Shown: positions 1-60,375 of the stretch, piece by piece
How positions within the stretch are numbered: position 1 is the first letter of the stretch
How the letters are laid out: the number at the start of each line of letters is the position of its first letter
Assembly (NCBI GenBank): GCA_020725605.1
Contig: DYER01000029.1
Location: 1 to 60,375 of the forward strand
Direction: 5' to 3'
Source of the DNA: Ammonifex sp.
GTDB lineage: Bacteria; Bacillota; Desulfotomaculia; Desulfotomaculales; DYER01
DNA: 60,375 bases
Position numbers and translations under genes: made by a program
The notes under the pieces: generated by a model
Databases searched by the model: none
What the model was told of the DNA's origin: nothing
Seen by the model: the letters and a program-made list of their open reading frames with translations, nothing else

Positions 1-2
1 AC

Positions 3-857
3 GTGGCCGGCGGGGTGGAAAGCATGACCCGTCAGCCTTACCTCCTCGAAAAGCCGACCACCCCGTACCAGCGCTTCGCCCCGCCCTGGATCCACCGCCG
101 GCCTCTATCGCCGTCGGAAATCGGCGACCCGCCCATGGGCATTACCGCGGAGAACGTGGCCGAGCGCTGGAAGATAAGCCGGGAAGAGCAGGATGAGTTC
201 GCCTACCTCAGCCAGATGAAGGCGGCCCGGGCCATAAGGGAAGGGCGCTTCAAAGAGCAAATCGTACCCGTCACGGTGCCCCAGAAAAAGGGTGACCCCA
301 TAGTCTTCGACGTCGACGAGCATCCCCGCCCCAACACCACCCCGGAGGTGCTGGCCAAACTCCCGCCCGTGTTTAAAGAAGGAGGCACCGTCACCGCGGG
401 CAACTCGTCCGGCATAAACGACGGGGCCGCGGCGCTCCTCGTCACCAGCCGCGAGGCCGCCGCCGAGCTGGGACTCAAGCCCCTGGCCCGCGTGGTTTCC
501 TTCGCCGCCGCCGGCGTGGACCCCAACATCATGGGCATCGGACCGGTTCCGGCCACCCGCAAGGCCCTGGCCGCAGCCGGCCTCACCCTCGCCCAGATGG
601 ACGTCATCGAGCTCAACGAGGCCTTTGCCGCCCAGGCCATTGCCTGCTGCCGCGAGTTGGGCATCGATTGGCGGGACGGCGAAAAATTCAACCCCAACGG
701 CGGTGCCATCGCCCTCGGGCACCCCATTGCGGCCACCCTGGCCATCCTGGTAGTCAAGGCCGTCTACGAGCTGCACCGCCGGGAGGCGCGCTACGCACTG
801 ATCACCGCCTGCTGCGGCGGCGGCCAGGGAGTGGCCACCATCATCGAACGTCTGTGA
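3..857 (+). CDS. acetyl-CoA C-acetyltransferase (thiolase), 5'-truncated by the window edge
   Basis: The ORF is open to the window start. It carries C-terminal thiolase signatures [20 protein letters not shown] and CCGGGQG. Confidence 0.9.
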
Positions 858-1075
858 CGCCGGACGACCCCCACCGCCGGAGACCCGAAGGGTTGTACAC
901 ATGGCGGCGCCGAAACGCACCAAAGCCGGCCCGTTGCCTGCCGGCGAGGCCCGAGGCCGGCGCCGAGACGCACCCGAGGACGTCGGCATTCCGGCGATGC
1001 GGCGCTCCGGGCCGGCACGGATCTTGCGAGATGGTATTGTCCGGTGCGACTTCTGCACGGGACGGGAGGCCAACC

Positions 1076-3205
1076 ATGAACCGTAAGGTGCGCGATAAGG
1101 TGCGCGCCGGTCTGGCGGACGCCGCCGCGGCTGCGGGGCGCCACGCCATTTCCCGGCTGCTCCGCGGCGTCCTCCCCGCGGTGGCCCGGGCCTTTCCCGA
1201 GGCGGCCGAGGAGTTGCGGCGCATAAAGAGGGAGTCCGTTGAGCGCCTGGACGAACTGGTGCAACTGGCCGTGGGGAATCTCCGGAGAAACGGCTTTGAG
1301 GTTTACCGGGCGCGCACCAACCGGGAGGCGGTGGAGTACGCCCTTCGGGTCATCCCGCCGGGCTCACTGGTCGTCAAGTCGAAGAGTAACGCCGTGAAGG
1401 AGACGGACCTGCTGGCGGCGCTAAGGGCGAGGGGCGTCCGGGTGGTGGAGACGGACATGGGCGACCGCATTTGTCAGCTCGGGGACCTGCCGGCGGGGCA
1501 CCCCCTGGGGCCGGCGGTCCACGTGCCGGTGGCCGAGGTGGCCGCCCTGTTCGCCCGCGACACCGGGCGGGAGGTACCCGCGGAACCCGAGGCCGTGGTG
1601 GCCGTGGCCAGGGAGGCCCTGCGCGAAACCTTCCTCTCCGCCGACTGCGGACTCAGCGGCGCCAACGCCGTGGCGGCCGACGTGGGGGCCGTGGTGCTGA
1701 CCGAAAACGAGGGTAACATCAGGAACCTGGTGCACCTTACCCGGGTGCACCTGATCTTCGCCGGCATCGAAAAGATCGTCCCCACCCTGGAAGACGCCGT
1801 GCGGGTCTGCCGGGCGGCCGCCCTGTACGGCGTGGCCCAGCCCATCGGCCAGTACGTCACGGCCGTGGCCGGGCCGCCGCGGGCGTTCCTGGGGGACCGA
1901 CCCGCGGACCGGGGTCAGGGGCCGCGCGAGGTACACGTGGTCCTGCTGGAACAGGGTCGCCGGGAGGCGGTGCGGCGCGGCTTCGGCGCCTCTCTCTACT
2001 GCATTAACTGCGGGGCATGTCTGAACGTGTGCCCCGTGTACAACGAAATCGGGGAAAGGTACGGGTACCGCTACTTCGGGGGCATCGGGGTGGTACACGC
2101 GGCCCTGCGATACGGGCTGGAGGCCGCGGTGGCCGGGGGCCTGACCCTGTGCCTTTCCTGCCGGCGTTGCGTGGAATTCTGCCCCTGCCGCATCCCCACG
2201 CCGGACTACATCGTGGCCCTGAGGGCGGAAGCGAACCGCCGGCGCTCCCTGCCGCGGACGCGGCGCCTTCTTCTGGACCGTTTTCTTGAGAGCAACAGTC
2301 GTGCGGTTCACCGCACGGCCCGCGTTGTGCAGGGGCTGCTCGCCAGGCCCGTACCCGATGGGGACGGCGTGGAGGCGCGCTTTTTCTCGGCCGGCGGGCG
2401 CCTGCTTCCCCGGGTGGCCCCACGCCCGGGCCTGGACGAAGCGGCCGGGGCGGCTGCGGGCCGGGGGCCGCGCCGTAGAAAGGTAACGTACTTTCTAGGT
2501 TGTCTGAATAATAGATTTTTTGTGGACGTTGCCAGGGCTACCGTAGAGGTCCTCGGCCACCTGGGAGCGGAAGTTGTGGTCGCGCGACCCAGGCACTGCT
2601 GCGGCTACCCCGCCCTGGTGGACGGGGACCCGGCAGCGGCGCGGCGGCTGGCGCAGGCCAATCTGGAGGTCCTGGCCGACGCAGGAGAGGCCGTGGTGGT
2701 CGACTGCCCCACGTGCGGGACGGCCCTGAGGACGTACGCGGACCTGCTGGCCGAAGACCCCGCACGTCGGCAGCGGGCGGCCGAACTGGCGGGCAGGGTA
2801 TGGCACGTGGCTCAGTTCGTCTTGCGGGAGGTCTCGCAGGCGGACCTGGGAGAGCTTCCCCTTACGGCCGTCTGGCACCAGCCATGCCACCTGCCCGAGC
2901 CGGGAAGTGAACTGTTGCTGAAAATACCGGGCCTGAAGGTCGAGACCAGTGTCGAGTGGTGTTGCGGCTTCGGCGGAGCCTTCAGCCTGGAGTACTACGA
3001 ACTGGCCCGGACCATCGGGAGCCGGACCGCGGACGGTTACCTGGCCACGGGAGCCCGGCTCCTGGTAACGGCCTGCCCGGGATGTCTCGCGCACCTGCGG
3101 GACGCCCTGCGCCACAAGGGCGCCGCGGGACGGGTCATGCACGTTTCCGAAATTCTGGCCCGAAGTCTGAGCACGGGCGCCGCCCGGCGTGCCGGACCTG
3201 CGTAG
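1076..3205 (+). CDS. fused LutB-like (LUD/DUF162 + two 4Fe-4S motifs) and LutA/GlcF-like (two CCG cysteine-rich domains) iron-sulfur oxidoreductase
   Basis: ATG 1076 is preceded by GGGAGG. Motifs: LUD VVKSKSNAVKETD, ferredoxin CINCGACLNVCP and CLSCRRCVEFCP, then CCG-type HCCGYPA, WCCGFGG and ACPGC. The 668-1075 part of the track ORF overlaps the thiolase and is treated as non-coding. Confidence 0.85.
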   Translation: MNRKVRDKVRAGLADAAAAAGRHAISRLLRGVLPAVARAFPEAAEELRRIKRESVERLDELVQLAVGNLRRNGFEVYRARTNREAVEYALRVIPPGSLVVKSKSNAVKETDLLAALRARGVRVVETDMGDRICQLGDLPAGHPLGPAVHVPVAEVAALFARDTGREVPAEPEAVVAVAREALRETFLSADCGLSGANAVAADVGAVVLTENEGNIRNLVHLTRVHLIFAGIEKIVPTLEDAVRVCRAAALYGVAQPIGQYVTAVAGPPRAFLGDRPADRGQGPREVHVVLLEQGRREAVRRGFGASLYCINCGACLNVCPVYNEIGERYGYRYFGGIGVVHAALRYGLEAAVAGGLTLCLSCRRCVEFCPCRIPTPDYIVALRAEANRRRSLPRTRRLLLDRFLESNSRAVHRTARVVQGLLARPVPDGDGVEARFFSAGGRLLPRVAPRPGLDEAAGAAAGRGPRRRKVTYFLGCLNNRFFVDVARATVEVLGHLGAEVVVARPRHCCGYPALVDGDPAAARRLAQANLEVLADAGEAVVVDCPTCGTALRTYADLLAEDPARRQRAAELAGRVWHVAQFVLREVSQADLGELPLTAVWHQPCHLPEPGSELLLKIPGLKVETSVEWCCGFGGAFSLEYYELARTIGSRTADGYLATGARLLVTACPGCLAHLRDALRHKGAAGRVMHVSEILARSLSTGAARRAGPA

Positions 3206-3427
3206 CGGGCCGAGGGGGGACGTCCTCTGGACCTTCGCGAACTTGGCACGGCCGTCCGCCGGGTTAAAGAGCGGGTCCTGGCTGACCTGGATGCCGCCCT
3301 CGCACAGGCCCGCCGGTCCCTGCAGGCCCGGGGCTGCGAGGTACACCCGGCGTCCACGGCGGACGAGGCACGCAGCCAACTGGCCGCACTGGTCGGTGAC
3401 GGTCCGGCGGTCCTGGCCGCCTCCCCG

Positions 3428-4255
3428 GTGCTGGAGGAAATCCAGGCCGCCCCGTTTCTCCGGGAACGGGGCGTACCCGTGGAGCACACGGGACTGGCGG
3501 ACGCGCTCCTGGAGGCCCTGGGCAGGCCCGGGGACCACCCCCGGCGACCGGCCCGGCGCCTTACCGAAGAGGAAATACGGCAGGGTCTGGCGCTGCTCAC
3601 GGGAGGGGGCGGCGTGGAGGAATTCCGGCGCCGGGTGCGGGACCTCGCGGCGCGGGCCGCCTGCGGTGTCACCGGCGCGGAGGCCGTGGTGGCCCGTTTC
3701 GGTTCTCTGGTCAACGTGGAAAGCGAGGGCAACTGGGGCGTGGTGTCCAATTTGCCGCCCGTGCACGTGGCCGTGGTGGGCATCGACCAGGTCGTGTGGG
3801 ATTACGACGAAGCCCTCGCGGTGGTGCGGGGCGTGGCGGCCTGCGCGTGGGGAGCGCGCCTCGGCTCCTACGTGTCCGTGGTCACGGGCCCCAGCTCCAC
3901 GTCCGACGTGGCCGGCCGCAACGTAAGGGGCATGCACGGTCCCGGGACCGTTCACGTAATTCTGCTGGACAACGGGCGGCGGGCGGCCCTGGAGCGGGGA
4001 TTCGGGGAACTGTTATACTGCCTGCGCTGCGGGGCGTGCCTGGAAGTCTGTCCCGCCTATGCCAGGCTGGGAAGGGCCTTCGGCGGCCCGTACTGGGGCG
4101 GGCGGGGTGTGGCGGCCGCCGCCCTGGCCGAGGGGCCCGAGGGCGCCCGGCGGTTGGGTCTGGAGGCCTGCCTTCTGGACGGCCGCTGCCGCGAGGCGTG
4201 TCCGCTGGGAATCGACGTTCCGCAGGCCCTTGCGCACCTGCGCGGGCAGGCCTAA
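3428..4255 (+). CDS. LutB-like LUD-domain / 2x[4Fe-4S] protein (start unresolved; coding signal extends upstream to about 3206)
   Basis: Ferredoxin motifs CLRCGACLEVCP and CLLDGRCREACP. The LUD-like core is VHVAVVGIDQVV...HVILLDNGRR. GTG 3428 is the first canonical start, but the preceding 74 in-frame codons align to the N-terminus of the upstream paralog. Confidence 0.8.
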   Translation: MLEEIQAAPFLRERGVPVEHTGLADALLEALGRPGDHPRRPARRLTEEEIRQGLALLTGGGGVEEFRRRVRDLAARAACGVTGAEAVVARFGSLVNVESEGNWGVVSNLPPVHVAVVGIDQVVWDYDEALAVVRGVAACAWGARLGSYVSVVTGPSSTSDVAGRNVRGMHGPGTVHVILLDNGRRAALERGFGELLYCLRCGACLEVCPAYARLGRAFGGPYWGGRGVAAAALAEGPEGARRLGLEACLLDGRCREACPLGIDVPQALAHLRGQA

Positions 4256-4266
4256 AGATTGGGGGG

Positions 4267-5370
4267 ATGAGTTTGTCCGGGGGACCCGACGATCTGGCGC
4301 GGAAAGTTTTGCAGCCGGGACAGTGCGCCGGCTGCGGCCTCTGCCTGGACCTGTGTCCTTACCTTCAGGTCGTTGAAGAAAAGGTGGTCATGATTCACCC
4401 TTGCGGGTTAAAGGAGGGAGACTGCTACCGGGTCTGCCCGCGGACGCCGACGGATTGGGAGGACATGGATCGCTCGGTTTTCGGCGCGGCGCGGGCCGAC
4501 CACGTGCTGGGCCACCACCGGGAAATCCTCTTCGCCCGGGCCACCGCCCCGGAGATCGCCGCGGCCGGCCAGTACGGAGGAGTGGTGAGCGCCCTGATCG
4601 CCTTCGCGCTGGGCCGCGGTGAAGTGCGCGGGGCCGTGCTGACCGCGGGTGCCCCCGGTGAGATGCCGCGGCCGGCGCTGGCCGAAAACCCGGAAGAGGC
4701 ACTGGCCTGCGCGGGGTCGAAGTATTCCGCCGCTCCCTCCCTCCGGGCCCTGCACGAGGCGGCGCGCCGGGGCCTGGAGCCGGTGGCGGTGGTGGGGCGC
4801 CCCTGCCAGGTGCTGGCCGTGCGCAAGCTCCAGAGGGCGCGGGGCCTGGAGGCGCACCATCTTGCGGGAAGAAAGGTCGCGTGGGTCACAGGCCTGTTCT
4901 GCTTCTGGGCCCTGGACCCGGCGTTCTACGCCTTTTTGCGGGCCAAAACCGGGGACGCCCGCATCCTCAGGGTGGACTTCTCGCCGGACAGCCTGCTGGT
5001 CCACACCGACAGGGGCCTGCTCAGCGAGCCCGTAGACAAAGTGCGCGGCTTTGTGCGTCCCGCCTGTCGGGAGTGTTTCGACCCCACCTCGGAGTTCGCC
5101 GACGTGGCGGTTGGGTCCACGGAGTACGACGAAGCCTGGAATACCCTGGTCGTCCGGAGCGAGCGGGGGGAAGCGCTGCTGAGGGCGGCGCGGGAGGCGG
5201 GGGTTATAGAGGTGAAGCCCTACCCGCCGGAGCGGCTGCCCCTTTTGCGCACGGCGGTGCTCAACAAAAAGCTGCGCACCCTGGAGGCCCAGGCCGCCCG
5301 CGGCGAAAGCTCCCACCTGCAACTTTCCGAGGGCTACCGGCGAGCTTTGACGGGGAGGGATCAACCGTGA
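4267..5370 (+). CDS. FrhB/FdhB-family protein (coenzyme F420 hydrogenase/dehydrogenase beta-subunit-like FAD/Fe-S protein)
   Basis: ATG 4267 follows GGGGGG. There is an N-terminal CAGCGLCLDLCP cluster motif, then QYGGVVSALIAFAL...GSKYSAAP...VVGRPCQV, typical of the FrhB_FdhB N/C domains. The stop overlaps the iorA GTG (GTGA). Confidence 0.8.
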   Translation: MSLSGGPDDLARKVLQPGQCAGCGLCLDLCPYLQVVEEKVVMIHPCGLKEGDCYRVCPRTPTDWEDMDRSVFGAARADHVLGHHREILFARATAPEIAAAGQYGGVVSALIAFALGRGEVRGAVLTAGAPGEMPRPALAENPEEALACAGSKYSAAPSLRALHEAARRGLEPVAVVGRPCQVLAVRKLQRARGLEAHHLAGRKVAWVTGLFCFWALDPAFYAFLRAKTGDARILRVDFSPDSLLVHTDRGLLSEPVDKVRGFVRPACRECFDPTSEFADVAVGSTEYDEAWNTLVVRSERGEALLRAAREAGVIEVKPYPPERLPLLRTAVLNKKLRTLEAQAARGESSHLQLSEGYRRALTGRDQP

Positions 5371-7286
5371 GCATTCTCGGCGTGCGCCTCGACGAGCCCG
5401 GGCGGTCGGTACTCTTGACCGGAAACGAGGCGGTGGCCCGGGGAGCCCTGGAGGCCGGGATCGGCTACGCTTCCTCCTACCCGGGGTCCCCCTCCGCCGA
5501 GGTCCTCGGCGTGCTCGCCGAGCTGGCCGGAGAGCGCGGTTTCTACGCCGAATGGTCGGTCAACGAAAAGGTGGCCCTGGAGGGGGCGGCCGCGGCCTCC
5601 TTCGCCGGGCTGCGGGCCATCTGCGTCATGAAGGCCGACGGCCTCAACGTGGCCCTGGATACCCTGACGGCCCTCTCCGAGTCCGGAACCAAAGCGGGCC
5701 TCGTGGTGGTGGTTTCGGACGACCCCGGCGGCCACTCCAGCGTCAAGGAGGAAGATTCCCGCTACCTGGGCAAGGTGGCCCACCTGGTCATTCTGGAGCC
5801 GGCCGATCCCCAGGAGGCCAGGGACATGACGGTGGCCGCCTTCGGGCTCTCGGAACAGTTGCGGGCGCCGGTCATGCTGCGGTGCGTGACCCGGGTCTGC
5901 CACGCGGGCGGAAACGTGGTTCTGGGGGCGCTGCCGCCGGGACCGGCCGGACGGCCCCACTTCGGCCGGCAGGAACGCTACATAACGTTCGTGGCCTTCC
6001 ACGGCCTGCAGGAGCAAAGGCTGGCCCAGGCGAGGGCCATCGGAGAGAACTGGCCCTTCAACGCCTACCTCGGACCGCCCGAGCCGGAAATCCTGGTAAT
6101 CACCGCCGGTCCGGGCTTCCTTTACGCCCGGGAGGCGGTGGAGGTGTTGGGCCTCGGGGACCGGGTGGGCATCCTCAAACTGGGCATGAGCTGGCCCTTG
6201 CCGGAAAAGTTCCTGCTGCGGCACCTCAAAAGCGCCTCCAAAGTGCTCTTCGTGGAAGAGGTGGAGCCCTTCCACGAGGAAAACGTCGGCTATCTGGTGG
6301 CGTGCCACCTGGAGGAAGTTCATCCCCTGGCCATCTACGGCAAGAAGTCGCGCCACGTGGCCGGGCCGCAGGGCCCCGGACTGGGCGAGATCGACGTCGA
6401 CGCCGTGATCCGGGCCCTGGCCGCCCTGGCCGGAGTTCCCCACGAGACGCGGTCCTCTGATTACGGTCGGGAAGCCCGACAGCTGGTAAAGAAAATGCCG
6501 GACCGGGAACTGGGTTTCTGCGCCGGTTGTCCGCACCGGGCCTCCTTCTGGGCCCTGAAGACCGCCATCGCCCTGGACGGCCGCGAGGCGGTGGTGCTGG
6601 GGGACATCGGCTGCTACACCCTGGGCCTCACCCGCAGCGGCTACTTCCTGATGCAGACCGTCCACGCCATGGGCTCCGGGGTGGGTATCGCCGACGGCCT
6701 GGGAAAGCTGGGGCGGTTCGGGTTCGACCAGCCCGTCATTGCCCTGGTGGGCGACTCCACCTTCTACCACGCGGCGGTGCCGGCCCTCATCAACGCCCGC
6801 TACAACCGCTCCCGTTTTCTCCTGGTGGTTCTGGATAACGAGACCACGGCCATGACCGGACACCAGCCCCACCCGGGCATGGGGGTCACCGCCCTCGGCG
6901 AGAAGGTGCCCGCCCTGAGCGTGGAGGAAGTGGCCGGAGCACTGGGCGTTCCGGTGACGGTACACGACCCCTACGACGTCAGGGGTACGGTGGAAGTGGT
7001 ATACCGCCTTCTGCGGCAGGACGGCGTCAGGGTCCTGGTGCTGCGCCGCACCTGCGCCCTGGTCTCGGCCCGGGAGAGGAAGCCGCGGGTCTACGTGGAC
7101 CCCGAACGGTGCGTGGGGGACGCCTGCGGCTGCCACCGGTTCTGCAGCCGGGTGTTCGGATGCCCGGCCAGCATCTGGGACGCGGCCCGCGGCCGCGCGA
7201 AGGTGGACGAAGCGGTCTGCAACGGCTGCGGCGTATGCGCGACCCTCTGCCCGCAGGGGGCCATAGTGGTGGAAGAGGTGGGTTGA
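5367..7286 (+). CDS. iorA: indolepyruvate:ferredoxin oxidoreductase alpha subunit
   Basis: GTG 5367 follows GGGAGGGA. The N-terminus LLTGNEAVARGALEAGIGYASSYPGSPS, the TPP region GDIGCYTLG...GDSTFYH and a C-terminal 2x[4Fe-4S] motif (CNGCGVCATLCP) are present. Confidence 0.9.
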   Translation: MSILGVRLDEPGRSVLLTGNEAVARGALEAGIGYASSYPGSPSAEVLGVLAELAGERGFYAEWSVNEKVALEGAAAASFAGLRAICVMKADGLNVALDTLTALSESGTKAGLVVVVSDDPGGHSSVKEEDSRYLGKVAHLVILEPADPQEARDMTVAAFGLSEQLRAPVMLRCVTRVCHAGGNVVLGALPPGPAGRPHFGRQERYITFVAFHGLQEQRLAQARAIGENWPFNAYLGPPEPEILVITAGPGFLYAREAVEVLGLGDRVGILKLGMSWPLPEKFLLRHLKSASKVLFVEEVEPFHEENVGYLVACHLEEVHPLAIYGKKSRHVAGPQGPGLGEIDVDAVIRALAALAGVPHETRSSDYGREARQLVKKMPDRELGFCAGCPHRASFWALKTAIALDGREAVVLGDIGCYTLGLTRSGYFLMQTVHAMGSGVGIADGLGKLGRFGFDQPVIALVGDSTFYHAAVPALINARYNRSRFLLVVLDNETTAMTGHQPHPGMGVTALGEKVPALSVEEVAGALGVPVTVHDPYDVRGTVEVVYRLLRQDGVRVLVLRRTCALVSARERKPRVYVDPERCVGDACGCHRFCSRVFGCPASIWDAARGRAKVDEAVCNGCGVCATLCPQGAIVVEEVG

Positions 7287-7287
7287 G

Positions 7288-7917
7288 ATGGCGCACAATC
7301 TCATAATCACCGGAGTGGGTGGTCAGGGCACGGTGCTGGCCTCGCAGGTGGTGGCCACGGCGGCGGTGGAGTCCGGCCTGCTGGTGGCGGTGGGCGAAAC
7401 CTTCGGCGCCTCCCAGCGCGGGGGCTCGGTGATGAGTCACGTGCGCGTATCGCGGGACCGCCGGTACGGACCGCTAATTCCGCGCGGCCGCGCGACGATC
7501 ATCGTGGGCTTTGAACCGCTGGAAACCCTGCGGGTCCTTCTGAACTACGGGAATCCTTCGACCAGGGTAATCATGAACCTCCGGCCCAACTACCCGCCGG
7601 GGGTGTTGAGCGGAGCCGACGTGTATCCCGAACCGCAGACTCTGGAGGAAGCGGTCCGCAGCATAAGCGCGGGGGTGTTTGCCTTCAACGCCACGGAGAT
7701 CGCAATCCGGGCGGGCAACCCGGTGGCCGCCAACATGGTTATGACCGGCGCCCTGGCCGGCTCGGAGCTGCTTCCCATCACCGTGCCCACCTACGAGAAG
7801 GTCATCGAGGAGCTGTTTACCGGGCCGGTACGGCAGCTGAACCTCGAGGCCTTTCGGGCCGGCGTGCGGGCCGTGCGTGAAGGCCCGCCCGCGGAAGCCG
7901 CGCGGGCACCGGCCTGA
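7288..7917 (+). CDS. iorB: indolepyruvate:ferredoxin oxidoreductase beta subunit
   Basis: N-terminus IITGVGGQGTVLAS...GETFGASQRGGSV. The gene lies immediately downstream of iorA with a 1-nt gap. Confidence 0.9.
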   Translation: MAHNLIITGVGGQGTVLASQVVATAAVESGLLVAVGETFGASQRGGSVMSHVRVSRDRRYGPLIPRGRATIIVGFEPLETLRVLLNYGNPSTRVIMNLRPNYPPGVLSGADVYPEPQTLEEAVRSISAGVFAFNATEIAIRAGNPVAANMVMTGALAGSELLPITVPTYEKVIEELFTGPVRQLNLEAFRAGVRAVREGPPAEAARAPA

Positions 7918-7952
7918 CACCGGAGCCGACCGCGAGGAGCGGAGGTGACACG

Positions 7953-9347
7953 TTGACCGGCTTGCTGCGAGATCTGGCCGCGCTGGTAGATCCCCGGAGG
8001 GTTTGGGGGGACGTGGAGGACCTGGTGGCCTACACCAACGACGCAACGCACCGGCGGGAACTGCCGGCCGCGGTCGTGGCTCCGGAAAGCGCGGACGAGG
8101 TGGCGGCCGTACTGCGGTACGCAAACCAAAGGGGGATACCCGTGATTCCCCGCGGCGCGGGCACCGGCCTGGCCGGAGGGGCGGTCCCCGTCTCCGGAGG
8201 CCTGGTTCTGGACCTGAAGCGTCTCAACCGGATCCTGGAGATCGACCACAAGAATCTGACGGCCACGGTGGAGTGCGGGGTGGTCACGGGGCACTTCCAG
8301 CGGGAGGTGGAGGCGCGGGGGTTGTTTTACCCGCCCGATCCCCAGAGCCTGGCGGTGTGCACCATAGGGGGCAACGTGGCCACCCGGGCCGGCGGCCCCC
8401 GCGGGGTCAAGTACGGGACCACCAAGGACTACGTACTCGGCCTGGAGGCGGTTCTGCCCGACGGCTCCGTGATCTCGTACGGTGGAAAATCGGTCAAGAT
8501 GTCCGCCGGCTACGACCTGGCCCGGGTCTTCACGGGATCGGAGGGCACCCTGGGGGTAATCACCAAGGTTACGTTGCGGCTTCTCGTCCTGCCACCCTCC
8601 CGGCGCATCATGATCGCGGCCTTCCCCGAACTAGATTCCGCCGCCGAGGCCGTGTCCGCCCTGATTGCCCGGGGGGCCGAGCCTTCCATGCTGGAGATGC
8701 TGGACCGCATCGCCGTCACTTCCCTGCAAAGGTACCTGCCGCTGGGTCTGCCGCCGGACCTGGAGGCGTTCCTGATCATAGAGGTGGACGGGCATCCCGC
8801 AAAGGTGGAAGAAGACTGCGCGCTCGTGGCGGAGGTATGCCGCGAGTACGGTGTCCACGAGGTCAGGGTGGCGCGGGACGCCGCGGAGGCCGAGAGGATC
8901 GTTCAGGCCCGGCGCGCGCTCTTTCCCGCGGCGGCACGCGCGGCGCCCAATCTCGTGATAGAGGACGCCACCGTGCCCAGGACCCAGGTGCCCGCCATGG
9001 TGAGGGCCATCCGACGCATCGCCGAACGCCACCAGGTGTTGATTTCCATAACCGGGCACATCGGCGACGGAAACCTCCACCCCGGCATCATCATGGACCG
9101 GCGTTTTCCCGAATCCGTACGCCGGGCCGAGCAGGCGATGGCCGAAATCGCCCGCGAAGCCCTCAATCTGGGGGGCACCCTGTCCGGAGAGCACGGAATA
9201 GGTTTGCTCAAGGCCCCTTTCCTGGAGTGGGAGTTCGGGGAAGCAGGGGTGAGCCTCATGCGGCGCCTGAAGCGGGCCTTCGATCCCCACGGCATCATGA
9301 ACCCGGGCAAGATTCTGGGAGGTGGCACGGCCGGTGTACGCGATTGA
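7953..9347 (+). CDS. FAD-binding oxidase, GlcD / D-lactate dehydrogenase family
   Basis: TTG start follows GGAGG. The FAD-binding PCMH region IPVIPRGAGTGLAGGAVP and the C-terminal GTLSGEHGIGLLK...DPHGIMNPGK are present. Confidence 0.9.
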   Translation: MTGLLRDLAALVDPRRVWGDVEDLVAYTNDATHRRELPAAVVAPESADEVAAVLRYANQRGIPVIPRGAGTGLAGGAVPVSGGLVLDLKRLNRILEIDHKNLTATVECGVVTGHFQREVEARGLFYPPDPQSLAVCTIGGNVATRAGGPRGVKYGTTKDYVLGLEAVLPDGSVISYGGKSVKMSAGYDLARVFTGSEGTLGVITKVTLRLLVLPPSRRIMIAAFPELDSAAEAVSALIARGAEPSMLEMLDRIAVTSLQRYLPLGLPPDLEAFLIIEVDGHPAKVEEDCALVAEVCREYGVHEVRVARDAAEAERIVQARRALFPAAARAAPNLVIEDATVPRTQVPAMVRAIRRIAERHQVLISITGHIGDGNLHPGIIMDRRFPESVRRAEQAMAEIAREALNLGGTLSGEHGIGLLKAPFLEWEFGEAGVSLMRRLKRAFDPHGIMNPGKILGGGTAGVRD

Positions 9348-10536
9348 CGACTTCGTCGGGGCCATAAGGCACTGCCTGCAGTGCAACTTCTGCCTGTCCG
9401 CCTGCCCGATTTACCGGGAGGAGCTTGTGGAAGCCCACGCCCCGCGCGGCCGGCTTAACCTGGTCGAGGCGGCCCTCGTGGACCAAAGGGTGGCCCCGAA
9501 CGAAAAGGTCCGCCGACGGCTCGACCGGTGCCTGTTGTGCGCCAGCTGTGCCCGGGTCTGCCCGGGCGGAATTCCCCTGGACGACGTGTTCCTGGCGGCC
9601 AGGGTGGAACTGAGCGGAAAGCCGGGCGCCGGGTTAACCGAAAGGTTCGTCGTGCGGCAGGTGCTGAACCGGCGGGTAACCTCCTCCCTGCTGAAGCGCT
9701 CACTGTCCCTGGCCCGACGCTTGGGCCTCGCCCCCTCGGACATCCCGCGTGTGGCCTCGAGTTCCTTTACCCGGCGGGCGCCCCGCGAAGCAGCCCCCCG
9801 CGGGCCTACGGCGGCCCGGGTGGCTTATTTCGTGGGCTGCGGCACCGAATACCTTTTCCCCGACACCGGAGAGGCCCTGTTGCGGGTGCTGCCGGACCAC
9901 GGCATTGCCGTGGTCGTTCCCGAAGGGCAGACGTGTTGCGGGTTGCCCGCCCTGGCCCTCGGCGACCTCGACGCTACCCGCGAGGCGATCGAGGTCTTCC
10001 TGGCCGTCTTTGCCGCGCTCGAGGTAGACGCCGTGGTTACCGACTGCACCTCCTGCGGGCACATGCTGAGGCAGAAGGCACCCTACGTTCTGCCCCCGGA
10101 TGATCCCCGTTTGAAACAGCTACGGGCTTTGTCAGAAAAAATCTTCGAGGTAACCGAGTTCCTGGAAAGGCTGGGTGTACAGAGGAAGCATCCACTTCCG
10201 GACGTAAAAGTCACTTATCATGTGCCTTGCCACCGGGGGTGGAGCGAGGGAGTGGCCGCGGCCCCCCGGCGGCTGCTCGCGCAGGCCACCGGGGTCCGCT
10301 GGACGGAAATGCGGGAACCCGAGAGTTGCTGCGGGGCCGGAGGGTACTTCTTCCTGCGCCACCGCGACGTTGCCGAAAGGATCCGACGCCGCAAAATCGA
10401 AGACATTTTGGCCACCAAGGCAGACGTGGTGGTAACCCAGTGCCCCGCGTGCCGCTACTACCTGCAGCAGGCTCTGGCAGACGAGGGACCGCGGGTGCTG
10501 CACCCGGTCGCCCTGCTGGCCGGGATGGGGCCTTAA
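9322..10536 (+). CDS. (Fe-S)-binding protein, GlcF / CCG-domain family
   Basis: Motifs CLQCNFCLSACP and CLLCASCARVCP, then two CCG domains (TCCGLPA, SCCGAGG, QCPACR). The 5' end overlaps the GlcD-like gene; an alternative GTG lies at 9334. Confidence 0.85.
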   Translation: MARPVYAIDDFVGAIRHCLQCNFCLSACPIYREELVEAHAPRGRLNLVEAALVDQRVAPNEKVRRRLDRCLLCASCARVCPGGIPLDDVFLAARVELSGKPGAGLTERFVVRQVLNRRVTSSLLKRSLSLARRLGLAPSDIPRVASSSFTRRAPREAAPRGPTAARVAYFVGCGTEYLFPDTGEALLRVLPDHGIAVVVPEGQTCCGLPALALGDLDATREAIEVFLAVFAALEVDAVVTDCTSCGHMLRQKAPYVLPPDDPRLKQLRALSEKIFEVTEFLERLGVQRKHPLPDVKVTYHVPCHRGWSEGVAAAPRRLLAQATGVRWTEMREPESCCGAGGYFFLRHRDVAERIRRRKIEDILATKADVVVTQCPACRYYLQQALADEGPRVLHPVALLAGMGP

Positions 10537-10617
10537 ATACGGTGGCCCGAGGCACCGGGGCCGTCTTCCTGCCACCCCGCAGGTCTATTCCCCGTTATCG
10601 GCACCGGCCTGCCCGGC

Positions 10618-11946
10618 TCAAATCACCGCGGTCTTCTGGCGGCGCTTTTCCTCGTACATGCGCGCATCGGCAAGCTTTATCAAATCCTCGGCAGCGAGTG
10701 GCTCCCGCCAGGAGTCCAGGGTGGCGGCACCAATACTCAAGGCGACGGGTACCTCGGGCCCCAAGACGGTCTCCGCGGTAATCCTCCGGCGCAACCTGTC
10801 GGCCACCACGCGCGCCTCTTCCTCGCCGGCGCACACCAGGAGCGCGGCAAACTCGTCGCCCCCAATGCGAAAAAGCAGGTCGCACTGGCGGCAGTTGGCC
10901 CGCAGGAGCTTGCCGATCCGGGCCAGCGCCCTGTCGCCCGCAGGGTGTCCCCGGGTATCGTTAATGGCCTTGAAATTGGTGACATCGATGATCAGAAGGG
11001 AAAGGGGTGTCAGGTAGCGCTTCGCCCGATTGACTTCCCTTTCCAGCGCCTCGTGAAAGGCGAGGCGGTTGCCCAAACCGGTCAGGGGATCGGTGCGGAC
11101 CATTTTCTCCAGGGCCTCTTTGGCCCTGGCCAGTTCCTCGTTCAGCCTTGAGAGCCTCTTGTTTTGCTCTTCCAGGAGGGAAAGGTACTCCTTAAGCTCT
11201 CGGCGCATCCTGACTTGCTCGGTCACGTCCCGGGCAATGCCCCGTACAAATGGTTGCCTTCCTTTGAAAAGAACCGACTGGTACTCCCAGAAGATTTCTT
11301 TGCCGTCCCTGGTTATGCCCCGCATGAGCCCGCGCGCCACGCCCTTTTCGGTGACTTCCTTCAGGTATTGCCCAAACAGGTGCTTTACCGTTGGGTGCAG
11401 GAAAGTGGGGATCCTTTCTCCCTGCAGCTCGTGCGGCAAAAACCCCGTAATACGTTCCACGGCCCGGTTTACCGCCAGAAAGCGGCCCTCAGGGTCGTGC
11501 AGGTATATGATGTCATTAACGTTGTCAAAAATATCGCGCAGGCGGGCCTCGGCCATTTGCAACTCCTCAAGCAGCCTTTTCTCCCCGGTCACATCCAGGA
11601 GCTGTCCCAGAATGGCCGGCCGGGAACGAAAGTGGATCACGGAAAAGTAGCCACGGACGTGCAGGACCTCACCCTGGCGGTTCACGGCCTTAAACTCGTA
11701 GTGTGCTGGCACGTCTTCTCCTGCAAGCCTGCGCCGGGCGCGCTCAAATAAGAGTTCCCGGTCCTCCGGATGCACCAAATCCCATACGTTAATACGCAAA
11801 AGCTCTTCCCTGGTATAGCCGGTCAGTTCCGCAAGACGGCGGTTGACAAACCGGAAAGAGTTGTCCTGGAAGATGTAAATCGGTAGCGGCACCATCTCCA
11901 AACACAGAAGGAATTCCTCGCGGTTCCAGTCCGGCGTGGTCACCAA
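10618..11946 (-). CDS. PAS-domain diguanylate cyclase (GGDEF)
   Basis: Two PAS-like segments are followed by DPLTGLGNRLAF...RQCDLLFRIGGDEFAALL, which contains an intact GGDEF motif and an RxxD I-site. Confidence 0.9.
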   Translation of the reverse strand: MVTTPDWNREEFLLCLEMVPLPIYIFQDNSFRFVNRRLAELTGYTREELLRINVWDLVHPEDRELLFERARRRLAGEDVPAHYEFKAVNRQGEVLHVRGYFSVIHFRSRPAILGQLLDVTGEKRLLEELQMAEARLRDIFDNVNDIIYLHDPEGRFLAVNRAVERITGFLPHELQGERIPTFLHPTVKHLFGQYLKEVTEKGVARGLMRGITRDGKEIFWEYQSVLFKGRQPFVRGIARDVTEQVRMRRELKEYLSLLEEQNKRLSRLNEELARAKEALEKMVRTDPLTGLGNRLAFHEALEREVNRAKRYLTPLSLLIIDVTNFKAINDTRGHPAGDRALARIGKLLRANCRQCDLLFRIGGDEFAALLVCAGEEEARVVADRLRRRITAETVLGPEVPVALSIGAATLDSWREPLAAEDLIKLADARMYEEKRRQKTAVI

Positions 11947-12332
11947 TATTACGCGCCCCCCCGGCGCTCAAGAATTGCCACCGCCCGGCGCCCGGTGCCG
12001 GCCGTGGCAGCCCGGTCCGACCCGGCGCCCGCAGCAACCTCTCGCTGGCCAGCCGCGCCCCCATGTGGAGACCGGCCCCCGGGCGAAGGCGCTCAGGTTC
12101 GGCGGCGGGTTACTTGAGGTAGTTAGAAAATTCAGTAAAGTTTTCCCCACCCCAAAGGCGGCACATCCACCCTTTTCTGCCCGGGAAATCGTCCGCCCGG
12201 CGTTCCGGATTTTCGTGCTTCGGCGGCCGTGCGGGTGCTATCTGGTTCTTGAGGGATAACACAAAAAAATTCGGGGCATGCCCGCGTTTCTCCTCCCATT
12301 TTCGTACCCGACTTTCGCCGATGCTACCAAAG

Positions 12333-12355
12333 AAAAAGGCGGCCCGGCTCGCCGC
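12333..12355 (-). terminator. possible intrinsic terminator downstream of the lipase gene
   Basis: On the minus strand, GCGGC-gagccgg-GCCGC is followed by CTTTTTCTTT. The stem is short (5 bp). Confidence 0.3.
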
Positions 12356-12648
12356 GAGGGAACTAGTGTCCCTTCGTGGGACGCATAAAAAGAAAACGGT
12401 TAAGGGAGGATGGCGGCGGTTTTCCACGGGCCCGAAAGGTACTGTGCTGTGCTTCACTCCCCGATTAAAGGACTGCCGCAAAACCAACAGGTTCAAAACC
12501 CAACGAATTTTTAAGGGGTCTCTGAATTCGTGGCACCTGCGCTGCCGCAGGGGCATAAAAGCCGCGCTTCCGGAGGGCGACATCCCGGGCAGCTCCGCCA
12601 GTCCTCCCAAACCGTGCATGCACACGTACTCTCCAGAACGGACGACAC

Positions 12649-15204
12649 CTACACCCCGAGGGCGCCGAGCAACCTCAGGGTCATGGCCGCCGTCTCGACG
12701 CGGGTGGCCGGGTTGTCGGGCCTAAAAGCGCCGTCCTCGTAGCCCTTGATGATGCCCCTGGCCACGGCCCGGGCGATGCCCTCGGCGGCCCAGGACGGGA
12801 TGTCGGCCGCATCCTTGAACCCCAGTTGCGCCTTCTCCGCGGCCTTGAGGGCCCGGGCCACCATCACGGCCAGCTCGGCACGCGTGATCTGGCGGTCGGC
12901 CCTGAAGGTCTGATCCTCGTAGCCCCTGACCAGGCCGGCCTTGACCGCGGCGCCGACGTATCCCCTGGCCCAGGACGGGATGTCCGCCGCGTCTGCGAAG
13001 CCCGCCGCGGCCGCAGCGTCGGGCGCCAGGTCCAGGGCCACCACCAGCATCTTGGCGAACTCGGCCCGCGTAACGTTGTTTTCGGGCCGGAAGGTCCCGT
13101 CCGGATAACCGGAAACGATGCCCAGGCCCACCAGGCGGTCCAGGACGTTCTGGCGCTCGGCCCAGTGCCCGGCCGTGTCCTTGAAGATCACCACCGGCGC
13201 TGCAAAGACGGCGAACTTGGTCAGGTGGGTTACCTCCACAGTCACGGTGCCCGCCGCGGCGTCCGCGATGCCGCCCAGGTAGAGCCACCTGGCCCGGCCT
13301 TCGTGGTAGTAGTAGGCGGCAGGCTTCATGCCGGAGGAGACCTTGTCCGCGCCGTAGTACAGCGTGACCTTCAGCGGCGCCTTAAAGGCCACCCTCACGT
13401 CGGTGCGGATGTCCACCACGTCGCCCGCCAGCCTGCCGGCCATGTCGGCAGGCACCACGGCCGCCACTTCGGTGGCACCCAGCTTCTCCACCGTGACCTT
13501 CACCGTCGTATCCACGGCGTTGGCCGGTACCTCAACCCTCGCCACTCCGGACAGAGTCACGGTCCCGCCCGCCGCGGGCGTCACGCTGCCCTCCTGCCTG
13601 GTAGGCGGGGGCGCTACTCCGCCACCACCGCCTCTGCCGCCGGCGACTGTCGTCGATATCTGGATGTCCGCGTCTGTGACATTAACTTTACCCTCCAGGA
13701 CGGCCCGCCATTTGTTATCGGCTATCCTGGTGGCCGCCACAGATTTCACCGTCATCCCCGTTACCCTTGCGGCATACACCTCGTCTATGATGCTCACCGT
13801 CACTATCGTGCCGTCGATGACGGGATCCCACACCACCGTCTTGGCAAACTCCTGAAGATAGTCGTTGAATTGAACCATCAATCTCCCAACGGCAGACGAC
13901 GCCAAGTTGGGCACATTTATGACCTGCTTCTTGCCGCCACCGTCCCGCGGTGTAAGCACAATGGATACTGTCCCATTCGGAGGATCAGTTCCGGGGATAA
14001 AGAGGTCAATCCCAGTAAAGAACGGTAGTGCATGGTAGTACTCAATCGGGGTTCCCAGGTTGCTTACACCGTCCGCTCCCTTGTCGTAAACAAACATGTA
14101 GTTAACCCGCTTGTCAATGGGATGTGTGGCAGGACTGATTATGTTAACGCCGTTGATCTCAAGGATGTCATTGCTGACAGGGTGATTACCCCAGAACTCC
14201 TTGTTCCTTCCAATGATGAGGTTGACGTGGCGGTCGCTCCTGTCCATATACCCGGCAACCCCACCGCCAGGCTCCGCAGATGTGGTCAAGCGAATCAGGT
14301 AATCGCTCCTTATGAAAGGCTCGTAGAAAAAGTGGTCAGAGTAGACGTCCCTCACGACCACGAACTCGTAATGTTGACCGCGTTTGGCTTTGAAAGGCCC
14401 CCAGGCGCCATCGCTACCTAAATGGTAAACTGCTGCTGGTTCCGCACGGCTTCTTCTGCCTGTACCGCCATTGACTTCCCATACCTCCAGTGTCGCATTC
14501 TGCACTCCCTCATTCTGCGGGAAAACCACTGCCCGTCCAGCCAGCGTGACGTAATCAGAGGGCTCCGGCAGAATGTCGCTGGTTACGGGGTCCCAACCCG
14601 TGAGAAACCTGTACATTTCTACGAATGATTCAGCGGAGGTCGCCACCTGGACGTGAGTCTGGTTAGGTATAGTGACGTTAGTTGTCCCTGCTATCTGGCG
14701 ACCGGGGGCTCCGTACTCGGCCCATATGGCCAGCGTTGGCACTCCACCCGGAGGAGCGGTCGCGGGCATGCCATCAATAGCCACATAATGGGCCACATTC
14801 GCAGCACGCTCTGGGGATGACAGGTAGCCATACATTACTCTTGTACCGAGAGAATGCGCCACGATGTCAACTTTGTTGGCGTAGGTCCTCTCCTTAACAG
14901 TTTCGATAAGCTGGTCAAGACGTGTCCAAACTAGGTTCAACTCCTCCTCCTTGAGAGGCTGACCAACAGGAAACCTGGAAGTATCGTATTCAAGGACGAA
15001 TATGTAGTCAACGGGGTAGCCGTTGCTTGTAAATCGCATTGCCTGAGACTCAAATTGAGCTCCCGAACCTGCAAAGCCATGGACAAAAATTATGGGTCTG
15101 ATCCCAGGGGTGGACGCAGCCTCTGCAGGTTCCGGGAAGATGCCCAGCACCGTTATTCCGAAAACCAAGACGGCAGCAAGTAAACACCATGCCCCCTTTT
15201 TCAT
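12649..15204 (-). CDS. secreted alpha/beta-hydrolase lipase (Lipase_2/PGAP1-like, AHSLG nucleophile elbow) with three C-terminal SLH domains
   Basis: ATG 15204 follows AAGGAGGGG. Features are a signal peptide, FVHGFAGSG, VDIVAHSLG, and three SLH repeats (GYPDGTFRPENNVTRAEFA, GYEDQTFRADRQITRAELA, GYEDGAFRPDNPATRVE). Confidence 0.85.
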   Translation of the reverse strand: MKKGAWCLLAAVLVFGITVLGIFPEPAEAASTPGIRPIIFVHGFAGSGAQFESQAMRFTSNGYPVDYIFVLEYDTSRFPVGQPLKEEELNLVWTRLDQLIETVKERTYANKVDIVAHSLGTRVMYGYLSSPERAANVAHYVAIDGMPATAPPGGVPTLAIWAEYGAPGRQIAGTTNVTIPNQTHVQVATSAESFVEMYRFLTGWDPVTSDILPEPSDYVTLAGRAVVFPQNEGVQNATLEVWEVNGGTGRRSRAEPAAVYHLGSDGAWGPFKAKRGQHYEFVVVRDVYSDHFFYEPFIRSDYLIRLTTSAEPGGGVAGYMDRSDRHVNLIIGRNKEFWGNHPVSNDILEINGVNIISPATHPIDKRVNYMFVYDKGADGVSNLGTPIEYYHALPFFTGIDLFIPGTDPPNGTVSIVLTPRDGGGKKQVINVPNLASSAVGRLMVQFNDYLQEFAKTVVWDPVIDGTIVTVSIIDEVYAARVTGMTVKSVAATRIADNKWRAVLEGKVNVTDADIQISTTVAGGRGGGGGVAPPPTRQEGSVTPAAGGTVTLSGVARVEVPANAVDTTVKVTVEKLGATEVAAVVPADMAGRLAGDVVDIRTDVRVAFKAPLKVTLYYGADKVSSGMKPAAYYYHEGRARWLYLGGIADAAAGTVTVEVTHLTKFAVFAAPVVIFKDTAGHWAERQNVLDRLVGLGIVSGYPDGTFRPENNVTRAEFAKMLVVALDLAPDAAAAAGFADAADIPSWARGYVGAAVKAGLVRGYEDQTFRADRQITRAELAVMVARALKAAEKAQLGFKDAADIPSWAAEGIARAVARGIIKGYEDGAFRPDNPATRVETAAMTLRLLGALGV

Positions 15205-15377
15205 CGTCACGCCCCTCCTTTTCAAGGTCAGCGAAGGATCGGTCGCGTCTCAAAAACCATCGACGTGGCGGACCTGTTCACCGGACGAAGTGTACCTCAG
15301 GCAAAGAATACCTGTCGGAGCGGCAGATTATCAGGCCCGAGTACCCAAAAAACCCGTGCCGAACTGCCTTAGGCGGC

Positions 15378-16688
15378 TTAATGCTCAACACCGGCCGCTT
15401 CAGGTAGCCTGATGTCCTTCAGATCTTTCCATATCTCCTCGGTAAGGCTGATTTGTTCGGACGAAAGCCCTATTAACTGCACGGGTAGGTACTGCGGGCC
15501 ACCGGGCCAGGTGTGTCCGCCGTTCTTCACGTGATAGAAAATGACCTTTGTACCGTTGGTCCCTCCGCCGTACACGTACTTGACGACGCTGGTGGGATCA
15601 TCGGCCACAACCTTGGGATACTCATACACCCCGGGCTCGGTCCCAGTTTTGTTCCAGTACACCCACCGGGCTACAGTAGCGTGCGCCGACAAAAATGCTG
15701 GGTTGCCATTGAAGGGTACCACCGGATCGGCGTCTCCCTGGCACTGAATGACCGTGATGGGACGTTTCGGAGTCTTATTTACCAACGGGGCCGTTAGAGG
15801 ACCTGTCACGCCTGCAATTGCCGCTATTTTGTCCGAAAGCTTGATTGCCAACTTATGACAGAACATGCTGCCGTTAGACATGCCCGTTGCATATACTCGG
15901 GTTCTGTCGATGTTGAACTTGGCCGTCAACTTATCGATAAGAGCCGAAACGAAGGCCACATCATCAACGTCGCCTGTCATGGGAGGGATGCCGATATTCC
16001 ATTTCCCCTGGTAACCTTGTAACAGTTCTGGCCTGCGAGCAAGAGAAAACCCGGGATCCACTTCAGTACCATTGGGGAAGACCACAATAAACCCTTCCTT
16101 CTCAGCCAGGAGGTCAAGTCCCGAGAGATTGCGCTGACCGATGCCGTTGCTCTGGTACCCATGGAAGGACAGCACAAGAGGCACCGGTGTCTTACCGTCG
16201 TAGGATGAAGGGAGGTAATACTCGTACGTCCGCTCCACCCCGCCGCACTCGATGGTGCCGTGCTGCAGGGGGTAGGCCGATACCGCCAGTGTCCCGTCTT
16301 GTTTCAGCTCGCGGTCTGAGTGGGGATGGGGGCTGGTATTATTCAGCGGCTCCTGAGCCATGGCTTGCTCCATCTCAGGCCAGGTCCTGGGCACTTCCGA
16401 GTTTATATTGCCACCCCAGTTGTAGATGCAACCATCCTTATCCTGGATAAAAATTTGGCTATTCGCGTCGTAAAGGGTCTTAAGATAGCCTTGCTTCAAT
16501 GCATCCCACATTCTGCTGTCGCCGCCGGCGGCGAGGGCCCGGGCCTTCCGGTAATCCGCTTTGATGATGTGCCCGTCCCGGGTGGAATAGAACACACGTT
16601 TTATATCCGCACCCCACGCGGTGGCCGTAACGCCCACCAGCAATAGGAGGGCTGAGGCCAGCCCGAATAACGCTCCCCTAGTGCGCAT
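15378..16688 (-). CDS. secreted esterase, PHB-depolymerase family (LpqC-like)
   Basis: A signal peptide is followed by PLVLSFHGYQSNG and VYATGMSNGSMF (GxSxG). An RBS-like GGAGAGG lies upstream of ATG 16688. Confidence 0.8.
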   Translation of the reverse strand: MRTRGALFGLASALLLLVGVTATAWGADIKRVFYSTRDGHIIKADYRKARALAAGGDSRMWDALKQGYLKTLYDANSQIFIQDKDGCIYNWGGNINSEVPRTWPEMEQAMAQEPLNNTSPHPHSDRELKQDGTLAVSAYPLQHGTIECGGVERTYEYYLPSSYDGKTPVPLVLSFHGYQSNGIGQRNLSGLDLLAEKEGFIVVFPNGTEVDPGFSLARRPELLQGYQGKWNIGIPPMTGDVDDVAFVSALIDKLTAKFNIDRTRVYATGMSNGSMFCHKLAIKLSDKIAAIAGVTGPLTAPLVNKTPKRPITVIQCQGDADPVVPFNGNPAFLSAHATVARWVYWNKTGTEPGVYEYPKVVADDPTSVVKYVYGGGTNGTKVIFYHVKNGGHTWPGGPQYLPVQLIGLSSEQISLTEEIWKDLKDIRLPEAAGVEH

Positions 16689-17081
16689 ACGGCCTCTCCA
16701 ACCTCCTTCATGCAGTGCTCGAAGGCCATGTGACGATCAGGCTATTCAACGTAAGACCTCTGCACCACGGGCTTCCACCACCTCCATTTCCGTTTCACCA
16801 CAACCCATCTTACCTTCATCGGACGATTCGCTGACGCTACGCACTTTCGAAACGTCATCGCCCCGCCGTGTTGCACAAGCTCGTCCCTAGCGGGTCGTTC
16901 GTATAGGAATGACCCGACTCTTCCCCCCACCGGCGTTGCGCCCGGGAGGTGGCACAGGTTTCCTGGCCCACCTAAAAGAACATATCACGGCAGCCTTCTT
17001 TGTTCCCGTTCTTACTGGCTTGTACTCGCGCTTTTCACTCCACTGCGGTTATTTGCAGTTTTCTACTTTTTTTCAGGGTTC

Positions 17082-17096
17082 GCAATTTTCGTGCCA
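17082..17096 (-). promoter_or_regulatory. sigma-54 (-24/-12) promoter
   Basis: The minus strand reads TGGCACGAAAATTGC, an exact match to TGGCACG-N4-TTGC. It faces the esterase/lipase genes, about 390 nt upstream of ATG 16688. Confidence 0.7.
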
Positions 17097-17463
17097 CGAG
17101 GTACCCCTGCGCCCCTAGGGTACGTACCGCACTTTGGTACACACCGACACCTTGACCGTGCTCCCGTCACCGGATTGCCAGTCACCACACGGCAGTGCCG
17201 TTTTCCGGCACGCCTGTTTTTTCACCGGCGGTGTCGTCTCGCACGGTCTCAGCATTACCCCCGCCGACGTCGCCCGCGGTCCGCCTTCCGGTACCCTAGC
17301 CGCGGCCGCCCAAGCGCCAGGGCGGAGTCCTCTGGCGTAGATGCTCCAAAAAACACCCAAAGGGACCGCCTCGTGGCGGTTACATTATGAAACGCGACGG
17401 CACGGCCAAAGGTTGCATTATCAGACACGCGGCGGCCACGTGGTCCGGGCCGCCCGCATTATT

Positions 17464-17784
17464 TCAACCCGTAATGCTCTGGAGCTTCATGGCCAGGGCC
17501 ATGTCACCCTGCAGTTTAAGCTTGCCGCCCATGAAGGCCACCATGGCGTTGAGCTTGCCGGAAATCATGTCCACGAAATCTGCCGCCTCCATGGTTATGG
17601 TCACGTTGGGGTTGTCCGCCGTCCCCTCCTCAATGGTTCCGGCGCCGTCTTGGAACCTGAGTACGTAATTTCCACCGCCTTCTCCCTCCAGCACGAACTG
17701 GTAAACCGCCGTAACCCCCTGCATGGCTGCCGGCCTGGCCACCCTCTCCCTCAGCCTCTCCAGAACCTCCTGTACCGCGGCCAT
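17464..17784 (-). CDS. SCP2 sterol-carrier-like domain protein
   Basis: ATG 17784 follows AGAGGGGG. The sequence VYQFVLEGEGGGNYVLRF...ADFVDMISGKLNAMVAFMGGKLKLQGDMALAMKL is typical of SCP2. The upstream part of the track ORF overlaps the SDR gene. Confidence 0.8.
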   Translation of the reverse strand: MAAVQEVLERLRERVARPAAMQGVTAVYQFVLEGEGGGNYVLRFQDGAGTIEEGTADNPNVTITMEAADFVDMISGKLNAMVAFMGGKLKLQGDMALAMKLQSITG

Positions 17785-17825
17785 GGACTTTACCCCCTCT
17801 TTCGGAGTTTTATAAGTTTTCGGCG

Positions 17826-18596
17826 CTATACGGTGCTGCCCCCGTCCAGCACCAGCACGTGGCCCGTCACGTACGAGGAAGCCTCGCTGGCCAGATACAG
17901 CGCCGCCTGGGCCACCTCCTCGGGCTGGGCAATCCTTTTTATGGGCATGTACTTCATGTATTCTCCCATCAATGCCTCGTTCTTCCACAGCGTTTCGCTG
18001 AAACGGGTTTGCACCACCCCCGGGGCCACGGCGTTTACCCGTATGCCGTAGTCCCCCAATTCCAGGGCCAGGATCCTGGTCAGCATGATGACGCCGGCCT
18101 TGCTCAGGCAGTACAGGCCCATCCCGCGGACGGGCCTCAACCCGCCCGCGGAGGCGACGTTGACGATCACACCGCCCCCCTGCTGCATCATGTGCCTGGC
18201 CACCAGCTGGCTCAGGATAAAATACCCTTTCAGGTTCGTGTTCATGATCTGGTCGTAGACCTCTTCGCTCATCTCGGTTATGGGCCCCATGAGGGGACTG
18301 GTGGCCGCGTTGTTCACCAGAATGTCGATGCGGCCGAATTCGGCCGTTACCTTTGCGACCAGCGTCCGCAGTTCCTCCGGCTTCCGGTTGTGGGCCGGCC
18401 AGGCCAGGGCCCTTCTCCCCTCGGCCCTTATTTCTGCGGCCACTTTTTCCAGGTCGGGGAGCTTGCGGCTGCTTACGGCCACGTCCGCGCCGGCCCGGGC
18501 GAAAGTGAGCGCTACGGCCCGCCCGATGCCCCGGCTGCCTCCTGTTATAAGGGCCACCTTCCCGGCCAGAGACAACGACAACGAGGCGGCCTGCAT
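17826..18596 (-). CDS. SDR-family oxidoreductase (FabG-like)
   Basis: Motifs are GKVALITGGSRGIG, NNAA and a YxxxK-type region (YCLSKAG). Confidence 0.9.
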   Translation of the reverse strand: MQAASLSLSLAGKVALITGGSRGIGRAVALTFARAGADVAVSSRKLPDLEKVAAEIRAEGRRALAWPAHNRKPEELRTLVAKVTAEFGRIDILVNNAATSPLMGPITEMSEEVYDQIMNTNLKGYFILSQLVARHMMQQGGGVIVNVASAGGLRPVRGMGLYCLSKAGVIMLTRILALELGDYGIRVNAVAPGVVQTRFSETLWKNEALMGEYMKYMPIKRIAQPEEVAQAALYLASEASSYVTGHVLVLDGGSTV

Positions 18597-18958
18597 TAAC
18601 GATCCCCCTTCATTTCCCTGAAGCGCTCCAGAGTCTTCCCGGGCATCCCCGTCTCCCCTCCAAATCGGGTGAAGTCGGGATCGATGACGGCGCCGGGTAC
18701 CTGGCGATACCCTCGAGCCGGTCGACGGGATACCTCTTCTTCCGCATTCTTCAGCAGGTCTTCCTCGCTCTGGTGGATATGGCAGATGTAAGTGCCTAGC
18801 CTGCGTTCGCCTCTACGCTTTCTCTGCAATAACCGTACCAGAGGTGCCGCCGCCTCCGGCGGGCGACCGCGGTGGCCCGCAAAAAAACTGACGGTGCGAT
18901 TCGACACCGGTACGGTGCATGCCAACACCACCGCCGTCTGCGCGCTCCGGCCTGCCAC
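18596..18958 (-). CDS. hypothetical small protein (start and authenticity uncertain)
   Basis: The ORF stop overlaps the SDR ATG (TAATG), which suggests translational coupling. Only the C-terminal ~60 aa look protein-like, and I recognise no family. Confidence 0.3.
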   Translation of the reverse strand: MAGRSAQTAVVLACTVPVSNRTVSFFAGHRGRPPEAAAPLVRLLQRKRRGERRLGTYICHIHQSEEDLLKNAEEEVSRRPARGYRQVPGAVIDPDFTRFGGETGMPGKTLERFREMKGDR

Positions 18959-19008
18959 TCCCCGGCGGTGTACGAACGCACCACCGCATCGGAAAGCCTT
19001 GCCGCGAA

Positions 19009-20313
19009 CTATTTCAGGTACAACCCCAGATCGAACTCTTCCCGGTTTCTGTAGCGCTCGAAAATGTAATGACGGTACCTCACGTAATCGTTGTAGTCAC
19101 AGGCAATGCCCTCTTCCCTCATGGCCTTTTCGAATCTCTTCAGGTCCGGGGGGCATCCCGGAATGGGAATGGCCTTTCTGATGTGAGGATTATTCTTGTT
19201 CAGCTTACAGGCACATTGACCGAAAAGAACCGTTTTCGCAAACCCCGGCCCGGCCAGCTGTTGCTTTCCGGTCACCACTTCGATTCCCGGAAAAGGCTCC
19301 CCTTTAAAGGCCGACATCAGCATCACGAGCATGGGGTTGTAGAGCATGGAGCACCCGGTGCAGAGGGTGTTGTCGTATTTTCTCACGGCGAGGCCCGTGA
19401 TGCCGCGCTTTTCGAACCCAGCGGGGCCGGTATTGTCTTTCGTCCACTCCCAGTCGTAGTCCACGTAAGAGCTGTGCTTCGCGACCTCTTCTCCGCGCAC
19501 TTCGATGTCGGCCAGGTCCAGGCTCCGCCCGTGGCGCTCGGCAAAGTACTTTAAGGACGGCACCTCTGACGCGTCATAACCCATGATCGCCGCTCCCACC
19601 ACGTCGCAGGCCAGCGGGTCCCGGGAGGCGATGAGGAGGTCCTTGCGGTGGGCCTTGCCGGTGGGCCCCGGGCCTTTTTCCAGGGTGAAAATACCGTCGA
19701 TTATGGTCAACGCGACCGGTAGCTTCTCGACTATGTGGGGAAAAATGTAATTGAGGTCGGTCTCCGTATTGTGACAGAACATCTTCGACTTTCTGTCCAG
19801 GACACCTTTAAAGTTCTTTATTCCCAGGGACACCTTACACTGGTTGTGGGTCTTCAGTACCGGGACGTTGACGATCTTGTCGGCCTCCAGGGCCCTCCTC
19901 GCCACGGACAGCTTGAAGGTCCCGAAGTCCACCGGCACGAACTCTTCCTCGTTGAAGTCCACCAGCTCCACCCCGTAGTTTTCCCGGAGCTTCTCGTAGC
20001 CGAGGGTCCGGTATATGGCCTGGCCCATGGTCCTGGGCACCGGCCGGGAAGCCTCGCCGATGGTGATGTTGCGGAATCCCTCTTCCGCCAGGATCTGCAC
20101 CAGGGCGAACATCACGGCACTGGTGGTGACCACGCCGAAGGGCGGAAAGGGGAGGTCGAAGTCCCAGGTCACGAGGTTGGGCTTGATGAGGATTTTGTCG
20201 TGGCGCCGGAAGCCCTCGAATCCGCCGCAGAGCTCAAGGGCTTCCCTGAGGGAGCGGTAGACGTCTGTGCACTTGACGACGGAAACAACCGGTTTCACCA
20301 GCAACACCCCCAA
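19009..20313 (-). CDS. DUF362-domain protein
   Basis: The KILIKPNL hallmark and VVKCTDVY N-terminus are present. I placed the start at TTG 20313, after GGAGGGG; the track ORF begins at GTG 20382. Confidence 0.75.
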   Translation of the reverse strand: MGVLLVKPVVSVVKCTDVYRSLREALELCGGFEGFRRHDKILIKPNLVTWDFDLPFPPFGVVTTSAVMFALVQILAEEGFRNITIGEASRPVPRTMGQAIYRTLGYEKLRENYGVELVDFNEEEFVPVDFGTFKLSVARRALEADKIVNVPVLKTHNQCKVSLGIKNFKGVLDRKSKMFCHNTETDLNYIFPHIVEKLPVALTIIDGIFTLEKGPGPTGKAHRKDLLIASRDPLACDVVGAAIMGYDASEVPSLKYFAERHGRSLDLADIEVRGEEVAKHSSYVDYDWEWTKDNTGPAGFEKRGITGLAVRKYDNTLCTGCSMLYNPMLVMLMSAFKGEPFPGIEVVTGKQQLAGPGFAKTVLFGQCACKLNKNNPHIRKAIPIPGCPPDLKRFEKAMREEGIACDYNDYVRYRHYIFERYRNREEFDLGLYLK

Positions 20314-20425
20314 ATCCGCCGCCCCTCCGGAACGTCCGGGGCGGGCGGCCTCGAAAGTTCCAAACTTCAACTCCCCCGGCACGGCCCTTTGTGCGCGGGC
20401 GGCAAACCGTTCACGTCCACGGTCG

Positions 20426-22354
20426 TCAGTGCGCCGACGACCCGCGGTTAAACCGCCGCCAGGCGGTCGTGCGGGAAATGCCCAGGACGCGGGCCACCAC
20501 GCTCTTGTTCCCCCCGTAGCGCACCCTGAGGTACTCCATCACCTGGCGCTCGATATCAGCCAGGGAGCCCAGCCGTATGACCATGCGTTCCCCTTCCTCG
20601 ACCGGGCCCTTGTCTCCCTGCTTCTCCGCCAGGAGCTCCCGCAGGAGGTCCTCGGCCCGGTCCGGCCGCTCCGAGCACAGTATTACCAGCCGCTCGATGA
20701 AGTTCTGCAGTTCCCTGGCGTTCCCCGGCCAGTCGTAAGAGGCCAGTAGCTCCCAGGTACCCGGCCGGATCTCGGGAAGCGGACAGCCCAGCCGCTGCGT
20801 CGCTTCGCGGGCGAAGAATTCGGCCAGTACCGGCACGTCCTCCCGCCTCTCCCGTAAGGGCGGAAGATCGAGACGCAGTACGTCCAGCCGGTAGTACAGG
20901 TCCTCCCGAAACTGCCCCGTGCCGACCATCTCGCTCAGGGACTTGTTGGTGGCGGCAATGACCCGGACGTCTACGGGAATTACCCGGTCTCCGCCGAGGC
21001 GCATCACGCAGCGTTCCTGGAGCACCCGCAGCAGCCTGGCCTGCAGGGCCGGCGTGATACTCCCGATCTCGTCCAGAAAAATGGTGCCCCCGTGCGCCAG
21101 CTCGAAGAGGCCCACCCGTCCGCCCCGCCGCGCACCCGTGAAGGCTCCCTCTTCGTACCCGAAGAGTTCCGACTCCAGCAGGTTTTCTGGAAGTGCCGCG
21201 CAGTTGACCGCCACAAACGGGCCCTGACGGCGGGGACTCGCGTTGTGAATGCTCTGGGCGAACAGCTCCTTTCCGGTGCCGCTCTCGCCCGTAATGAGCA
21301 CGGTGGAATCAAAGGCCGCGTAGCGCCGCGCCCTCTGCACCACCCGCTTCAGCAACGGGCTCCGCCCCACGACGTCTTCAAAGGTGAACCGGGCCACGAG
21401 CCCCTTCTGCGCCAGCTCCCGGCGAATCTTCTGCTCCAGTTGCTGTATCTTGCGCACGGGCTGAAGAGTAAAGACGTGGCAGCCGGCACTCGCCGGGGTT
21501 CCCTCCCGCTGGTCCTCTACGGCGATCTTGTTCACCACCAGTTGGGTATCTCTCAATTCGCAGAGAAACCCGTACCCGGCCGGCCCTTCCAGTATTTCGA
21601 CTATCCGCCGCGGCAGGTCGAGTTCCCGGGGTAGACGACCCAGCGCCTCCTTCTTATCCAGGAGCAGGAGACGCTCGGCCACCCGGTTGCACAGTGCCAG
21701 ACGACCGTCGGCACGGGTGACGAGGACGCCCACCCCGGTGTGGTCGATTACGGTCTGCAACAGCCGGCTCCGCGCCCGGTCCGTTTGCCGGGCCCTGGCA
21801 ATTTCCATTGCCCGTGCCATGGCCTGCCGCACCGCCACCGGCGACGATTCCACCACCACCCCCGTCATTCCCAGCCGGCCGGCGCGGGGAGGGATGCAGG
21901 CTCCCGTACCCACCACCACTCCGACGCCGAGTTCGCGGGCCCGCTCCAGCTGCGACCACAATTCGCCGAGGGACTCGTAGGTCAGGTGCAAAAAGGGCAC
22001 TCCCAGCAATTCCCGAATCCGGCCGAAGTCGATGTCCTCCTTTTCGTAGGCAAAGCCAACGTAGGCAATCCGTTCCGAGAGCTCTGTCGCCCGGCGCAAC
22101 GCGCAGAGAACGTCAAAGGCGTTTATTTCCACCAGCACTACGGGCGCGTGAAGGGAGCGCCGGATCAAATATCCGGTGGGGCCGCGGCTGACCAGTACCA
22201 GCACTTCGGACGCCAGCTGGCGGGCGGCCTCCACCCCCTCTTCCAGCACCGCCTCCACCACCCTGACCGACACCCCTTCTTCTGCGGCCCACCTCTTGAC
22301 CTCTGCCGTCAGCTCCGGGTAAGACGAGACCACACCGATCAGCGGAGTGCCCAA
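20426..22354 (-). CDS. sigma-54-dependent transcriptional activator, PrpR-like (PrpR_N + PAS + AAA+ + Fis-type HTH)
   Basis: The N-terminal PrpR-type domain is followed by GESGTGKE, GAFTGA and a C-terminal HTH (VARVLGISRTTAWRR). TTG start follows GGGGAGG. Confidence 0.9.
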   Translation of the reverse strand: MGTPLIGVVSSYPELTAEVKRWAAEEGVSVRVVEAVLEEGVEAARQLASEVLVLVSRGPTGYLIRRSLHAPVVLVEINAFDVLCALRRATELSERIAYVGFAYEKEDIDFGRIRELLGVPFLHLTYESLGELWSQLERARELGVGVVVGTGACIPPRAGRLGMTGVVVESSPVAVRQAMARAMEIARARQTDRARSRLLQTVIDHTGVGVLVTRADGRLALCNRVAERLLLLDKKEALGRLPRELDLPRRIVEILEGPAGYGFLCELRDTQLVVNKIAVEDQREGTPASAGCHVFTLQPVRKIQQLEQKIRRELAQKGLVARFTFEDVVGRSPLLKRVVQRARRYAAFDSTVLITGESGTGKELFAQSIHNASPRRQGPFVAVNCAALPENLLESELFGYEEGAFTGARRGGRVGLFELAHGGTIFLDEIGSITPALQARLLRVLQERCVMRLGGDRVIPVDVRVIAATNKSLSEMVGTGQFREDLYYRLDVLRLDLPPLRERREDVPVLAEFFAREATQRLGCPLPEIRPGTWELLASYDWPGNARELQNFIERLVILCSERPDRAEDLLRELLAEKQGDKGPVEEGERMVIRLGSLADIERQVMEYLRVRYGGNKSVVARVLGISRTTAWRRFNRGSSAH

Positions 22355-22421
22355 ACCTCATACCTCCCCGCCTCGTGCTGAGACCGGCACCTTCTGCGGC
22401 CCGGCCCCGGGTCACCCTGGG

Positions 22422-24059
22422 TCACGTCGTATCAGCAATTTCGCCGAGCCTTCCCTGGCCGTACAGCTCCCGTAAGGTTCTCTTGGAGAATTTGCCCACG
22501 CTGGTCTTGGGCACTTCCCTGACGAAAACGATCTCGTCCGGCAACCACCAGCGCGCCACCCTGCCGCGCAGGAAGTCGATGAGTTCCTCCCTGGTCACCT
22601 TACCCCTGGCCTCCGGCCGCAGGACCACACAGGCCAGGGGTCTTTCCTGCCACTTTTCGTGGGGTATGGCTATAACCGCCGCCTCGGCCACCGCGGGATG
22701 GGACATGAGGTGGTTTTCCAGGTCGACGGACGAGATCCATTCCCCGCCGCTCTTTATCAGGTCTCTGGTCCTGTCCGCCACCTGAACGTAGCCTTCCTCG
22801 TCAACGGTTACGATGTCGCCGGTTCTGAACCACCCGTCGACGAAGGCCTCCGCGGTGTTTTCGGGGTCCCTGTAATACTCCCTGAGTACCCATGGACCTT
22901 TCAACAGCAGCTCGCCCATTTCCTTCCCGTCGTGCCTGACCTCTTCGCCCTTTTCGTTGACGACCCGCATCTCCAGGCCGGGAAGCAACAACCCCGTCTT
23001 GGCCCGCAGGAGGTACTTCTCCGGTTCCGGCAAATCCCTGAGGTAGCTCTTGGGGTAGCACAGCAGGGTAACCGGCGTCGTTTCCGTTTGCCCGTAGCCC
23101 TGAATGAGCAGCACTCCCAGCTTCTTTTCGTATTCCTCCGCGAGCTTGGCCGGCATGGCCGCACCGCCCGAGATGAAAAAGCGCACGCAGCTGAAATCGT
23201 ACCGCCCCGGATGTTTCAGCGCATGGTCGAGGATCCCCATCCAGACGGTCGGGACGGCCGCCGCAATCGTCACCCTCTCCCGGTGGATCAGCTCGCACAG
23301 GTCCTCCGGCTGCGGCCGGCTACCGGGCAGTACCATCTTGGCGCCCATGAGGGTCTCCGAAAAAGGCCGGCACCAGGCGTTCACGTGAAACATGGGCACG
23401 ATGGGCATGCTTACGTCGCGTTCCCATGTTCCGTACTCCCCGGTGGCCATGGTAAGACTCAGCAGGTACAGGGCCCGGTGGGTGTAGACCACCCCTTTGG
23501 GAAACCCGGTGGTGGCGGTGGTGTAGGCCATGATGGCCGGCGTCCACTCGTCGAGGTACGGAAACTCGTAGGTCGGCGGCTCGCCGGCGAGGAGCTCCTC
23601 ATACGAGTAAACGGGCGACAGCGCCGTCTGCGGGAGCGTCGGTTTGTCGGTCATGATCACGTAGGCCCGAACGGTGTTGAGTTCCGACCGCACGTCTTCA
23701 ATGATGGGTACCAGGTCCTCGTCTACGAACAGGACCTTGTTTTCGGCAAAGTTGATGCAGTGGATAAGGTGATCCCGAAAGAGGCGAATGTTGACGGTAT
23801 TCAGAATTGCCCCGTAACACGGGACGGCAAAATACAGCTCCAGGTGGCGGTGGGTATTCCAGGCGAAAGAACCCACCCTCTCGCCGGGCCGAAGGTCCAG
23901 CCTTTTCAGAGCGTTGGCCAGCCGACAGACCCTCCGGTACATTTCGCCGTAGGTGTAACGGAACATTCCCGAAAAGTCCCGGCAGACAATTTCTTTCTTC
24001 GGAAAAATGGCGTGGGCCCGGTACAGAATGCTCCTCAGAGTAAGGGGATAGTCCATCAT
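22422..24059 (-). CDS. fatty-acid--CoA ligase (AMP-binding family)
   Basis: AMP-binding motifs YTTATTGFPKGV and GYGQTE, plus the C-terminal PKTSVGKFSKR. ATG 24059 follows GGAGGAG; the track start TTG 24068 lies inside the RBS. Confidence 0.9.
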   Translation of the reverse strand: MMDYPLTLRSILYRAHAIFPKKEIVCRDFSGMFRYTYGEMYRRVCRLANALKRLDLRPGERVGSFAWNTHRHLELYFAVPCYGAILNTVNIRLFRDHLIHCINFAENKVLFVDEDLVPIIEDVRSELNTVRAYVIMTDKPTLPQTALSPVYSYEELLAGEPPTYEFPYLDEWTPAIMAYTTATTGFPKGVVYTHRALYLLSLTMATGEYGTWERDVSMPIVPMFHVNAWCRPFSETLMGAKMVLPGSRPQPEDLCELIHRERVTIAAAVPTVWMGILDHALKHPGRYDFSCVRFFISGGAAMPAKLAEEYEKKLGVLLIQGYGQTETTPVTLLCYPKSYLRDLPEPEKYLLRAKTGLLLPGLEMRVVNEKGEEVRHDGKEMGELLLKGPWVLREYYRDPENTAEAFVDGWFRTGDIVTVDEEGYVQVADRTRDLIKSGGEWISSVDLENHLMSHPAVAEAAVIAIPHEKWQERPLACVVLRPEARGKVTREELIDFLRGRVARWWLPDEIVFVREVPKTSVGKFSKRTLRELYGQGRLGEIADTT

Positions 24060-24163
24060 TTTGAGCAACTCCTCCTTCCTTCAGAATCGATTTTGCCGGG
24101 CGCCGGGAATCGGCACAAAGGGGGGCGAAGGCGAAAACGAAGGGAGCGTCTCCCCTCTCGAAA

Positions 24164-25327
24164 TCACAACCAGTTCAGGGTCCCGTCCACGATGGCCCGC
24201 GAGATGATCTCGCGCTGGATTTCGCTGGTGCCTTCGACGATCATCAGCTGGCGGGCGTCCCGGTAGAAGCGCTCCATGGGGTAGTCCTTCATGTAGCCGT
24301 AACCTCCCAGAATCTGCAGGGCCCGGTGGGCGGTGCGTACCGCCACCTCGCTGGCGTAGGCCTTGGCAATGGAGAAGTACGGTGCCGCCTCCCTGCCCAC
24401 GCGGCCCTCGTCCACGATGAGCGCCGCCCGGTAAACCAGCCAGCGCGCGGCTTCGATTTCCATGGCCATCTCCGCCATCATCCACCGCAGACCCTGAAAG
24501 TCGCTAAGCGGCCTGCCGAAGGCCCGGCGCTGCCGGGCGTACTCCACCGCATACTGCAGGGCGCCCTCGGCCAAACCAAGGCCCCGGGCCGCCACCACCG
24601 GCCGCACCGAGTTCAGGCTCGACATGACCAGCTTGAATCCCTCGTTTTCTACCCCCACCAGCGCCCCGGCGGGCACCCGACAGTCCTCCAGAATCACCTC
24701 CGAAACCGGAACTCCTTTGACCCCCATCTTGCGCTCTACCTTGCCGATGGAGAGTCCCGGCGTCCCTCCGTCGACCACAAAGACGCTCACGCCCCTGTGG
24801 CCCGCCCCGGGGTTGGTTTTGGCCACCACCACGAAGAAATCCGCCACCGGAGCCCCGGAAATGAAACACTTGGTGCCGTTCAGGACGTAGTAATCTCCCC
24901 GGCGCTCGGCGCGGGTGCTTATGCCGGCCGCGTCGGACCCGGCCCCCGGCTCCGTCAGGCAGAAACAACCCCTCCTGGTCCCTTCACAGGTGCCGCGGAT
25001 GTACTTCTGCTTCTGGTCCTCGCTGCCGCCCAGGGCGATGGCCGAGGTGGAGAGTTTGGTCAGCAGCAGGATGAGGCCCGAGGCGCAGCAGTACTTGGCC
25101 ACCTCCTCCACTGCCAGGCAGAGGCCCAGCGTGCCCAGCCCGGAGCCGCCGTATTCCTCGGGATGGCAGATCCCCAGCAGGCCCGCCTCTTTGAAGGCCT
25201 GAAAGACGTCCTCCGGATACTCCCCGGTCTCGTCTATCTCGGCGGCCCGGGGCGCTATTTTCTCCCGGGCCAGCCGGCGCACCGTCTCCCGCAAAAGCCG
25301 CAGTTCGTCCGACAATCGAAAGTCCAT
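24164..25327 (-). CDS. acyl-CoA dehydrogenase
   Basis: The full-length ACAD pattern is present (CLTEPGAGSD, QILGGYGY, EGTSEIQ). Confidence 0.9.
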   Translation of the reverse strand: MDFRLSDELRLLRETVRRLAREKIAPRAAEIDETGEYPEDVFQAFKEAGLLGICHPEEYGGSGLGTLGLCLAVEEVAKYCCASGLILLLTKLSTSAIALGGSEDQKQKYIRGTCEGTRRGCFCLTEPGAGSDAAGISTRAERRGDYYVLNGTKCFISGAPVADFFVVVAKTNPGAGHRGVSVFVVDGGTPGLSIGKVERKMGVKGVPVSEVILEDCRVPAGALVGVENEGFKLVMSSLNSVRPVVAARGLGLAEGALQYAVEYARQRRAFGRPLSDFQGLRWMMAEMAMEIEAARWLVYRAALIVDEGRVGREAAPYFSIAKAYASEVAVRTAHRALQILGGYGYMKDYPMERFYRDARQLMIVEGTSEIQREIISRAIVDGTLNWL

Positions 25328-25345
25328 AAACGCTCCTTCCCTCCC

Positions 25346-25765
25346 TCAGGTCATGGGCCGGAATTTAAACCCGTACCGTATCACTCCCTCCTCTTCGTAG
25401 ATGCGGCGGAAAACCGCTTCCACCCTCATGCCGATCCGGGGTCCCTCCTCCGGAGGGTCCACCATCTGGGCGATGATGCGCGGACCCTCGTCCAGTTCCA
25501 CCAGCACAACCGGGTAGCTTCCCTTGCAGGCCGCTTCGGCGGCGAATTCCGGGGGTGCGCCCGCGCCGGCGATTAACGTCCAGGAGTGCACGGTACCGCG
25601 CCCGCTTAAACGACATTCCTCAAAGTCCGCACCCACGCCGCAGTACCTGCACACCCCCTTGGGCGGGAAATTTACCCGTCCGCAGTTCCGGCATCTGAGC
25701 CCCACCAGCCGGTAGCGCTGGGGCACCGCGCGCTGGTACATCGGCACCGATATATGGGCGCCCAC
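25346..25765 (-). CDS. DUF35 Zn-ribbon/OB-fold protein (thiolase-associated scaffold)
   Basis: A CRNCGRVNFPPKGVCRYCG zinc ribbon is followed by an OB-fold segment. GTG start follows GAGGTGA. Confidence 0.85.
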   Translation of the reverse strand: MGAHISVPMYQRAVPQRYRLVGLRCRNCGRVNFPPKGVCRYCGVGADFEECRLSGRGTVHSWTLIAGAGAPPEFAAEAACKGSYPVVLVELDEGPRIIAQMVDPPEEGPRIGMRVEAVFRRIYEEEGVIRYGFKFRPMT

Positions 25766-25776
25766 GGGAGGTCACC

Positions 25777-26790
25777 TCACAGCAGTTGTTCCTTTAACCT
25801 GAGCTTAAGGTAGTGGAGGTAATCGATGTAGCGCTTTCGTTCCAGCCAGTAGTGCAGGCCGTGCGGCGGCCGCAGCACCGGTTCCCGGACGACAAAGCTC
25901 AGAGCCTGTCCCCCGCATCCCGAACCGTAGCCGGCCACGAGGATGCGGTCGCCCGGGGACGCCTGCTCCAGCACCGCGCAAAAGCCCAGCAGGGACGCGC
26001 ATACCCCGGTGTCTCCCACCCGGGCAAAAATCAGTCCGGCCTCCATTTGCTCGGAGGTGAAGCCCAACCGCCGTCCCAAACTCGCGGTCTGGCGCCCGTC
26101 GAACTGGGGCAGCACGACGTACCGGTAGTCGCCGGGCCGCCTTCCCAGCCGCTCCAGCAGGTCGCGCACCACGGCGCCTACCGTGGCGGCGTAGGCCTCG
26201 CCCGTGTAGGTCCTCACGCCCACGTCCCTTATGCGGACCGCCCCCCGCGGAACGAAGCGCTCCCCCAATCTCTCCGTCACCCGGGAGGCGGCGCCCTCGA
26301 ATTCCACGCCCCCGCTCCCCGCGGCAAGCACGAACGCGCAGGCCGCCGCTCCCAGGGCGTGGTCCAGGTCTTCCCCCGGGCCGGCCGCCGGGCAGTCCGC
26401 CGCCAGCACCAGTGCCGTTGCCTCTTCCCCGCCCAGCAGGGCGAGGGCCGAGAGCAGAGCCTCGGTGCCGGCCCGGGCGGAAGTACCCAGTTCGACAGAG
26501 GTCACCTTTTCCGGCAGGCCCAGGGCCGCCGCCACGGTGCCCGCCGCCATCTTTTCGGCGTACGGCAGAGTGGTGGAGGCGAGGGCCAGCACCCGGACCC
26601 CGGCGGCATCCACCAGGGCCAGGACCTGCCGCCCGGCCTCCACGGCCATGGTGACCGCGTCCTCGTCAAAGTCCGCTACCGCCTTTTCGCTGATGTCGGC
26701 GGCACACCGGCCCCACGCCTTCCGGTACTCGGCCCGGGTAAGTCGCAGGAACGGAACGTAGGTCGCACATGCGATAATCCGGCCGGCCAT
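25777..26790 (-). CDS. HMG-CoA synthase-like (thiolase-fold) protein, apparently lacking the catalytic Glu/Cys/His
   Basis: It resembles archaeal-type HMGCS (YVPFLRLTRAEY..., DEDAVTMAVEAG, GYGSG). The positions I align to the catalytic residues read STT, SARAGT and LPQFD. Confidence 0.75.
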   Translation of the reverse strand: MAGRIIACATYVPFLRLTRAEYRKAWGRCAADISEKAVADFDEDAVTMAVEAGRQVLALVDAAGVRVLALASTTLPYAEKMAAGTVAAALGLPEKVTSVELGTSARAGTEALLSALALLGGEEATALVLAADCPAAGPGEDLDHALGAAACAFVLAAGSGGVEFEGAASRVTERLGERFVPRGAVRIRDVGVRTYTGEAYAATVGAVVRDLLERLGRRPGDYRYVVLPQFDGRQTASLGRRLGFTSEQMEAGLIFARVGDTGVCASLLGFCAVLEQASPGDRILVAGYGSGCGGQALSFVVREPVLRPPHGLHYWLERKRYIDYLHYLKLRLKEQLL

Positions 26791-26796
26791 GGATCT

Positions 26797-27972
26797 TCAA
26801 GAGCCCCCCCTGTAGATGAACACGGTGGCCGTGCCTCCGGAGCCGCCCACATTGTGGGACAGGGCTATTTCCGCCCCGGGCACCTGCCGCGACGGTTCCA
26901 CGGCCTGACCACGCAGCTGGGCGAAAATCTCGCAGGCCTGCCCGCACCCCGTGGCGCCGAGGGGGTGCCCCTTGGCCTTCAGGCCGCCGCTGACGTTCAC
27001 CGGAAGCCTCCCCCCGAAAGAGGTGTGCCCCTCCTCCAGCAGCCGCGCCGCCTTTCCTTCCTCGCAAAAACCCAGGTCCTCGTAGGCCAGAAGCTCGGCG
27101 ATGGTAAAGCAGTCGTGGACCTCCGCGAGGTCGATGTCCCCGGGACCCAGCCCCGCCCGCTCGTACGCGGCCCGGGCCGCCTTGCGGGCGGCCCTGAGTT
27201 TCGTGATGTCGGCCCGGTCGTGGAGGGCCAGGTAATCGCCCGCCGCCCCGAAGCCGGCGACGTAAACCGGGCGGTCGGTGAACTCCCGGGCCAGCTCGGC
27301 GCTGCAAATCAGGACCAGGGCCGCCCCGTCGCTGGTGGGGCTGCAGTCCCAGATGTTCAGCGGATGGGCGACCATCGGACCCTCCATGGCCTCCTCCAGG
27401 GTAACCGCCCGGCGGAACTGCGCCTTCGGGTTGGCCACGGCGTGACGGTGATTCTTGACCGCCACCAGGGACAGTTGCCTGCGGGTCAACCCGTATTCGA
27501 ACATGTACCGGTTGGCCATAAGGGCGTAGATTCCGGCGAAGGTGCAGCCGGCCAGTCTCTCGTACTCCGTGTCTCCGGAAACACCCAGCCAGTATCTCCC
27601 CTTCTGGCCCGAGAGGTCGCGCATTTTCTCGACGCCGCCCGCCAGTACCACCTTGAAGTGTCCCGAGGCCACCGCGCAAACGGCGGCGTAAAGGGCAAAT
27701 CCTCCGGAAGCGCAGGCGTTTTCGAGCCTCACCGCCGGTACGTGGGGCAGGCCCACGTAGCCCAGCAGCAGCGGAGCCAGCTGCCCCAGCTGGAACCCTC
27801 CCCCGGCGCTCAGGCAACCCAGATAGGCCGCCTCGATCATGGCCGGGTCCAGACCTTTGTCCACGCTTTTGAGCATTTCGAAGTACGCCTCGGCGAAAAG
27901 CTCCTTAACCCCTTTTTCGGGAAAGTCGCCGAAAGCGGTCTGTCCCGCCCCGACGATGGCCACCTGCTTCAC
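26797..27972 (-). CDS. SCP-x-type thiolase (acetyl-CoA acetyltransferase family)
   Basis: The N-terminus VAIVGAGQTAFG, the nucleophile motif NACASGG and the C-terminal GHPLGATGCGQ are present. Confidence 0.9.
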   Translation of the reverse strand: MKQVAIVGAGQTAFGDFPEKGVKELFAEAYFEMLKSVDKGLDPAMIEAAYLGCLSAGGGFQLGQLAPLLLGYVGLPHVPAVRLENACASGGFALYAAVCAVASGHFKVVLAGGVEKMRDLSGQKGRYWLGVSGDTEYERLAGCTFAGIYALMANRYMFEYGLTRRQLSLVAVKNHRHAVANPKAQFRRAVTLEEAMEGPMVAHPLNIWDCSPTSDGAALVLICSAELAREFTDRPVYVAGFGAAGDYLALHDRADITKLRAARKAARAAYERAGLGPGDIDLAEVHDCFTIAELLAYEDLGFCEEGKAARLLEEGHTSFGGRLPVNVSGGLKAKGHPLGATGCGQACEIFAQLRGQAVEPSRQVPGAEIALSHNVGGSGGTATVFIYRGGS

Positions 27973-27990
27973 CGCCGCACCTTCCCTTCC

Positions 27991-29142
27991 TCAGGCATAC
28001 TCTTTGAGCAATTCGTTGGCCACGATCAGGCGCTGTATTTCGTTGGTGCCCTCGTATATGCGGGTGATGCGGGCGTCGCGGTAGAAGCGCTCGATGGGGA
28101 AGTCCTTCATGTAGCCCATGCCCCCGTAAATCTGAACCGCCCTGTCGGCCACCCGCCCCAGAACCTCGGAGGCGAACAGCTTTACCATGGCCGCCTCTTT
28201 CACGCAGCGGAACCCCTGGTCCACCATCCAGGCCACCTGGCGGGTTAAGGCCCTGGCCGCCGCGGTCTCCGCGGCCATGTCCGCCAGCATCCACTGAATC
28301 GCCTGGAAAGAAGCTATCGGCTGGCCGAACTGCACCCGCTGCTGCGCGTACTTAATGCACAGCTCCAGCAGCTTTTCGCAGGCTCCCACACAGCGGGCGC
28401 CGAGGGTTACCCGGCCGCGGCCCAGAATGCGCAGGGCGTTGGCGTACCCGCGACCTTCCTCGCCCAGAAGGTTTGCGGCCGGCACCTCGCAATTGTCGAA
28501 GATCAGTTCCGAGGTCTGAGAACCGCGCAGGCCCATCTTTTTCTCGATGGTGCCGACGGAAAACCCCGGAAAGCCCTTTTCCACCAGAAAGGCGCTGAAG
28601 CCCCCGCGGGCCCCTTTCTGCCGGTCCGTGACGGCGATCACCGTCACCACGTCCGCGATGGGGCCGTTGGTTATGAAATGCTTCACCCCGTTGATGATCC
28701 ACCTGTCCCCCTGTCGCACGGCCGTGGTTTTCAGATTGGTGGCGTCGGACCCGGCTTCCGGCTCGGTCAGCGCAAAGGCACCGATCTTCTCGCCCCGCGC
28801 CATCGGCGGGAGGTACTTTCTCTTCTGGTCTTCGGTGCCCAATTCCACGATGCCGGTGCACCCTATGCCGATGTTGGTCCCGATGACACTCACGAAGCCG
28901 GCCGGTGCCCGACCCAGCTCCTCCAGCAGCAGACAGCGCTCCAGCATGCTCAGACCGAGGCCGCCGTACTCCTCGGGTATGCTCATGCCGAAAAGCCCCA
29001 TCTCCCGGGCCTTCCGGATGAGGTGTTCGGGAACCCGGTCCTCTTCCTCGATCTGCCGGGCGTAGGCGTCCACCTCACCGTCCACAAACTCCCGGACGGT
29101 GCGCTTCATGGCCTGCATCTCTTCGGAAACGGTGAAATCCAT
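27991..29142 (-). CDS. acyl-CoA dehydrogenase
   Basis: The ACAD pattern is present (ALTEPEAGSD, QIYGGMGY, EGTNEIQ). Confidence 0.9.
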   Translation of the reverse strand: MDFTVSEEMQAMKRTVREFVDGEVDAYARQIEEEDRVPEHLIRKAREMGLFGMSIPEEYGGLGLSMLERCLLLEELGRAPAGFVSVIGTNIGIGCTGIVELGTEDQKRKYLPPMARGEKIGAFALTEPEAGSDATNLKTTAVRQGDRWIINGVKHFITNGPIADVVTVIAVTDRQKGARGGFSAFLVEKGFPGFSVGTIEKKMGLRGSQTSELIFDNCEVPAANLLGEEGRGYANALRILGRGRVTLGARCVGACEKLLELCIKYAQQRVQFGQPIASFQAIQWMLADMAAETAAARALTRQVAWMVDQGFRCVKEAAMVKLFASEVLGRVADRAVQIYGGMGYMKDFPIERFYRDARITRIYEGTNEIQRLIVANELLKEYA

Positions 29143-29171
29143 GCCAATGTGCCCTCCCTCGGAAAATCTCG

Positions 29172-29948
29172 TCAGCGTCCTTTGAAATTGGGGCTGCGCT
29201 TTTCCAGAAACGCTCCGGTTCCCTCCAGCCGGTCCTCGGTGTAAAACGCCACCGTCTGGGCGAGCTTCTCAAACAGCAGCCCGGTGTTAATGTCGCTGTT
29301 GCTACCCACGTTGATGGCCATTTTGGCCAGGCCCACGGCCACGGGACCTTTGGCGATGATCCGGTTCGCCACGTCCCGCACCGCGTCCATGAGCTGCTCC
29401 GGAGGCACCACCCGGTTGACCAGGCCGATCCGTTCGGCCTCCGCCGCGTCGATAATGGCCCCGGTGAAGATGAGTTCCTTGGCCTTCCCCAAACCCACCA
29501 GCCGCTGCAGGCGCTGGGTACCTCCGGCGCCGGGAATGATGCCCAGGCCCACTTCGGGCTGTCCCAGGCGCGAGCGGTCCGTGGCAATTCTTATGTCGCA
29601 GGCCATGGCCAGCTCGCAGCCGCCGCCCAGCGCGAAACCGTCGATGGCCGCGATGACCGGTTTTTCCAGGCTTTCGATTTCGTTCAGCGTCTCCTGGGCC
29701 TCGCCCCTGAGGACCTCCAGGGCGTGACGTTCCCTCAGCACCCGGATGTCGGCTCCCGAGGCAAAGGCCTTTCCTCCCGCGCCGGTGATGACCACCACGC
29801 GGACTTCGTCGTCCTGCCGGCATTGACGGATGGCGGCGCGGATTTCCGACCAGGTGGCCGGGTCCAGGGCGTTCCGCACCTCCGGCCGGTTCAGGGTGAT
29901 AAAGGCAATGTTTCCGTCCTTCCGGAACAGGATGTTCCGGTATGCCAC
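29172..29948 (-). CDS. enoyl-CoA hydratase (crotonase family)
   Basis: Motifs ITLNRPEVRNAL, GAGGKAFASGADI and GGGCELAMACD. The GTG start lies 1 nt after the hbd stop. Confidence 0.9.
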   Translation of the reverse strand: MAYRNILFRKDGNIAFITLNRPEVRNALDPATWSEIRAAIRQCRQDDEVRVVVITGAGGKAFASGADIRVLRERHALEVLRGEAQETLNEIESLEKPVIAAIDGFALGGGCELAMACDIRIATDRSRLGQPEVGLGIIPGAGGTQRLQRLVGLGKAKELIFTGAIIDAAEAERIGLVNRVVPPEQLMDAVRDVANRIIAKGPVAVGLAKMAINVGSNSDINTGLLFEKLAQTVAFYTEDRLEGTGAFLEKRSPNFKGR

Positions 29949-29949
29949 T

Positions 29950-30822
29950 TCATCCCCTCCTCTCCCTTTCTCCGCCGTACTCGTAAAAGCCCCTGCCGGT
30001 TTTGCGCCCCCACTCGCCCCGCACGAACTTCTCCACGATGGTGGGGGAGGGTTTGTGGGCGGGATCGCCGGTCCTCTGGTAGCGCTCCATGGCCACGTGG
30101 TAACTGAGGTCGATGCCCGTGAGGTCCAGCAACCGGAAGGGCCCCATGGGATGGCCCAGGCCGTGAACCACGGCGGTGTCGATGTCCTCGTACGAGGCGA
30201 CTCCCGTCTCGTAGAGATAGAGGGCCTCGTTCCTGATGGCCGTGAGGATGCGGTTGACCAGAAAGCCTTCCACCTCCTTGCGCAGCAGGACCGGAATCTT
30301 GCCCATCCTCCTGGCCGCTTCCATGACCGCGTCCACCGTACTTTGCGCCGTATGGGGCCCTTTGACCACCTCCACGAGTTTCATTACCAGCGCCGGGTTG
30401 AAGAAGTGCATGTTGCACACTCTGGCGGGGCGCCGGGTGGCATCGGCCAGGCGCGAGCTCACTATGTAGGAGCTGTTGGTCGCGAGGACGGCGTCGGGCG
30501 GGCATAAAGAATCCAGTTCCGCGAAAACCTGCCTCTTGACGGCCAGTTTCTCGACCACCGCCTCGATGACCAGGTCCGCGTCGCCCGCCGCCTCGCCCAG
30601 ATCCCCGGTAAATCGAAGCGCGGCCCGCGCCCGGTCCGCCTGGCCCTGGGTGAGCTTTCCCTTTGCCACCCGCCCGGCAAGGTACCCGTCGACGAACTCC
30701 GACGCCTTACGCAGCGCCTCCTCGCTCACGTCGTGACACTTCACGCGGTAGCCGGCCATGGCCGCCACCAGCGCGATCTGCTGGCCCATCACACCGGCGC
30801 CAACCACGCAGACGTTTTCCAC
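29950..30822 (-). CDS. hbd: 3-hydroxyacyl-CoA (3-hydroxybutyryl-CoA) dehydrogenase
   Basis: The Rossmann motif VCVVGAGVMG, plus NSSYI and MHFFNPA. GTG start follows GGTGAGGTGGG. Confidence 0.9.
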   Translation of the reverse strand: MENVCVVGAGVMGQQIALVAAMAGYRVKCHDVSEEALRKASEFVDGYLAGRVAKGKLTQGQADRARAALRFTGDLGEAAGDADLVIEAVVEKLAVKRQVFAELDSLCPPDAVLATNSSYIVSSRLADATRRPARVCNMHFFNPALVMKLVEVVKGPHTAQSTVDAVMEAARRMGKIPVLLRKEVEGFLVNRILTAIRNEALYLYETGVASYEDIDTAVVHGLGHPMGPFRLLDLTGIDLSYHVAMERYQRTGDPAHKPSPTIVEKFVRGEWGRKTGRGFYEYGGERERRG

Positions 30823-30914
30823 GTCGAACCCACCTCACCATGCAATTTGTAGCGCCATTCTTGCAGGGACCGGGGGTAATCCCACGGCGACCTCCGGTTT
30901 CGTCCGCCACCCAT

Positions 30915-30930
30915 TGCAATGGCCGTGCCC
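30915..30930 (-). promoter_or_regulatory. sigma-54 (-24/-12) promoter of the beta-oxidation cluster
   Basis: The minus strand reads GGGCACGGCCATTGCA, with correct GG-N10-GC spacing and 15/16 match to TGGCACG-N4-TTGCA. It lies about 93 nt upstream of the hbd GTG. Confidence 0.7.
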
Positions 30931-31185
30931 GGAAAAAATAAATGGCCTGGCAGCGCTCTACTACCGTGATTCTCTCCCCGCACAGCCTTGCGGCGTGGGC
31001 CCAGGAAACGTTCATAATTGAAAAGGGAGTGTTTCAATCTAAAACAAAACCGTCTGGAACTGTATACCAACTTTCAAACCGACGCCGCCTCGTCTACTTC
31101 TCACCCACCTTACGGCTGGCACCGGAGGCCTCAGGCCGGTACTAGTCCGTTAGGTGCCATCCAGAACTACCCTGGCACGGCACAA

Positions 31186-31407
31186 GTGCCACCGCCCTTT
31201 CCATTGTCCCTCGGCAAGTACCTGGCCAGGTGCAGGGAAAAGCCGCTGCTGATCCTCAGGAACAACGAAGTGGCAGGGGTACTGCTGAGCGCGGAGGTAT
31301 ACAGGAGGCTGGTGGAATCGTACGAGCTGGTTCAGTCCTCATGCTGGCTCGCGAGAACTTTGAGGGACCGACCGAAAACCCCGGAGACGGGGACGTCTTC
31401 GAAATAA
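31186..31407 (+). CDS. Phd/YefM-type antitoxin
   Basis: The sequence KPLLILRNNEVAGVLLSAEVYRRL matches the Phd/YefM beta-strand/helix pattern. Start is GTG 31186, with an alternative TTG at 31204. Confidence 0.6.
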   Translation: MPPPFPLSLGKYLARCREKPLLILRNNEVAGVLLSAEVYRRLVESYELVQSSCWLARTLRDRPKTPETGTSSK

Positions 31408-31431
31408 TGCGGGAAGCCGAGGAAAGGGAGC

Positions 31432-31710
31432 GTGTACAGGGCTAAGCCAAAGAACGCCAACCGCTTCTGCCACGACTACGCGCGACTGACCCCGGCGGAG
31501 CGGGAGAAAGTCTGACAGCTCCTCGAGGGGCTGGCCGAAAACCCGCGACCTCCGGGCCGCATTTACCTGGCAAAGAATTATTACAGGCTGCGCGTCGGGA
31601 GCATCGGCGTCCTCTACCAGATCCTCGATGGCGAGAAGACGGTGCTCGTTGGAGCCGTGGACATACTGCGCGAGGGAACGTACAAAGACCGGAAGAGGTA
31701 CTTCAAGTGA
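31432..31710 (+). pseudogene. RelE/ParE-family toxin interrupted by an in-frame TGA
   Basis: The frame reads VYRAKPK...LTPAEREKV*QLLEGLAENPRPPGRIYLAKNYYRLRVGSIGVLYQILDGEKTVLVGAV. This is a RelE-like pattern (ENPRPPG, YRLRVG, VLY.I) with the stop at 31513-31515. Confidence 0.6.
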
Positions 31711-32101
31711 GCGTTGGCCGGACCCGGCCGTACCGGACCGCGGCCCCGGCACACCGCGAGAAAGTACCCCGCATCAATTCGACGTGCCTTCTTTGGTCCC
31801 TCTGGTCGCCCGGCTGATGAGATTGGCCAGTTCCCCGGGGCCGGCGTCGCCCGGCTTAGGGCGCAGAGCATCCGGGATGATGAGTATTTCGGCCATTTAT
31901 GTCGACCTCCGGGACCATTGTGGCCGCCGCCTGCCCAAGAATACCACTCCCGGCGCTGCGAGTTGGCGGAAGCCGAGCGGTACGGCGGCGCCGGGGGCGG
32001 GAAAGGACACCAATCGCGTACCCGATCCAAAAAGGGTAATACTATGCGTGTTTGCCTGGAAATTCCAAACGTCGACGCCGCATTGCAGCCGGGGTCGTAA
32101 C

Positions 32102-32770
32102 TCAACGGAAGGGGGCACAACCCCTTTCGGGGCCACAGCCAGACCTCAACCGCCGCAGGAAATCCTCAAAGAGTTCGGGCGCCCTTTCCACCAGCCCCGG
32201 TCGCACAACCGCCAGTCCCCTTGCCTCTTGCGGGTACGCCGGTTTCAGTTGTTGCCACCGTCGCTCCAGCAAATCTACTCGGGATGCAAGTACGTCCGCG
32301 CAGATCCTGACCAGGCTTTCGGCGCCGCTCTCGGTCGCGGCCGCCACGTCAACGACGTCTCGGACCTTAAGGGTTTCCGGACGGTAAAAAAGCTTTTTCG
32401 TGACTATTTCGGCCGCGGTTTCCACGCGAATTTCCCTGCCGCCGATTTTTTCCCAGGTGCAATTCGGGCTCGTCAGGTACGGAGCTATGATGAGGTCCAC
32501 GACCCCTTTCCCGAAAAAGAGCTTTAAGAACCACGAAGCTTCCTCGTAGTCGCGGACCACGGCGGCCACATCTCCGTTCAGGCGGGGCGTCACCAGAAGT
32601 AAGAGCTGGGCGTCGGTCAGGAAGATGTCGACGTCGTTACTGACGCGGTGGTTCAGGCGGAAGGCCAGGGCGGTACCGCCCCCGAAGGACCACTCCTCGG
32701 GGGCAATCCCCGCCCCGTCCAGGATACCCGCGGCCGTATCCAGAAGATCCTTCCAGTCGTGAGGGGTCAC
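32102..32770 (-). CDS. AbiEii/DUF1814-family nucleotidyltransferase toxin (type IV TA)
   Basis: The motif FGGGTALAFRLNHRVSNDVDIF is the GGTAL...RxSxDxD NTase motif. GTG 32770 overlaps the upstream stop (GTGA). Confidence 0.75.
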   Translation of the reverse strand: MTPHDWKDLLDTAAGILDGAGIAPEEWSFGGGTALAFRLNHRVSNDVDIFLTDAQLLLLVTPRLNGDVAAVVRDYEEASWFLKLFFGKGVVDLIIAPYLTSPNCTWEKIGGREIRVETAAEIVTKKLFYRPETLKVRDVVDVAAATESGAESLVRICADVLASRVDLLERRWQQLKPAYPQEARGLAVVRPGLVERAPELFEDFLRRLRSGCGPERGCAPFR

Positions 32771-33072
32771 GGGCCGAGCATCTCCTCCAGCTCCCGGTTG
32801 GGATAGAGCTCCTTCACGTGGAGCCTGTAGTAAGCCAGAAGTTCTTCCGGTGCAATCCCGTGTGCGTCCAGGAATCCGGCCACCAGCCGGAGGGGTGTGT
32901 CGGTGAAGAAGTTGACCACGTGGACGCGGCGGTCCTCCGGCAGCCGCATGCTCCTGATGAGCTCTGCCAACTCTTCTTCGCGCACATAATTCAGGGTCTG
33001 GGCATTCACGATGAGTTCCACCGGGGAAAACAGTACCGCATCCCGGCGGTCCGTGCCCCGCACACCCGACAC
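32767..33072 (-). CDS. putative cognate antitoxin of the AbiEii-like toxin
   Basis: A 101-aa ORF has a 4-nt overlap with the toxin start. I recognise no family motif; the call rests on position and coupling. Confidence 0.5.
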   Translation of the reverse strand: MSGVRGTDRRDAVLFSPVELIVNAQTLNYVREEELAELIRSMRLPEDRRVHVVNFFTDTPLRLVAGFLDAHGIAPEELLAYYRLHVKELYPNRELEEMLGP

Positions 33073-33172
33073 CCCCGTTTTTGGAAGGAGTACCTGGGAC
33101 CATTATAGCCGCCCGCCGGCAAAAATACCACTCCCTGGCGCTGCCGGTCGGGCGCGGCGCAGGCGGACGCCG

Positions 33173-33192
33173 AAAAAAGGGCGGGGCCCGCC
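33173..33192 (-). terminator. possible intrinsic terminator at the end of the cooS 3' region
   Basis: On the minus strand, GGCGG-gcc-CCGCC is followed by T6. The stem is short but all G:C. Confidence 0.35.
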
Positions 33193-33198
33193 ACCGGA

Positions 33199-33526
33199 GG
33201 GGCGGCGGCCTCCGGCCCGCCTGTTGAGGGACGGCCGGGCCGGTGGTCCCGCCCTCGTTACCACCGGAAGTCGGGCCCCCGGTCCACCATCAGAGGGTTC
33301 GCGCGGACGTGGGGCGCACGGGCCGAAAGGCGCCCGGTGCCCCCGGCCCGCACATGCGGGAGGGGCGGCGGTCCCGGCCCGCGAAGAAACGCGCCCCCCG
33401 GCATGGCCCGCATCCGTGTTCGGTTCGGCGCGGCCGGGGCGCCGAGAGACGGCGGACCCGGCCCGCACATTGAGGGACGGTCGGGCCGGTGGTCCCGCCC
33501 GGCAGGGACGAGGGCCGCCGGCCCGC
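33199..33526. repeat. GC-rich intergenic repeat family
   Basis: A 43-nt direct repeat occurs at 33212-33254 and 33458-33500 (39/43 identical; TTGAGGGACGGyCGGGCCGGTGGTCCCGCCC core). The 9-mer CCGGCCCGC occurs 5 times (33212, 33343, 33374, 33458, 33518). Confidence 0.8.
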
Positions 33527-33545
33527 TTACGGATGCGCGGCCGCG

Positions 33546-35417
33546 CTAAATGCCCAGGGCCACACGCTTCTTGTCGATGTGGGCCGCGATGCCCTCGGCC
33601 ACGGCCACCGGGTCGTCGCCCACGGCCAGCTTGCCGCCGGTGAGTTGCTCCACGTCCTCGGTGAGGAGCTTTACCACCTCGGGCGAGCCGGTGACCGGCG
33701 GGGTGGGCGAGACGTGGGTGTAGAGGCCGAAGGCCACGGCGCCGAAGGCGTCCACCACCGCTTTTTGCTCCAGGTACTCGGGCGCGGTGACGGCCGCCGG
33801 CAACTGCGAGGGGTCGATGCCCAGGGCCCCGGCCACGGCCGTGGCCAGTAGTATCAGCCGGCCGGTGTCGGCGCAGGTGCCGAAGGAGAGCACGGGCGGC
33901 ACGCCCAGCTGCCGGCACACGGCCCTCAGGCCCGGTCCGGCTGCTTGCGCCGCCTCGCGGGTGGTGAGTCCGGCCACCTGGCAGGCCGCGTTGCCGCACC
34001 CCGCGGAGAGCACCAGCAGGTCGCGGCGGATGAGTTCGCGGGCCACGCCCACGTTGAGGGCGTCCTGGGGGCCGTTGCCCAGGCTGGTGCAGCTCACCAG
34101 CACCACAACGCCCTTAATGGTTCCCTTCTTGATGACCTCCAGCAGCGGGTCCAGGCTGCCGCCCAGGGCCTGCAGCACGGCCTCGGTGGAGAAGCCGGTG
34201 AGGACCCGGATGGAGCGCAGGCCCCTCACGGCCTCCCGGCCCTTGCGCCGGCGGAAGTTGTCCACGGCCATCTCGATGAGCCGCCGGGCCTGCTCCTCGA
34301 CCTTCTCCGGCTCGTAGTCCAGATGATCCGCGGTGCCCGGCAGGTTGACGAGGGGCGAGACGGGCACCAGGGTCACGCCGTACTTCTCCGCGTACAGGCC
34401 CAGGCTGGGCAGGGAGCAGTTCATGTCCATGGCCAGCAGGTCCACGGCGCCCGTGGCCAGGGCGTACTCCTGGGTGATCCAGTTGCCGGTCAGCCCCCGG
34501 AAGACGTCGTCGGCGGCGAAGCGCTGCATCAGCTCCTGGCCGGTCTCGATGGATCCGATGATGCGCACTCCCCTCGCGCCGGCGGCGCGGGCCAGTTCCT
34601 GAATTTCGGGCCGGCGGGCCACCTCAATCAGGGCCGCGCCCACGAAGGGCTTGTGGCCGTGGGGCAGGACGTTGACGTAATCCGGGTCCAGGATGCCCAG
34701 GTCCACCTCGGCCTCGTGGGGCTGCGGGGTGCCGAAGAGGATGTCCTGGACGATCTCCAGGGGCACCAGGGCGCCGTAAACCGTGGCCAGTCCCAGGCGC
34801 AGGCCCGCCTTGGCCAGGGTGACGTAGTGGCCGTCGATGCTGGTCATGGTGCGGGTGGTGGTCTCCAGCAGCTCGTGGAGGGGACCGCCGGGAAGGATGC
34901 CCAGTTCCCGCCACACCTTCTTGCGGCTCTCGGGCGCGAACTTTTCCACGAAGGTTCCGGGCCGGTCCGTACCCTCGTGCAGGGCGGCCAGCACGGCGTC
35001 GGCCACGGCCGCCGCGCGCTCGGACGCGCTTCCCGCCGGCACGCCCAGCTGATCGGCAAACAAGTGCAGTTTGGCCTCGTCCCTGATCCCGTAGGGCGTT
35101 TTGCCGGCCGCGGTCGCTTTAAGGGTGCGGGCCGCCTCCTTGCAGTGGTAGGTGTAGGCCGCGGCCCCGAACTTGGCCCGGTGCACCATGTTGCGCATGA
35201 CCATGGCCGCGCCGTCGATGCCGCAGGCGCCCCTCTCCACCTTACCCGGCACCACGCGGCAGGGGCCGTTGCTGCACAACTGGCAGCTTAAGCCCCGCAT
35301 GCAGAACTGCTTACAGCGCACCTTCTCCTGATCGGCGAAACGGTCCGCCACGTTGGTGAGTCCCGCGGCCCTGATGCGCTCGTACATGGCGTTGACGGTC
35401 TCGTGGTGACTGATCAC
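33546..35417 (-). CDS. cooS: anaerobic carbon-monoxide dehydrogenase catalytic subunit family (CooS-type)
   Basis: The N-terminal Cys pattern is CKQFCMRGLSCQLCSNGPCR...GACG. Other motifs are HGHKP, MDMNC, SAGCGNAA and SFGTCAD. GTG start follows GGGGAGG. Confidence 0.85.
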   Translation of the reverse strand: MISHHETVNAMYERIRAAGLTNVADRFADQEKVRCKQFCMRGLSCQLCSNGPCRVVPGKVERGACGIDGAAMVMRNMVHRAKFGAAAYTYHCKEAARTLKATAAGKTPYGIRDEAKLHLFADQLGVPAGSASERAAAVADAVLAALHEGTDRPGTFVEKFAPESRKKVWRELGILPGGPLHELLETTTRTMTSIDGHYVTLAKAGLRLGLATVYGALVPLEIVQDILFGTPQPHEAEVDLGILDPDYVNVLPHGHKPFVGAALIEVARRPEIQELARAAGARGVRIIGSIETGQELMQRFAADDVFRGLTGNWITQEYALATGAVDLLAMDMNCSLPSLGLYAEKYGVTLVPVSPLVNLPGTADHLDYEPEKVEEQARRLIEMAVDNFRRRKGREAVRGLRSIRVLTGFSTEAVLQALGGSLDPLLEVIKKGTIKGVVVLVSCTSLGNGPQDALNVGVARELIRRDLLVLSAGCGNAACQVAGLTTREAAQAAGPGLRAVCRQLGVPPVLSFGTCADTGRLILLATAVAGALGIDPSQLPAAVTAPEYLEQKAVVDAFGAVAFGLYTHVSPTPPVTGSPEVVKLLTEDVEQLTGGKLAVGDDPVAVAEGIAAHIDKKRVALGI

Positions 35418-35423
35418 GCTTTT

Positions 35424-36257
35424 CTACCTCCCCGCGAGTTTTTGCAATTCTGAAAAGTCTTCCGCCCGGCGCTCCTTGATGTCCCCGCGGATGCCGACGA
35501 GCACGGTCTCCAGGGGAATCTGCCTGCCGGCCGCGGCCAGAGCCTCCCTGGCCAGGTGCACCAGGCCGTAGCAGCACGGCACCTCCATGTAGGCCACCAG
35601 GACGCTCCGCGGCCGGGCCTCCAGGAAGATGCGGCGCAGCTTCTCCCGGTAGGCCGCCACGTCGTCGAACTTGGGGCAACCCACCACCACGGCCCGGCCC
35701 CGGAGGAAATCGCGGTGGAAGCCGGCGCAGGCCACGGGCACGCAGTCGGCCGCCACCAGCAGGTCCGCGTCCTTGAAGTAGGGCGCCGCGGGCGAGACCA
35801 GGTGGAGCTGCACCGGCCACTGGCGGAGTTCCGACCGCACGTTCCCGCCTGCGGCCTCCCGGGACCCCGCCTCCTCCGGCACCTCTGCGGGGCCCCAGGC
35901 GAGTTCCTGGCAGGAGCAGGTGATGCCTCCGCCCGACTCAGGTCCCGCCGCGGCCGGGGCCTCCAGCCCGTGGGCCCTGAGGTGCTCCAGGTGGCGGGCC
36001 AGCAGTTCCGGCGATTGTCGGCGCAGGTGGGCGATGACCCCCTCGGCGTCGTACTCCTCGGCCTCGCGCTCCTCGATGGTCAGGGCCCCCTTGGGGCACT
36101 CGCCCAGGCAGGCGCCCAGGCCGTCGCAGTAGCTCTCCTTCACCAGGCGGGCCTTACCGTCCACCACGGCCAGGGCCCCCTCGGGGCAGGCCGGCAGGCA
36201 CAGCCCGCAGCCGTCGCACTTCTCCTCGTCAATGCGGATGATCTTCCTGCGCGTCAT
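35424..36257 (-). CDS. 4Fe-4S dicluster domain protein (CooS/Hcp-associated type)
   Basis: The N-terminus reads CDGCGLCLPACPEGAL...CDGLGACLGECPKGAL. A Cys-containing C-terminal domain follows. ATG follows AGGAGG. Confidence 0.8.
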   Translation of the reverse strand: MTRRKIIRIDEEKCDGCGLCLPACPEGALAVVDGKARLVKESYCDGLGACLGECPKGALTIEEREAEEYDAEGVIAHLRRQSPELLARHLEHLRAHGLEAPAAAGPESGGGITCSCQELAWGPAEVPEEAGSREAAGGNVRSELRQWPVQLHLVSPAAPYFKDADLLVAADCVPVACAGFHRDFLRGRAVVVGCPKFDDVAAYREKLRRIFLEARPRSVLVAYMEVPCCYGLVHLAREALAAAGRQIPLETVLVGIRGDIKERRAEDFSELQKLAGR

Positions 36258-36504
36258 CCGATGCCGCCTCCTTTCTCCGCACCAGCCTCTCGTACAGCTC
36301 GTCGCCCACGCACTCGCGCGCGTACTTGCACCACTGCACGCAGGACTGTACGTCGTTGTACACCGTGAAGCCGCACTTCTCGCAGTTGACCTTCACGTCC
36401 ACCGAGAACACTTCCACCTCGCTGCCGCACTCCGGGCACTTCTTGATCTTCAATTCCGGGGTGCGGATGAAAAGGGTACCCGGGCATCTGTCGAGCATGG
36501 CCAT
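36229..36504 (-). CDS. small zinc-ribbon protein
   Basis: ATG 36504 follows GGGGGG. CPECGSEVEV...CEKCG forms a CxxC...CxxC ribbon. The 3' end overlaps the next gene by 29 nt. Confidence 0.6.
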   Translation of the reverse strand: MAMLDRCPGTLFIRTPELKIKKCPECGSEVEVFSVDVKVNCEKCGFTVYNDVQSCVQWCKYARECVGDELYERLVRRKEAASDDAQEDHPH

Positions 36505-36578
36505 CCCCCCGTCCGTTGCGTGGTATTCCCGCAGCCGCGACTGTGTTTCTCCGGACCGCAGCTCCGTCCCCTGGGGTA

Positions 36579-36593
36579 GCAAGGGGCGTGCCA
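36579..36593 (-). promoter_or_regulatory. sigma-54 (-24/-12) promoter of the Zn-ribbon/Fe-S/cooS operon
   Basis: The minus strand reads (C)TGGCACGCCCCTTGC(T), an exact match to TGGCACG-N4-TTGC. It lies 75 nt upstream of ATG 36504. Confidence 0.75.
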
Positions 36594-36699
36594 GGGAGGA
36601 GAGGCCGGGCGCGCGGGCTCCAGAACGCCCCTGCGCCGCGCGCTGTGGGCCGAAGCACGAAGCGTACCCGCCTCCCTGCGGAGCTGTGTATCACATTGA

Positions 36700-36788
36700 G
36701 TGAGACAGGCCTTTGAGACGTCGTGAAGGGCGTGGCGGCACGAAGAAGGCGCGGCGGAAGTGTCTCGGCGGCAGCCGGTAGTGAGACA
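36700..36788. promoter_or_regulatory. candidate enhancer (UAS) sites, GTGAGACA motif cluster
   Basis: The 11-mer AGTGAGACAGG is repeated exactly at 36699-36709 and 36780-36790. Partial copies are GAGACG at 36715 and TGTCTC at 36761. The cluster lies 105-200 bp upstream of the sigma-54 promoter. Confidence 0.5.
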
Positions 36789-36806
36789 GGATTCGAATTT
36801 TCTGCC

Positions 36807-37568
36807 CTACCACCAGTACAGGGGGTAACGCCGTCCGGGCACGCAGTTGTTGAAGATCAGGGCAATGAGGACCAGCAGGGCCGCGCCGGCGAAAACGGGC
36901 GTGAGCACGAAGGCGTAGCCCTGGCCCTGGGCCACGGCCACGAAGGCGGTGGCGCCGCCGGGCGGGTGCAGGGTGCGGGTGACCAGCATGACCAGGACGG
37001 CCAGGCCCACGCCCAGGGTGATGGTCCACCAGGTGGTCCCCAGGAGTTGGCCGATGGCTACGCCCGCCAGGGCCGAGACCACGTGTCCGCCGACCACGTT
37101 GCGCGGCTGGGCGAAGGGGCTGGCGGGCGCGCCGTAGAGCAGGGCCGCCGTGGCGCCGAAGGAGGCCACCAGGAGCGGCAGGCCGTAGTGGAAGCTCAGG
37201 AAGGAGACCACGCCCACGCCCAGGACGCTCCCGGCGGCCGCGCACCACACCTCGCCCGCGGCCGGACGGGGCGGGCAGCTGGCGCACGGACGTATGCGGT
37301 ACAGGATGCGCGACACCGGGCCGACGGCGCCGTTCTGGGGCGCGGTGCGGGACCCCCCGGTCGCGCCCGCGGGACCGCGCGGGCGTTCGTTGTGTGCGGC
37401 CCGGGCCGGCGCGGCGGTCCCGTGCCCCTCCTCCGGATGGCTCCGGTCGCCGGCGACGCGCACGGAGCCCCGGACCCGCCCTCCCCGGCCGGTATTCCCC
37501 CGGCCGACCGCGACCCCGGAGCCCGGGGTTTCCCGGGTCGCGGCCTTGACCGCGTTCCTTTCGGACAA
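36807..37568 (-). CDS. HPP-family membrane protein with an Arg/Gly-rich N-terminal extension
   Basis: The C-terminal 150 aa match the HPP family (FGATAALLYGAPASPFAQPRNVVGGH...TLHPPGGATA). TTG 37568 follows GAGGAGGGA. Confidence 0.75.
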   Translation of the reverse strand: MSERNAVKAATRETPGSGVAVGRGNTGRGGRVRGSVRVAGDRSHPEEGHGTAAPARAAHNERPRGPAGATGGSRTAPQNGAVGPVSRILYRIRPCASCPPRPAAGEVWCAAAGSVLGVGVVSFLSFHYGLPLLVASFGATAALLYGAPASPFAQPRNVVGGHVVSALAGVAIGQLLGTTWWTITLGVGLAVLVMLVTRTLHPPGGATAFVAVAQGQGYAFVLTPVFAGAALLVLIALIFNNCVPGRRYPLYWW

Positions 37569-37652
37569 GGTGCATCCCTCCTCGGCACGCCGCCCCGTCG
37601 AACGGCCGAGATTCCCTTTGCGGTGGTGCGGACCTTGCTGCGGACTCCCCTT

Positions 37653-37668
37653 TGCAAAGTGCGTGCCC
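37653..37668 (-). promoter_or_regulatory. sigma-54 (-24/-12) promoter of the HPP gene
   Basis: The minus strand reads GGGCACGCACTTTGCA, with correct spacing and 15/16 match to consensus. It lies 85 nt upstream of TTG 37568. Confidence 0.65.
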
Positions 37669-37705
37669 GACGTTGAAAACAGGAGGGCGGCCGCAGCGGG
37701 CCGTA

Positions 37706-37780
37706 TGTCTCACCGGAATCGAGACACTTTCCGGTACAGAGAAGACGTAGCGGCGAACTTCGGAAGCGCAAATGTCTCAC
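37706..37780. promoter_or_regulatory. candidate enhancer (UAS) sites, TGTCTCAC motif cluster
   Basis: TGTCTCAC occurs at 37706-37713 and 37773-37780, and an inverted GAGACA at 37721-37726. This is the reverse complement of the motif upstream of the cooS promoter. Confidence 0.5.
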
Positions 37781-37872
37781 CCCAACCGTACGGATGAAAC
37801 ACGAAGCGGCGTAAATAAAGGGCCCGCTCCTGGCCGCCCTGTCCCTGGTGGCCACGGTGGCCCTGCGCCGAA

Positions 37873-39603
37873 CTACTTCCGGCCCAGATAGCGGTAGAGG
37901 GTGGCCCGGCCCACGCCCAGGAGCCGGGCCGCCTTTACTTTGTTGCCGCCGGCCTCCCGCAGGGCCCGCTGCACGGCCTCGGGGGTGAGCTTCCTGCGGC
38001 CCGCGGACAACGAAGGGGCCGGTCGGGAGCCCTCGGTTACCTCCGGCGGCAGGTGCTCGGGCTCGACGGTGTCGCCCGCGCACTTCACCAGGGCGAACCG
38101 TATGGCGTTCTCGAGCTGGCGCACGTTGCCCGGCCAGTGGTACTCCATGAGGGCCGCCAGGGCCCGCTCCGAGAGCCGCACCCCGGGGCGCCGGGCCTCG
38201 GCGGCGTACCGCTCCAGGAAGTGGGCCGCGAGCAGGGGAATGTCGTTGCGCCGCTCCCGCAATGGGGGTAGCGTGATGGGCACCACGCACAGCCGGTAGT
38301 AAAGGTCCTCCCGGAACTCGCCCCGGGCCACCAGCTGCTTCAGGTCACGGTTGGTGGCGCTGACCACGCGCACGTCCACCTTTACGGTCCTTTCCGCGCC
38401 CACGGGCTCGAAGGTGCCCTCCTGGAGCACGCGCAGGAGCTTGACCTGCGTGGCGGGCGGCAGCTCCCCCACTTCGTCCAGGAAGATGGTGCCGCCGTCG
38501 GCCAGGGCGAAGCGGCCCTTCTTGTCCCGGATGGCCCCGGTGAAGGCGCCCTTGACGTGGCCGAAGAGCTCGCTTTCCAGGGTACCCTGGGGCAGGGCCC
38601 CGCAGTTGACGGCCACGAAGGGGCCGCGGGCGCGCCACCCCTCACGGTGGATGGCGAGGGCCACCAGTTCCTTGCCCGTGCCTGTCTCGCCCTGGATGAG
38701 CACCGGCACGTTGCTGTCGGCCACGCTGCGGATGAGGTCGAAGATGCGGAACATGCGGTGATCCCGTGTGATGATGCCGGCGAACTCCTGTTTCTCGCCC
38801 AGCCGGCGCTCGAGTTCCAGCTCGCGCGTCCGGTCGCGGTAGGAGGCCAGCACGCCGATGGCCCGACCGGCGTTGTCCCTCATGGGTACCACCGACATCT
38901 CCACCCGCCTGGTCTCCCCGCCCCTGGTGGCGATGTCCAGGGTGTAACTCACCTCGTGCTCAGGTACGCACATACCCTTTTCCGCGAAGGAGCACCTGTG
39001 CCCGCAGAAACCCCCGGGGAACACCTGGTAGCAGTCGCGGCCCAGCACCTCCTCGCGCCGGTAGCCCGTGATGCGCTCGGCCGCGCTGTTGAAGAAGAAT
39101 ATGCGGCGGGACAGATCGTGGGCCACGACGCCCTCGGTGAGGCTGTCGAGGACGCGCACGGCGTTGTCCTTCAGCGTCACCAGGGCCTGGAAGTAGCCGT
39201 AGGCGAAGAGGGAGTGGACGCGCCCATTGATTTCGTCCCGGCACTGCCTCAGGGCCCGGAGGAGTTCGGCCTCGTCCCGGTCCCCCGCCAGGGGATCGGG
39301 CAGGTTCCAGTAGACCACGCCGTGGATGCCCTGGAGCACCGGGTACTGCTCCCGCACCCGGGGGCTGAGCACCACCACCAGGTCGAAGGGCCGGGGGCCC
39401 AGTTCCTCCAGGGAGGGACCGGGGGCGGGGTCCACCTCCACGCCGGCCTCGGCCATGGCCCGCACCACCAACGGGTGGACCCGGCCCCTGCGGAGTCCGG
39501 CGGCCAGTACCTCAACACCGGGGGGCGCCAGGGCGCGGGCGAAGGCCCCGGCCATGGGGCCACGGCAGGCGTTGTTCTCGCCCACGAACAGGACCTGCTT
39601 CAC
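37873..39603 (-). CDS. sigma-54-dependent activator with an N-terminal degenerate LMW-PTP/ArsC-like domain and a PAS domain
   Basis: GTG 39603 overlaps the upstream stop (GTGA). The N-terminus VLFVGENNACRGPMAGA aligns to the LMW-PTP P-loop. It is followed by a PAS domain, then GETGTGKE, GAFTGA and a C-terminal HTH (AARLLGVGRATLYR). Confidence 0.85.
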   Translation of the reverse strand: MKQVLFVGENNACRGPMAGAFARALAPPGVEVLAAGLRRGRVHPLVVRAMAEAGVEVDPAPGPSLEELGPRPFDLVVVLSPRVREQYPVLQGIHGVVYWNLPDPLAGDRDEAELLRALRQCRDEINGRVHSLFAYGYFQALVTLKDNAVRVLDSLTEGVVAHDLSRRIFFFNSAAERITGYRREEVLGRDCYQVFPGGFCGHRCSFAEKGMCVPEHEVSYTLDIATRGGETRRVEMSVVPMRDNAGRAIGVLASYRDRTRELELERRLGEKQEFAGIITRDHRMFRIFDLIRSVADSNVPVLIQGETGTGKELVALAIHREGWRARGPFVAVNCGALPQGTLESELFGHVKGAFTGAIRDKKGRFALADGGTIFLDEVGELPPATQVKLLRVLQEGTFEPVGAERTVKVDVRVVSATNRDLKQLVARGEFREDLYYRLCVVPITLPPLRERRNDIPLLAAHFLERYAAEARRPGVRLSERALAALMEYHWPGNVRQLENAIRFALVKCAGDTVEPEHLPPEVTEGSRPAPSLSAGRRKLTPEAVQRALREAGGNKVKAARLLGVGRATLYRYLGRK

Positions 39604-42425
39604 GCCACGCCCTCCCCCACCACGCGCTCCAGGAACAGGGCCACGAGGCGCGGGTCCAGCGCGCTGCCGGCCAGGTCCCGGAGCCTGGCCGCGGCCTCCT
39701 CCGGGCCCAGGCCCTCTCCGGCGGGGGGCTCGGCGACGAGCGCCGCGTAGGTCTCGGCCACGGCCAGAACGCGGCATTCGGGCGGGATTTCCTCCCCCTT
39801 GAGCCCCAGGGGGTAGCCCAAGCCGTCCCACCGCTCGCGGTGCTTTAAGATCAGGTCCGCCACGGGCGCCAGCTCCGGCACGGCCAGAGCGATGCGGTAG
39901 CCGAGCTCCGGGTGGCGCTCCACCTCCCGCCTCTCCTCGGGGGTCAGGGCCCCCTCGGGCCGCGAGAGAACGCGCTCCCCCAGGCCCGCCTTGCCGATGT
40001 CGTGGTACCGCGCCAGGAGCAGGAGATCCGCGGTCTGCCTTTCGCCCAGGCCCGCGGCCCGGGCCAGGGCCGCGGCCAGCTTCCGCACCCGTCCGGCCCT
40101 GGCCGCGGCCGGGCGGTCCAGGTCGTCCAGCCTCCTGAAGATGGCCTGCACCACGGCCTCCCGGGCCCCGCGGTTGCCCAGGAGCTTATCCCGGTACATG
40201 TTGTGGTCCGCCTCCTTCAGCAGGTCGCGCAGGCGCGTGGCCGCGTCGCCCGTGGCGCAACCCACGGACACGCTCAGGGGAAGTTCCGGCCCGGAGGCGT
40301 TGTAGGCCGCCACGGCCTCGCGGATGCGCCGGCAGGCGTCCTCAACCACGGGCCGCGGGGCACGCGGCAGCAGGGCGGCGAACTCGTCGCCGCCGATGCG
40401 AGCCACCACGTCGCCGGAGCGGAAGCACTTCCTTGTCACGGTCGCGGTCGCGATCAACAGGCGGTCCCCGGCGTCGTGGCCCAGTACGTCGTTGACCAGC
40501 TTAAGCCCGTCCACGTCCCACATGACCACGCTCACCGGCGCGTAGCGGCCCCCCTCCAGGCGCCCCATCTCCTGGTCGAAATAGGCGCGGTTGTAGAGCC
40601 CGGTGAGGACGTCGTGGAAGGTGAGGAACTTCAGCTCCTCCTCCATGCGCCGGCGCTCGGTGATTTCCAGGGCCACCTCCACCGCGCCGACCACCCCGCC
40701 TCGCTCGTCCCGCACGGGATAGGCCCGGATGAACCAGAACCGGCCGTCGGGGGACCGGACCTCCCCCTCCCGGGGCTCGCCCGAACGCAGGGCGGCCTCC
40801 ACCGGACAGCCCTCGCAGGGCCGGTCGCGGCCGTACCACACCTCGTAGCAGCGGCGGCCCACCAGTTGCTCCGGGGACAGGCCCACCGAGGCGGCCGCAG
40901 CCCGGTTGGCCCACAGCACCCTCATCTCGGCGTCCTGGTAGACCACCAGCTCCAGCATGGCGTCCAGAATGAGGGCCTTCTCGCGCTCGGACCGGCGCAG
41001 GGCCTCCTCGGTGCGCTTCTGTTCGGTCACGTCCATGTAGTTGCCCAGGACGGCCCGCTCGCCGCGGCACCGGATGGAGGCCACGGTCTCCATCACCCAC
41101 CTTACCTCGCCTTGCTTGGTGACCACCCGGAACTCGTAGGGTGCGGAGCGCTCCCCCTTGAGCATCCGGATCACGTTTTCCCGCACCGCGTCCCGGTCCT
41201 CGGGCAGGACCAGTGCCAGGGAATCCGTGCCCAGAAGCTCCTCACGGCCGTAGCCCGTGTGCTGCTCGAACCGGGGGTTGACGAACCGGAACTTCCCCTC
41301 CTGCACGATGTAGATGCCGATGGGCGAGCTGGTGGCGACGGTCTTGAAAAGTTCCTCGCTCTCCCGCAGCCGCCGCTGGGTACGCTCCAGGGCGGCCAGC
41401 ATCTCGTTCACCGTTCCGGCCAGGACCGCCAGTTCCCCGCCCCCGGCTGGCGCCACGCGGACCCCCGCGTTGGCGGCCTGCCCAACGCGCCGCACCTCCT
41501 CGCCCAGGCGGGCCAGGGGCGAAAGCACCGTCCTCTCCAGGAGCAACCACGTCGCGGCACCGGTCACCAGGCCCACGGCCAGCAGCGACAGGCCGAAGTA
41601 GCGCAAAGCAACCCGGCCCTCCCGGTAGATCTCCCTTGGCACCTCGACCCCCAGCGCCAGGGCCGGGCGGCCGTAAATGTCGGATACCAGGGCGTAGCCG
41701 GCCACCCGCTCACCGTCGAGGGGCCGTACCAGGGGAACCCCGGGCGCCAGGGTGGCCACGGCCGCCCGCCAGTCCTCGGGCAGGTCCGGCACGTCGGGCC
41801 GCCGGAACTCCACGGAGAGCCGGGTGGTGGCGGCCAGGCGCGTGGTTTCGTCGCGGTCCAGGAAGCGACCGATAATCAGGGTTCCCCGCGCCGGCCCGCC
41901 GTACTCGCTGGTGAGGATGGGCCGCGCGGCCACGAGCATGGGGCCCGCCGGCAGCATGAGCACGCCCTTCGTCCCGCTCCGCCCGTCGGGGCCGTGGCGC
42001 AACAGGGGCGCATTTGGCACCAGGTGCTCTTTCAGGCCCGGCGGCAGGGGGGTCTCCACCCCTGCCTCCAGGTCGAAGGCCTTGCCGAACACAATGCGGC
42101 CCGTGGTGTCCACGAAGAGCATCAGGTTGAACCTCTGGTTCACGAAGGTCGTGTCCACCAGGTTGGCCCTGATGTACTCCTCGTTGCGGTCCACCACGAA
42201 CTCGTAGGTGTCGTCCCAGGCGGCCCAGTCCACGCAGCGGGTGTCCAGCGCGTCCAGGGTCTCGGACAGGGCCCCCAGGGCGCGCTCCACGTTGCGGCGC
42301 ACGCTCCGGTCCTCGAGCTCCGCGAAGCTGCGGCCCAGCACCTCCCAGGCCACAAGGTACAGGGCCGCCATCACACAGGCCAGCACCAGGCCCACCGTTA
42401 ACGGAATTTTCAGACGCAGGCTCAC
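39600..42425 (-). CDS. membrane sensor CHASE4-HAMP-PAS-PAS-GGDEF-HD-GYP
   Basis: An N-terminal TM helix is followed by the CHASE4 signature DWAAWDDTYEFV and two PAS domains. Then come RSGDVVARIGGDEF and the HD-GYP motifs (YHDIGK, HRERWDGLGYP). Confidence 0.9.
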   Translation of the reverse strand: MSLRLKIPLTVGLVLACVMAALYLVAWEVLGRSFAELEDRSVRRNVERALGALSETLDALDTRCVDWAAWDDTYEFVVDRNEEYIRANLVDTTFVNQRFNLMLFVDTTGRIVFGKAFDLEAGVETPLPPGLKEHLVPNAPLLRHGPDGRSGTKGVLMLPAGPMLVAARPILTSEYGGPARGTLIIGRFLDRDETTRLAATTRLSVEFRRPDVPDLPEDWRAAVATLAPGVPLVRPLDGERVAGYALVSDIYGRPALALGVEVPREIYREGRVALRYFGLSLLAVGLVTGAATWLLLERTVLSPLARLGEEVRRVGQAANAGVRVAPAGGGELAVLAGTVNEMLAALERTQRRLRESEELFKTVATSSPIGIYIVQEGKFRFVNPRFEQHTGYGREELLGTDSLALVLPEDRDAVRENVIRMLKGERSAPYEFRVVTKQGEVRWVMETVASIRCRGERAVLGNYMDVTEQKRTEEALRRSEREKALILDAMLELVVYQDAEMRVLWANRAAAASVGLSPEQLVGRRCYEVWYGRDRPCEGCPVEAALRSGEPREGEVRSPDGRFWFIRAYPVRDERGGVVGAVEVALEITERRRMEEELKFLTFHDVLTGLYNRAYFDQEMGRLEGGRYAPVSVVMWDVDGLKLVNDVLGHDAGDRLLIATATVTRKCFRSGDVVARIGGDEFAALLPRAPRPVVEDACRRIREAVAAYNASGPELPLSVSVGCATGDAATRLRDLLKEADHNMYRDKLLGNRGAREAVVQAIFRRLDDLDRPAAARAGRVRKLAAALARAAGLGERQTADLLLLARYHDIGKAGLGERVLSRPEGALTPEERREVERHPELGYRIALAVPELAPVADLILKHRERWDGLGYPLGLKGEEIPPECRVLAVAETYAALVAEPPAGEGLGPEEAAARLRDLAGSALDPRLVALFLERVVGEGVA

Positions 42426-42568
42426 GTCGGAACCCCCAACAGGATCTCCGCTTCACCCGCAGGCCCGGGTGTGGGCACAGGGACCGCCACCCGTGCCGCC
42501 GCGGCGCGCGATCCCAAAACTTAATTCAGGATAAGACCCGCCGTCCGGATGGTGCGGCGCACCGTCCC

Positions 42569-43366
42569 TCAGGCCGCCGGGCCTTCGGACGGCTCCTCCT
42601 TCTCCAGGGCCGCGAGCAGCGCCTTCTCGCCGTTTCCGTCCTCGGGAAAGCCCACGATCCGGAAACGTACCGGGGTCACGCCCGCGCGCTCCAGCACCCT
42701 CTGTACCTTCTGGCGCACCACCTCGGCCCCCTCCCTGGGGGTGACGGGCAAAAGCAGCACCAGCCCCCCGCCCGGGGCCGGCAGGCAGGCGTCGGTTTCC
42801 CGCAGGACCGCGGCCACCCTGGCCCGCAGGTCCTCGACCTCCTCCGGGTCCAGGCCCGCGGGCAGACCCACCCCCAGCAGCGAGACCGGGGTGTTGCCCC
42901 GCCGGCCGCGCTTGACCTCCTTGCGTACTTCGGCCTCCAGCCGCAGGCGCAGCTCGGCGGGCGACGGCCCGGTCCGCGCCAGGGGGCCGACGATCTTCTC
43001 CAGCCGGGTCAAAAGGGCCTCGTCCGTGAAGGGCTTCAGCAGGTAGTCCACGGCCCCCAGTTCCACGGCCCGCCGCACGTCGTTGGGAGCCGCGGACACG
43101 GAAAGCACCATCACGGGCACGCGCGACAGCCCGTGTTCCTCCCGCAGGCGCCGCAGGGCCGTCAGGCCGTCCATTCCCGGCAGGTACAGGTCGAGGATGA
43201 CCAGGTCCACGCCGGCCACCAGCTCCGGAGCCGCCAGCAGGTCCTCGGCCCGGCGCATCTCCAGGACCTCCACATTGAGACCCGCCAGGGCGTTCTTGAC
43301 CCTGAGGCGTACCAGCGGCGAGTCGTCCACCACCAGCACGGTCTTTTTGTCCGCCAAAGGCATCAC
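42569..43366 (-). CDS. response regulator: REC domain plus degenerate GGDEF-like C-terminal domain
   Basis: The REC domain reads VLVVDDSP...LDLYLPGMDG...DYLLKPF. The C-terminal segment resembles a GGDEF domain but reads PGGGLVLLLP where GGDEF is expected. Confidence 0.8.
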   Translation of the reverse strand: MMPLADKKTVLVVDDSPLVRLRVKNALAGLNVEVLEMRRAEDLLAAPELVAGVDLVILDLYLPGMDGLTALRRLREEHGLSRVPVMVLSVSAAPNDVRRAVELGAVDYLLKPFTDEALLTRLEKIVGPLARTGPSPAELRLRLEAEVRKEVKRGRRGNTPVSLLGVGLPAGLDPEEVEDLRARVAAVLRETDACLPAPGGGLVLLLPVTPREGAEVVRQKVQRVLERAGVTPVRFRIVGFPEDGNGEKALLAALEKEEPSEGPAA

Positions 43367-43587
43367 CGCCGGTCACAATGCTGTGGTGCCGCGGAAGCAT
43401 ACCGCCCGCAATGATATTCGCGTCTTCCAAGCCGGATTCCTATCCGGGCGCCCCAAAAAAAATCGCCTGCCCAACCGGGTACCTGGCCTCGACCGCCGCG
43501 TGCCGTCGCCGCCGGGGAAGTCGCTACCCCCGCCCGGGGGCCTCTACTGCTCCCGATCGATCGGACGCCCCATGGCGAACGGAAGTT

Positions 43588-43617
43588 TTGGACGGGGGCA
43601 TCCGTCCGTGTTATAAT
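43588..43617 (+). promoter_or_regulatory. possible sigma-70 promoter of the Uma2 gene
   Basis: TTGGAC-N18-TATAAT, with an upstream TG (extended -10). A GGACGG/CCGTCC inverted repeat lies inside the spacer. Confidence 0.35.
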
Positions 43618-43659
43618 TCTCGTAACAAGCCCGCATTTTTGGCAACGGGGGGACCGAAC

Positions 43660-44208
43660 GTGGCCGTACCCGAGCACCTCAAGTTCACCTACGAGGATTA
43701 CCTGCTCCTGCCCGAAGACAGGAGGTACGAGCTGATAGGGGGCGACTTCTTCGTGACGCCTTCGCCGAAGCCCAGGCACCAGAGGGTGAGCCTCAACCTG
43801 GCCAACTTGCTGTGGTCCTACGTCCGGGCCCACGGGTCGGGAGAGGTCTACGAGGCCCCCCTGGACGTTTACCTCAGCCGCTACGACGTGGTGCAGCCGG
43901 ACGTGCTGTTCGTGCGCCGCGAGAACCTGGCCATCGTAGAGGAGAACTACGTCCGGGGCGCCCCCGACCTGGTCATCGAGATCCTTTCGGAGTCCACCCG
44001 CGAGCGCGACCTGGACCTGAAAAAGAAACTCTACGCCCGCCACGGGGTGAGGGAATACTGGATCGCGGACCCCGACGCCCGCACCGTCACAGTATACCTT
44101 CTGGAGGGTGACGCCTACGTACAGACCGGGGTCTACGGCCCGGCGGACACCTGGCGGCCCCACGTGCTGCCGGGCCTGGAGGTGAGGGGTGCCGAGGTGT
44201 TCGACTGA
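43660..44208 (+). CDS. Uma2-family (DUF820) endonuclease
   Basis: GTG follows GGGGGGA. Motifs are YELIGG, QPDVLFV, APDLVIEILSEST and EYWIADP. Confidence 0.85.
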   Translation: MAVPEHLKFTYEDYLLLPEDRRYELIGGDFFVTPSPKPRHQRVSLNLANLLWSYVRAHGSGEVYEAPLDVYLSRYDVVQPDVLFVRRENLAIVEENYVRGAPDLVIEILSESTRERDLDLKKKLYARHGVREYWIADPDARTVTVYLLEGDAYVQTGVYGPADTWRPHVLPGLEVRGAEVFD

Positions 44209-44412
44209 GGTCGGAGGCCCTGCTGGGGGCCGTCACCCCGGAGCAGTTCTCCCTGGCCCCGGACCCGGTGGCGCAGAAGCTCGTGCCGGTGGAGGTTTTG
44301 CTGATGACCACGTAAGGAGGCGGTCCTGATTGGGCGAGGTGCGCGTAGAAATCTTGCTGGAAAACTACCACGATGCCCTGCTGGCCCGCCGGGGCTATCT
44401 GGCGCGGATGCC

Positions 44413-44796
44413 GTGCGGCGGGAAAGGGTCCGCGTGCTGGCGGACTCGGGCTGCACCATGCTGGTGCTGCCCCAGGACCTGGTGGAAAGGCTGGGCCTGG
44501 AGCTATCCGGGGAAAGGATCATCGTGACCTGCGCCGACGAGCGCAGGGAAGAAAGGCCGGTGGCCGGCCTGGTGACGGTCCGGACGGGGGACCGCAGCAT
44601 GCAGACCGATTGCGTGGTCGGCCCGCCGCTGAGCGAGCCCCTGCTGGGCCAGATCGTGCTGGAGCGGCTGGACCTGCTGGTGGACTGCCGGGAGGGGAAG
44701 CTGGGCCCCCGGCCCGAGTCGCCCTACCTGCCGTCGCTGAAGATGAAGGGCGTGCGCGGCGCGCACCGGGAGTCGGTCGCAGTGTGCACCCGCTAG
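44413..44796 (+). CDS. retropepsin-like (clan AA) aspartic protease; the N-terminal part lies in another frame (44330-44410)
   Basis: The active-site-like motif is VLADSGCTMLVLPQDLVERLGL (DSG). The ORF 44330.. (TTG after AGGAGG) encodes MGEVRVEILLENYHDALLARRGYL, the expected N-terminus, one frame off. Confidence 0.7.
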   Translation: MRRERVRVLADSGCTMLVLPQDLVERLGLELSGERIIVTCADERREERPVAGLVTVRTGDRSMQTDCVVGPPLSEPLLGQIVLERLDLLVDCREGKLGPRPESPYLPSLKMKGVRGAHRESVAVCTR

Positions 44797-44831
44797 CAGC
44801 TACCGGGCACCCGAGTGCGGGGCGCTCCCCG

Positions 44832-44855
44832 GCGTCACCGCTGCGCCGGTGACGC
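44832..44855 (+). terminator. stem-loop downstream of the protease gene (weak terminator candidate)
   Basis: GCGTCACCG-ctgcgc-CGGTGACGC forms a 9-bp perfect stem. No clear T-tract follows. Confidence 0.25.
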
Positions 44856-44940
44856 TCAGAATTGTGACGATTGTGCCCCGGAGCGTTGGTCTGCGATCTA
44901 AGTAACTGCACCATCCGTGCCGAATACTAATAACGATGAC

Positions 44941-45031
44941 TAGGAGGCGAAGGGCAAACCCGCCGAAAGGCGGGGGCGCAAAGCCACGGGCCTACGGGTG
45001 CCGTTGCACCTACGGCGGCCGGGCTGCCTTA
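44941..45031 (+). promoter_or_regulatory. c-di-GMP-I (GEMM-I) riboswitch aptamer
   Basis: The sequence AGGGCAAACC-CGCC-GAAA-GGCG-GGGGCGCAAAGCC-ACGGGCC...GGGCUGCC matches the conserved core of the V. cholerae Vc2 aptamer as I recall it (GGGCAAACC..GAAA..GGGACGCAAAGCC.CCGGCC). It sits in the 5' leader of the pilin gene. Confidence 0.8.
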
Positions 45032-45087
45032 CGGGACCCCACCCGTAAGTAGGCGGACGAGCTTACGGGTGCGGGTCCCGCGGTTTT
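45032..45087 (+). terminator. riboswitch expression-platform intrinsic terminator
   Basis: A stem of about 19 bp pairs CGGGACCCCACCCGTAAGT (45032-45050) with GCTTACGGGTGCGGGTCCCG (45061-45080), with one bulge. CGGTTTT follows. A competing hairpin CTTACGGG/CCCGTAAG lies at 45029-45049. Confidence 0.7.
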
Positions 45088-45233
45088 AAGGGGCCGGCAC
45101 CGGGGGAGGTGAAAGGGGGTCCGGGGACGAAAGTACTAGTGTAAGCGGATTGCGTCCGAGCGGCCGCGGCCGGCGCCAGCGTGAAGGCGGCCCGCCGGGG
45201 CGGCGTGGAACCTTCCATGAAGGAGGACAAACA

Positions 45234-45827
45234 ATGCCGAGTAATATTGGGAAACACCTGAAGGAACGGCGCGGCTTCACCCTCATCGAGCTCATGATGG
45301 TCGTGGCCGTGATCATCATCCTGGCCGCGGTGCTGATACCCAGGATCGGGGCGGCGAGGAAAGAGGTGAAGGTCACCGCGGTGCTGCAGAACGCCAACAT
45401 GGTGCGCGGCATTCTCGAAACGCTCATTGACAAGAGCAACTACCAGAGCTCGGATAATGGTGCGAAGCTGCTGGGTGAGCGGCTCGAGGCGAAGCTCGAT
45501 GCTCTTGACGGCGACAACTCCGATGACGAAACCGACGCCACCAACCCTTACAATCAATCCGATAAGCTCGTAACCGGCACGACCGACAACGGGTGGGAAG
45601 ACTGGAGCGGGACGAGCAATAATGCCGTGGTTGCCATCGACTGGAACACGACGACTAGGGGCGGGGCCCCCAACTGGGCCGACGCTAGGTGGAGTGACCC
45701 TGATTTGGCCGGGTGTGTGATGGTGGCTATCTACCGCACCTCGGGTGATCAGACCTGGGCCGATGTGGTCCCCTACGACAGCGGCGGGACCCCGATGGAG
45801 GAAGCCAAACAGACCGTCAAGCCATAA
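45234..45827 (+). CDS. type IV pilin (major pilin candidate)
   Basis: ATG follows AAGGAGG. The class III signal is KERRG/FTLIELMMVVAVIIILAAVLIP. Confidence 0.9.
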   Translation: MPSNIGKHLKERRGFTLIELMMVVAVIIILAAVLIPRIGAARKEVKVTAVLQNANMVRGILETLIDKSNYQSSDNGAKLLGERLEAKLDALDGDNSDDETDATNPYNQSDKLVTGTTDNGWEDWSGTSNNAVVAIDWNTTTRGGAPNWADARWSDPDLAGCVMVAIYRTSGDQTWADVVPYDSGGTPMEEAKQTVKP

Positions 45828-45855
45828 CAACGCATTTTTTACGTGGGGACCGATA

Positions 45856-47541
45856 ATGCGGGCGGGTAGCACCGGCGCGCGCCCCCGCCTCGGCGAGCTC
45901 CTGGTGAAGGCCGGGGTTCTGAGCCGGGAGCAGCTGGCGGCGGCGCTGGAGAAGCAAAAGCAAACGGGGCTGCGTTTGGGCGAGCTGCTCATCCGGGAGG
46001 GGCTCCTGACGGAGGAGCAGCTCGCCCGGGTGCTGCAGGAGCAGCTCGGTATTAAGGCCGTGGACCTCTCGCGGGCCTACATCGACCCGCGGGCGGTGCG
46101 GCTGGTGCCCGAGGCCCTGGCGCGGCGCCACGGCCTGGTGCCGCTACGGGTCGAGGACGGGCACCTGGTGGTGGCCATGCGCGACCCCCTGGACTACTTC
46201 GCCCTGGAGGACGTGCGGCTGGTGGCCCGCATGCCCGTGCGGCCGGTCATCGCCACCGGCAGCGCGGTGCAGGAGGCCCTGGGCCGGGCCTACGGCGGCG
46301 AGGCCGTGCGCCGGGCCCTGCCCGCGGCCCCGGCGGTGCCCCGGGAGGCGGCGGCCGAGGTGGCGGCCGCGGCCGACGTGGAGTCCGCGCCCGTGGTGCG
46401 CTTCGTCCGGACCCTGCTGGAGAACGCCGTGCGGGCCGGGGCCAGCGACGTGCACCTGGAGCCCGACGAGGACGGCGTGCGGGTGCGCTGGCGGGTGGAC
46501 GGTTTCCTGCGGGAGGCCCTCACCGTGCCGCCCGAGACCTACCCCTCGGTGGTGGCCCGCCTGAAGATCATGGCCAATTTGAACATCGCCGAGCACCGGG
46601 TGCCCCAGGACGGGCGCACGGCCGTACAGGTGGACGGCCGCGAGGTGGACGTGCGGGTCTCGGTCATGCCCGTGGTGCACGGGGAGAAGGTGGCCCTGAG
46701 GCTGCTGGACCGGTCCGGGCTCTTGCTGGACAAGCGCCGGCTCGGGCTCTCTCCCGCCAACCTCGCCCGCTTCGACGACCTGCTGCGGCGGCCCCACGGC
46801 ATTATCCTGGTCACCGGGCCCACCGGTAGCGGCAAGACCACCACGCTGTACGCCATGCTGCAGGAGTTGAACGACGCGAGCAAGAACATCGTCACGCTGG
46901 AGGACCCGGTGGAGTACCGCCTGAAGGGCATCAACCAGACCCAGGTGCACCCGCGGGCCGGGCTCACCTTCGCCGCGGGCCTGCGGGCCATTCTGCGCCA
47001 GGACCCGGACATCATCATGGTTGGCGAGATCCGGGACCTGGAGACGGCCGAGGTCGCGGTGCGCGCGGCCCTCACCGGGCACCTGGTGCTCTCCACCCTC
47101 CACACCAACGACGCGCCCTCGGTGGTTACCCGCCTGGCCGACATGGGCATTCCCCACTTCCTCATCGCGGCCTCCCTGGCGGGCTGCATTGCCCAGCGTC
47201 TGGTGCGAAAGGTGTGCCCGGAGTGCGCGGAGACCTACGAGGCCACCCTGCAGGAGAAGGAGATCCTGGGGGTCGAACGGTCCGACACGCCGGTGCTGCG
47301 CCGCGGCCGGGGCTGCCCCTGGTGCCTGAACACCGGATACCGGGGCCGCACGGGCATTTTCGAGATCCTGACGGTCACCGAGGCGGTGCGCCAAGCCATC
47401 GACCGCAAGGTTACCGCGGACGACCTCAGGGCGCTGGCGGGGCGCGAGGGCACGGTGGACCTTTTCGCCGACGGCCGGGAGAAGGTGCTGGCGGGCGAGA
47501 CCACCCTGGCCGAGCTGCTGCGGGTGACCCGCGGGCAGTAG
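45856..47541 (+). CDS. pilB: type IV pilus assembly ATPase PilB (GspE family) with an N-terminal MshEN-type domain
   Basis: Walker A is GPTGSGKTT. The Asp/His boxes and the tetracysteine CPEC...CPWC are present. The N-terminus has tandem RLGELLxxxGxLxxxQLxxxLxxQ motifs. Confidence 0.9.
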   Translation: MRAGSTGARPRLGELLVKAGVLSREQLAAALEKQKQTGLRLGELLIREGLLTEEQLARVLQEQLGIKAVDLSRAYIDPRAVRLVPEALARRHGLVPLRVEDGHLVVAMRDPLDYFALEDVRLVARMPVRPVIATGSAVQEALGRAYGGEAVRRALPAAPAVPREAAAEVAAAADVESAPVVRFVRTLLENAVRAGASDVHLEPDEDGVRVRWRVDGFLREALTVPPETYPSVVARLKIMANLNIAEHRVPQDGRTAVQVDGREVDVRVSVMPVVHGEKVALRLLDRSGLLLDKRRLGLSPANLARFDDLLRRPHGIILVTGPTGSGKTTTLYAMLQELNDASKNIVTLEDPVEYRLKGINQTQVHPRAGLTFAAGLRAILRQDPDIIMVGEIRDLETAEVAVRAALTGHLVLSTLHTNDAPSVVTRLADMGIPHFLIAASLAGCIAQRLVRKVCPECAETYEATLQEKEILGVERSDTPVLRRGRGCPWCLNTGYRGRTGIFEILTVTEAVRQAIDRKVTADDLRALAGREGTVDLFADGREKVLAGETTLAELLRVTRGQ

Positions 47542-47694
47542 CCGTTGGCCGGCGGGCCACCGCCGGTCGGGGGCCGGAGCCGGATACCCCGCCGGGAAAA
47601 GGGGAGCGACAGACCCGGCCCGTGCCGGGGGTGAATGCCGGCACCTGCCTTGCGGGTGGCACCGGTGGTGTGAGAGTTTCGGGGGGGTTGCAGC

Positions 47695-48906
47695 GTGGAG
47701 TTCGCCTACCGGGCCGCGGACCCGAACGGCAAAACCGCAACGGGCGTACTGGAGGCCGCCGACGCCGCGGAGGCGCGGCGTATCTTACGCAACCGCGGCC
47801 TGCTGGTGCTGGAGCTGAGGCCCCGCCGCCCCTCCTGGCGTGAGGCTCTGGAGCGGCTCCTGTGGCGCGTGCCCGTGCCCCAGGTGGCCCTGTTCTGCCA
47901 GCAGCTGGCCTTCGCCCTGCGGGCCGGGCTGGACCTGCTGCGGGCCCTGGACGTGGTGCGGCGGCAGGCCCCCGGCCGGGCCGTGCGCCGCGAGGCCACG
48001 CGCCTCTGGCAGGAGGTGCAAAAGGGGCGTCCCCTCTCCCAGGCCATGGCGGACCGGGCCGGCACTATGCCGCCTCTGCTGGCCCAGATGCTGGCCGCGG
48101 GCGAGGCCGCCGGCAACCTGGACGAGACCCTGGCCCGCATGGCCGCGTACTACCGCCGGGAGGCGCACCTGAAGCAACGCCTGCGCAGCGCCCTGGCTTA
48201 CCCCGCCCTGCTCTTCACCGTGGCCGCGGGACTGGTTTTCTTCTTTCTCAATTTCCTCCTGCCCGAACTGCTCAAGGTTTTCGCCGAAACCGGCGCCCGG
48301 CTACCGCCCCTCACCCGGGGGCTGGTGGCCGTGGCCGGGCACGCACGCGTGTGGGTGCCCGCGGGCCTTGCCGCCCTGGCCGGCCTCGTCTTCCTTTTCG
48401 GCCCCGGGGCGTGCGGCCGGGTTCGGGCACTCCGCGACCGGACCGTGGTCCGCCTTCCCCTGGTGGGCCGGGTGGTGAGGGATGCCGTCCACGCCCGCTT
48501 CGCCCGCGGACTGGCGCTGCTGTTGCGCAGCGGCATGCCCCTGGTGCGGGCCCTGGAGCTGCTGGCCCAGACCGCGGGCCACACCCGGGCCGAGGCCGCG
48601 GCCCTGGCCGCGGCACGGGAGGTGCGGCGGGGCGGCCGCATCTCCTCGGTCGTTGCTGGCGAGGCCTTCTTCGACCCGGTGGTGGGCCAGATGACCGCCG
48701 TGGGCGAAGAAATCGGCGAACTGGAAAGGCTGCTGGAGGAACTGGCGGACTACTACGAGCAGCAGGTGGAGGCGGGTTTCGCGCGGCTGGTGGCCCTCAC
48801 CGAGCCCCTGGTCACCGTGGTGGTGGCCGCCGTGGTGGGTCTGCTGGTGATCTCGGTGCTCACGCCCATGTTCGACATGATCAAGCAGGTCCGGCACCTG
48901 CGCTGA
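47695..48906 (+). CDS. pilC: type IV pilus platform protein PilC (GspF family)
   Basis: There are two GspF repeats (FCQQLAFALRAGLDLLRAL; FARGLALLLRSGMPLVRAL). GTG start follows GGGGGG. Confidence 0.9.
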   Translation: MEFAYRAADPNGKTATGVLEAADAAEARRILRNRGLLVLELRPRRPSWREALERLLWRVPVPQVALFCQQLAFALRAGLDLLRALDVVRRQAPGRAVRREATRLWQEVQKGRPLSQAMADRAGTMPPLLAQMLAAGEAAGNLDETLARMAAYYRREAHLKQRLRSALAYPALLFTVAAGLVFFFLNFLLPELLKVFAETGARLPPLTRGLVAVAGHARVWVPAGLAALAGLVFLFGPGACGRVRALRDRTVVRLPLVGRVVRDAVHARFARGLALLLRSGMPLVRALELLAQTAGHTRAEAAALAAAREVRRGGRISSVVAGEAFFDPVVGQMTAVGEEIGELERLLEELADYYEQQVEAGFARLVALTEPLVTVVVAAVVGLLVISVLTPMFDMIKQVRHLR

Positions 48907-49147
48907 AGGCCACCCCGCGCCGGGTACCGCCGCCTGCGGGCCGGCGGTGCGCAAGGTTGGTGCCGGGCGCGGGACCGGAAAGAGGGGGTCCGGGATGAGC
49001 CACGACACCGGGCGAGAGGGCGGCGGAGCCCGGTTCCGCCCGCCGAAATGGACCCTGCCTTTCGCGGCCGACTCCGGTTGCGGCCGGGCTCCCGGGCGCG
49101 GGGGATCGGAGCCGCGCCGGCCGGCCGCTTCCAGACATCGCAAGGCG

Positions 49148-49660
49148 GTGACGGGGCGCCCGGGACGCGCGGCCACGGGCTTCACCCTGGTGGAGGTGAT
49201 GGCCGCGGTGGCCATCGTCGCGGTGCTGATGGCGGCCGCCCTCCCGCTCTACCACGTGCTGGCGGCCGAGTACCGCCTGGCCGGCGCCGCGGCGGACCTG
49301 GCCGCGGAGCTGGAGTACGCCCGGCGCCTGGCCCTCGAGCAGCGTGGCCACACGGGCGGGGGCGGCGGGCGGTACTTCGGCGTAACGGTGCTGCCGGACC
49401 GCTTCCTGCTGCGCCCGTACGACGGCACCACGCCCCTCGACCCGCCACTGCGCGAGACTCCCTTCCCACCGGGCGTCGAGGCCGCGGCCTTTAACGGCCT
49501 GACGCTGCCGGAGAACGGGGCTACGGTACGTTTCGACGCCCGCGGTTTGCCCCGCGACGAGACCGGCCGGGTAAGCGGCGGCACCTTCGGACTGCGCGAC
49601 GCCCGGGGGCGCACCACCACCGTGACCGTTTCGGCGGCCGGCCGGGTGGCGTCGGAGTGA
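49148..49660 (+). CDS. GspH/FimT-like minor pilin
   Basis: The prepilin signal is G/FTLVEVMAAVAIVAVLMAAALP. The start is uncertain: GTG 49148 gives a 10-aa leader, while the track ORF opens at 48947. Confidence 0.75.
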   Translation: MTGRPGRAATGFTLVEVMAAVAIVAVLMAAALPLYHVLAAEYRLAGAAADLAAELEYARRLALEQRGHTGGGGGRYFGVTVLPDRFLLRPYDGTTPLDPPLRETPFPPGVEAAAFNGLTLPENGATVRFDARGLPRDETGRVSGGTFGLRDARGRTTTVTVSAAGRVASE

Positions 49661-50085
49661 CGGGCCGAACGGAGGCCGGAGGCGCGCCGCGCCCCGGAAA
49701 GCCGACGCCGGCTGGTCGCGGGCCCGGGTACGGGCCACGGCCCCCCGACCTTCGGCCGCCACGTCCTGCGGACCGCCGCCGGGTCGGACCGCAGCCGCGG
49801 GCTACCCTCCGGCCGGGCCCTTACCGCCGCTGCGGCACCGCGCGGTGACCCGGCCGGCACGGGGACATGACGCCGACCCGCCGCAGAACGCCTGCGCGGG
49901 GCCACGCAAACCCGGACGCGCGCCCGCCACGGGGGCGGACCCTGGGCCGGTGGCAAACACCGGTGCCGCGCCGCCGGCACCGCAAAGACCTGACCACCGC
50001 ACCCCCGAACCCGCGTTGGGCTCCCCCGCGGGGGGCGGTGACCCGCACCGCAGGCGCGGCCGGACGACGGGAGGACGAGACCCCC

Positions 50086-50586
50086 ATGGCAGCGTCAGGA
50101 CCACCCGCAAGGGGTGTACGGCCCCAGGAGCCGCCGGGCAGACCTACCCGCGGTTCACAGGCCGCGGCATCCGGGCGCGCCCCGGTCCACCCGCGGCCGG
50201 CCGGCAGCTCCGGCGTCACGCTCCTGGAAGTGCTGGTGGCCGCGGGCCTGCTGGGACTGCTGCTGGGATACACGGCCTTCGCCTGGGGCCACCAGGCCCG
50301 CCTGGCCCGCGGGGCCCGCGAGGAGACGCGCATGGCCCTGGTGGCCCAGGCCCAGATGGAGATACAGCAGGCGAACCCCATCCGCCCCGGGGACCCGCCC
50401 TTCTCGTTCACCATACCCGAAGGCGTGGACCAGCTGGAGTACACCGGTACCTACGGCAGCGCGGAGCTACCGGGCACCGGATACTACTGGACCGTCACCG
50501 TGGTGGTGGACCCCCGCCTGCCCGGGCGGGAAAGCTTTCCCCTGGCGGCTTACGTGCTGAATCCGGAACAATGGGACCTGAGGTAA
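50086..50586 (+). CDS. prepilin-type minor pilin (PilV-like)
   Basis: ATG follows GGGAGGA. The signal G/VTLLEVLVAAGLLGLLLG comes after an unusually long, roughly 45-aa leader. Confidence 0.7.
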   Translation: MAASGPPARGVRPQEPPGRPTRGSQAAASGRAPVHPRPAGSSGVTLLEVLVAAGLLGLLLGYTAFAWGHQARLARGAREETRMALVAQAQMEIQQANPIRPGDPPFSFTIPEGVDQLEYTGTYGSAELPGTGYYWTVTVVVDPRLPGRESFPLAAYVLNPEQWDLR

Positions 50587-50702
50587 AAGGGCAGAGCGCG
50601 CCGAACCGAGGTGCGATACCCGCGGCCCCCGGAGCCGGGACCCGAGAAAAAATCCCCGCGTACCGGCCCCGGGGTACCGGGCCTTCCGCAACAGAGGGTT
50701 GC

Positions 50703-51350
50703 GTGTTCGGTGGTACGCGCCGGGCCGGGCGGGCCACCGGTCCCCGGAGGGACCCTGTGCACCGTCGGATTACGCCTTGGGGTGGCACCCCGGCACGCAC
50801 CGAGGTCCGGACGGCGGCCTTCACCCTACTGGAAGTACTCCTGGCCACCGCCCTTCTGGCCCTGCTCCTAGGCTACGTGGGCTCGGCCCTTTCCGGGCAG
50901 GCGCGGGAGCTGCGCCGGGGCCGGGCCGACGTCGAGGCCGTGGCCAGTGCCCGGCTGGCCACTTCCCTGGTCGTGGAGGCGGCGCGGCGGTACGATCAGC
51001 TGGAGGTGGCCGCGGACGGGCGGCGCCTTAGCGGCGGGCCCGAACGCGCCGGCGGGGGAGACGGCGCCGGACAGTGGGAACTCATCCTGAGCCTGGAGGA
51101 CCGGCGGCCGGACCGGGGACAGGGAGAGGCCCTCACACGGGACACCTTCTGGTACAACCGGGCCGCAGGCGTCCTGGAGCGCTACACCGGCGGCGCGTGG
51201 GACGCCGCGGTCGCGGGGCTGGCCGACGTGACACTGCGCAGGAAACAGGCGGGCAACGTAAAGTGGGTCGAACTGACGGTCACGGCCGAGCCGCCCGGCG
51301 CCACCGGCCCCTATACGGTGAGCACGTGGCTGCGGCTGGAGCGACCGTAG
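50703..51350 (+). CDS. prepilin-type minor pilin (PilW-like)
   Basis: AFTLLEVLLATALLALLLG, with Ala rather than Gly at position -1. The start is uncertain (GTG 50703 or 50757). Confidence 0.65.
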   Translation: MFGGTRRAGRATGPRRDPVHRRITPWGGTPARTEVRTAAFTLLEVLLATALLALLLGYVGSALSGQARELRRGRADVEAVASARLATSLVVEAARRYDQLEVAADGRRLSGGPERAGGGDGAGQWELILSLEDRRPDRGQGEALTRDTFWYNRAAGVLERYTGGAWDAAVAGLADVTLRRKQAGNVKWVELTVTAEPPGATGPYTVSTWLRLERP

Positions 51351-51499
51351 CAAAAACCCCGGGCGTGCCGTCGCCGGCACGCAAGAAAGGGCTGCCGCCG
51401 CCGGGGCCGCATTTTCACGCCCCGGCGACCGCGCGGGGAGTATCGGCCTGGCCGGAACGGTACCACGCCAAACGATGGCAGTACGGGAGACGCCTGGTC

Positions 51500-52198
51500 G
51501 TGGATAGGTCGGGTGTGGTGCAAACCGAGGAGCGGCGGCGCGGCCGCTTTGCGAGGGCCGAACGCGAGGGAGGTTCGGCCCTGCTGGCGGTGCTGGTGCT
51601 GGGCCTGGTGCTTTCCCTCATGGCCGGCCTGGGCCTGCACCTCGTGGTCTCCGAGATCCGCCTGAACCGCGCCTTCTGCGACGGCGTGCGGGCCTACTAC
51701 CTGGCCGAGTCCGGCCTGGTGTACGGGCTGGCGCAGGCACGCGCACGGCTGGAACAGGGGCAAGAGCCCCCTTTCCAGTTGGAGGGGAGCGTCGACAACC
51801 CCTTTCCGATCTATGACGCGCCGCACGGCTTCAGGTATACTGCCGTGGTTGAGGAGGCCAAGGCCAGGACCCAGGAGGAAGGCGGCCGGGGGCCGGCGGA
51901 ACCGCCGGCTCAGCCTCCCGGTCAGGAAAAGAAGTCCACAGGCGAACCGGGGGGCGACCAGGAGGGCAGCGGGCCGGCACCGGAGGCCGCCGGGGGAACC
52001 GGAGACGGTGGAGGGTCGGATTCGAAAGAGAAGGAGAAGAAGTGCCGCCTGCTCCTCACGGCCCACGGGTGGTACGGGCCAGAGGACGATCCCGCCGCCA
52101 CGCGGTGCATGGAAGCGCGGGTGACGGTGACCGCGAAGCGGGACGGAAAGTACCACTGGAATGTGGAGTACTGGCGCCAGATGGCGCCCGAAGCGTAG
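51500..52198 (+). CDS. PilX-like pilus assembly protein
   Basis: A PilX_N-type segment GSALLAVLVLGLVLSLMAGLGLHLVVSEIRLNR is followed by a low-complexity G/E/P-rich linker. The start is uncertain (GTG 51500/51515/51518). Confidence 0.65.
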   Translation: MDRSGVVQTEERRRGRFARAEREGGSALLAVLVLGLVLSLMAGLGLHLVVSEIRLNRAFCDGVRAYYLAESGLVYGLAQARARLEQGQEPPFQLEGSVDNPFPIYDAPHGFRYTAVVEEAKARTQEEGGRGPAEPPAQPPGQEKKSTGEPGGDQEGSGPAPEAAGGTGDGGGSDSKEKEKKCRLLLTAHGWYGPEDDPAATRCMEARVTVTAKRDGKYHWNVEYWRQMAPEA

Positions 52199-52453
52199 GG
52201 CGCCGTCCGGTCCCCGAACACGTTGCCGCGAAGCGCCTCGCTACGGGCGCGCCCGAGCCGTGGGGCTCCCGGAACTGCGAGTCGCGGGGGGACGCGGTGC
52301 GTGAATCGCGGACCGCTCACGGTGGCACGGCCGGCATGCCCGCGTACGACCGTACAGCCCGGGTCCTCGGCCCGGCCCCACAAGGGCGCGTGCCGCTACC
52401 GCGCATATCCGCGCCCGCCGGATTATACGACCGCGCGGTAGGCCATTCTCCTG

Positions 52454-52483
52454 TAGACTTACACCCGATGTCACATTTATAAT
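52454..52483 (+). promoter_or_regulatory. sigma-70-type promoter upstream of pilMNO
   Basis: TAGACT-N18-TATAAT (perfect -10) lies in the only AT-rich patch of the 52.2-52.5 kb gap. Confidence 0.5.
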
Positions 52484-52494
52484 AATCGTAATAC

Positions 52495-53430
52495 GTGACA
52501 GAGGAGGTTGTGGCCCCCCTGTTCAGGTCCCGCCTAACCCTCAACGTGCGCCGGGAGTCCCTGGCCCTGCTGGCCGGCCGGCCGAGCCGCCGCCGGCCCC
52601 GCATCCTGGGGGCGGCGCTGGTGCCCCTTTCCCCTTCCCTGCTGGCCGAAGGGGTGCCCCTGCGGGAATCCGAGGTGGCCACGGCCCTGGCGCCGGTGCT
52701 CCGGGAGCGTAAATGGTTTGGGATGCCGGTACGCCTGGCCCTCTCGGCCGGGCAGGTGCTGACCCGGGTGGTGGCCCTGCCGCGCGTGGGCCGCCGCGCG
52801 GCGCACCGGGCGCTGCTGGAGGAGGCCGAGCAACTGCTCCCCATTTCCCTGGCCGACTACTACGTGGACTACCGTCCCCTGGCCCGCCGGCCTGCTGCGG
52901 ATGGCACCGAATCCTTCCTGATGGCCGGGGTGCCGAAGGCTCAGGTGGAGGGCTGGGCCGCGGTACTGGGGGACCTGGGGCTGACCGTGGAATGCGTGGA
53001 CGTACACCCCAACTGCGCGGTGCGGCTGCTGCGGGAATTGCGGCCGCGCGACGCGGCCCTGGTGGACGCCGGGCCCGGTGGGGTGCACGTGACCCTGGTG
53101 GGCGACGGCCTCTTTTTCCTGCACGCGGACCACCCGGGCTGGCCGCCGGAAGCGGAAGGTACGGCGGCGCTGGGGCTGACCTGGGAAACGCTGCGGCCCC
53201 ACCTGGAGTTCTTCGCGGCCCGCCACTTCGGCCGCACGGTGGAGGCCGTTTTCGTTACCGGAGAACTGGCGGCGCGGCCGGGCCTGTGCGCACGGCTGGA
53301 GCGCTTGGCCGGCCTGCCCGTGTGGGTCTTCTCCGCGCACGGTTCCTGGGGCTGGAGCGCCCGCCTGCCCCCGGGGTTCGACGCCAACCCCGGGGCCTGG
53401 GCCGTAAACCTGGCGCTCCTGCTGCGTTGA
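52495..53430 (+). CDS. pilM: type IV pilus assembly protein PilM
   Basis: The actin-like fold pattern is present (ALVDAGPGGVHVTLV..., FVTGELA). The start is GTG 52495, or GTG 52510 after GAGGAGG. Confidence 0.8.
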   Translation: MTEEVVAPLFRSRLTLNVRRESLALLAGRPSRRRPRILGAALVPLSPSLLAEGVPLRESEVATALAPVLRERKWFGMPVRLALSAGQVLTRVVALPRVGRRAAHRALLEEAEQLLPISLADYYVDYRPLARRPAADGTESFLMAGVPKAQVEGWAAVLGDLGLTVECVDVHPNCAVRLLRELRPRDAALVDAGPGGVHVTLVGDGLFFLHADHPGWPPEAEGTAALGLTWETLRPHLEFFAARHFGRTVEAVFVTGELAARPGLCARLERLAGLPVWVFSAHGSWGWSARLPPGFDANPGAWAVNLALLLR

Positions 53431-53442
53431 GGGGGACGTGTC

Positions 53443-53997
53443 ATGGCCAGGGAGCTGAACTTTCTTCCCGCCTCGGTAAGGCACCGGCGGGCCCGCCGCC
53501 GCAAGGCCCTGCTGGTGGCCACCGCAACCGCAGCCTTCCTGACCCTGGCCGCGGCCGGGGTGCTGGTGCCGGCGGCCCTGGCCAGGCACTACCGGGCCGA
53601 GGCCGCGGCCGTGCGGGAGCGCAACGCAGCCCTGGCGCCCCGGCTGGCCCTACAGCAGGAGGTAGCGGGCCTGGAGGGGCACTATCGAGAGTTGCAGGAC
53701 CGGCTCGCCCGGATCGAGGCCGCCCGCCGCACGGTCACGCCGGTGCTGGCCCGCCTGGCCGGCAACCTGCCGCCCGGCGTTTACCTGACCTCCCTGGAGG
53801 TCAGGCCCGGGGGCCAGGTACGGCTGGCGGCGGTGGTACACGGTCCGGACCAAACCGTGGACCTGGTGCGATCCTTGCGCAACAGCGGGCTCTTCGAATC
53901 CGTGGAGGTCACGGACATTCCCCTGGAGGGGGAGCCCCGCACCATCACCCTGGCGCTAAGCTTGCGGGCCGGGGAAGGTCGGGAGGGGCACCCGTGA
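53443..53997 (+). CDS. pilN: type IV pilus assembly protein PilN
   Basis: The N-terminal LNFLP motif is followed by a TM helix and a coiled coil. Confidence 0.85.
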   Translation: MARELNFLPASVRHRRARRRKALLVATATAAFLTLAAAGVLVPAALARHYRAEAAAVRERNAALAPRLALQQEVAGLEGHYRELQDRLARIEAARRTVTPVLARLAGNLPPGVYLTSLEVRPGGQVRLAAVVHGPDQTVDLVRSLRNSGLFESVEVTDIPLEGEPRTITLALSLRAGEGREGHP

Positions 53998-54602
53998 GAA
54001 GGCTCACTCCCCGGAAGGCCCGGCTCCTGGCGCTGCTCCTGGCCACGCTGATCCTTGCCCTCTACGGCCGCTACCTGGTCCTACCCGCGTACCGGGACCT
54101 GACCGCAGCGCGCCAGGACTACCTGGCGGCCCGGGCGGAGTACGCGGCTGTGCGGGCGCGCCTCACCGCCACGCCCGAAGAACTCGCCGCACGGCGCGAC
54201 GAACTGCGGCGCCTGATACCGGCCCTGGAGGGCACCCTGCCCCGCGAGCTGGACAGCACGCGGCTGGCCCCGGAACTCCTGGCCCTGGCACGGATCCAGC
54301 GGGTGCAGGTGCGGGCCCTGAAGTTCGGCCCCGTGACCGAGCGTTCGCCCCTGGTGGTGCGCAACGCGACCCTGGAGGTGGCGGGTGGGCCGGACGACGT
54401 GTACGCCTTCCTGAAGGCCCTGGAAGGTTACTCCCGACCCTTGAGCCTGGCCGGAGTTTCCCTGAGCGCCGCGCAGGACGGCCTGACGGCCCACATCGAA
54501 GTGGAGTTCCTCGCCTTTCCCGGCCGTCCGAGCAACTCGGCCACCGGACCGCCCCTGCCGCCCAGCCGCACGCCCCTGCGCGTAATAAGGCCCCCGGAGT
54601 AG
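53994..54602 (+). CDS. pilO: type IV pilus assembly protein PilO-like
   Basis: The GTG start overlaps the pilN stop (GTGA). A TM helix is followed by a coiled coil and an alpha/beta domain. Confidence 0.75.
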   Translation: MRRLTPRKARLLALLLATLILALYGRYLVLPAYRDLTAARQDYLAARAEYAAVRARLTATPEELAARRDELRRLIPALEGTLPRELDSTRLAPELLALARIQRVQVRALKFGPVTERSPLVVRNATLEVAGGPDDVYAFLKALEGYSRPLSLAGVSLSAAQDGLTAHIEVEFLAFPGRPSNSATGPPLPPSRTPLRVIRPPE

Positions 54603-54802
54603 GCTACCAATACGGGCGGGTGAGGGTCCGGCGGCCGCAGGCACATGAAGGATCTCCTACGGGGCCGTGGGACACGCCCGGGAACCCGCGGCCATTCTTG
54701 CGGCTCCCGGCGGTGCCGCCCGGAGACTGCGCCCGGCATACCGCCCGGAGGCAGAGGGCCGTCCGGGCGAAAGAGAGGTCGGGGAGAACCGGCACCGGCG
54801 TC

Positions 54803-55324
54803 TCAGCCTGAAGCGCCTTGCGCATCTCCGCCCCCGGCCGGCACCACGATGCGGAACCGGCCCAGGGCCTCGGTCACCACGTCCCCCAGAAAGTCCTCCA
54901 GTTCCCGGTCGGACCAGCCCCTCTGTTCCTGAAAGAGGAGCCGCACCACCCGGCTGGCGAGCAGGCTTTCCACCAGGTTGGCCCGCAGCAGTTCCCGGAT
55001 CTCGGCCTCGGCGCGGCGGCGGGCCTCCTCCTTTATGGCCTCGGCGGCCCGCACGGCCTCGCCCATGACGCGGGCCACGTCGCCAACCGCGGCCAGGTGC
55101 CCCCGCACATCCTCGGCTACGGCCCCGAGTTTGCGCTCCAGGATCTCCAGGTCGCGCCGCAGGGACTCGGGCATCCCGCCTTCGCGTTCGGCACCCTCCC
55201 GCAGGCTCCGCTCGCACTCCGCCAGACGCCTCTTGAGGGCCGCGTTCTCCTCCATCAGGTCCGCGCGCTCCCGCGCCCACTCCTTGAGGCGCTCCGTGAA
55301 CCGTTTTTCCAGCTCAGCCAGCAA
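54803..55324 (-). CDS. coiled-coil protein (unknown family)
   Basis: TTG 55324 follows GGAGGGG and overlaps the upstream stop. The sequence has E/R/A-rich heptad character and high GC3 in this frame. Confidence 0.6.
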   Translation of the reverse strand: MLAELEKRFTERLKEWARERADLMEENAALKRRLAECERSLREGAEREGGMPESLRRDLEILERKLGAVAEDVRGHLAAVGDVARVMGEAVRAAEAIKEEARRRAEAEIRELLRANLVESLLASRVVRLLFQEQRGWSDRELEDFLGDVVTEALGRFRIVVPAGGGDAQGASG

Positions 55325-55646
55325 CGGAGTTCCCCTCCATCGGCCCGTGTCCGGCCAGCAGTTCCCGCACGCGCCGGACGCCCTCGCGGTAGCCCTGAAC
55401 CTCAGCCTCCAGCTCCGCCACGCGACGCTCCAGTTCCAGAACCCGCTCCCGCCACAGGTCCCCGGGTGGCTCGGCCGGCCGGGCCCGCTCCTCGGATAAC
55501 AGGCGTTCCAGTTCCGCAATGCGCTCCGCCTGCCTCTGGTTCTCCTGGAGCAGGTCGCGGACCTTGCCCTCGTACTCCTCGATCAGCGCCTGCACCTGCT
55601 GCTTGTTATATCCGTACAGCAACTGCCGTTTGATCCCGCGCCGCAA
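55314..55646 (-). CDS. DivIVA-domain protein
   Basis: The N-terminus KRQLLYGYNKQQVQALIEE matches the DivIVA N-terminal motif (F..GY....V..FL), and a coiled coil follows. The TTG start lies 1 nt after the upstream stop. Confidence 0.65.
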   Translation of the reverse strand: MRRGIKRQLLYGYNKQQVQALIEEYEGKVRDLLQENQRQAERIAELERLLSEERARPAEPPGDLWRERVLELERRVAELEAEVQGYREGVRRVRELLAGHGPMEGNSVAG

Positions 55647-55647
55647 A

Positions 55648-56193
55648 CTACACCCCCTCCACCCGCACGACCTTCAAATCGCACTCCTGAACCACACGCC
55701 GCACAATGGCCGCCACCCACTCCTCCCACTTCTCGGGGCCGGCCGGGCCTCCGGCCACCAGGTGCCGGAAGAACTCCTCGCCCACCAGGGCCCGCAAAAT
55801 GCCGTCCTCGGTCAACCGGCGCAGCCTGGCGTGCACCTCTTCCTCAAGCCGCCGCTCCAGCGCCACCTCAGCCTCCGCGGCCCGGAGCAGCATCCGGAAG
55901 ATGAGGTCCACGGGTTTCGCCCACCGCTCGCGCTCCTCCCGCAGGACCGCCAGGTCCTCCCCCAGCCGGCGGCACTCCTCCTCCAGCCTGCGGCCCCGCT
56001 CCTCGGCCTCGGCCCGCGCCGCGCGCTCGGCCTCGAGGGCCCCCAGGACGGCACGCGCCTGCTCGTACAGGGCGCGGCACTCCTCGGCGCCCCGGTCCGC
56101 CGGGTGTGTGGGGGGCCCGGCCGGCCGCACCGGCTCCGGGACGACGTCAAACTCCTCCTCCCACCTGGTTTCCTCCTCCATCTGAAACTCCAC
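55648..56193 (-). CDS. coiled-coil protein (unknown family)
   Basis: GTG 56193 lies 7 nt after AGGAGG. The central segment is E/R/A-rich coiled coil. Confidence 0.6.
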   Translation of the reverse strand: MEFQMEEETRWEEEFDVVPEPVRPAGPPTHPADRGAEECRALYEQARAVLGALEAERAARAEAEERGRRLEEECRRLGEDLAVLREERERWAKPVDLIFRMLLRAAEAEVALERRLEEEVHARLRRLTEDGILRALVGEEFFRHLVAGGPAGPEKWEEWVAAIVRRVVQECDLKVVRVEGV

Positions 56194-56956
56194 GCGCTAA
56201 CCTCCTCCCTCCGGACGTAGCGGTGTTGCACTTCCGCGAGCCATCTACCTCCCCGGCCCCCGTGACCCCGGCCGGAACCCGCCCGTGGGAAGACCCCGCG
56301 GCCCGGCGTGCGCGATGCGGGCCGCCCCGTTCCGGCGATGGTACGTGGCCGCTCCGCGCCTGCCACTGCGCCGTGAAGGTGATCAGAAAGGAACGGGCGA
56401 TGATCTGAAGGTCCCCGGAAAAGGTGGCCCCCTGGAGGTAGGCCAGGTCGTGGGCCAGCTTTTCCTCCGGCGGGCTCTCGTAGTGGCCGTAAATCTGGGC
56501 GGGGCCGGTCAGGCCGGGCCGCACCAGATGCCGCAGGTCGAAACCGGGGCAGGAGGCCCCGATGGCCGCCACCAGCTCCGGACGCTCGGGCCGCGGGCCC
56601 ACGAAGCTCATATGCCCGAGAAAAATGTTGACGAGCTGGGGCAGCTCGTCCATGGCCGTGGCCCTCAACACCCGGCCCACGCGCGTGACCCGGGGGTCGT
56701 TAGCTCCGGCCAGCACGGCCCCGGTGTGCCGCTCGGCGTCGCGCACCATGGAGCGGAACTTGTAGAGGCGGAAAACCCGGCCCCCCCGACCCACCCGCTC
56801 CTGCACGTAAAGCACGGGCCACCCGTCCTCCAGCAGGATGGCCGCGGAGATGGCCAGCCACAGGGGCACGGAGAGGAGCAATCCCGCCCCGGCCAGCAGG
56901 GCGTCGAAGAGGCGCTTCCAGGGCGAAAGGGCCCAAGTCGCAACCCTTACGTCCAC
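56147..56956 (-). CDS. bacterial sugar transferase (undecaprenyl-phosphate glycosyl-1-phosphate transferase family)
   Basis: Motifs are WKRLFDALLAGAGLLL, YKFRSM, DELPQL, GPRPERP and LRPGLTG. The C-terminal ~75 aa look non-protein-like and overlap the next gene. The start is GTG 56956 or TTG 57016. Confidence 0.8.
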   Translation of the reverse strand: MDVRVATWALSPWKRLFDALLAGAGLLLSVPLWLAISAAILLEDGWPVLYVQERVGRGGRVFRLYKFRSMVRDAERHTGAVLAGANDPRVTRVGRVLRATAMDELPQLVNIFLGHMSFVGPRPERPELVAAIGASCPGFDLRHLVRPGLTGPAQIYGHYESPPEEKLAHDLAYLQGATFSGDLQIIARSFLITFTAQWQARSGHVPSPERGGPHRARRAAGSSHGRVPAGVTGAGEVDGSRKCNTATSGGRRLARGVSDGGGNQVGGGV

Positions 56957-57034
56957 GATGCCACCCCCACCCGGATCTTTTCGGCATCCGGGGTGGCATC
57001 CCTGCCGTAACAACAAAAAGCGGGCGGGAAGTTC

Positions 57035-57580
57035 CTAAAACACCTGATACAGGTCCAGGCGCAAGCCCCGCAGGACCGCCGAGGCGAACGGCCTCTTGTC
57101 ACCGCGGCTGTAAAGTTCGACGGTTTCGCCCTCGGGGGTGATGGTACATACCTCGATGGTCCGGGCCACCGGATGCACGAACCATATTTCCCGGACCCCG
57201 TGGGTCACGTACAGCTTTTTCTTGAGGGTGCGGTCCCGCTCCGCGGTGGAGCCCGACAGGATCTCGATCACCAGGTCCGGCGCCCCCCTGATATTGGGCT
57301 CCGTGATAATGTGCTGCCGTTCCCGACTGATGAAAATGACGTCGGGCTGCACCACGTCCTCCTCCGTGAGGTAAACGTCTACGGGGGCGCTTATTACCAC
57401 CCCGAGATTGTTCTCCCCCACGTGCTGCCGCAGCATAAAGTACAGATTCCCGGCCACCATCTGGTGGATCACGCTGGGCGCCGGAACCACGTAGAGCTTC
57501 CCCCCGATGAGCTCGTACCTCTTTTCGTCTCCGAGGAGGCAGTAGTCCTCATAAGTGAACCTGATGCGCTCTACGGCCAC
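57035..57580 (-). CDS. Uma2-family (DUF820) endonuclease, paralog of 43660-44208
   Basis: GTG follows GGGGAGGTGG. Motifs are YELIGG, QPDVIFI, APDLVIEILSGST and EIWFVHP. Confidence 0.85.
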   Translation of the reverse strand: MAVERIRFTYEDYCLLGDEKRYELIGGKLYVVPAPSVIHQMVAGNLYFMLRQHVGENNLGVVISAPVDVYLTEEDVVQPDVIFISRERQHIITEPNIRGAPDLVIEILSGSTAERDRTLKKKLYVTHGVREIWFVHPVARTIEVCTITPEGETVELYSRGDKRPFASAVLRGLRLDLYQVF

Positions 57581-57766
57581 GTCCGCCACCTCCCCATCCG
57601 GCCCGAAGCCCGCTCCCAAGGGGTACCGGTCCCCGGACCTCTACCCGCGGGCCGAAGCCTCTCGCGCCGATTGTACCATGCAGCCCGGCGGGCCGCAAGG
57701 GCGCCGGCCACCGCGGGCTCCCTGACGGGTCCTACCCGATCCCGGCCATGGGCGCTCGGGCGACCC

Positions 57767-59905
57767 TCACGGCAGCGTGTCGCCGGCCAGGCCGTAGCTG
57801 CGGGCGAGCCACACGAAGTCCGAGAGGTCCACCCGCCCGTCGGCGTTGAAATCGGCCGCGGCGTTGAAGCCCGCCTCTCCTGCCCGGGCACCGTAGGCCA
57901 GGCCCAGGGCCACCAGGTCCGACAGGTCCACCCGGTCGTCGCGGTTCACGTCGCCGGAGAACAGCGTGACCGCCGGCACCTCCACCTGCTCCCCGGGACC
58001 CGGGCGGAAGCTCCCAAGGTAGCGGCTCAGGCAGCCGGGGCGCAAGGCCAGGAGATGATAGGTGCCGGAGGGCAGGCCCGCAAACTCAAAACGGCCCCCG
58101 GCGCCGGTCTCAACCGCCGCCAGCAAACTTCTTGCGGCGTCGTAAAGGCGCACGGTGATCCCGGCCGCCGCGCCCAGCCCCTCGGCGCCCAGGGTCCCTG
58201 CCAGGCGCGAGGCGCCGCGTACGGTGATGGTGGCGCCCTCGTAAGAAACCGGGATACTCCGGCCCCCGCCGTCTGCCAGAGAGACCGCCGTGGGGGTGAT
58301 GGCCGCGTTCCCGACCCCCTCCGCCGAGAAGGTGAGTTCGGCCAGGGGCACGTCACCGCTTACCCCGGGCACCTGGCCCTGCCGGCCGGCCACCCACCAG
58401 GCGCTGCCGGCCTGATTGTCGTAGCCCTGTCGCAGCACCAGCTCGTTGAGAGGTGCGGCAACCTCGAGGGCCTCGGCCCGCAGCGCGCCCGTCGTGAAGC
58501 CCAGGGCCACGTCGGCGGCGTAAAGGTCCGCGGCGTGGTAGGCGGCGACGGTCACGGTAAACTGCGCTCCTTCGGCCACCGAGGCCGGGGCCAGCACCCG
58601 CACCCGCGCGCCGGCGGTGGTCACCTCCAGCGCAGCAGGTGCCGAACGGTGCCCCGCGGCGTCCTCGGCGGTCACGGCGTAGGTGTAGGTGCGGCCCGCC
58701 TCCAGGCCCGTGTCCTCAAAGGAGGTGACCGGGGCGCCCGTGCGGCCCGCCTCCGCCCCGTCCCGGATAACGACATAGCCGGTGACCATGAGGTCGTCGG
58801 AGGCCCGGTCCCAGACCAGGGTCACGGAGTCCGCGGACACCGCGGCGGCCCGGAGGTTGGCGGGCGCCTCCGGCGGCGCCTGGTCCGCGGCCCCGTTCAC
58901 CGCCACGAAGACACGGTCCGCGCCCCCGGAACGGGCCGCCCAGGCCGGCACCCCGTCGCGCAGGCCGTAGCAGTGGAAGGTGTCCGCGGCCGCCACTTCC
59001 ACCGGGGAGCCGCCGGCAACATCGTACGCGAAAAGCCCCGCGGTGCCGCCCACCGGCCGCGTGAAGGCCAGCCAATCCCCGTCCGCCGCCGGCCGCGATG
59101 CCCCGGCCGTGCCGGGCACGAGCCGCGTTTCTCCGTTGCGGTAGAGCACCAGGCCCTCGGCCCCGACCCAGGCCAGGTAGTCGCCCACCGGCACGGCGCC
59201 CAAGCGGATGGTGGAACTGTAAACTTCCTCCGCAACCCCGCCCGACAGTAAGAAGCCCAGGCTCGCGCGGTGGGTACGCCAGGTACCGCTACCGTAGCGC
59301 GCCCACACCAGGGTCTCGCCGTTCACGGCCAGGTCCCCGGCGGGGTAGTTCTTCGCCGGGTCGGCGGAGGGCCCGGCCAGGCGCACCGTCTGCCCGGTGC
59401 CGGCGTCGTAGTGGTACACGCTGGCGTTGTACCAGTCGTCGCCTTCCCCCGCGACGTAGCCGTCGCGCTTGTCCAGCCAGAGGACGTGGTTCCCGACCAC
59501 GGCCAGCTGCCCCTTGCCCGCGGAATGGGTATCGATCTGGGCCACGGACTGGCCCGGCCGCCACAGGTAGAGGTACTGGTTCCGGCCGATAAAGGCCACG
59601 CCCGCCGCACCCGCGGCCAGCTCGGCCAGGCCCCCGGATTCCGACGGCACCGCGGCCGTCCACTCCTCGCCCGTGGTGCGCCGTAACGCGTGCAGCAGGC
59701 CGTCGCTCCCGACCCAGGCCACCAGGTCTCCGCCCGCAGCCGTAAGCGTCCCGTAGCCCACCTCTACCACGCTCCAGCCGGCCCGGGCCGGAGCGGGTCC
59801 AAATAGAAGGACCGGCAAGATCAGGCAGATGGCCAGGACAAATCCGGTCCGCCCGCCGCCGGCCCGTTCCTCCGGCCCGGTGGGCACTGTGCCCGCAGTA
59901 TGCAT
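57767..59905 (-). CDS. secreted multidomain protein: beta-propeller-like repeats, FN3, cohesin-like, CarboxypepD_reg-like and C-terminal dockerin
   Basis: ATG 59905 precedes the signal peptide (FVLAICLILPVLLFGPAPARA). The FN3 domain reads PANLRAAAVSADSVTLVWD...YTYAVTAED. Cohesin-like and GRFEFAGLPSGTYHL segments follow. The dockerin repeats are DVNRDDRVDLSD and DFNADGRVDLSD. Confidence 0.8.
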   Translation of the reverse strand: MHTAGTVPTGPEERAGGGRTGFVLAICLILPVLLFGPAPARAGWSVVEVGYGTLTAAGGDLVAWVGSDGLLHALRRTTGEEWTAAVPSESGGLAELAAGAAGVAFIGRNQYLYLWRPGQSVAQIDTHSAGKGQLAVVGNHVLWLDKRDGYVAGEGDDWYNASVYHYDAGTGQTVRLAGPSADPAKNYPAGDLAVNGETLVWARYGSGTWRTHRASLGFLLSGGVAEEVYSSTIRLGAVPVGDYLAWVGAEGLVLYRNGETRLVPGTAGASRPAADGDWLAFTRPVGGTAGLFAYDVAGGSPVEVAAADTFHCYGLRDGVPAWAARSGGADRVFVAVNGAADQAPPEAPANLRAAAVSADSVTLVWDRASDDLMVTGYVVIRDGAEAGRTGAPVTSFEDTGLEAGRTYTYAVTAEDAAGHRSAPAALEVTTAGARVRVLAPASVAEGAQFTVTVAAYHAADLYAADVALGFTTGALRAEALEVAAPLNELVLRQGYDNQAGSAWWVAGRQGQVPGVSGDVPLAELTFSAEGVGNAAITPTAVSLADGGGRSIPVSYEGATITVRGASRLAGTLGAEGLGAAAGITVRLYDAARSLLAAVETGAGGRFEFAGLPSGTYHLLALRPGCLSRYLGSFRPGPGEQVEVPAVTLFSGDVNRDDRVDLSDLVALGLAYGARAGEAGFNAAADFNADGRVDLSDFVWLARSYGLAGDTLP

Positions 59906-60184
59906 TGTGCATCCCCAGTTTAGCGGCAATTCGACCCTTCCGGGTCGAATTCCTGCCACCGGCGCCGAAATTTCCCCGGTACCGCGCCGGAACTCCCGCA
60001 CGCTGCCTCGCCGTACCTCCACCACGGCCGGGCGTGCCGCCAGTTCGGGGTGAATACAGGAGTAGCTGGCTCCCGAATCGAACAACGCCTCCGGTTCGGC
60101 CTCACCCATCGAGCCCTTCAGCCTGATGGTTTTGTAAGATTGCGGCGTGACTTCGCCCCCATAAGATTTGTGCCCGGCTCCGGC
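59906..60184 (-). pseudogene. retropepsin-like aspartic protease remnant, in frame with and upstream of the secreted protein
   Basis: The frame reads ...KTIRLKGSMGEAEPEALFDSGASYSCIHPELA, with a DSGA active-site motif. It has no proper start, and no stop before the signal-peptide Met at 59905. Confidence 0.45.
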
Positions 60185-60188
60185 CTAC

Positions 60189-60375
60189 CTATCCTTTTTC
60201 TTTCAGTCCTAACACCCGCCTGATGGCCCCGACCAGCCAGTCCTCGTCAAAGGGTTTGACGATGAAATCTTGGGCCCCGGCCGCGAGAGCCTGCAGCACC
60301 AGGTCGCGCTGGCCCATGGCGCTGCACATAATGATTTTCGCCCCGGGGTCCATCCTCCTCAACGCCCGCACGCCC
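60189..60375 (-). CDS. CheY-like response regulator receiver, 5'-truncated by the window edge
   Basis: The C-terminal REC pattern PGAKIIMCSAMGQ...GAQDFIVKPF is present. Confidence 0.8.
   Translation of the reverse strand, partial: GVRALRRMDPGAKIIMCSAMGQRDLVLQALAAGAQDFIVKPFDEDWLVGAIRRVLGLKEKG

Follow-up and report, generated by a model that had tools for sequence, protein, structure and literature searches.

We conclude, with a probability of roughly 0.7, that three adjacent genes of Ammonifex sp. encode a heteromeric degradative 3-ketoacyl-CoA thiolase complex, in which an HMG-CoA synthase (HMGCS)-like protein serves as a structural subunit without condensing activity. As part of this reading, the complex most likely descends from the archaeal acetoacetyl-CoA thiolase/HMGCS/DUF35 complex, reportedly described by Voegeli et al. 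in 2018 in Methanothermococcus thermolithotrophicus (Mt; PDB 6ESQ/6ET9). The genes were confirmed on the minus strand of the analyzed stretch of DNA (60,375 nucleotides, hereafter the window), separated by gaps of 6 and 11 nt, exactly where a first-pass annotation had placed an archaeal-style trio:

26797..27972, minus strand: archaeal-type (SCP2-like) thiolase, the catalytic subunit, 391 aa
25777..26790, minus strand: HMG-CoA-synthase-like pseudoenzyme subunit, 337 aa
25346..25765, minus strand: DUF35 protein with a CxxC...CxxC zinc ribbon and an OB fold, the presumed clamp, 139 aa

The best PDB match of each protein was the cognate 6ESQ chain (thiolase, 316 bits to 6esq_A; HMGCS-like protein, 132 bits; DUF35 protein, 91 bits to 6esq_E). 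The thiolase also scored 476 bits against NF004720 (cutoff 420) and matched Pfam Thiolase_N (E 1e-26) and Thiolase_C_1 (E 1e-46). The DUF35 protein matched zf-ChsH2 and OB_ChsH2_C, and the HMGCS-like protein matched ACP_syn_III_C alone; the latter was characterized by alignments, an AF2 model, Foldseek, and dN/dS. The order thiolase, HMGCS-like, DUF35 is kept in 24 related loci, and this conservation, together with adjacency and the cognate 6ESQ matches, identifies a tripartite HMGS/ACAT/DUF35 architecture. The HMGCS-like and DUF35 proteins are separate ORFs rather than an HMGS-DUF35 fusion. The true-HMGCS loci sampled that have an adjacent thiolase show the order HMGCS, thiolase, DUF35. From homology and conserved synteny, we infer that the three proteins probably associate physically.

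The HMGCS-like protein lacks the catalytic tetrad of an archaeal-type HMG-CoA synthase (EC 2.3.3.10). Its residues T73, A105, P228, and D260 align to Mt HMGCS E82, C114, H238, and N270, with HMMER (against 6esq_I) and MAFFT in agreement. The first-pass annotation had been right to read Glu-to-Thr, Cys-to-Ala, and His-to-Pro substitutions in the peptides ASTTLPYAEKM, TSARAGTEAL, and VLPQFDGRQ, all of which are present in the 337-aa protein; the Asn-to-Asp change is a fourth. The loss extends beyond the tetrad: of the columns with at least 90% conservation among 53 true HMGCS, about 45 others lack conservation in the window protein's clade of 40 members. The AF2 model (pLDDT 87, pTM 0.89) has the thiolase-superfamily HMGCS fold: its best Foldseek matches were the 6ESQ HMGCS chains (TM 0.87–0.89; 6esq_I, 0.89), and its TM to E. 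faecalis MvaS was 0.83.

The partner thiolase is intact, as had also been claimed, with the motifs C87-A-S, H286-D-C288-F, and G-H336-P; the peptides NACASGG and GHPLGATGCGQ quoted for it are found in the 391-aa protein. The CxS, HDxF, and GHx motifs are kept in essentially all thiolases of the clade. The window trio thus combines a dead tetrad with a thiolase carrying Cys (CxS), HDxF, and GHx, as does the ACAT/HMGS-DUF35 complex of Pseudomonas fluorescens (PfACAT/HMGS-DUF35).

The trio lies inside a beta-oxidation operon, as the earlier reading had it, surrounded by genes for a 3-hydroxyacyl-CoA dehydrogenase, a crotonase, two acyl-CoA dehydrogenases, and a CoA ligase:

30916..30930, minus strand: sigma-54-type promoter-like site GGGCACGGCCATTGC with one mismatch to TGGCAC-N5-TTGC, located about 95 nt upstream of the first operon gene
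29950..30822, minus strand: 3-hydroxyacyl(butyryl)-CoA dehydrogenase, first operon gene (Pfam 3HCDH_N E 1e-62, 3HCDH E 5e-30; best NCBIfam matches to 3-hydroxyacyl/3-hydroxybutyryl-CoA dehydrogenases)
29172..29948, minus strand: enoyl-CoA hydratase (crotonase; Pfam ECH_1 E 1e-69; best NCBIfam match, short-chain enoyl-CoA hydratase PRK05809)
27991..29142, minus strand: acyl-CoA dehydrogenase (Pfam Acyl-CoA_dh_N, _M, _1)
24164..25327, minus strand: second acyl-CoA dehydrogenase (Pfam Acyl-CoA_dh_N, _M, _1)
22422..24068, minus strand: AMP-forming fatty-acid--CoA ligase (Pfam AMP-binding E 3e-77; NF004837 577 bits, cutoff 476)
20426..22354, minus strand: sigma-54-dependent activator with a PrpR_N sensor domain (Pfam Sigma54_activat E 2.5e-70, PrpR_N, HTH_8)

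The PrpR_N activator likely regulates the operon, and homologs of it occur near the trio in four related loci (L004, L010, L017, and L018). Sigma-54-like sites are enriched in the window, with 14 found against 4.6 expected and none of 100 shuffles reaching 14. A secreted lipase and a PHA-depolymerase-like esterase are also encoded nearby in the window.

About 11 Desulfotomaculia/Bacillota loci share a syntenic block of 3-hydroxyacyl-CoA dehydrogenase, enoyl-CoA hydratase, acyl-CoA dehydrogenase, thiolase, HMGCS-like, and DUF35 genes; in L005, L020, and L021, the trio adjoins 3-oxoacid CoA-transferase subunits instead. Both neighborhoods require thiolysis and were counted in favor of a degradative complex, as were the fatty-acid-CoA ligase, the sigma-54 PrpR-type activator, the sigma-54-like promoter, and the nearby hydrolases. 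In addition, no thiolase other than that of the trio was found in the operon, which is under putative sigma-54 control and whose synteny extends across Desulfotomaculia; these points speak for a thiolase complex that functions in catabolism. It is from this catabolic gene context that the predicted acetoacetyl-CoA thiolysis without condensation by the window trio draws its support.

In the mechanism that we propose, the neighboring acyl-CoA dehydrogenases, crotonase, and 3-hydroxyacyl-CoA dehydrogenase would supply a 3-ketoacyl-CoA, which the thiolase (Cys87 as nucleophile, HDCF, GHP) would cleave in a CoA-dependent manner. A short-chain substrate would be probable, acetoacetyl-CoA being the smallest candidate. 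The zinc-ribbon/OB-fold DUF35 protein may clamp the HMGCS-like subunit, which in turn would stabilize the thiolase dimer and contribute its half of an interfacial CoA-binding chamber. Such a chamber is kept in complexes with a dead HMGS (PMC12960953). The 'pseudo-enzyme scaffold' suggested in the first-pass annotation is the best fit, and agrees with the biochemistry of the related fused complex (PMC12960953).

Selection on the HMGCS-like subunit is purifying, though relaxed. The dN/dS of this subunit was about 0.11–0.26 versus 0.03–0.10 for the thiolase, and its dN 0.15–0.17 versus 0.05, that is, amino-acid change about three times faster; as dS was near saturation for many pairs, such values should be trusted only for pairs with dS of at most about 1.3. 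A decaying pseudogene was ruled out, as the ORFs are intact in more than 40 genomes with an omega of about 0.15. Among the related loci, identity to the window was 43–54% for the HMGCS-like protein, 71–76% for the thiolase, and 66–79% for the DUF35 protein; even the nearest genomes for the HMGCS-like protein, those of Desulfotomaculia, reach merely the 43–54% given. The clade survey called for by the first-pass annotation revealed an unfused clade in Desulfotomaculia, other Bacillota, and several archaeal MAGs (Bathyarchaeia, Helarchaeota, and Methanobacteriota), usually next to beta-oxidation or 3-oxoacid CoA-transferase genes. This clade clusters apart from the fused forms (460–500 aa) and from PhlA in a midpoint-rooted neighbor-joining (NJ) tree without bootstrap, so that clade relationships are provisional. 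Because the characterized thiolytic relative is a fused protein that appears to belong to a different clade in this tree, it was counted against the main reading.

Automatic annotation would make the HMGCS-like protein a genuine HMG-CoA synthase. Indeed, the window protein scored 250 bits against NCBIfam NF003274, an 'equivalog' model for HMG-CoA synthase whose cutoff of 244 was also exceeded by 9/10 relatives tested, and JGI labels relatives 'hydroxymethylglutaryl-CoA synthase'. However, the protein is below the cutoff of TIGR00748 (170 versus 353 bits); the two models disagree, and, judged on the alignments, the residue-level evidence overrides the NF003274 pass. All four catalytic residues are absent, and substitution of the same tetrad, in the same numbering, by Liao et al. 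('mut4 E82C/C114G/H238Q/N270D') abolished HMG-CoA formation by the archaeal enzyme (PMC12960953). We give this reading practically no weight, the missing tetrad refuting it at the sequence level. A Friedel-Crafts C-acyltransferase like PhlACB or MucABC, either independent of CoA or dependent on acetyl-CoA, would have the same three-subunit make-up and a dead HMGS but is very improbable. The HMGCS-like protein does resemble PhlA (111–118 bits, TM 0.86) and MucA (TM 0.84), but for the thiolase and the DUF35 protein the archaeal ACAT complex is by far the better match (316 and 91 bits, versus about 120 bits for PhlC and 29–34 bits for PhlB). Such acyltransferases combine a thiolase without HDxF with a secondary-metabolite cluster, whereas the window thiolase has the HDCF that PhlC and MucB have lost, its neighbors are beta-oxidation genes, neither PKS nor NRPS genes were found near the trio, and the clade stands apart from PhlA in the NJ tree. 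This candidate was rejected on the retained HDxF and the gene context. The suggestion of a repurposed lyase or aldolase comparable to Ltp2 did not hold up either: an Ltp2/Sal-type steroid aldolase has a Cys-less catalytic subunit of SCP2-thiolase fold, whereas here the thiolase carries Cys87, scores 121 bits against Ltp2 (6ok1_A) versus 316 for 6esq_A, and has kept its Cys while the HMGCS paralog degenerated, which is the reverse case.

The complex could instead catalyze condensation, in reverse beta-oxidation or in the synthesis of butyrate or fatty acids, with the DUF35 protein and dead HMGCS recruiting the next enzyme and so pulling the endergonic Claisen condensation, on the model of the archaeal KT/DUF35 fatty-acid synthase assembly. 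The operon does encode Hbd-, Crt-, and Bcd-like enzymes, and a set of thiolase, Hbd, Crt, and Bcd-like acyl-CoA dehydrogenase can run synthetically in butyrate-forming anaerobes, which counts against the main reading; moreover, the S. acidocaldarius KT/DUF35 pair binds a reductase and a dehydratase and supports fatty-acid synthesis. However, an AMP-forming fatty-acid-CoA ligase closes the operon, hydrolases adjoin it, the cluster lacks both an NADPH enoyl-CoA reductase and a MaoC dehydratase, relatives occur in fatty-acid-oxidizing Desulfotomaculia or beside CoA-transferases, and a tested dead-HMGS complex failed to condense acetyl-CoA (PMC12960953). We thus consider synthesis quite unlikely. 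A further reading is that the HMGCS-like subunit is not inert. When the 40 clade members were compared with the 53 true HMGCS, nine columns were conserved in both groups with differing residues (E79, S104, H144, E173, G176, D189, D231, D260, and G262), including positions adjoining the former catalytic residues; H144 and D260 are invariant in the clade, and E79, E173, D189, and D231 nearly so. This pattern resembles selection for a remodeled pocket and not simple decay, so that the subunit may have a role beyond scaffolding, which counts against the main reading. With omega well below 1 in an old clade spanning both domains, the pocket might be a new ligand-binding, gating, or catalytic site that controls pantetheine-arm entry, binds an effector, or performs a Cys-independent reaction. 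Against this, the subunit evolves about three times faster than its partners and has neither a Cys nor a compensating nucleophile; the substrate-binding loops of true HMGCS (Mt 184–213) are not conserved in the clade and are of low confidence in the AF2 model; and the related dead-HMGS complexes that were tested use the thiolase site only (PMC12960953). A non-inert pocket is therefore unlikely. The same doubt applies to the broader proposal of an ancient catabolic module of archaea and Bacillota whose 'dead' subunit is not vestigial, its remodeled pocket (His144, Asp260, Glu79, Glu173, Asp189, and Asp231) having a new role as a gate or regulator of the shared CoA chamber, as an effector-binding site, or as the site of a Cys-independent step.

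Among known systems, the Mt complex is the best match for all three subunits and has the same motifs in its thiolase and the same zinc ribbon in its DUF35 protein, but there the HMGCS site is functional (ECHN) and the complex channels acetoacetyl-CoA on to HMG-CoA for the synthesis of mevalonate, whereas the window trio has a dead site in a catabolic context. PfACAT/HMGS-DUF35 resembles the window trio in its HMGS without E-C-H-N, its thiolase with Cys, HDxF, and GHx, and the absence of a PKS/NRPS neighbor. It differs in that its HMGS and DUF35 are fused (about 460–500 aa) and encoded ahead of the thiolase, whereas the window has three separate genes inside a complete beta-oxidation operon. 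PhlACB (P. protegens; 5M3K/5MG5) and MucABC (S. macacae; 9VBO) share the tripartite make-up, the dead HMGS-like PhlA/MucA, and catalysis in the thiolase-like subunit; PhlC and MucB, however, have lost HDxF, have remodeled acceptor pockets, use small-molecule acceptors, and belong to antibiotic gene clusters. The BbsAB benzoylsuccinyl-CoA thiolase, Saci_1121/1120 (S. acidocaldarius), and the Ltp2-ChsH2(DUF35) aldolase combine an SCP2-type thiolase fold with a DUF35 zinc-ribbon/OB protein in acyl-CoA metabolism, as in the window, but have no HMGCS-like third subunit.

The novelty implied by the first-pass annotation did not stand. Bacterial HMGS/ACAT/DUF35 clusters whose tetrad is dead had already been reported by Liao et al. 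(Nat Commun 2026), who showed thiolysis only for the fused Pseudomonas example: the P. fluorescens complex, with an intact HDxF thiolase, cleaves acetoacetyl-CoA and makes neither acetoacetyl-CoA nor HMG-CoA (PMC12960953). The dead HMGS subunits published comprise PhlA, MucA, and the fused HMGS-DUF35 of P. fluorescens, to which 1,001 mined clusters without a link to secondary metabolism are added; the MucABC thiolase subunit is inactive on its own (PMC12960953). Apart from Liao et al., only the work on PhlACB came up in our literature search for other accounts of dead HMGCS subunits in beta-oxidation. As an archaeal-type complex with a dead HMGCS in bacteria is already published, the window case opens no new question; it is a further example of a kind of complex that was described and biochemically tested in 2026.

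What the present analysis adds is a physiological setting, that of a trio inside a beta-oxidation operon, for a class previously without a pathway: PfACAT/HMGS-DUF35 was termed an evolutionary intermediate and was assigned none (PMC12960953). It also adds a distinct unfused clade as a third lineage, reaching archaeal MAGs, with catabolic contexts and a remodeled but conserved pocket. Finally, we find that this clade is systematically misnamed as HMGCS through NCBIfam NF003274. Naming by this model would make its proteins HMG-CoA synthases and may cause a mevalonate pathway to be called falsely in Bacillota and archaeal MAGs.

The three open reading frames proposed in the first-pass annotation were present, with intergenic gaps of 6 and 11 nt, and all the peptide strings quoted there were found in their translations:

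26797-27972, minus strand: thiolase, 391 aa, Pfam Thiolase_N/Thiolase_C_1
25777-26790, minus strand: HMG-CoA synthase (HMGCS)-like protein, 337 aa, Pfam ACP_syn_III_C only
25346-25765, minus strand: DUF35 protein, 139 aa, Pfam zf-ChsH2 and OB_ChsH2_C

The description of this trio as archaeal-style is accurate, because the best match of each protein among all PDB sequences was the cognate chain of 6ESQ, the thiolase/HMGCS/DUF35 complex of Methanothermococcus thermolithotrophicus (thiolase, 316 bits; HMGCS-like, 132 bits; DUF35, 91 bits). The DUF35 protein keeps a CxxC...CxxC zinc ribbon. The thiolase nucleophile and C-terminal motif are intact, as had been claimed: Cys87 (ENACASG), H286-D-C288-F and G-H336-P are all present, with the CxS, HDxF and GHx motifs at positions identical to the M. 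thermolithotrophicus thiolase.

The HMGCS-like subunit had been read as catalytically dead from three substitutions (Glu to Thr, Cys to Ala and His to Pro). A HMMER alignment to the 6ESQ HMGCS chain (6esq_I) and an independent MAFFT alignment agree on these, with T73, A105 and P228 replacing E82, C114 and H238 of the archaeal enzyme; the fourth tetrad residue, N270, is also replaced (D260). The same tetrad, with the same numbering, is given by Liao et al., whose archaeal "mut4" variant (E82C/C114G/H238Q/N270D) formed no HMG-CoA (PMC12960953). A structure predicted with AF2 from 18 aligned sequences (pLDDT 87, pTM 0.89) retrieved the 6ESQ HMGCS chains as best Foldseek matches (TM 0.87-0.89), followed by PhlA (0.86), MucA (0.84) and E. 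faecalis or S. aureus MvaS (~0.83). The HMGCS fold is kept, and the HMGCS chemistry is gone; a true HMGCS is refuted at the residue level. When 40 members of the window's clade were compared with 53 true HMGCS, the clade showed no conservation at ~45 columns where conservation among the true enzymes reaches 90% or more, including S83, F112, Q145, D150, T186, D188, F189, R192, H200, F204-P208, Y210, F211, H213, P240, N241, F244, Y272 and D305. Degeneration extends well past the tetrad.

In genome pairs from related Desulfotomaculia, dN was 0.15-0.17 for the HMGCS-like gene, ~0.05 for the thiolase and 0.07-0.10 for DUF35, and dN/dS was ~0.11-0.26 for the HMGCS-like gene vs 0.03-0.10 for the thiolase, with dS near saturation in many pairs. 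Identities to the window across the operon follow the same pattern: 43-54% for the HMGCS-like protein vs 71-76% for the thiolase, 66-79% for DUF35, 65-71% for 3-hydroxyacyl-CoA dehydrogenase (HADH), 69-77% for enoyl-CoA hydratase (ECH) and 71-83% for acyl-CoA dehydrogenase (ACAD). The subunit is under maintaining but relaxed selection and evolves ~3 times faster than its partners, as expected of a structural pseudoenzyme. A pseudogene was rejected, since selection maintains the subunit at these dN/dS values.

The trio lies, as proposed, within a beta-oxidation operon, a same-strand cluster of eight genes (HADH, ECH, ACAD, thiolase, HMGCS-like, DUF35, ACAD and fatty-acid-CoA ligase) in which it supplies the sole thiolase found. 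Features around the operon include:

12649-15225, minus strand: secreted lipase, 858 aa, with Lipase_2, Lipase_C, AF_1763-like_C and three SLH repeats
15378-16688, minus strand: esterase, 436 aa
20426-22354, downstream of the operon: sigma-54 activator with a PrpR_N sensor domain
37873-39831: the second of the two sigma-54 activators encoded in the window
30916-30930, minus strand: sigma-54-like site GGGCACGGCCATTGC, ~95 nt upstream of the operon's first gene
17082-17096, 18826-18840 and 36579-36593, all minus strand: further sigma-54-like sites

With at most one mismatch to TGGCAC-N5-TTGC, 14 such sites occur in the window against 4.6 expected, a number reached in 0/100 shuffles; two are perfect matches. 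Farther downstream on the operon's strand are an SDR gene, the PHA-depolymerase-like esterase and the lipase, which is cell-wall-anchored and of the Archaeoglobus AF1763 type. The esterase scores just below the NCBIfam cutoff for the extracellular short-chain-length PHA depolymerase type 1 catalytic domain (138.6 vs 150 bits), which hints at polyester or lipid breakdown to short acyl units at the locus. Over 14001-20000, G+C drops to 0.54-0.60, vs 0.64-0.75 across most of the window. This dip takes in the lipase, esterase and SDR genes, which may have been acquired separately. Just upstream of the operon, on the minus strand, are genes for an AbiEii-like nucleotidyltransferase toxin (32102-33103), a type IV toxin-antitoxin component, and a Prismane/CO-dehydrogenase-family (hybrid-cluster) protein (33546-35417). 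Fe-S oxidoreductases typical of anaerobes are encoded a few kb away on the plus strand (668-3205, LUD/4Fe-4S/CCG; 3796-5370, FrhB/FdhB-like; 9322-10536, HdrD-like with 4Fe-4S and CCG). Of the window ORFs scanned, none encoded an electron-transfer flavoprotein.

The block from HADH to DUF35 is syntenic in ~11 related loci, and one metagenomic relative adds a second ECH, ACAD and thiolase, an Fe-alcohol dehydrogenase and an aldehyde:ferredoxin oxidoreductase. In a second recurring context, the trio directly adjoins a 3-oxoacid CoA-transferase subunit pair, not beta-oxidation genes (bacterial MAG locus L005, 6947-8655; Bathyarchaeia L020, 5074-6792; Methanobacteriota L021, 9425-11120), which suggests an acetoacetate-catabolic module common to both domains. 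Both contexts call for thiolysis of short 3-ketoacyl-CoA.

The intact ECHN tetrad was found in only 1 of 120 homologues from a large protein database; the 18 closest are unfused (~335-370 aa), and the remainder are mostly HMGCS-like-DUF35 fusions (460-500 aa). A genome scan revealed three arrangements. True HMGCS (ECHN) loci, in Chloroflexota, Thermoproteota and others, have the order HMGCS, thiolase, DUF35 when a thiolase is adjacent. The window's unfused clade (tetrad T/A-x-x-D; thiolase, HMGCS-like, DUF35) occurs in Desulfotomaculia (Desulfoscipio geothermicus, Desulfofundulus thermosubterraneus, Desulfotruncus alcoholivorax and Desulfovirgula), other Bacillota MAGs and archaeal MAGs (Bathyarchaeia, Helarchaeota, a Euryarchaeota MAG and a 1.4-Mb Methanobacteriota chromosome). 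Fused dead HMGCS-DUF35 followed by thiolase is the arrangement in Syntrophales, Spirochaetales and others. A provisional NJ tree, midpoint-rooted and without bootstrap, separates the three and places PhlA beside true HMGCS. Further, partly degenerate variants exist: "EGHS" proteins of Anaerolineae MAGs (L063, L065 and L082) keep Glu and His with Gly for Cys114, and a Caldiserica "SGHD" protein (L041) groups with PhlA in the same tree. Searched against 1.84 billion cluster representatives, a profile of the window's clade gave 741 matches at E <= 1e-30, and 143 of the 150 best lacked Cys114 (86 unfused, 57 fused). The dead-HMGCS family is large, not rare.

From homology and published data on related complexes, we propose that the thiolase subunit would carry out CoA-dependent thiolysis and that the HMGCS-like and DUF35 subunits would persist because this lineage's thiolase functions only inside the heteromer. 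MucB alone is inactive (published data), and an interfacial CoA chamber persists in dead-HMGS (HMGCS) complexes (PMC12960953). The P. fluorescens ACAT (thiolase)/HMGS-DUF35 complex, whose tetrad is dead and whose HDxF is intact, cleaves acetoacetyl-CoA, does not condense acetyl-CoA and loses activity as the H294Y variant (PMC12960953). The pseudoenzyme scaffold put forward in the first-pass annotation is supported, in agreement with the biochemistry of this fused complex; for the window's clade, association, reaction direction and substrate range are inferred.

Other readings fit less well. The lyase or aldolase comparable to Ltp2, also raised at first pass, is unsupported because the window thiolase has its Cys, and a Phl/Muc-type acyltransferase is excluded by the retained HDCF and the gene context. 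Operation in the biosynthetic direction, after the S. acidocaldarius KT/DUF35 assembly, is argued against by the ligase, hydrolase and CoA-transferase contexts. Nine columns (E79, S104, H144, E173, G176, D189, D231, D260 and G262) are conserved in the clade with a residue other than that conserved in true HMGCS, as might be seen in a pocket remodelled for gating, regulation or a new catalytic activity; we consider such a role improbable.

The concept of a bacterial complex with a dead HMGS is already published, PhlA and MucA being known dead subunits (PMC12960953), and the window is therefore a further example. Mining by Pfam (PF08541, PF00108 and PF01796), Liao et al. collected 1,030 bacterial HMGS/ACAT/DUF35 clusters, of which 1,001 had no link to secondary metabolism, and one fused representative that they characterised proved solely thiolytic (PMC12960953). 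The isolates described here would probably fall within such a search. Whereas the P. fluorescens complex has a fused HMGS-DUF35, the window adds a previously uncharacterised unfused lineage, with members in archaea as well, and places in a clear catabolic context a class that those authors considered an evolutionary intermediate. It should be noted that the HMG-CoA synthase "equivalog" model of NCBIfam, NF003274 (PRK04262; cutoff 244 bits), accepts the dead protein of the window (25777-26790) at 250 bits and 9 of 10 relatives that lack the tetrad at 251-322 bits (loci L001, L008, L016, L017, L019-L021, L024 and L043), whereas all of these tested proteins fail TIGR00748. Under automatic annotation, members of this clade will be wrongly labelled HMG-CoA synthases, which may imply a mevalonate pathway that does not exist.

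What the first reader, a model, noticed from the sequence alone, without database searches (positions are those of the whole stretch)
36579..37780. Sigma-54 / enhancer-binding-protein control of a CooS operon and an HPP gene, with a shared GTGAGACA enhancer motif
There are two -24/-12 matches on the minus strand. TGGCACGCCCCTTGC (36579-36593) lies 75 nt upstream of the Zn-ribbon/Fe-S/cooS operon. GGGCACGCACTTTGCA (37653-37668) lies 85 nt upstream of the HPP gene. Each is preceded at enhancer-like distances by the same 8-mer in either orientation. GTGAGACA occurs at 36700-36707 and 36781-36788, both inside an exact 11-mer AGTGAGACAGG. TGTCTCAC occurs at 37706-37713 and 37773-37780. Partial copies lie at 36715, 36761 and 37721. 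For this base composition I estimate roughly one chance occurrence of the 8-mer in the whole window. Four copies confined to two promoter-upstream regions is therefore striking. A sigma-54 activator gene lies immediately upstream. The CO-responsive CODH regulators I know of are CooA (CRP family) and RcoM. A sigma-54/EBP-driven cooS co-regulated with an HPP (nitrite-transporter-family) membrane protein looks undescribed. It may point to a non-canonical role, such as a redox or nitrogen-oxide response, rather than CO growth.
Basis: partly seen in the sequence, partly recalled or inferred. Interest (0 to 1): 0.8.

Follow-up and report, generated by a model that had tools for sequence, protein, structure and literature searches.

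The report
Redox-sensor enhancer sites controlling a pseudo-CO-dehydrogenase operon
Two sigma-54 promoters, each with paired TGTCTC/GAGACA activator sites, probably let a neighbouring iron-sulfur redox-sensing activator switch on a membrane protein and a "CO dehydrogenase" look-alike that cannot oxidise CO, which places this enzyme of unknown role in a stress-defence regulon found in several phyla.

Summary
GTGAGACA occurs exactly four times in 60 kb, and all four copies lie in the two intergenic regions named. The copies are arms of inverted repeats, TGTCTC-N9-GAGACA and TGTCTC-N16/17-GAGACA. Each of the two -24/-12 promoters has one repeat of each spacing, 66 to 220 bp upstream. Promoters and repeats are conserved in sister strains and in a Moorellales MAG.

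Arrays of TGTCTC(A/G) lie beside homologues of the adjacent activator in Bacillota, Desulfobacterota, Zixibacteria and a Poribacteria-named lineage, with two copies in a Verrucomicrobia locus. They are absent from 1.57 Mb of control loci.

The activator has an ArsC-like domain, a PAS domain with the Cys-x8-Cys-x3-Cys triad, a sigma-54 AAA+ domain and HTH_8. That triad spacing matches the [4Fe-4S] redox sensor OrpR.

The "CooS" is a CooS-V (clade D) protein with the Cys295-to-Glu change. The characterised member of that class does not oxidise CO. Elsewhere the activator family sits next to rubrerythrin, superoxide reductase, Ni-SOD, AhpC, thioredoxin-like proteins, cytochrome bd and class III HCP.

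Most likely this is an oxidant or nitrogen-oxide stress regulon, not CO metabolism. Nothing here is experimentally tested. I found no description of the family in the papers searched.

The parts
39600..42425 (-). CHASE4-HAMP-PAS-GGDEF-HD-GYP signalling protein. Its stop codon overlaps the activator's start codon.
   Evidence: Pfam. The GTGA overlap at 39603-39600 is seen. The same arrangement occurs in L002 and L003.
37873..39603 (-). Sigma-54 enhancer-binding protein of 576 aa. Its domains are an ArsC-like domain with the catalytic Cys residues lost, a PAS domain with invariant C-x8-C-x3-C, an AAA+ domain with GAFTGA, and HTH_8.
   Evidence: Pfam. Alignment A1. ArsC homology. Start codon.
37773..37801 (-). 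Distal activator site of the HPP promoter, about -134 from the predicted start. The arm GTGAGACA at 37780-37773 is exact. The partner arm TGTTTC is degenerate. The spacing is N17.
   Evidence: The sister strain L003 has a perfect TGTCTCAC-N12-GTGAGACA at the same place.
37706..37726 (-). Proximal activator site of the HPP promoter, TGTCTC-N9-GAGACA. The half-sites lie at about -82 and -66.
   Evidence: It is conserved base for base in L003.
37653..37668 (-). Sigma-54 promoter of the HPP gene, GGGCACgcactTTGCA. The predicted start is near 37643.
   Evidence: It is conserved as GGGCACggatcTTGC in L003.
36807..37568 (-). HPP-family membrane protein, with a TTG start. The Pfam domain covers residues 100-249. 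The N-terminal ~75 residues are poorly conserved.
   Evidence: TM_HPP at 171.6 bits. tblastn to L003 aligns only from residue 77. The start context is conserved.
36761..36788 (-). Distal activator site of the CooS-V operon, TGTCTC-N16-GAGACA. The half-sites lie at about -218 and -196.
   Evidence: The sister strain L091 has it at -222 and -198.
36687..36720 (-). Proximal activator site of the CooS-V operon, TGTCTCAC-N5-GTGATACA, with half-sites at -138 and -122. An extra CGTCTCA half-site lies at 36720-36714.
   Evidence: The same TGTCTC..GATACA pair is present in L091, and CGTCTCAC-N5-GTGATACA is present in L001.
36579..36593 (-). Sigma-54 promoter of the Zn-ribbon/Fe-S/CooS-V operon, TGGCACgccccTTGC. 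The predicted start is near 36568.
   Evidence: Exact consensus match. Conserved in L091, L093, L094, L095 and L001.
36229..36504 (-). Small Cys-rich Zn-ribbon-like protein of 89-91 aa. The likely start is the second ATG, at 36498.
   Evidence: Translation. Only weak Zn-ribbon Pfam hits. Homologues precede the Fe-S gene in L001, L084, L085 and L091.
35424..36257 (-). Fe-S protein of 277 aa, with a 2x[4Fe-4S] ferredoxin domain and an AF_0155-type C-terminal domain. It is the presumed electron-transfer partner.
   Evidence: Pfam. The precomputed PF27217 hit is on homologues. It is adjacent to CooS-V in about 15 of 80 loci.
33546..35417 (-). CooS-V-type (clade D) member of the CODH/HCP superfamily, 623 aa. 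Glu291 replaces the C-cluster Cys (Cys295 of CODH-II).
   Evidence: TIGR01702 at 763 bits. Best PDB match is 7B7Q (CooS-V_Ch) at 748 bits, against 410 bits for the next. The motif is GSIETGQE where canonical enzymes have GMCCTGNE. Glu is invariant in 24 relatives.

Best explanation
The region holds two sigma-54-dependent promoters. One drives an HPP-family membrane protein. The other drives a Zn-ribbon / Fe-S / CooS-V operon. Each promoter is served by a pair of TGTCTC...GAGACA inverted repeats. These repeats are the upstream activating sites of the enhancer-binding protein encoded immediately upstream.

That protein has an OrpR-like PAS domain whose Cys-x8-Cys-x3-Cys triad most likely holds a redox-sensitive [4Fe-4S] cluster. 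Ahead of the PAS domain sits an ArsC-like domain that has lost its catalytic cysteines in this lineage.

Inferred mechanism: dimers bind the two repeats at each promoter. A change in the cluster caused by oxidants (O2, peroxide or NO) releases the AAA+ domain. The AAA+ domain oligomerises, contacts sigma-54 polymerase by DNA looping and opens the promoter.

The products are a stress-defence module, not a CO pathway. CooS-V is a hybrid-cluster-type reductase fed by its own Fe-S partner. HPP is a putative nitrite-family transporter.

What is shown here: the sequence features, their conservation, and the co-occurrence of the motif with the activator family. What is inferred: binding, the cofactor, the signal, and whether the signal activates or inactivates.
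For: 1. Motif statistics. All four exact 8-mers and all four dyads in the window fall in 0.7% of its length. Each promoter has one N9 and one N16/17 dyad.

2. Footprinting against the sister strain. The coding flanks are about 91% identical, but the HPP intergenic region is only 73% identical. The conserved islands there are the dyads, the -24/-12 element and the start region. The half-site positions match: -82/-66 for HPP, and -138/-122 and -218/-196 for the CooS-V operon.

3. The CooS-V cassette carries its promoter and dyads with it to a different upstream neighbour, nrfHA, in the sister strain.

4. Family-wide association. Clusters of at least three TGTCTC(A/G) within 250 bp occur in 12 of 21 loci encoding the activator family, always beside the activator gene. 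None occurs in 145 control loci totalling 1.57 Mb. In 73 GTCTC sites, the flanking base is T in 66 and A or G in 68.

5. The activator is a complete EBP, with Walker A, GAFTGA and HTH_8. A second EBP and a further -24/-12 match in the window are consistent with wider sigma-54 use in this genome.

6. The PAS triad C192/C201/C205 is invariant in 21 homologues. Its spacing equals that of OrpR C52/C61/C65, which binds a redox-sensitive [4Fe-4S] cluster (PMC8359166). Members that lack the ArsC-like domain have the triad at residues 54-59, 63-68 and 67-72.

7. Genes downstream of the motif in other phyla are rubrerythrin, desulfoferrodoxin, Ni-SOD, AhpC, thioredoxin/DsbD proteins, ferritin, cytochrome bd and flavodoxin. 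In Bacillota MAGs the downstream genes are class III HCP with the same small-protein and Fe-S partners.

8. CooS-V identity and the Cys-to-Glu change. CooS-V_Ch shows no CO oxidation and slow NH2OH reduction (PMC9311411).
Against: There are no experimental data for this protein, these promoters or this organism.

The arm spacing of the repeats is not fixed: N8/N9 and N16/N17 here, and direct repeats and other spacings elsewhere. The binding geometry is therefore unclear.

Some family loci show no cluster at the threshold used: L086, L004, L008, L014 and L015. The HCP-linked delta-proteobacterial homologue L010 has no TGTCTC motif and no obvious -24/-12 element.

OrpR was compared only through published residue numbers, not through an alignment. 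OrpR is active when reduced, so the sign of the response cannot be transferred.

The ArsC-like domain has lost its redox cysteines in this clade, so part of the family's sensing logic may differ here.

rpoN is not in the window.

CooS-V_Ch showed no NO reductase activity, and its physiological substrate is unknown.
Confidence: 0.66

Rival explanations
1. The cis elements are the same, but the signal is specifically nitrogen-oxide stress (nitrite, NO or hydroxylamine) rather than general oxidant stress. On this reading, in this lineage the activator controls a nitrite-handling island. HPP moves nitrite. CooS-V with its Fe-S partner removes hydroxylamine or NO that leaks from Nrf-type nitrite ammonification.
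For: In the sister strain the locus reads EBP-HPP-HdrCB-like-ccsBA-nrfH-nrfA-ZnR-FeS-CooS-V. This follows from the 625-bp, 100%-identical overlap of L003 and L091. HPP proteins transport nitrite in cyanobacteria and chloroplasts (Maeda 2014, as cited in PMC7438415). HPP lies 1-2.5 kb downstream of CooS-V in five distant, archaeal-type loci, together with a multihaem cytochrome c. CooS-V_Ch turns over NH2OH slowly. Fe-S sensors commonly react with NO (my knowledge).
Against: Most of the activator family sits next to classical O2/ROS defence genes, not N-oxide genes. The nrfH upstream region shows no -24/-12 element or dyad. The window strain lacks nrfHA entirely. CooS-V_Ch showed no detectable NO reduction. 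HPP function in anaerobes is untested.
Confidence: 0.2
2. The TGTCTCAC repeats bind a different regulator, for example a repressor of a stress regulon. On this reading the neighbouring EBP uses other, unrecognised sites, or regulates other genes.
For: Binding has not been tested. The variable arm spacing is unusual for one dimeric HTH protein. L010 and L086 show the EBP family without the motif.
Against: The motif follows the EBP gene across phyla, whatever the downstream genes are. It is absent from 145 control loci, including 77 CooS-V loci without the EBP. It always lies 66-300 bp upstream of a -24/-12 element in the correct orientation. The HTH_8 region is nearly invariant across the family.
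Confidence: 0.07
3. The enzyme is a working Ni,Fe-CO dehydrogenase, and the locus is a new sigma-54 route for CO-responsive expression.
For: The protein scores 763 bits on the CooS equivalog model TIGR01702, whose cut-off is 478. Five of the six C-cluster ligand positions are kept.
Against: Cys295 is replaced by Glu, invariantly in this clade. The one characterised member has an Fe-S-O hybrid cluster and no CO/CO2 activity. The protein scores 748 bits to CooS-V against at most 410 bits to any true CODH. No cooC, cooF-hydrogenase or ACS genes lie in the operon. In related loci the same promoter type and partner proteins serve class III HCP instead.
Confidence: 0.04
4. The repeats are chance matches or a dispersed repeat element without regulatory function.
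For: One of 100 shuffles reaches four 8-mers, and 6 of 300 reach four dyads.
Against: All copies fall in 0.7% of the window. They are conserved in position across strains while the surrounding DNA diverges. They recur next to homologous activators in several phyla.
Confidence: 0.02

Closest known systems
OrpR (DVU2106) of Desulfovibrio vulgaris Hildenborough (PMC8359166)
   Same: It is a sigma-54 EBP with PAS, AAA+ and HTH domains. Its PAS domain has three conserved Cys residues with the same C-x8-C-x3-C spacing, which bind a redox-sensitive [4Fe-4S] cluster. Its targets lie next to the regulator gene and have dedicated palindromic sites.
   Different: OrpR has no ArsC-like N-terminal domain. 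Its operator is GGGCGYRTTTTGCGCCC, which has no meaningful match in the window. Its regulon is the orp (cell-division-related) operons. OrpR is active when reduced and switched off by oxidation. The sign of the response here is unknown.
PexR of Myxococcus xanthus (PMC12754779)
   Same: It is an EBP that binds dyad repeats and activates sigma-54 promoters of oxidant-defence genes (ahpC, katB). [quoted passage not shown]
   Different: Its sensor is a Zn/Fe-binding GAF domain. It is found in aerobic Myxococcota and also acts as a repressor of a sigma-A promoter. Its operator and targets are unrelated.
NorR of E. coli and relatives (my knowledge; not tested here)
   Same: It is an EBP that uses an iron centre to sense a reactive small molecule (NO). 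It activates detoxification genes from multiple upstream sites. In some bacteria it is predicted to control hcp.
   Different: It has a GAF domain with mononuclear non-haem iron. Its sites are GT-N7-AC. It is proteobacterial. The NorR NCBIfam model scores 332.6 bits here, against a cut-off of 476.
CooS-V of Carboxydothermus hydrogenoformans (PDB 7B7Q; PMC9311411)
   Same: It is the best structural relative (748 bits). It has the same Cys295-to-Glu substitution and the same N-terminal Cys pattern.
   Different: The C. hydrogenoformans gene has no informative neighbours (PMC1287953), and no regulation was discussed. Here the gene is the last in an operon with Zn-ribbon and Fe-S partners, behind a sigma-54 promoter.
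CooA- or RcoM-controlled coo operons
   Same: A dedicated regulator sits next to a cooS-family gene.
   Different: Those regulators are haem-based CO sensors acting at sigma-70 promoters. They control true Ni,Fe-CODH with CooC, CooF and hydrogenase. None of these features is present here.

Membership tests
Sigma-54 (-24/-12) promoter | GG and GC doublets exactly 10 nt apart, within TGGCAC-N5-TTGCW | tested here: met
   36593-36579 is an exact match. 37668-37654 has one mismatch, at the first T.
Sigma-54 (-24/-12) promoter | Correct orientation and distance upstream of a gene, and conservation in orthologous loci | tested here: met
   The elements lie 75 and 85 nt upstream of the starts. They are conserved in L003, L091, L093-L095 and L001.
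Sigma-54 (-24/-12) promoter | rpoN present and transcription dependent on it | not testable with these tools
   rpoN is not in the window. The only indirect support is two EBP genes and a further -24/-12 match in the window.
Bacterial enhancer-binding protein | AAA+ sigma-54 interaction domain with Walker A/B and a GAFTGA loop, plus a C-terminal HTH_8 | tested here: met
   PF00158 at 233 bits and HTH_8 at 35.5 bits. GETGTGKE, GAFTGA and DEVGE are invariant in A1.
Bacterial enhancer-binding protein | Binds upstream activating sequences 80-200 bp upstream of its promoters | tested here: inconclusive
   Dyads lie at -66 to -220 and co-occur with the family. No binding assay was possible.
OrpR-type Fe-S PAS redox sensors | Three conserved PAS cysteines with spacing C-x8-C-x3-C | tested here: met
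   C192/C201/C205 are invariant. OrpR has C52/C61/C65. The comparison rests on numbering, not on an alignment.
OrpR-type Fe-S PAS redox sensors | Binds a [4Fe-4S] cluster | not testable with these tools
   The Cys loop is modelled at low confidence (pLDDT 55-61), as expected without the cofactor.
OrpR-type Fe-S PAS redox sensors | OrpR operator GGGCGYRTTTTGCGCCC and the orp regulon | tested here: not met
   The only match is a single 3-mismatch hit inside a coding region, which is below chance expectation. The targets are different.
Thioredoxin/glutaredoxin-coupled ArsC (LMW-PTP fold) | ArsC fold | tested here: met
   phmmer gives E 1e-11 to 2L17. Foldseek gives a target-normalised TM-score of 0.85 to 1JL3.
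Thioredoxin/glutaredoxin-coupled ArsC (LMW-PTP fold) | Nucleophilic Cys of CX5R and the resolving cysteines | tested here: not met
   The window protein has GENNACRG and LSPRVREQYP. Distant homologues keep CTGNSCRS and TLC..A.E.CP.
Ni,Fe-CO dehydrogenase (CooS, catalytically competent) | All C-cluster ligands present (His261, Cys295, Cys333, Cys446, Cys476, Cys526 of CODH-II) | tested here: not met
   Glu291 stands in place of Cys295: GSIETGQE against GMCCTGNE. The other five positions are kept.
Ni,Fe-CO dehydrogenase (CooS, catalytically competent) | Ni-insertion and partner genes (cooC, cooF, hydrogenase or ACS) nearby | tested here: not met
   The operon holds only the Zn-ribbon, Fe-S and CooS-V genes. 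Flanking genes are HPP, an AbiEii-like gene and beta-oxidation genes. The rest of the genome was not seen.
CooS-V / clade D CODH-like proteins | Cys295-to-Glu change, and closest similarity to CooS-V_Ch | tested here: met
   748 bits to 7B7Q, against 410 bits to the next hit. Glu is invariant in 24 relatives. The PDB identity is confirmed.
HPP family (PF04982) | TM_HPP domain | tested here: met
   171.6 bits, against a cut-off of 27.2.
HPP family (PF04982) | Nitrite transport | not testable with these tools
   This is known only for cyanobacterial and chloroplast members.

The most novel reading that the evidence does not exclude
ArsC-like/Cys3-PAS sigma-54 activators form a previously unrecognised regulator family that spans several phyla. 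They recognise TGTCTC(A/G) arrays and switch on oxidant and nitrogen-oxide defence genes in anaerobes. The targets include rubrerythrin, SOR, Ni-SOD, AhpC, Trx/DsbD proteins, cytochrome bd, HCP and, in this lineage, CooS-V and HPP. If so, this would be the first physiological and regulatory context for clade D 'CO dehydrogenases'. It would place them, with a dedicated Zn-ribbon/Fe-S partner pair, as interchangeable with hybrid cluster proteins in stress defence.
Probability: 0.5. Interest if true: 0.78.

Novelty: new variant of a known kind. Interest (0 to 1): 0.66.

Why it matters
Clade D "CODHs" are widespread, are still annotated as CO dehydrogenases, and have no known role. The most recent genomic-context survey found "no clear pattern" around them (bioRxiv 10.1101/2025.09.14.676152).

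This locus places one of them behind a promoter that belongs to a recognisable regulon. The regulon's other members, in other phyla, are textbook oxidant-defence enzymes. In sister lineages the same promoter type and partner proteins serve a class III hybrid cluster protein instead.

That turns an open question, what CooS-V is for, into concrete experiments: which oxidant induces it, and which substrate the CooS-V/Fe-S/Zn-ribbon set reduces.

Separately, the activator family would be a second Fe-S-PAS sigma-54 sensor type after OrpR. It may also be a common alternative to PerR and OxyR in anaerobes. Its operator is simple enough to allow regulon prediction directly from genomes.

Tried and rejected
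1. The genome-contig scan with the sensor-domain alignment was dominated by plain ArsC genes, because one search pattern was the ArsC P-loop. Only L004-L015 were useful. The other 68 loci served as controls.

2. Rfam searches of the window region and of L084, L085, L001 and L091 found nothing.

3. The OrpR operator is absent from the window.

4. The hairpin after the activator's stop codon (37812-37880) is not better than shuffles (z = -0.85). The terminator scan found nothing there. I make no terminator claim.

5. L010 has an EBP homologue next to HCP, a ZnR-HD fusion and the Fe-S partner. It looked like strong support, but it has no TGTCTC motif and no clear -24/-12 element. I count it only as co-localisation of the partner proteins with HCP.

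6. L086 has an EBP homologue next to an amino-acid ABC transporter. It shows no motif.

7. The representative-library search was swamped by multi-PAS proteins. It gives only a rough lower bound: about 40-45 full-length ArsC+PAS clusters at 50% identity among the best 150.

8. My first Pfam and NCBIfam calls on the Zn-ribbon ORF used an out-of-frame range. I repeated the Pfam search with the correct range.

9. Arsenic sensing through the ArsC-like domain was considered and set aside. The catalytic cysteines are missing here. Ars-type genes (ArsR-like, ArsP permease) flank the family in only one of the loci examined (L011).
Full report
**1. What is in the sequence**

All genes of interest lie on the minus strand, in this order:
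- a CHASE4-PAS-GGDEF-HD-GYP protein (39600-42425);
- a sigma-54 enhancer-binding protein (EBP, 37873-39603), whose GTG start overlaps the preceding stop codon;
- an HPP-family membrane protein (36807-37568);
- a small Zn-ribbon-like protein (36229-36504);
- a 277-aa Fe-S protein (35424-36257);
- a 623-aa CooS-family protein (33546-35417).

Shuffles give a mean of 0.91, and 1 of 100 reaches four. The two -24/-12 matches are also as stated. TGGCACgccccTTGC is one of only two exact consensus matches in the window. The 11-mer and the partial copies are real.

**2. What the motif really is**

Read in the direction of transcription, the 8-mers are arms of inverted repeats. A search for TGTCTC-N4..20-GAGACA with at most one mismatch finds four instances in the window, all here. 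There is one N9 and one N16/17 repeat upstream of each promoter. Dinucleotide-preserving shuffles give 1.0 such dyad per 60 kb, and 6 of 300 reach four. The observed four lie in 417 bp.

Relative to the start predicted from the -12 element, the half-sites lie at -82/-66 and about -134 for HPP. For the CooS operon they lie at -138/-122, -150 and -218/-196. These are ordinary enhancer distances.

**3. Conservation**

- *Sister strain (proteins 96% identical).* L003 has EBP followed by HPP. Its intergenic region carries perfect TGTCTCAC-N12-GTGAGACA and TGTCTCG-N6-GTGAGACA repeats and GGGCACggatcTTGC. The coding flanks are about 91% identical at the DNA level. The intergenic region is 73% identical, and the conserved islands are the repeats, the promoter and the start region.
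- *Locus structure in the sister strain.* The Zn-ribbon/Fe-S/CooS cassette lies downstream of nrfH-nrfA and keeps its own repeats and TGGCACgcctcTTGC. L003 and L091 overlap by 625 bp at 100% identity. The sister locus is therefore EBP-HPP-HdrCB-like-ccsBA-nrfHA-ZnR-FeS-CooS. The window lacks those roughly 5.9 kb and has no nrfHA anywhere.
- *Moorellales MAG (EBP 76% identical).* The order is EBP-ZnR-FeS-CooS, with CGTCTCAC-N5-GTGATACA, further GAGAC(A/G) half-sites and TGGCACaccaaTTGC.
- *L095 (EBP 91% identical).* This is a third arrangement, without HPP.

**4. The motif belongs to the activator family**

Homologues with the same architecture are numerous. The best 120 clusters are all at least 51% identical.

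In Bacillota MAGs L084 and L085, the EBP is divergent from an operon of class III HCP, an 80-aa protein and the same type of Fe-S protein. That operon is preceded by TGGCACGG(A/T)TTTTGCA and an array of TGTCTC, TATCA and GAGACA elements.

In Verrucomicrobia, a Poribacteria-named lineage, Desulfobacterota and Zixibacteria, the same half-site clusters right next to the EBP gene.

- Seeding only on GTCTC in 16 such regions gives 73 sites. The 5' neighbour is T in 66 of them, and the 3' neighbour is A or G in 68. The consensus is therefore TGTCTC(A/G).
- As a control, I counted clusters of at least three TGTCTC(A/G) within 250 bp. They occur in 12 of 21 EBP-family loci, always beside the EBP gene. 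None occurs in 145 control loci totalling 1.57 Mb. The controls include 77 CooS-V loci that lack the EBP.

This is strong comparative evidence that the repeats are the EBP's binding sites. It is not a binding assay.

**5. The activator**

Pfam finds LMWPc, PAS, Sigma54_activat, the AAA lid and HTH_8. GAFTGA and the Walker motifs are invariant.

The N-terminal domain is an ArsC homologue by sequence (E 1e-11 to 2L17). It is also one by predicted fold (target-normalised TM-score 0.85 to B. subtilis ArsC; model pLDDT 84). In this clade the nucleophilic and resolving cysteines are replaced, whereas distant homologues keep CTGNSCRS...TLC..A.E.CP.

The PAS domain has an invariant C-x8-C-x3-C triad and an invariant His. 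OrpR of D. vulgaris is a sigma-54 EBP whose PAS cysteines C52, C61 and C65 hold a redox-sensitive [4Fe-4S] cluster (PMC8359166). The spacing is identical. Family members that lack the ArsC-like domain have the triad at residues 54-59/63-68/67-72. I could not align OrpR itself. OrpR's operator is absent from the window.

**6. The "CooS"**

The protein passes the CooS equivalog model, with 763 bits. Its best solved relative is 7B7Q, at 748 bits against 410 bits for any other structure. Where canonical enzymes have GMCCTGNE, it has GSIETGQE.

7B7Q, 7B7T, 7B95, 7B97 and 7B9A are CooS-V of C. hydrogenoformans. That protein carries an Fe-S-O hybrid cluster. [quoted passage not shown] The Cys-to-Glu exchange is the main difference from true CODHs (PMC9311411; PMC10502027).

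The Glu is invariant in 24 relatives that are at least 60% identical. The enzyme is therefore a clade D, CooS-V-type protein. CO-sensing regulators are not expected for it.

**7. What the regulon suggests**

Downstream of the motif in other lineages lie the following genes:
- a conserved small Cys protein, then thioredoxin-like proteins, rubrerythrin, ferritin and DsbD (L087);
- rubrerythrin, Ni-SOD and its peptidase (L089);
- an ECF sigma factor, desulfoferrodoxin and rubrerythrin (the P0030 locus; no DNA was available, so the motif was not checked there);
- AhpC (L005);
- rubrerythrin and cytochrome bd (L009);
- rubrerythrin, desulfoferrodoxin and flavodoxin (L012);
- an HdrD-like protein (L006).

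This is an O2/ROS defence set. HCP and CooS-V fit it, since HCPs reduce hydroxylamine, peroxide and NO.

In the window's own lineage the neighbours point to nitrogen oxides. HPP belongs to a family with nitrite-transport activity, and nrfHA is inserted in the sister strain. In five distant archaeal-type loci, CooS-V is followed by a multihaem cytochrome c, a CBS protein, HPP and a ferredoxin. That is independent evidence that HPP and CooS-V work together.

An Fe-S sensor would react to both kinds of stress. I therefore rank "oxidant or redox stress in general" first and "specifically N-oxide stress" second.

**8. How general is sigma-54 control of CooS-V?**

It is not general. Of 80 CooS-V loci from metagenomes, only the three closest (95-96% identical) have the promoter and motif. 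About 15 have the Fe-S partner adjacent. This fits the published finding that clade D has no consistent neighbourhood. What is general is the activator family and its operator. CooS-V and HPP are lineage-specific recruits.

**9. Literature**

- The CooS-V paper does not discuss regulation.
- The C. hydrogenoformans genome paper lists sigma-54 activators, but none lies next to cooS-V.
- The D. vulgaris sigma-54 regulome paper mentions neither this motif nor such targets.
- A 2025 paper calls PexR, a GAF-type sensor, the first EBP that senses H2O2, and cites only OrpR and AdhR as redox EBPs of anaerobes.
- Searches combining sigma-54 with LMWPc or arsenate reductase, or with hybrid cluster protein, found nothing relevant.

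Within the library searched, the family is undescribed. Subscription-only papers were not searched.

**10. Verdict**

The finding is a new variant of a known kind: a sigma-54/EBP system with a new sensor architecture, a new operator and a new regulon. It gives the first regulatory context for a CooS-V enzyme. All mechanistic steps beyond sequence and conservation are inference.

Noticed in passing
window 30916-30930 (-), with genes 20426-30822 (-): GGGCACGGCCATTGC lies about 95 nt upstream of a 3-hydroxyacyl-CoA dehydrogenase gene. That gene heads a beta-oxidation-like cluster of acyl-CoA dehydrogenases, a thiolase and an AMP-ligase. The cluster ends beside a second, PrpR_N-type sigma-54 activator (20426-22354). 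This is probably a second sigma-54 regulon in the window.
   Followed up: partly
window 17082-17096 (-): This is the only other exact TGGCAC-N5-TTGC match in the window (TGGCACGAAAATTGC). It lies about 394 nt upstream of an esterase-like ORF (15378-16688). No TGTCTC motif is nearby. It is unexplained.
   Followed up: no
window 39600-39603: The activator's GTG start overlaps the TGA stop of the CHASE4-PAS-GGDEF-HD-GYP gene (GTGA). The redox activator is therefore probably co-transcribed and translationally coupled with a c-di-GMP signalling protein. The same arrangement is seen in L002 and L003.
   Followed up: partly
window 36670-36804, compared with L003 7985-9473 plus L091 626-5081: There is a 5.9-kb indel between otherwise collinear strains. 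The sister strain carries HdrC/B-like genes, ccsBA and nrfHA between HPP and the CooS-V cassette. The window strain has 134 bp there, and that stretch holds both activator sites.
   Followed up: yes
window 32102-33103 (-); L091 8731-9286: An AbiEii-like toxin ORF lies directly downstream of CooS-V. The sister strain has a ParE/PhdYeFM pair at the same position. This looks like a variable toxin-antitoxin slot.
   Followed up: no
L084 6376-6690 and L085 6360-6815 (minus strand): A leader of about 310-450 nt lies between the sigma-54 promoter and the class III hcp start. It has conserved blocks (alignment A6). L085 carries a GGGAAGTGAGAAGT tandem-repeat insertion within it. There is no Rfam match. 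It is a candidate structured leader.
   Followed up: partly
L087 7964-8194, L089 8193-8402, L009 9654-9950, L006 5950-6120: A conserved small protein of 56-98 aa is the first gene after the activator in the ROS-type loci of four phyla. It has the motif L.LAD.GD....GCGV.YG..RD.AYK.R..AE.E and no Pfam family.
   Followed up: partly
P0125 (802 aa); L010 12725-13450: An HD phosphohydrolase domain is fused to a CooS-V homologue in P0125. In L010 it is fused to the Zn-ribbon partner next to an HCP. The HD domain thus recurs in this module.
   Followed up: no
L135, L148, L159, L160, L162 (GC 41-42%): L148, L159, L160 and L162 have 659-aa CooS-V proteins; L135's is 636 aa. L148 and L162 show the full order: CooS-V, a multihaem cytochrome c, CBS, HPP and a ferredoxin, with an AsnC-type regulator and a divergent Fe-S partner upstream. 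The L162 cytochrome carries an archaeal PGF-CTERM motif. L159 has CBS-HPP-ferredoxin without the cytochrome. L135 and L160 show only an HPP match downstream of CooS-V. The HPP/CooS-V pairing is independent of the sigma-54 system.
   Followed up: partly
window 36807-37568: The first ~75-100 codons of the HPP ORF are Gly/Arg/Pro-rich. They differ in length and sequence from the sister strain, although the TTG start context is conserved. The true start, or the function of this extension, is uncertain.
   Followed up: partly

Follow-up and report, generated by a model that had tools for sequence, protein, structure and literature searches.

A canonical class I c-di-GMP riboswitch (c-di-GMP-I, GEMM-I) in the leader of a type IV pilin gene probably controls the pilus operon behind it by premature termination of transcription, most likely as an OFF switch. 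The element lies at positions 44944-45032 (+) of the stretch of DNA analysed here (60,375 nucleotides in full, hereafter the window), and we are close to certain that it is a bona fide canonical GEMM-I riboswitch. The sign of the switch is predicted from the anatomy of the expression platform and from comparison with relatives. An initial annotation of this DNA had held that the sign could not be told from the sequence; anatomy and relatives together favour OFF, a sign that we still infer.

An association between GEMM riboswitches and pilus genes has been known since 2007, and the element described here is a further member of it. The genes pilM, pilO, pilQ, pulF and cpaA already stand in the earliest table of genes found with GEMM elements (PMC1950547, Table 2). 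This qualifies the view, taken in the initial annotation because C. difficile pilA1 has a class II element, that a class I element before a pilus cluster is noteworthy in itself. What the locus offers is a clear and conserved case of a class I c-di-GMP riboswitch for type IV pili in uncultured high-GC Bacillota, with a predicted sign opposite to that of the one studied Gram-positive case, C. difficile pilA1 (class II, ON). An ATPase with an MshEN domain and a neighbouring GGDEF/HD-GYP gene make this a compact candidate locus for combined RNA- and protein-level sensing of c-di-GMP. Knowledge of the riboswitch class itself is unchanged.

The aptamer and its ligand pocket

A scan of the whole 60-kb window with Rfam cmscan, run at gathering thresholds, returned a single RNA family match, at 44944-45032 (+), assigned to RF03167 (70.6 bits, E = 1e-14; gathering cutoff 59). 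In this full-length scan one weaker match of the same clan was suppressed, RF01051 being masked by clan competition with RF03167. When 44950-45028 was rescanned with the P1 flanks excluded, RF01051 became the top model (69.3 bits, E = 2e-14; gathering cutoff 35). Together with the N_methyl prepilin gene on the same strand, 201 nt downstream of the aptamer, these two matches support the initial annotation, according to which the leader of a type IV pilin gene contains a class I c-di-GMP riboswitch and, with it, a terminator/antiterminator platform. The annotation had proposed RF01051 as the model to search with and a score under the gathering threshold as counting against it; both models score above theirs. 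The GEMM-I core elements that it listed, the GAAA hairpin among them, are all present at 44941-45087.

The aptamer, which lies entirely on the + strand, is closed by P1 (44944-47 with 45028-32). Within P1 follow a first hairpin (44954-44979) with its GAAA tetraloop at 44965-68, the inter-hairpin linker AAA (44980-82), and a second hairpin (44982-45025), whose distal stem-loop spans 44996-45011. The recognisable core segments are GGGCAAACC at 44952-44960, the hairpin CCCGCC-GAAA-GGCGGG at 44959-44974, GGGGCGCAAAGCCACGGGCC at 44973-44992 and GGGCTGCC at 45021-45028. P1 is short, and nearest-neighbour energies predict it poorly.

In the Vc2 aptamer the nucleotides that touch the ligand are G20, A47 and C92, and the interhelical pair C44-G83 occurs universally (PMC4744006); this pair and the AAA linker are features of c-di-GMP-I (PMC4744006, PMC1950547). 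Alignment to both Rfam consensus sequences places G44953, A44980 and C45027 at the three contact positions and C44977-G45018 at the position of the interhelical pair, all on the + strand. The aptamer is thus expected, from its pocket nucleotides, to bind c-di-GMP. A cGAMP-type aptamer was also considered and is ruled out, Vc2 position 20 being a G in the window.

The fold is also visible in the pattern of variation among relatives. Across nine related pilus-leader aptamers, 90.7% of the cells at GEMM-I pairs are paired, as against 27-48% when the partners are slid by 1-3 columns; both-sided base changes occur at four aptamer pairs, and the covariation score was equalled in only 1 of 500 shuffles. 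As to the GNRA tetraloop and its receptor on the second hairpin, the GAAA loop is present, and the receptor region reads CCUACG...UACGG rather than the 11-nt motif CCUAAG...UAUGG. This segment differs even among close orthologs (UACGG, CACGG, UAGGG), and non-standard GEMM tetraloop receptors were already noted by Weinberg in 2007 (PMC1950547).

The pilus operon, its leader and its relatives

The prepilin gene (45234-45827, +) encodes a protein of 197 aa with a Pfam N_methyl domain (E = 7.5e-6) and a class III signal peptide (...KERRG/FTLIELMMVVAV, also given as KERRG/FTLIELMM). Behind it lie the genes for a PilB-type assembly ATPase with an N-terminal MshEN domain (45856-47541, +; Pfam T2SSE, E = 7.5e-136, and MshEN, E = 1.7e-22), a PilC-type platform protein (47695-48906, +; Pfam T2SSF, E = 5e-57) and a GspH-like minor pilin (48947-49660, +; Pfam N_methyl and GspH), whose true start is probably later than 48947. 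Further N_methyl proteins are encoded at about 49867-51350, followed by pilM (52495-53430, +; Pfam PilM_2) and pilN (53443-53997, +; Pfam PilN). The initial annotation had spoken of a complete pilus cluster; pilin, PilB, PilC, minor pilin, PilM and PilN are indeed there, and the word complete is not borne out, neither a prepilin peptidase nor PilT having been found in the ORFs scanned.

A search with a regular expression for the MshEN c-di-GMP-binding motif, defined as RLGxx(L/V/I)(L/V/I)xxG(L/V/I)(L/V/I)xxxxLxxxLxxQ (PMC5013675), found two perfect 24-residue copies in PilB, at aa 11-34 and 40-63, separated by the spacer KQTGL of the canonical five residues. Since the operon has a GEMM-I leader and its PilB an intact MshEN, the same signal is predicted to be read twice, once by RNA and once by protein. 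On the opposite strand, at 39600-42425 (-), lies a gene for a protein with the Pfam architecture CHASE4-HAMP-PAS-GGDEF-HD_5 (HD-GYP type), likely a c-di-GMP synthase/phosphodiesterase. This gene is syntenic with the pilus locus in the ortholog L161, and the same 941-aa gene stands upstream in both L161 and L162. Beyond it, a response regulator and a sigma-54 activator are found.

The pilin and PilB of the window had no record when looked up by exact sequence, and the useful orthologs were drawn only from the protein database and contig look-ups. For PilB there are three uncultured orthologs at 91-93% identity, the next being Desulfotomaculia-like Bacillota at about 58%. The best homologs of the pilin are 43-46% identical and occupy the same syntenic position (L161-163, L164 and L165); in all of these the order is GEMM-I, long leader, pilin, MshEN-PilB, PilC. 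More distant pilin homologs also have GEMM-I upstream of a pilus operon (L166/L167, L170-173, L175, L001, L002, L003 and L004), and the arrangement of an aptamer before a prepilin gene recurs in L161, L164, L165, L166, L170, L175, L001 and L004. The association of GEMM-I with pilus genes is conserved across this pilus family rather than peculiar to the window. Two further PilB orthologs (L176 and L177, 92-93% identity) lie on contigs that end before the leader. Pilin matches in GTDB species genomes reached only 30-40% identity; PilB matches in metagenome contigs did not exceed 47%, and a regular expression for a GEMM-like core found it in none of 80 such loci.

Upstream of the aptamer, an AT-rich block (44926-44935, +) that is conserved in the alignment of the orthologous leaders contains a -10-like hexamer, AATAAC at 44930-35, with the variants AATAAT in L161 and GATAAT in L164. 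The transcription start may accordingly lie near 44941-44944, where P1 has its 5' end; a sigma-70 promoter scan gave no consensus match upstream of the aptamer. Downstream of the platform, the remainder of the leader (45088-45233, +) had no further match in Rfam. All four orthologs share a conserved block in it, GGAGGTGAAA (45105-14), and no plausible start codon for a leader peptide was found at suitable spacing after the conserved GGAGGTG block. The Shine-Dalgarno sequence of the prepilin gene, GAAGGAGG, lies at 45219-45226 (+). It is overlapped by the small hairpin CCTTC-CAT-GAAGG (45211-45223) that the initial annotation had pointed out; the hairpin is present, with 5 bp only, and is weak, and as a conserved feature we rejected it, as it is absent from the nearest ortholog, L161. 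Past the terminator the leader is not alignable between the pair window/L161 and the pair L164/L165, while aptamer and platform hardly change across L161, L164 and L165.

The expression platform and the sign of the switch

Immediately behind the aptamer lies a hairpin (45032-45080, +) that would terminate transcription. In the minimum free energy (MFE) fold, which runs from C45032-G45080 to G45049-C45062, its 5' arm (45032/33-45049) and 3' arm (45062-45079/80) enclose a 12-nt loop (45050-61) and form 17-18 bp with a single bulge at C45072. The computed energy is about -33 kcal/mol, and in an energy scan of 52-nt windows on both strands its stability ranked 12th among 40,216. The hairpin is absent from the list given by a gapless inverted-repeat search of the window because of the bulge in its stem. 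A U tract (TTTT, 45084-45087, +) follows after a conserved spacer, GCGG (45080-83). The initial annotation had described a stem of about 19 bp at these positions with a TTTT run; stem and run are there, the stem is shorter, and the run, of only 4 nt, stands 3-4 G/C bases past it and is weaker than a canonical terminator tail.

The competing structure is an 8-bp hairpin with a 6-nt loop (45028-45049, +), in which CTTACGGG at 45028-35 pairs with CCCGTAAG at 45042-49; its computed energy is -12.2 kcal/mol. The annotation had recognised this hairpin too, with a start one base off (45029 instead of 45028). Its 5' strand is the P1 3' strand plus GGG. The same CTTACGGG recurs exactly at 45062-45069, as the first eight bases of the terminator 3' arm, and both copies are complementary to CCCGTAAG, which lies within the terminator 5' arm. 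CTTACGGG or its complement occurs five times in the window, where about 1.9 occurrences are expected in all, and three of the five fall inside the 42-nt platform. The platform thus has a three-segment topology, with an aptamer 3' tail identical to the terminator 3' arm and both complementary to the segment between them. Two links to the sign follow from this anatomy. As the main stem of the terminator overlaps the aptamer by one nucleotide only (C45032), ligand binding cannot block the terminator. And as the P1 3' strand is identical, not complementary, to the start of the terminator 3' arm, the two compete for the same partner.

From these elements we propose the following course of events. 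The transcript would begin just upstream of 44944, and the aptamer (44944-45032) would fold co-transcriptionally. With c-di-GMP bound, through contacts to G44953, A44980 and C45027, the short P1 would close and hold CUUAC (45028-32). The segment CCCGUAAG (45042-49) would then be free to pair with the downstream copy of CUUACGGG (45062-69), this pairing would zip up the 17-18 bp hairpin, and RNA polymerase would stop at the U tract (45084-87). With no ligand bound, P1 would be open, and CUUACGGG at 45028-35 would form the 8-bp antiterminator with CCCGUAAG; this would have to be displaced before the terminator could form, and the polymerase would meanwhile read through into pilA-pilB-pilC and beyond.

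Comparison with relatives is consistent with this model. The three-segment topology is present in the orthologs L161 and L164, and three orthologous leaders overall share it. The antiterminator is invariant in L161, L164 and L165; little weight can be put on unchanged switching segments, because the four closest orthologs stand so near to one another (PilB 91-93% identical). The terminator stem does vary, and in a compensatory manner: in place of the pair A45036-U45076, L161 and L165 have G.U and L164 has G-C, coordinated deletions in L164 leave a perfect 16-bp stem, and the loop drifts at 5 of its 12 positions among close orthologs. The same topology is also found in different sequence forms in three other platform designs of related Bacillota pilus operons (L166/L170/L004, L175 and L002), and the terminators of these lower-GC relatives have a canonical tail of 5-6 U directly after the stem.

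In MFE folds computed length by length, the antiterminator is found at transcript ends 45049-45065 and the terminator from about 45076. At equilibrium the terminator wins over the antiterminator with or without the aptamer closed, so that regulation would depend wholly on kinetics, which we have estimated only roughly. A direct-path estimate puts the barrier for refolding from antiterminator to terminator at about 10.4 kcal/mol. With the usual prefactors this would correspond to seconds, slower than the polymerase would take to clear the U tract and enough for a kinetic switch, as far as a rough estimate, as opposed to a simulation, can tell.

It is here that another reading finds its footing, namely that the aptamer is real and the hairpin is not a ligand-controlled terminator. 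The hairpin could instead be a constitutive attenuator or an element of RNA stability or processing, or control could lie elsewhere in the 150-560 nt leader. Besides the formation of the terminator in both states at equilibrium, this reading can call on the weak U tract, on a consensus terminator scan that did not flag the hairpin and U tract at 45032-45087, on the lack of enrichment of terminator-like sites in the genome window, and on the conserved GGAGGTGAAA block in the leaders. The class I riboswitches of V. cholerae, moreover, do not act by termination (PMC6366702). Against it speak the statistical rarity of the mutually exclusive three-segment design and its recurrence, in independent sequence forms and with canonical U tracts, before homologous pilus operons, as well as a hairpin stem that changes compensatorily while the loop drifts. 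We consider this reading unlikely.

An ON switch would require a different use of the same region. According to this alternative, GCUGC (45023-27) and GCGGU (45080-84) form a lower stem that extends the terminator to the U tract. The ligand, by locking the P3 base and C92 (45023-27) in the aptamer, would block the extension and weaken the terminator, thus raising pilus expression. All four orthologs retain the GCGG(U/C) that follows the stem, which is able to pair with GCUGC, and without the extension a gap of 3-4 nt separates stem and U tract. Among the GEMM elements described by Weinberg in 2007 are many whose terminator overlaps the 3' hairpin, and an ON logic was predicted for them (PMC1950547). 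A class I ON switch (Bc2) does exist, and a review cautions against extrapolating the sign (PMC6366702). The extension itself, however, is worth just -4.1 kcal/mol over a 5-nt bulge, and in an energy evaluation it loses, ligand or no ligand, to P3 with its 10 GC-rich base pairs (-54.0 as against -59.6 kcal/mol). It is absent from the MFE folds at transcript ends 45028-45090 and appears only transiently, from about 45092, in one series. An ON switch would also leave the exact duplication of CTTACGGG and its complement unexplained, and the lower-GC relatives show the OFF-type topology with canonical U tracts. While we find an ON switch improbable, we keep it in view because of its better biological fit: MshEN ATPases are activated, and the pili of C. 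difficile induced, by c-di-GMP. The OFF sign would run counter to c-di-GMP activating the MshEN-type PilB, as is expected of it, and would be the reverse of C. difficile pilA1.

That the RNA belongs to the c-di-GMP-I-GGC variant class (RF03167) and binds a ligand other than c-di-GMP is scarcely credible, even with RF03167 ranking first, above its gathering score, for the full element in the window, in L161 and in L175: at the A47 site the window has GGCGC-A-AAGCC, with A44980 as the canonical A47, in place of the GACGC-G-AAgCc of the RF03167 consensus, and the RF01051 score of the window's aptamer is 34 bits above its cutoff. The two relatives assigned to RF03167 likewise read A at this position. 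L164 and L165 have an identical core with a shorter P3 tip and are assigned to RF01051 (76.8 and 66.6 bits), and L161, with a long P3 tip as in the window, is assigned to RF03167 (69.9 bits). The choice of model is therefore set by the P3 tip and the P1 flanks and not by the binding pocket, and it may also turn on the non-standard tetraloop-receptor region (CCUACG/UACGG versus CCUAAG/UAUGG). The 'GGC' in the name we take to stand for G20/G47/C92, in keeping with the consensus printed by the Rfam scan. With G44953, A44980 and C45027 all canonical, the label thus reflects an atypical P3 tip rather than a different ligand. It is an annotation trap nonetheless, in that the best-scoring Rfam label would wrongly imply an orphan ligand despite the canonical pocket nucleotides.

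If the riboswitch is indeed an OFF switch, one may speculate that c-di-GMP acts twice on this pilus and with opposite signs, shutting off new synthesis of pilin, PilB and PilC through the riboswitch and switching on existing PilB through MshEN. We regard this as possible, although doubtful. Were it true, the result would be an incoherent circuit giving a pulse or a band-pass window of piliation, and such a circuit would be conserved in a group of anaerobic and thermophilic Bacillota in which every pilus operon has a GEMM-I leader and an MshEN-type ATPase.

Comparison with known c-di-GMP systems

Vc2, the aptamer of the Vibrio cholerae tfoY leader, has equivalents in the window for its two hairpins, its GAAA tetraloop, its AAA linker, the contacts G20/A47/C92 and the C44-G83 pair. 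The window element differs from it in the non-canonical tetraloop receptor and in a longer P3 tip, and the consensus A43 and A82 are both G in the window, as they are in L002 and L164. Vc2 works by a route other than a terminator (PMC6366702), unlike the platform proposed here. With the RF03167 variant the window element has in common the GEMM-I scaffold and a variable P3 tip, whereas the consensus G at A47 is absent.

At the protein level the counterparts are MshE, of the V. cholerae MSHA pilus, and the other MshEN ATPases, whose two 24-residue motifs and 5-residue spacer are also found in the window's PilB. MshEN is a protein receptor and no part of the riboswitch, and binding of c-di-GMP by the window's PilB is predicted from the motif. 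To our knowledge, an MshEN ATPase and a GEMM-I leader on the same operon have not been analysed together.

Another close system is Cdi-2-4, the class II element before C. difficile pilA1. Here, too, a c-di-GMP riboswitch lies in the leader of the major pilin in a Gram-positive type IV pilus operon and works by termination. Its fold, however, is that of class II, and its sign is opposite to the one inferred for the window, c-di-GMP turning pilA1 on (PMC6366702).

Close as well are Cd1 (Cdi-1-3), which precedes the C. difficile flgB operon, and the remaining class I riboswitches that function in C. difficile. Both Cd1 and the window element are GEMM-I riboswitches in the 5' leader of a surface-appendage operon of Bacillota, with an intrinsic terminator, putative in the window. 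Cd1 controls flagellar genes and the window element would control type IV pilus genes; Cd1 has been validated experimentally, and the window element is a predicted one. The latter further differs in a genome of about 70% G+C, in a much longer and stronger hairpin and in a tail of only 4 U. In Cd1, ligand binding raises termination, making it an OFF switch (PMC6366702), and the topology that we propose for the window is this same OFF topology.

Conserved and apparently interrupted leader elements

Downstream of the riboswitch terminator by ~20 nt, the window carries the block GGAGGTGAAA (45105-45114), which is kept in all four orthologous leaders (the window, L161, L164 and L165) and reads GGAGGTGGAA in L164 and L165. 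The remainder of the downstream leader, unlike this block, diverges among the four orthologs. The block resembles a Shine-Dalgarno sequence, and no start codon was found at a usable distance after it.

An insertion of ~110-120 nt (L003:2655-2775) seems to interrupt the GEMM-I aptamer upstream of one of the more distant pilus loci, L003, as judged by comparison with the equivalent sequence of a second such locus (L004:640-675). The insertion falls in the second aptamer hairpin, within its 3' half, and the Rfam alignment is limited to the 5' part of the aptamer (42.8 bits). Past the insert, the 3' strand of the aptamer and the platform continue, near-identical to those of L004. Because inverted repeats (GGCTGTTCAAAAAC...GTTTTTCAACAGCC) border the insert at both edges, it could fold as a stem-loop of its own.

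Genes surrounding the riboswitch locus

Directly upstream of the riboswitch locus, and all on the minus strand, are genes for a sigma-54 activator that also carries PAS and LMW phosphatase domains (37873-39831), a CHASE4-HAMP-PAS-GGDEF-HD_5 protein likely involved in c-di-GMP turnover (39600-42425), and a response regulator (42569-43366). The latter two are syntenic in the orthologous loci L161 and L162. A Uma2-family gene (putative restriction endonuclease-like; 43378-44208, plus strand) is paired with an aspartyl-protease-like gene (44413-44796) that has the regulator genes on one side and the riboswitch on the other, and the same pair is also found 5' of the riboswitch in L161 and L164.

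Elsewhere in the window there is a second Uma2-family gene, again putative restriction endonuclease-like (57035-57619, minus strand). A 780-aa protein (57767-60109, minus strand) has fn3, CarboxypepD_reg and C-terminal dockerin type I domains, a hint that the organism may have a system for surface anchoring or one resembling a cellulosome.

Features within the pilus operon

Immediately 5' of pilM (52495) there is a promoter-like TAGACT-18-TATAAT site (52454-52483; 10/12 matches), so that the pilus cluster may possess an internal promoter outside riboswitch control. Six such sites were observed in the 40-60 kb region vs 0.6 expected.

Within the pilB coding region, a very stable hairpin (45978-46027; 23-nt arms, 87% complementarity, ~-40.7 kcal/mol) spans codons of the second MshEN motif, ranking in the top six for stability among 52-nt windows across the whole window. 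In the PilB proteins of more distant GEMM-I-associated pilus operons (L166:2024-3510, L170:2035-3519 and L174:2158-3579), the first MshEN motif is perfect and the second, with sequences such as RLGQVLIKDGYLTQQDLTAVLESQ, deviates from the strict consensus. This deviation suggests that c-di-GMP binding by the ATPase may vary within the pilus family.
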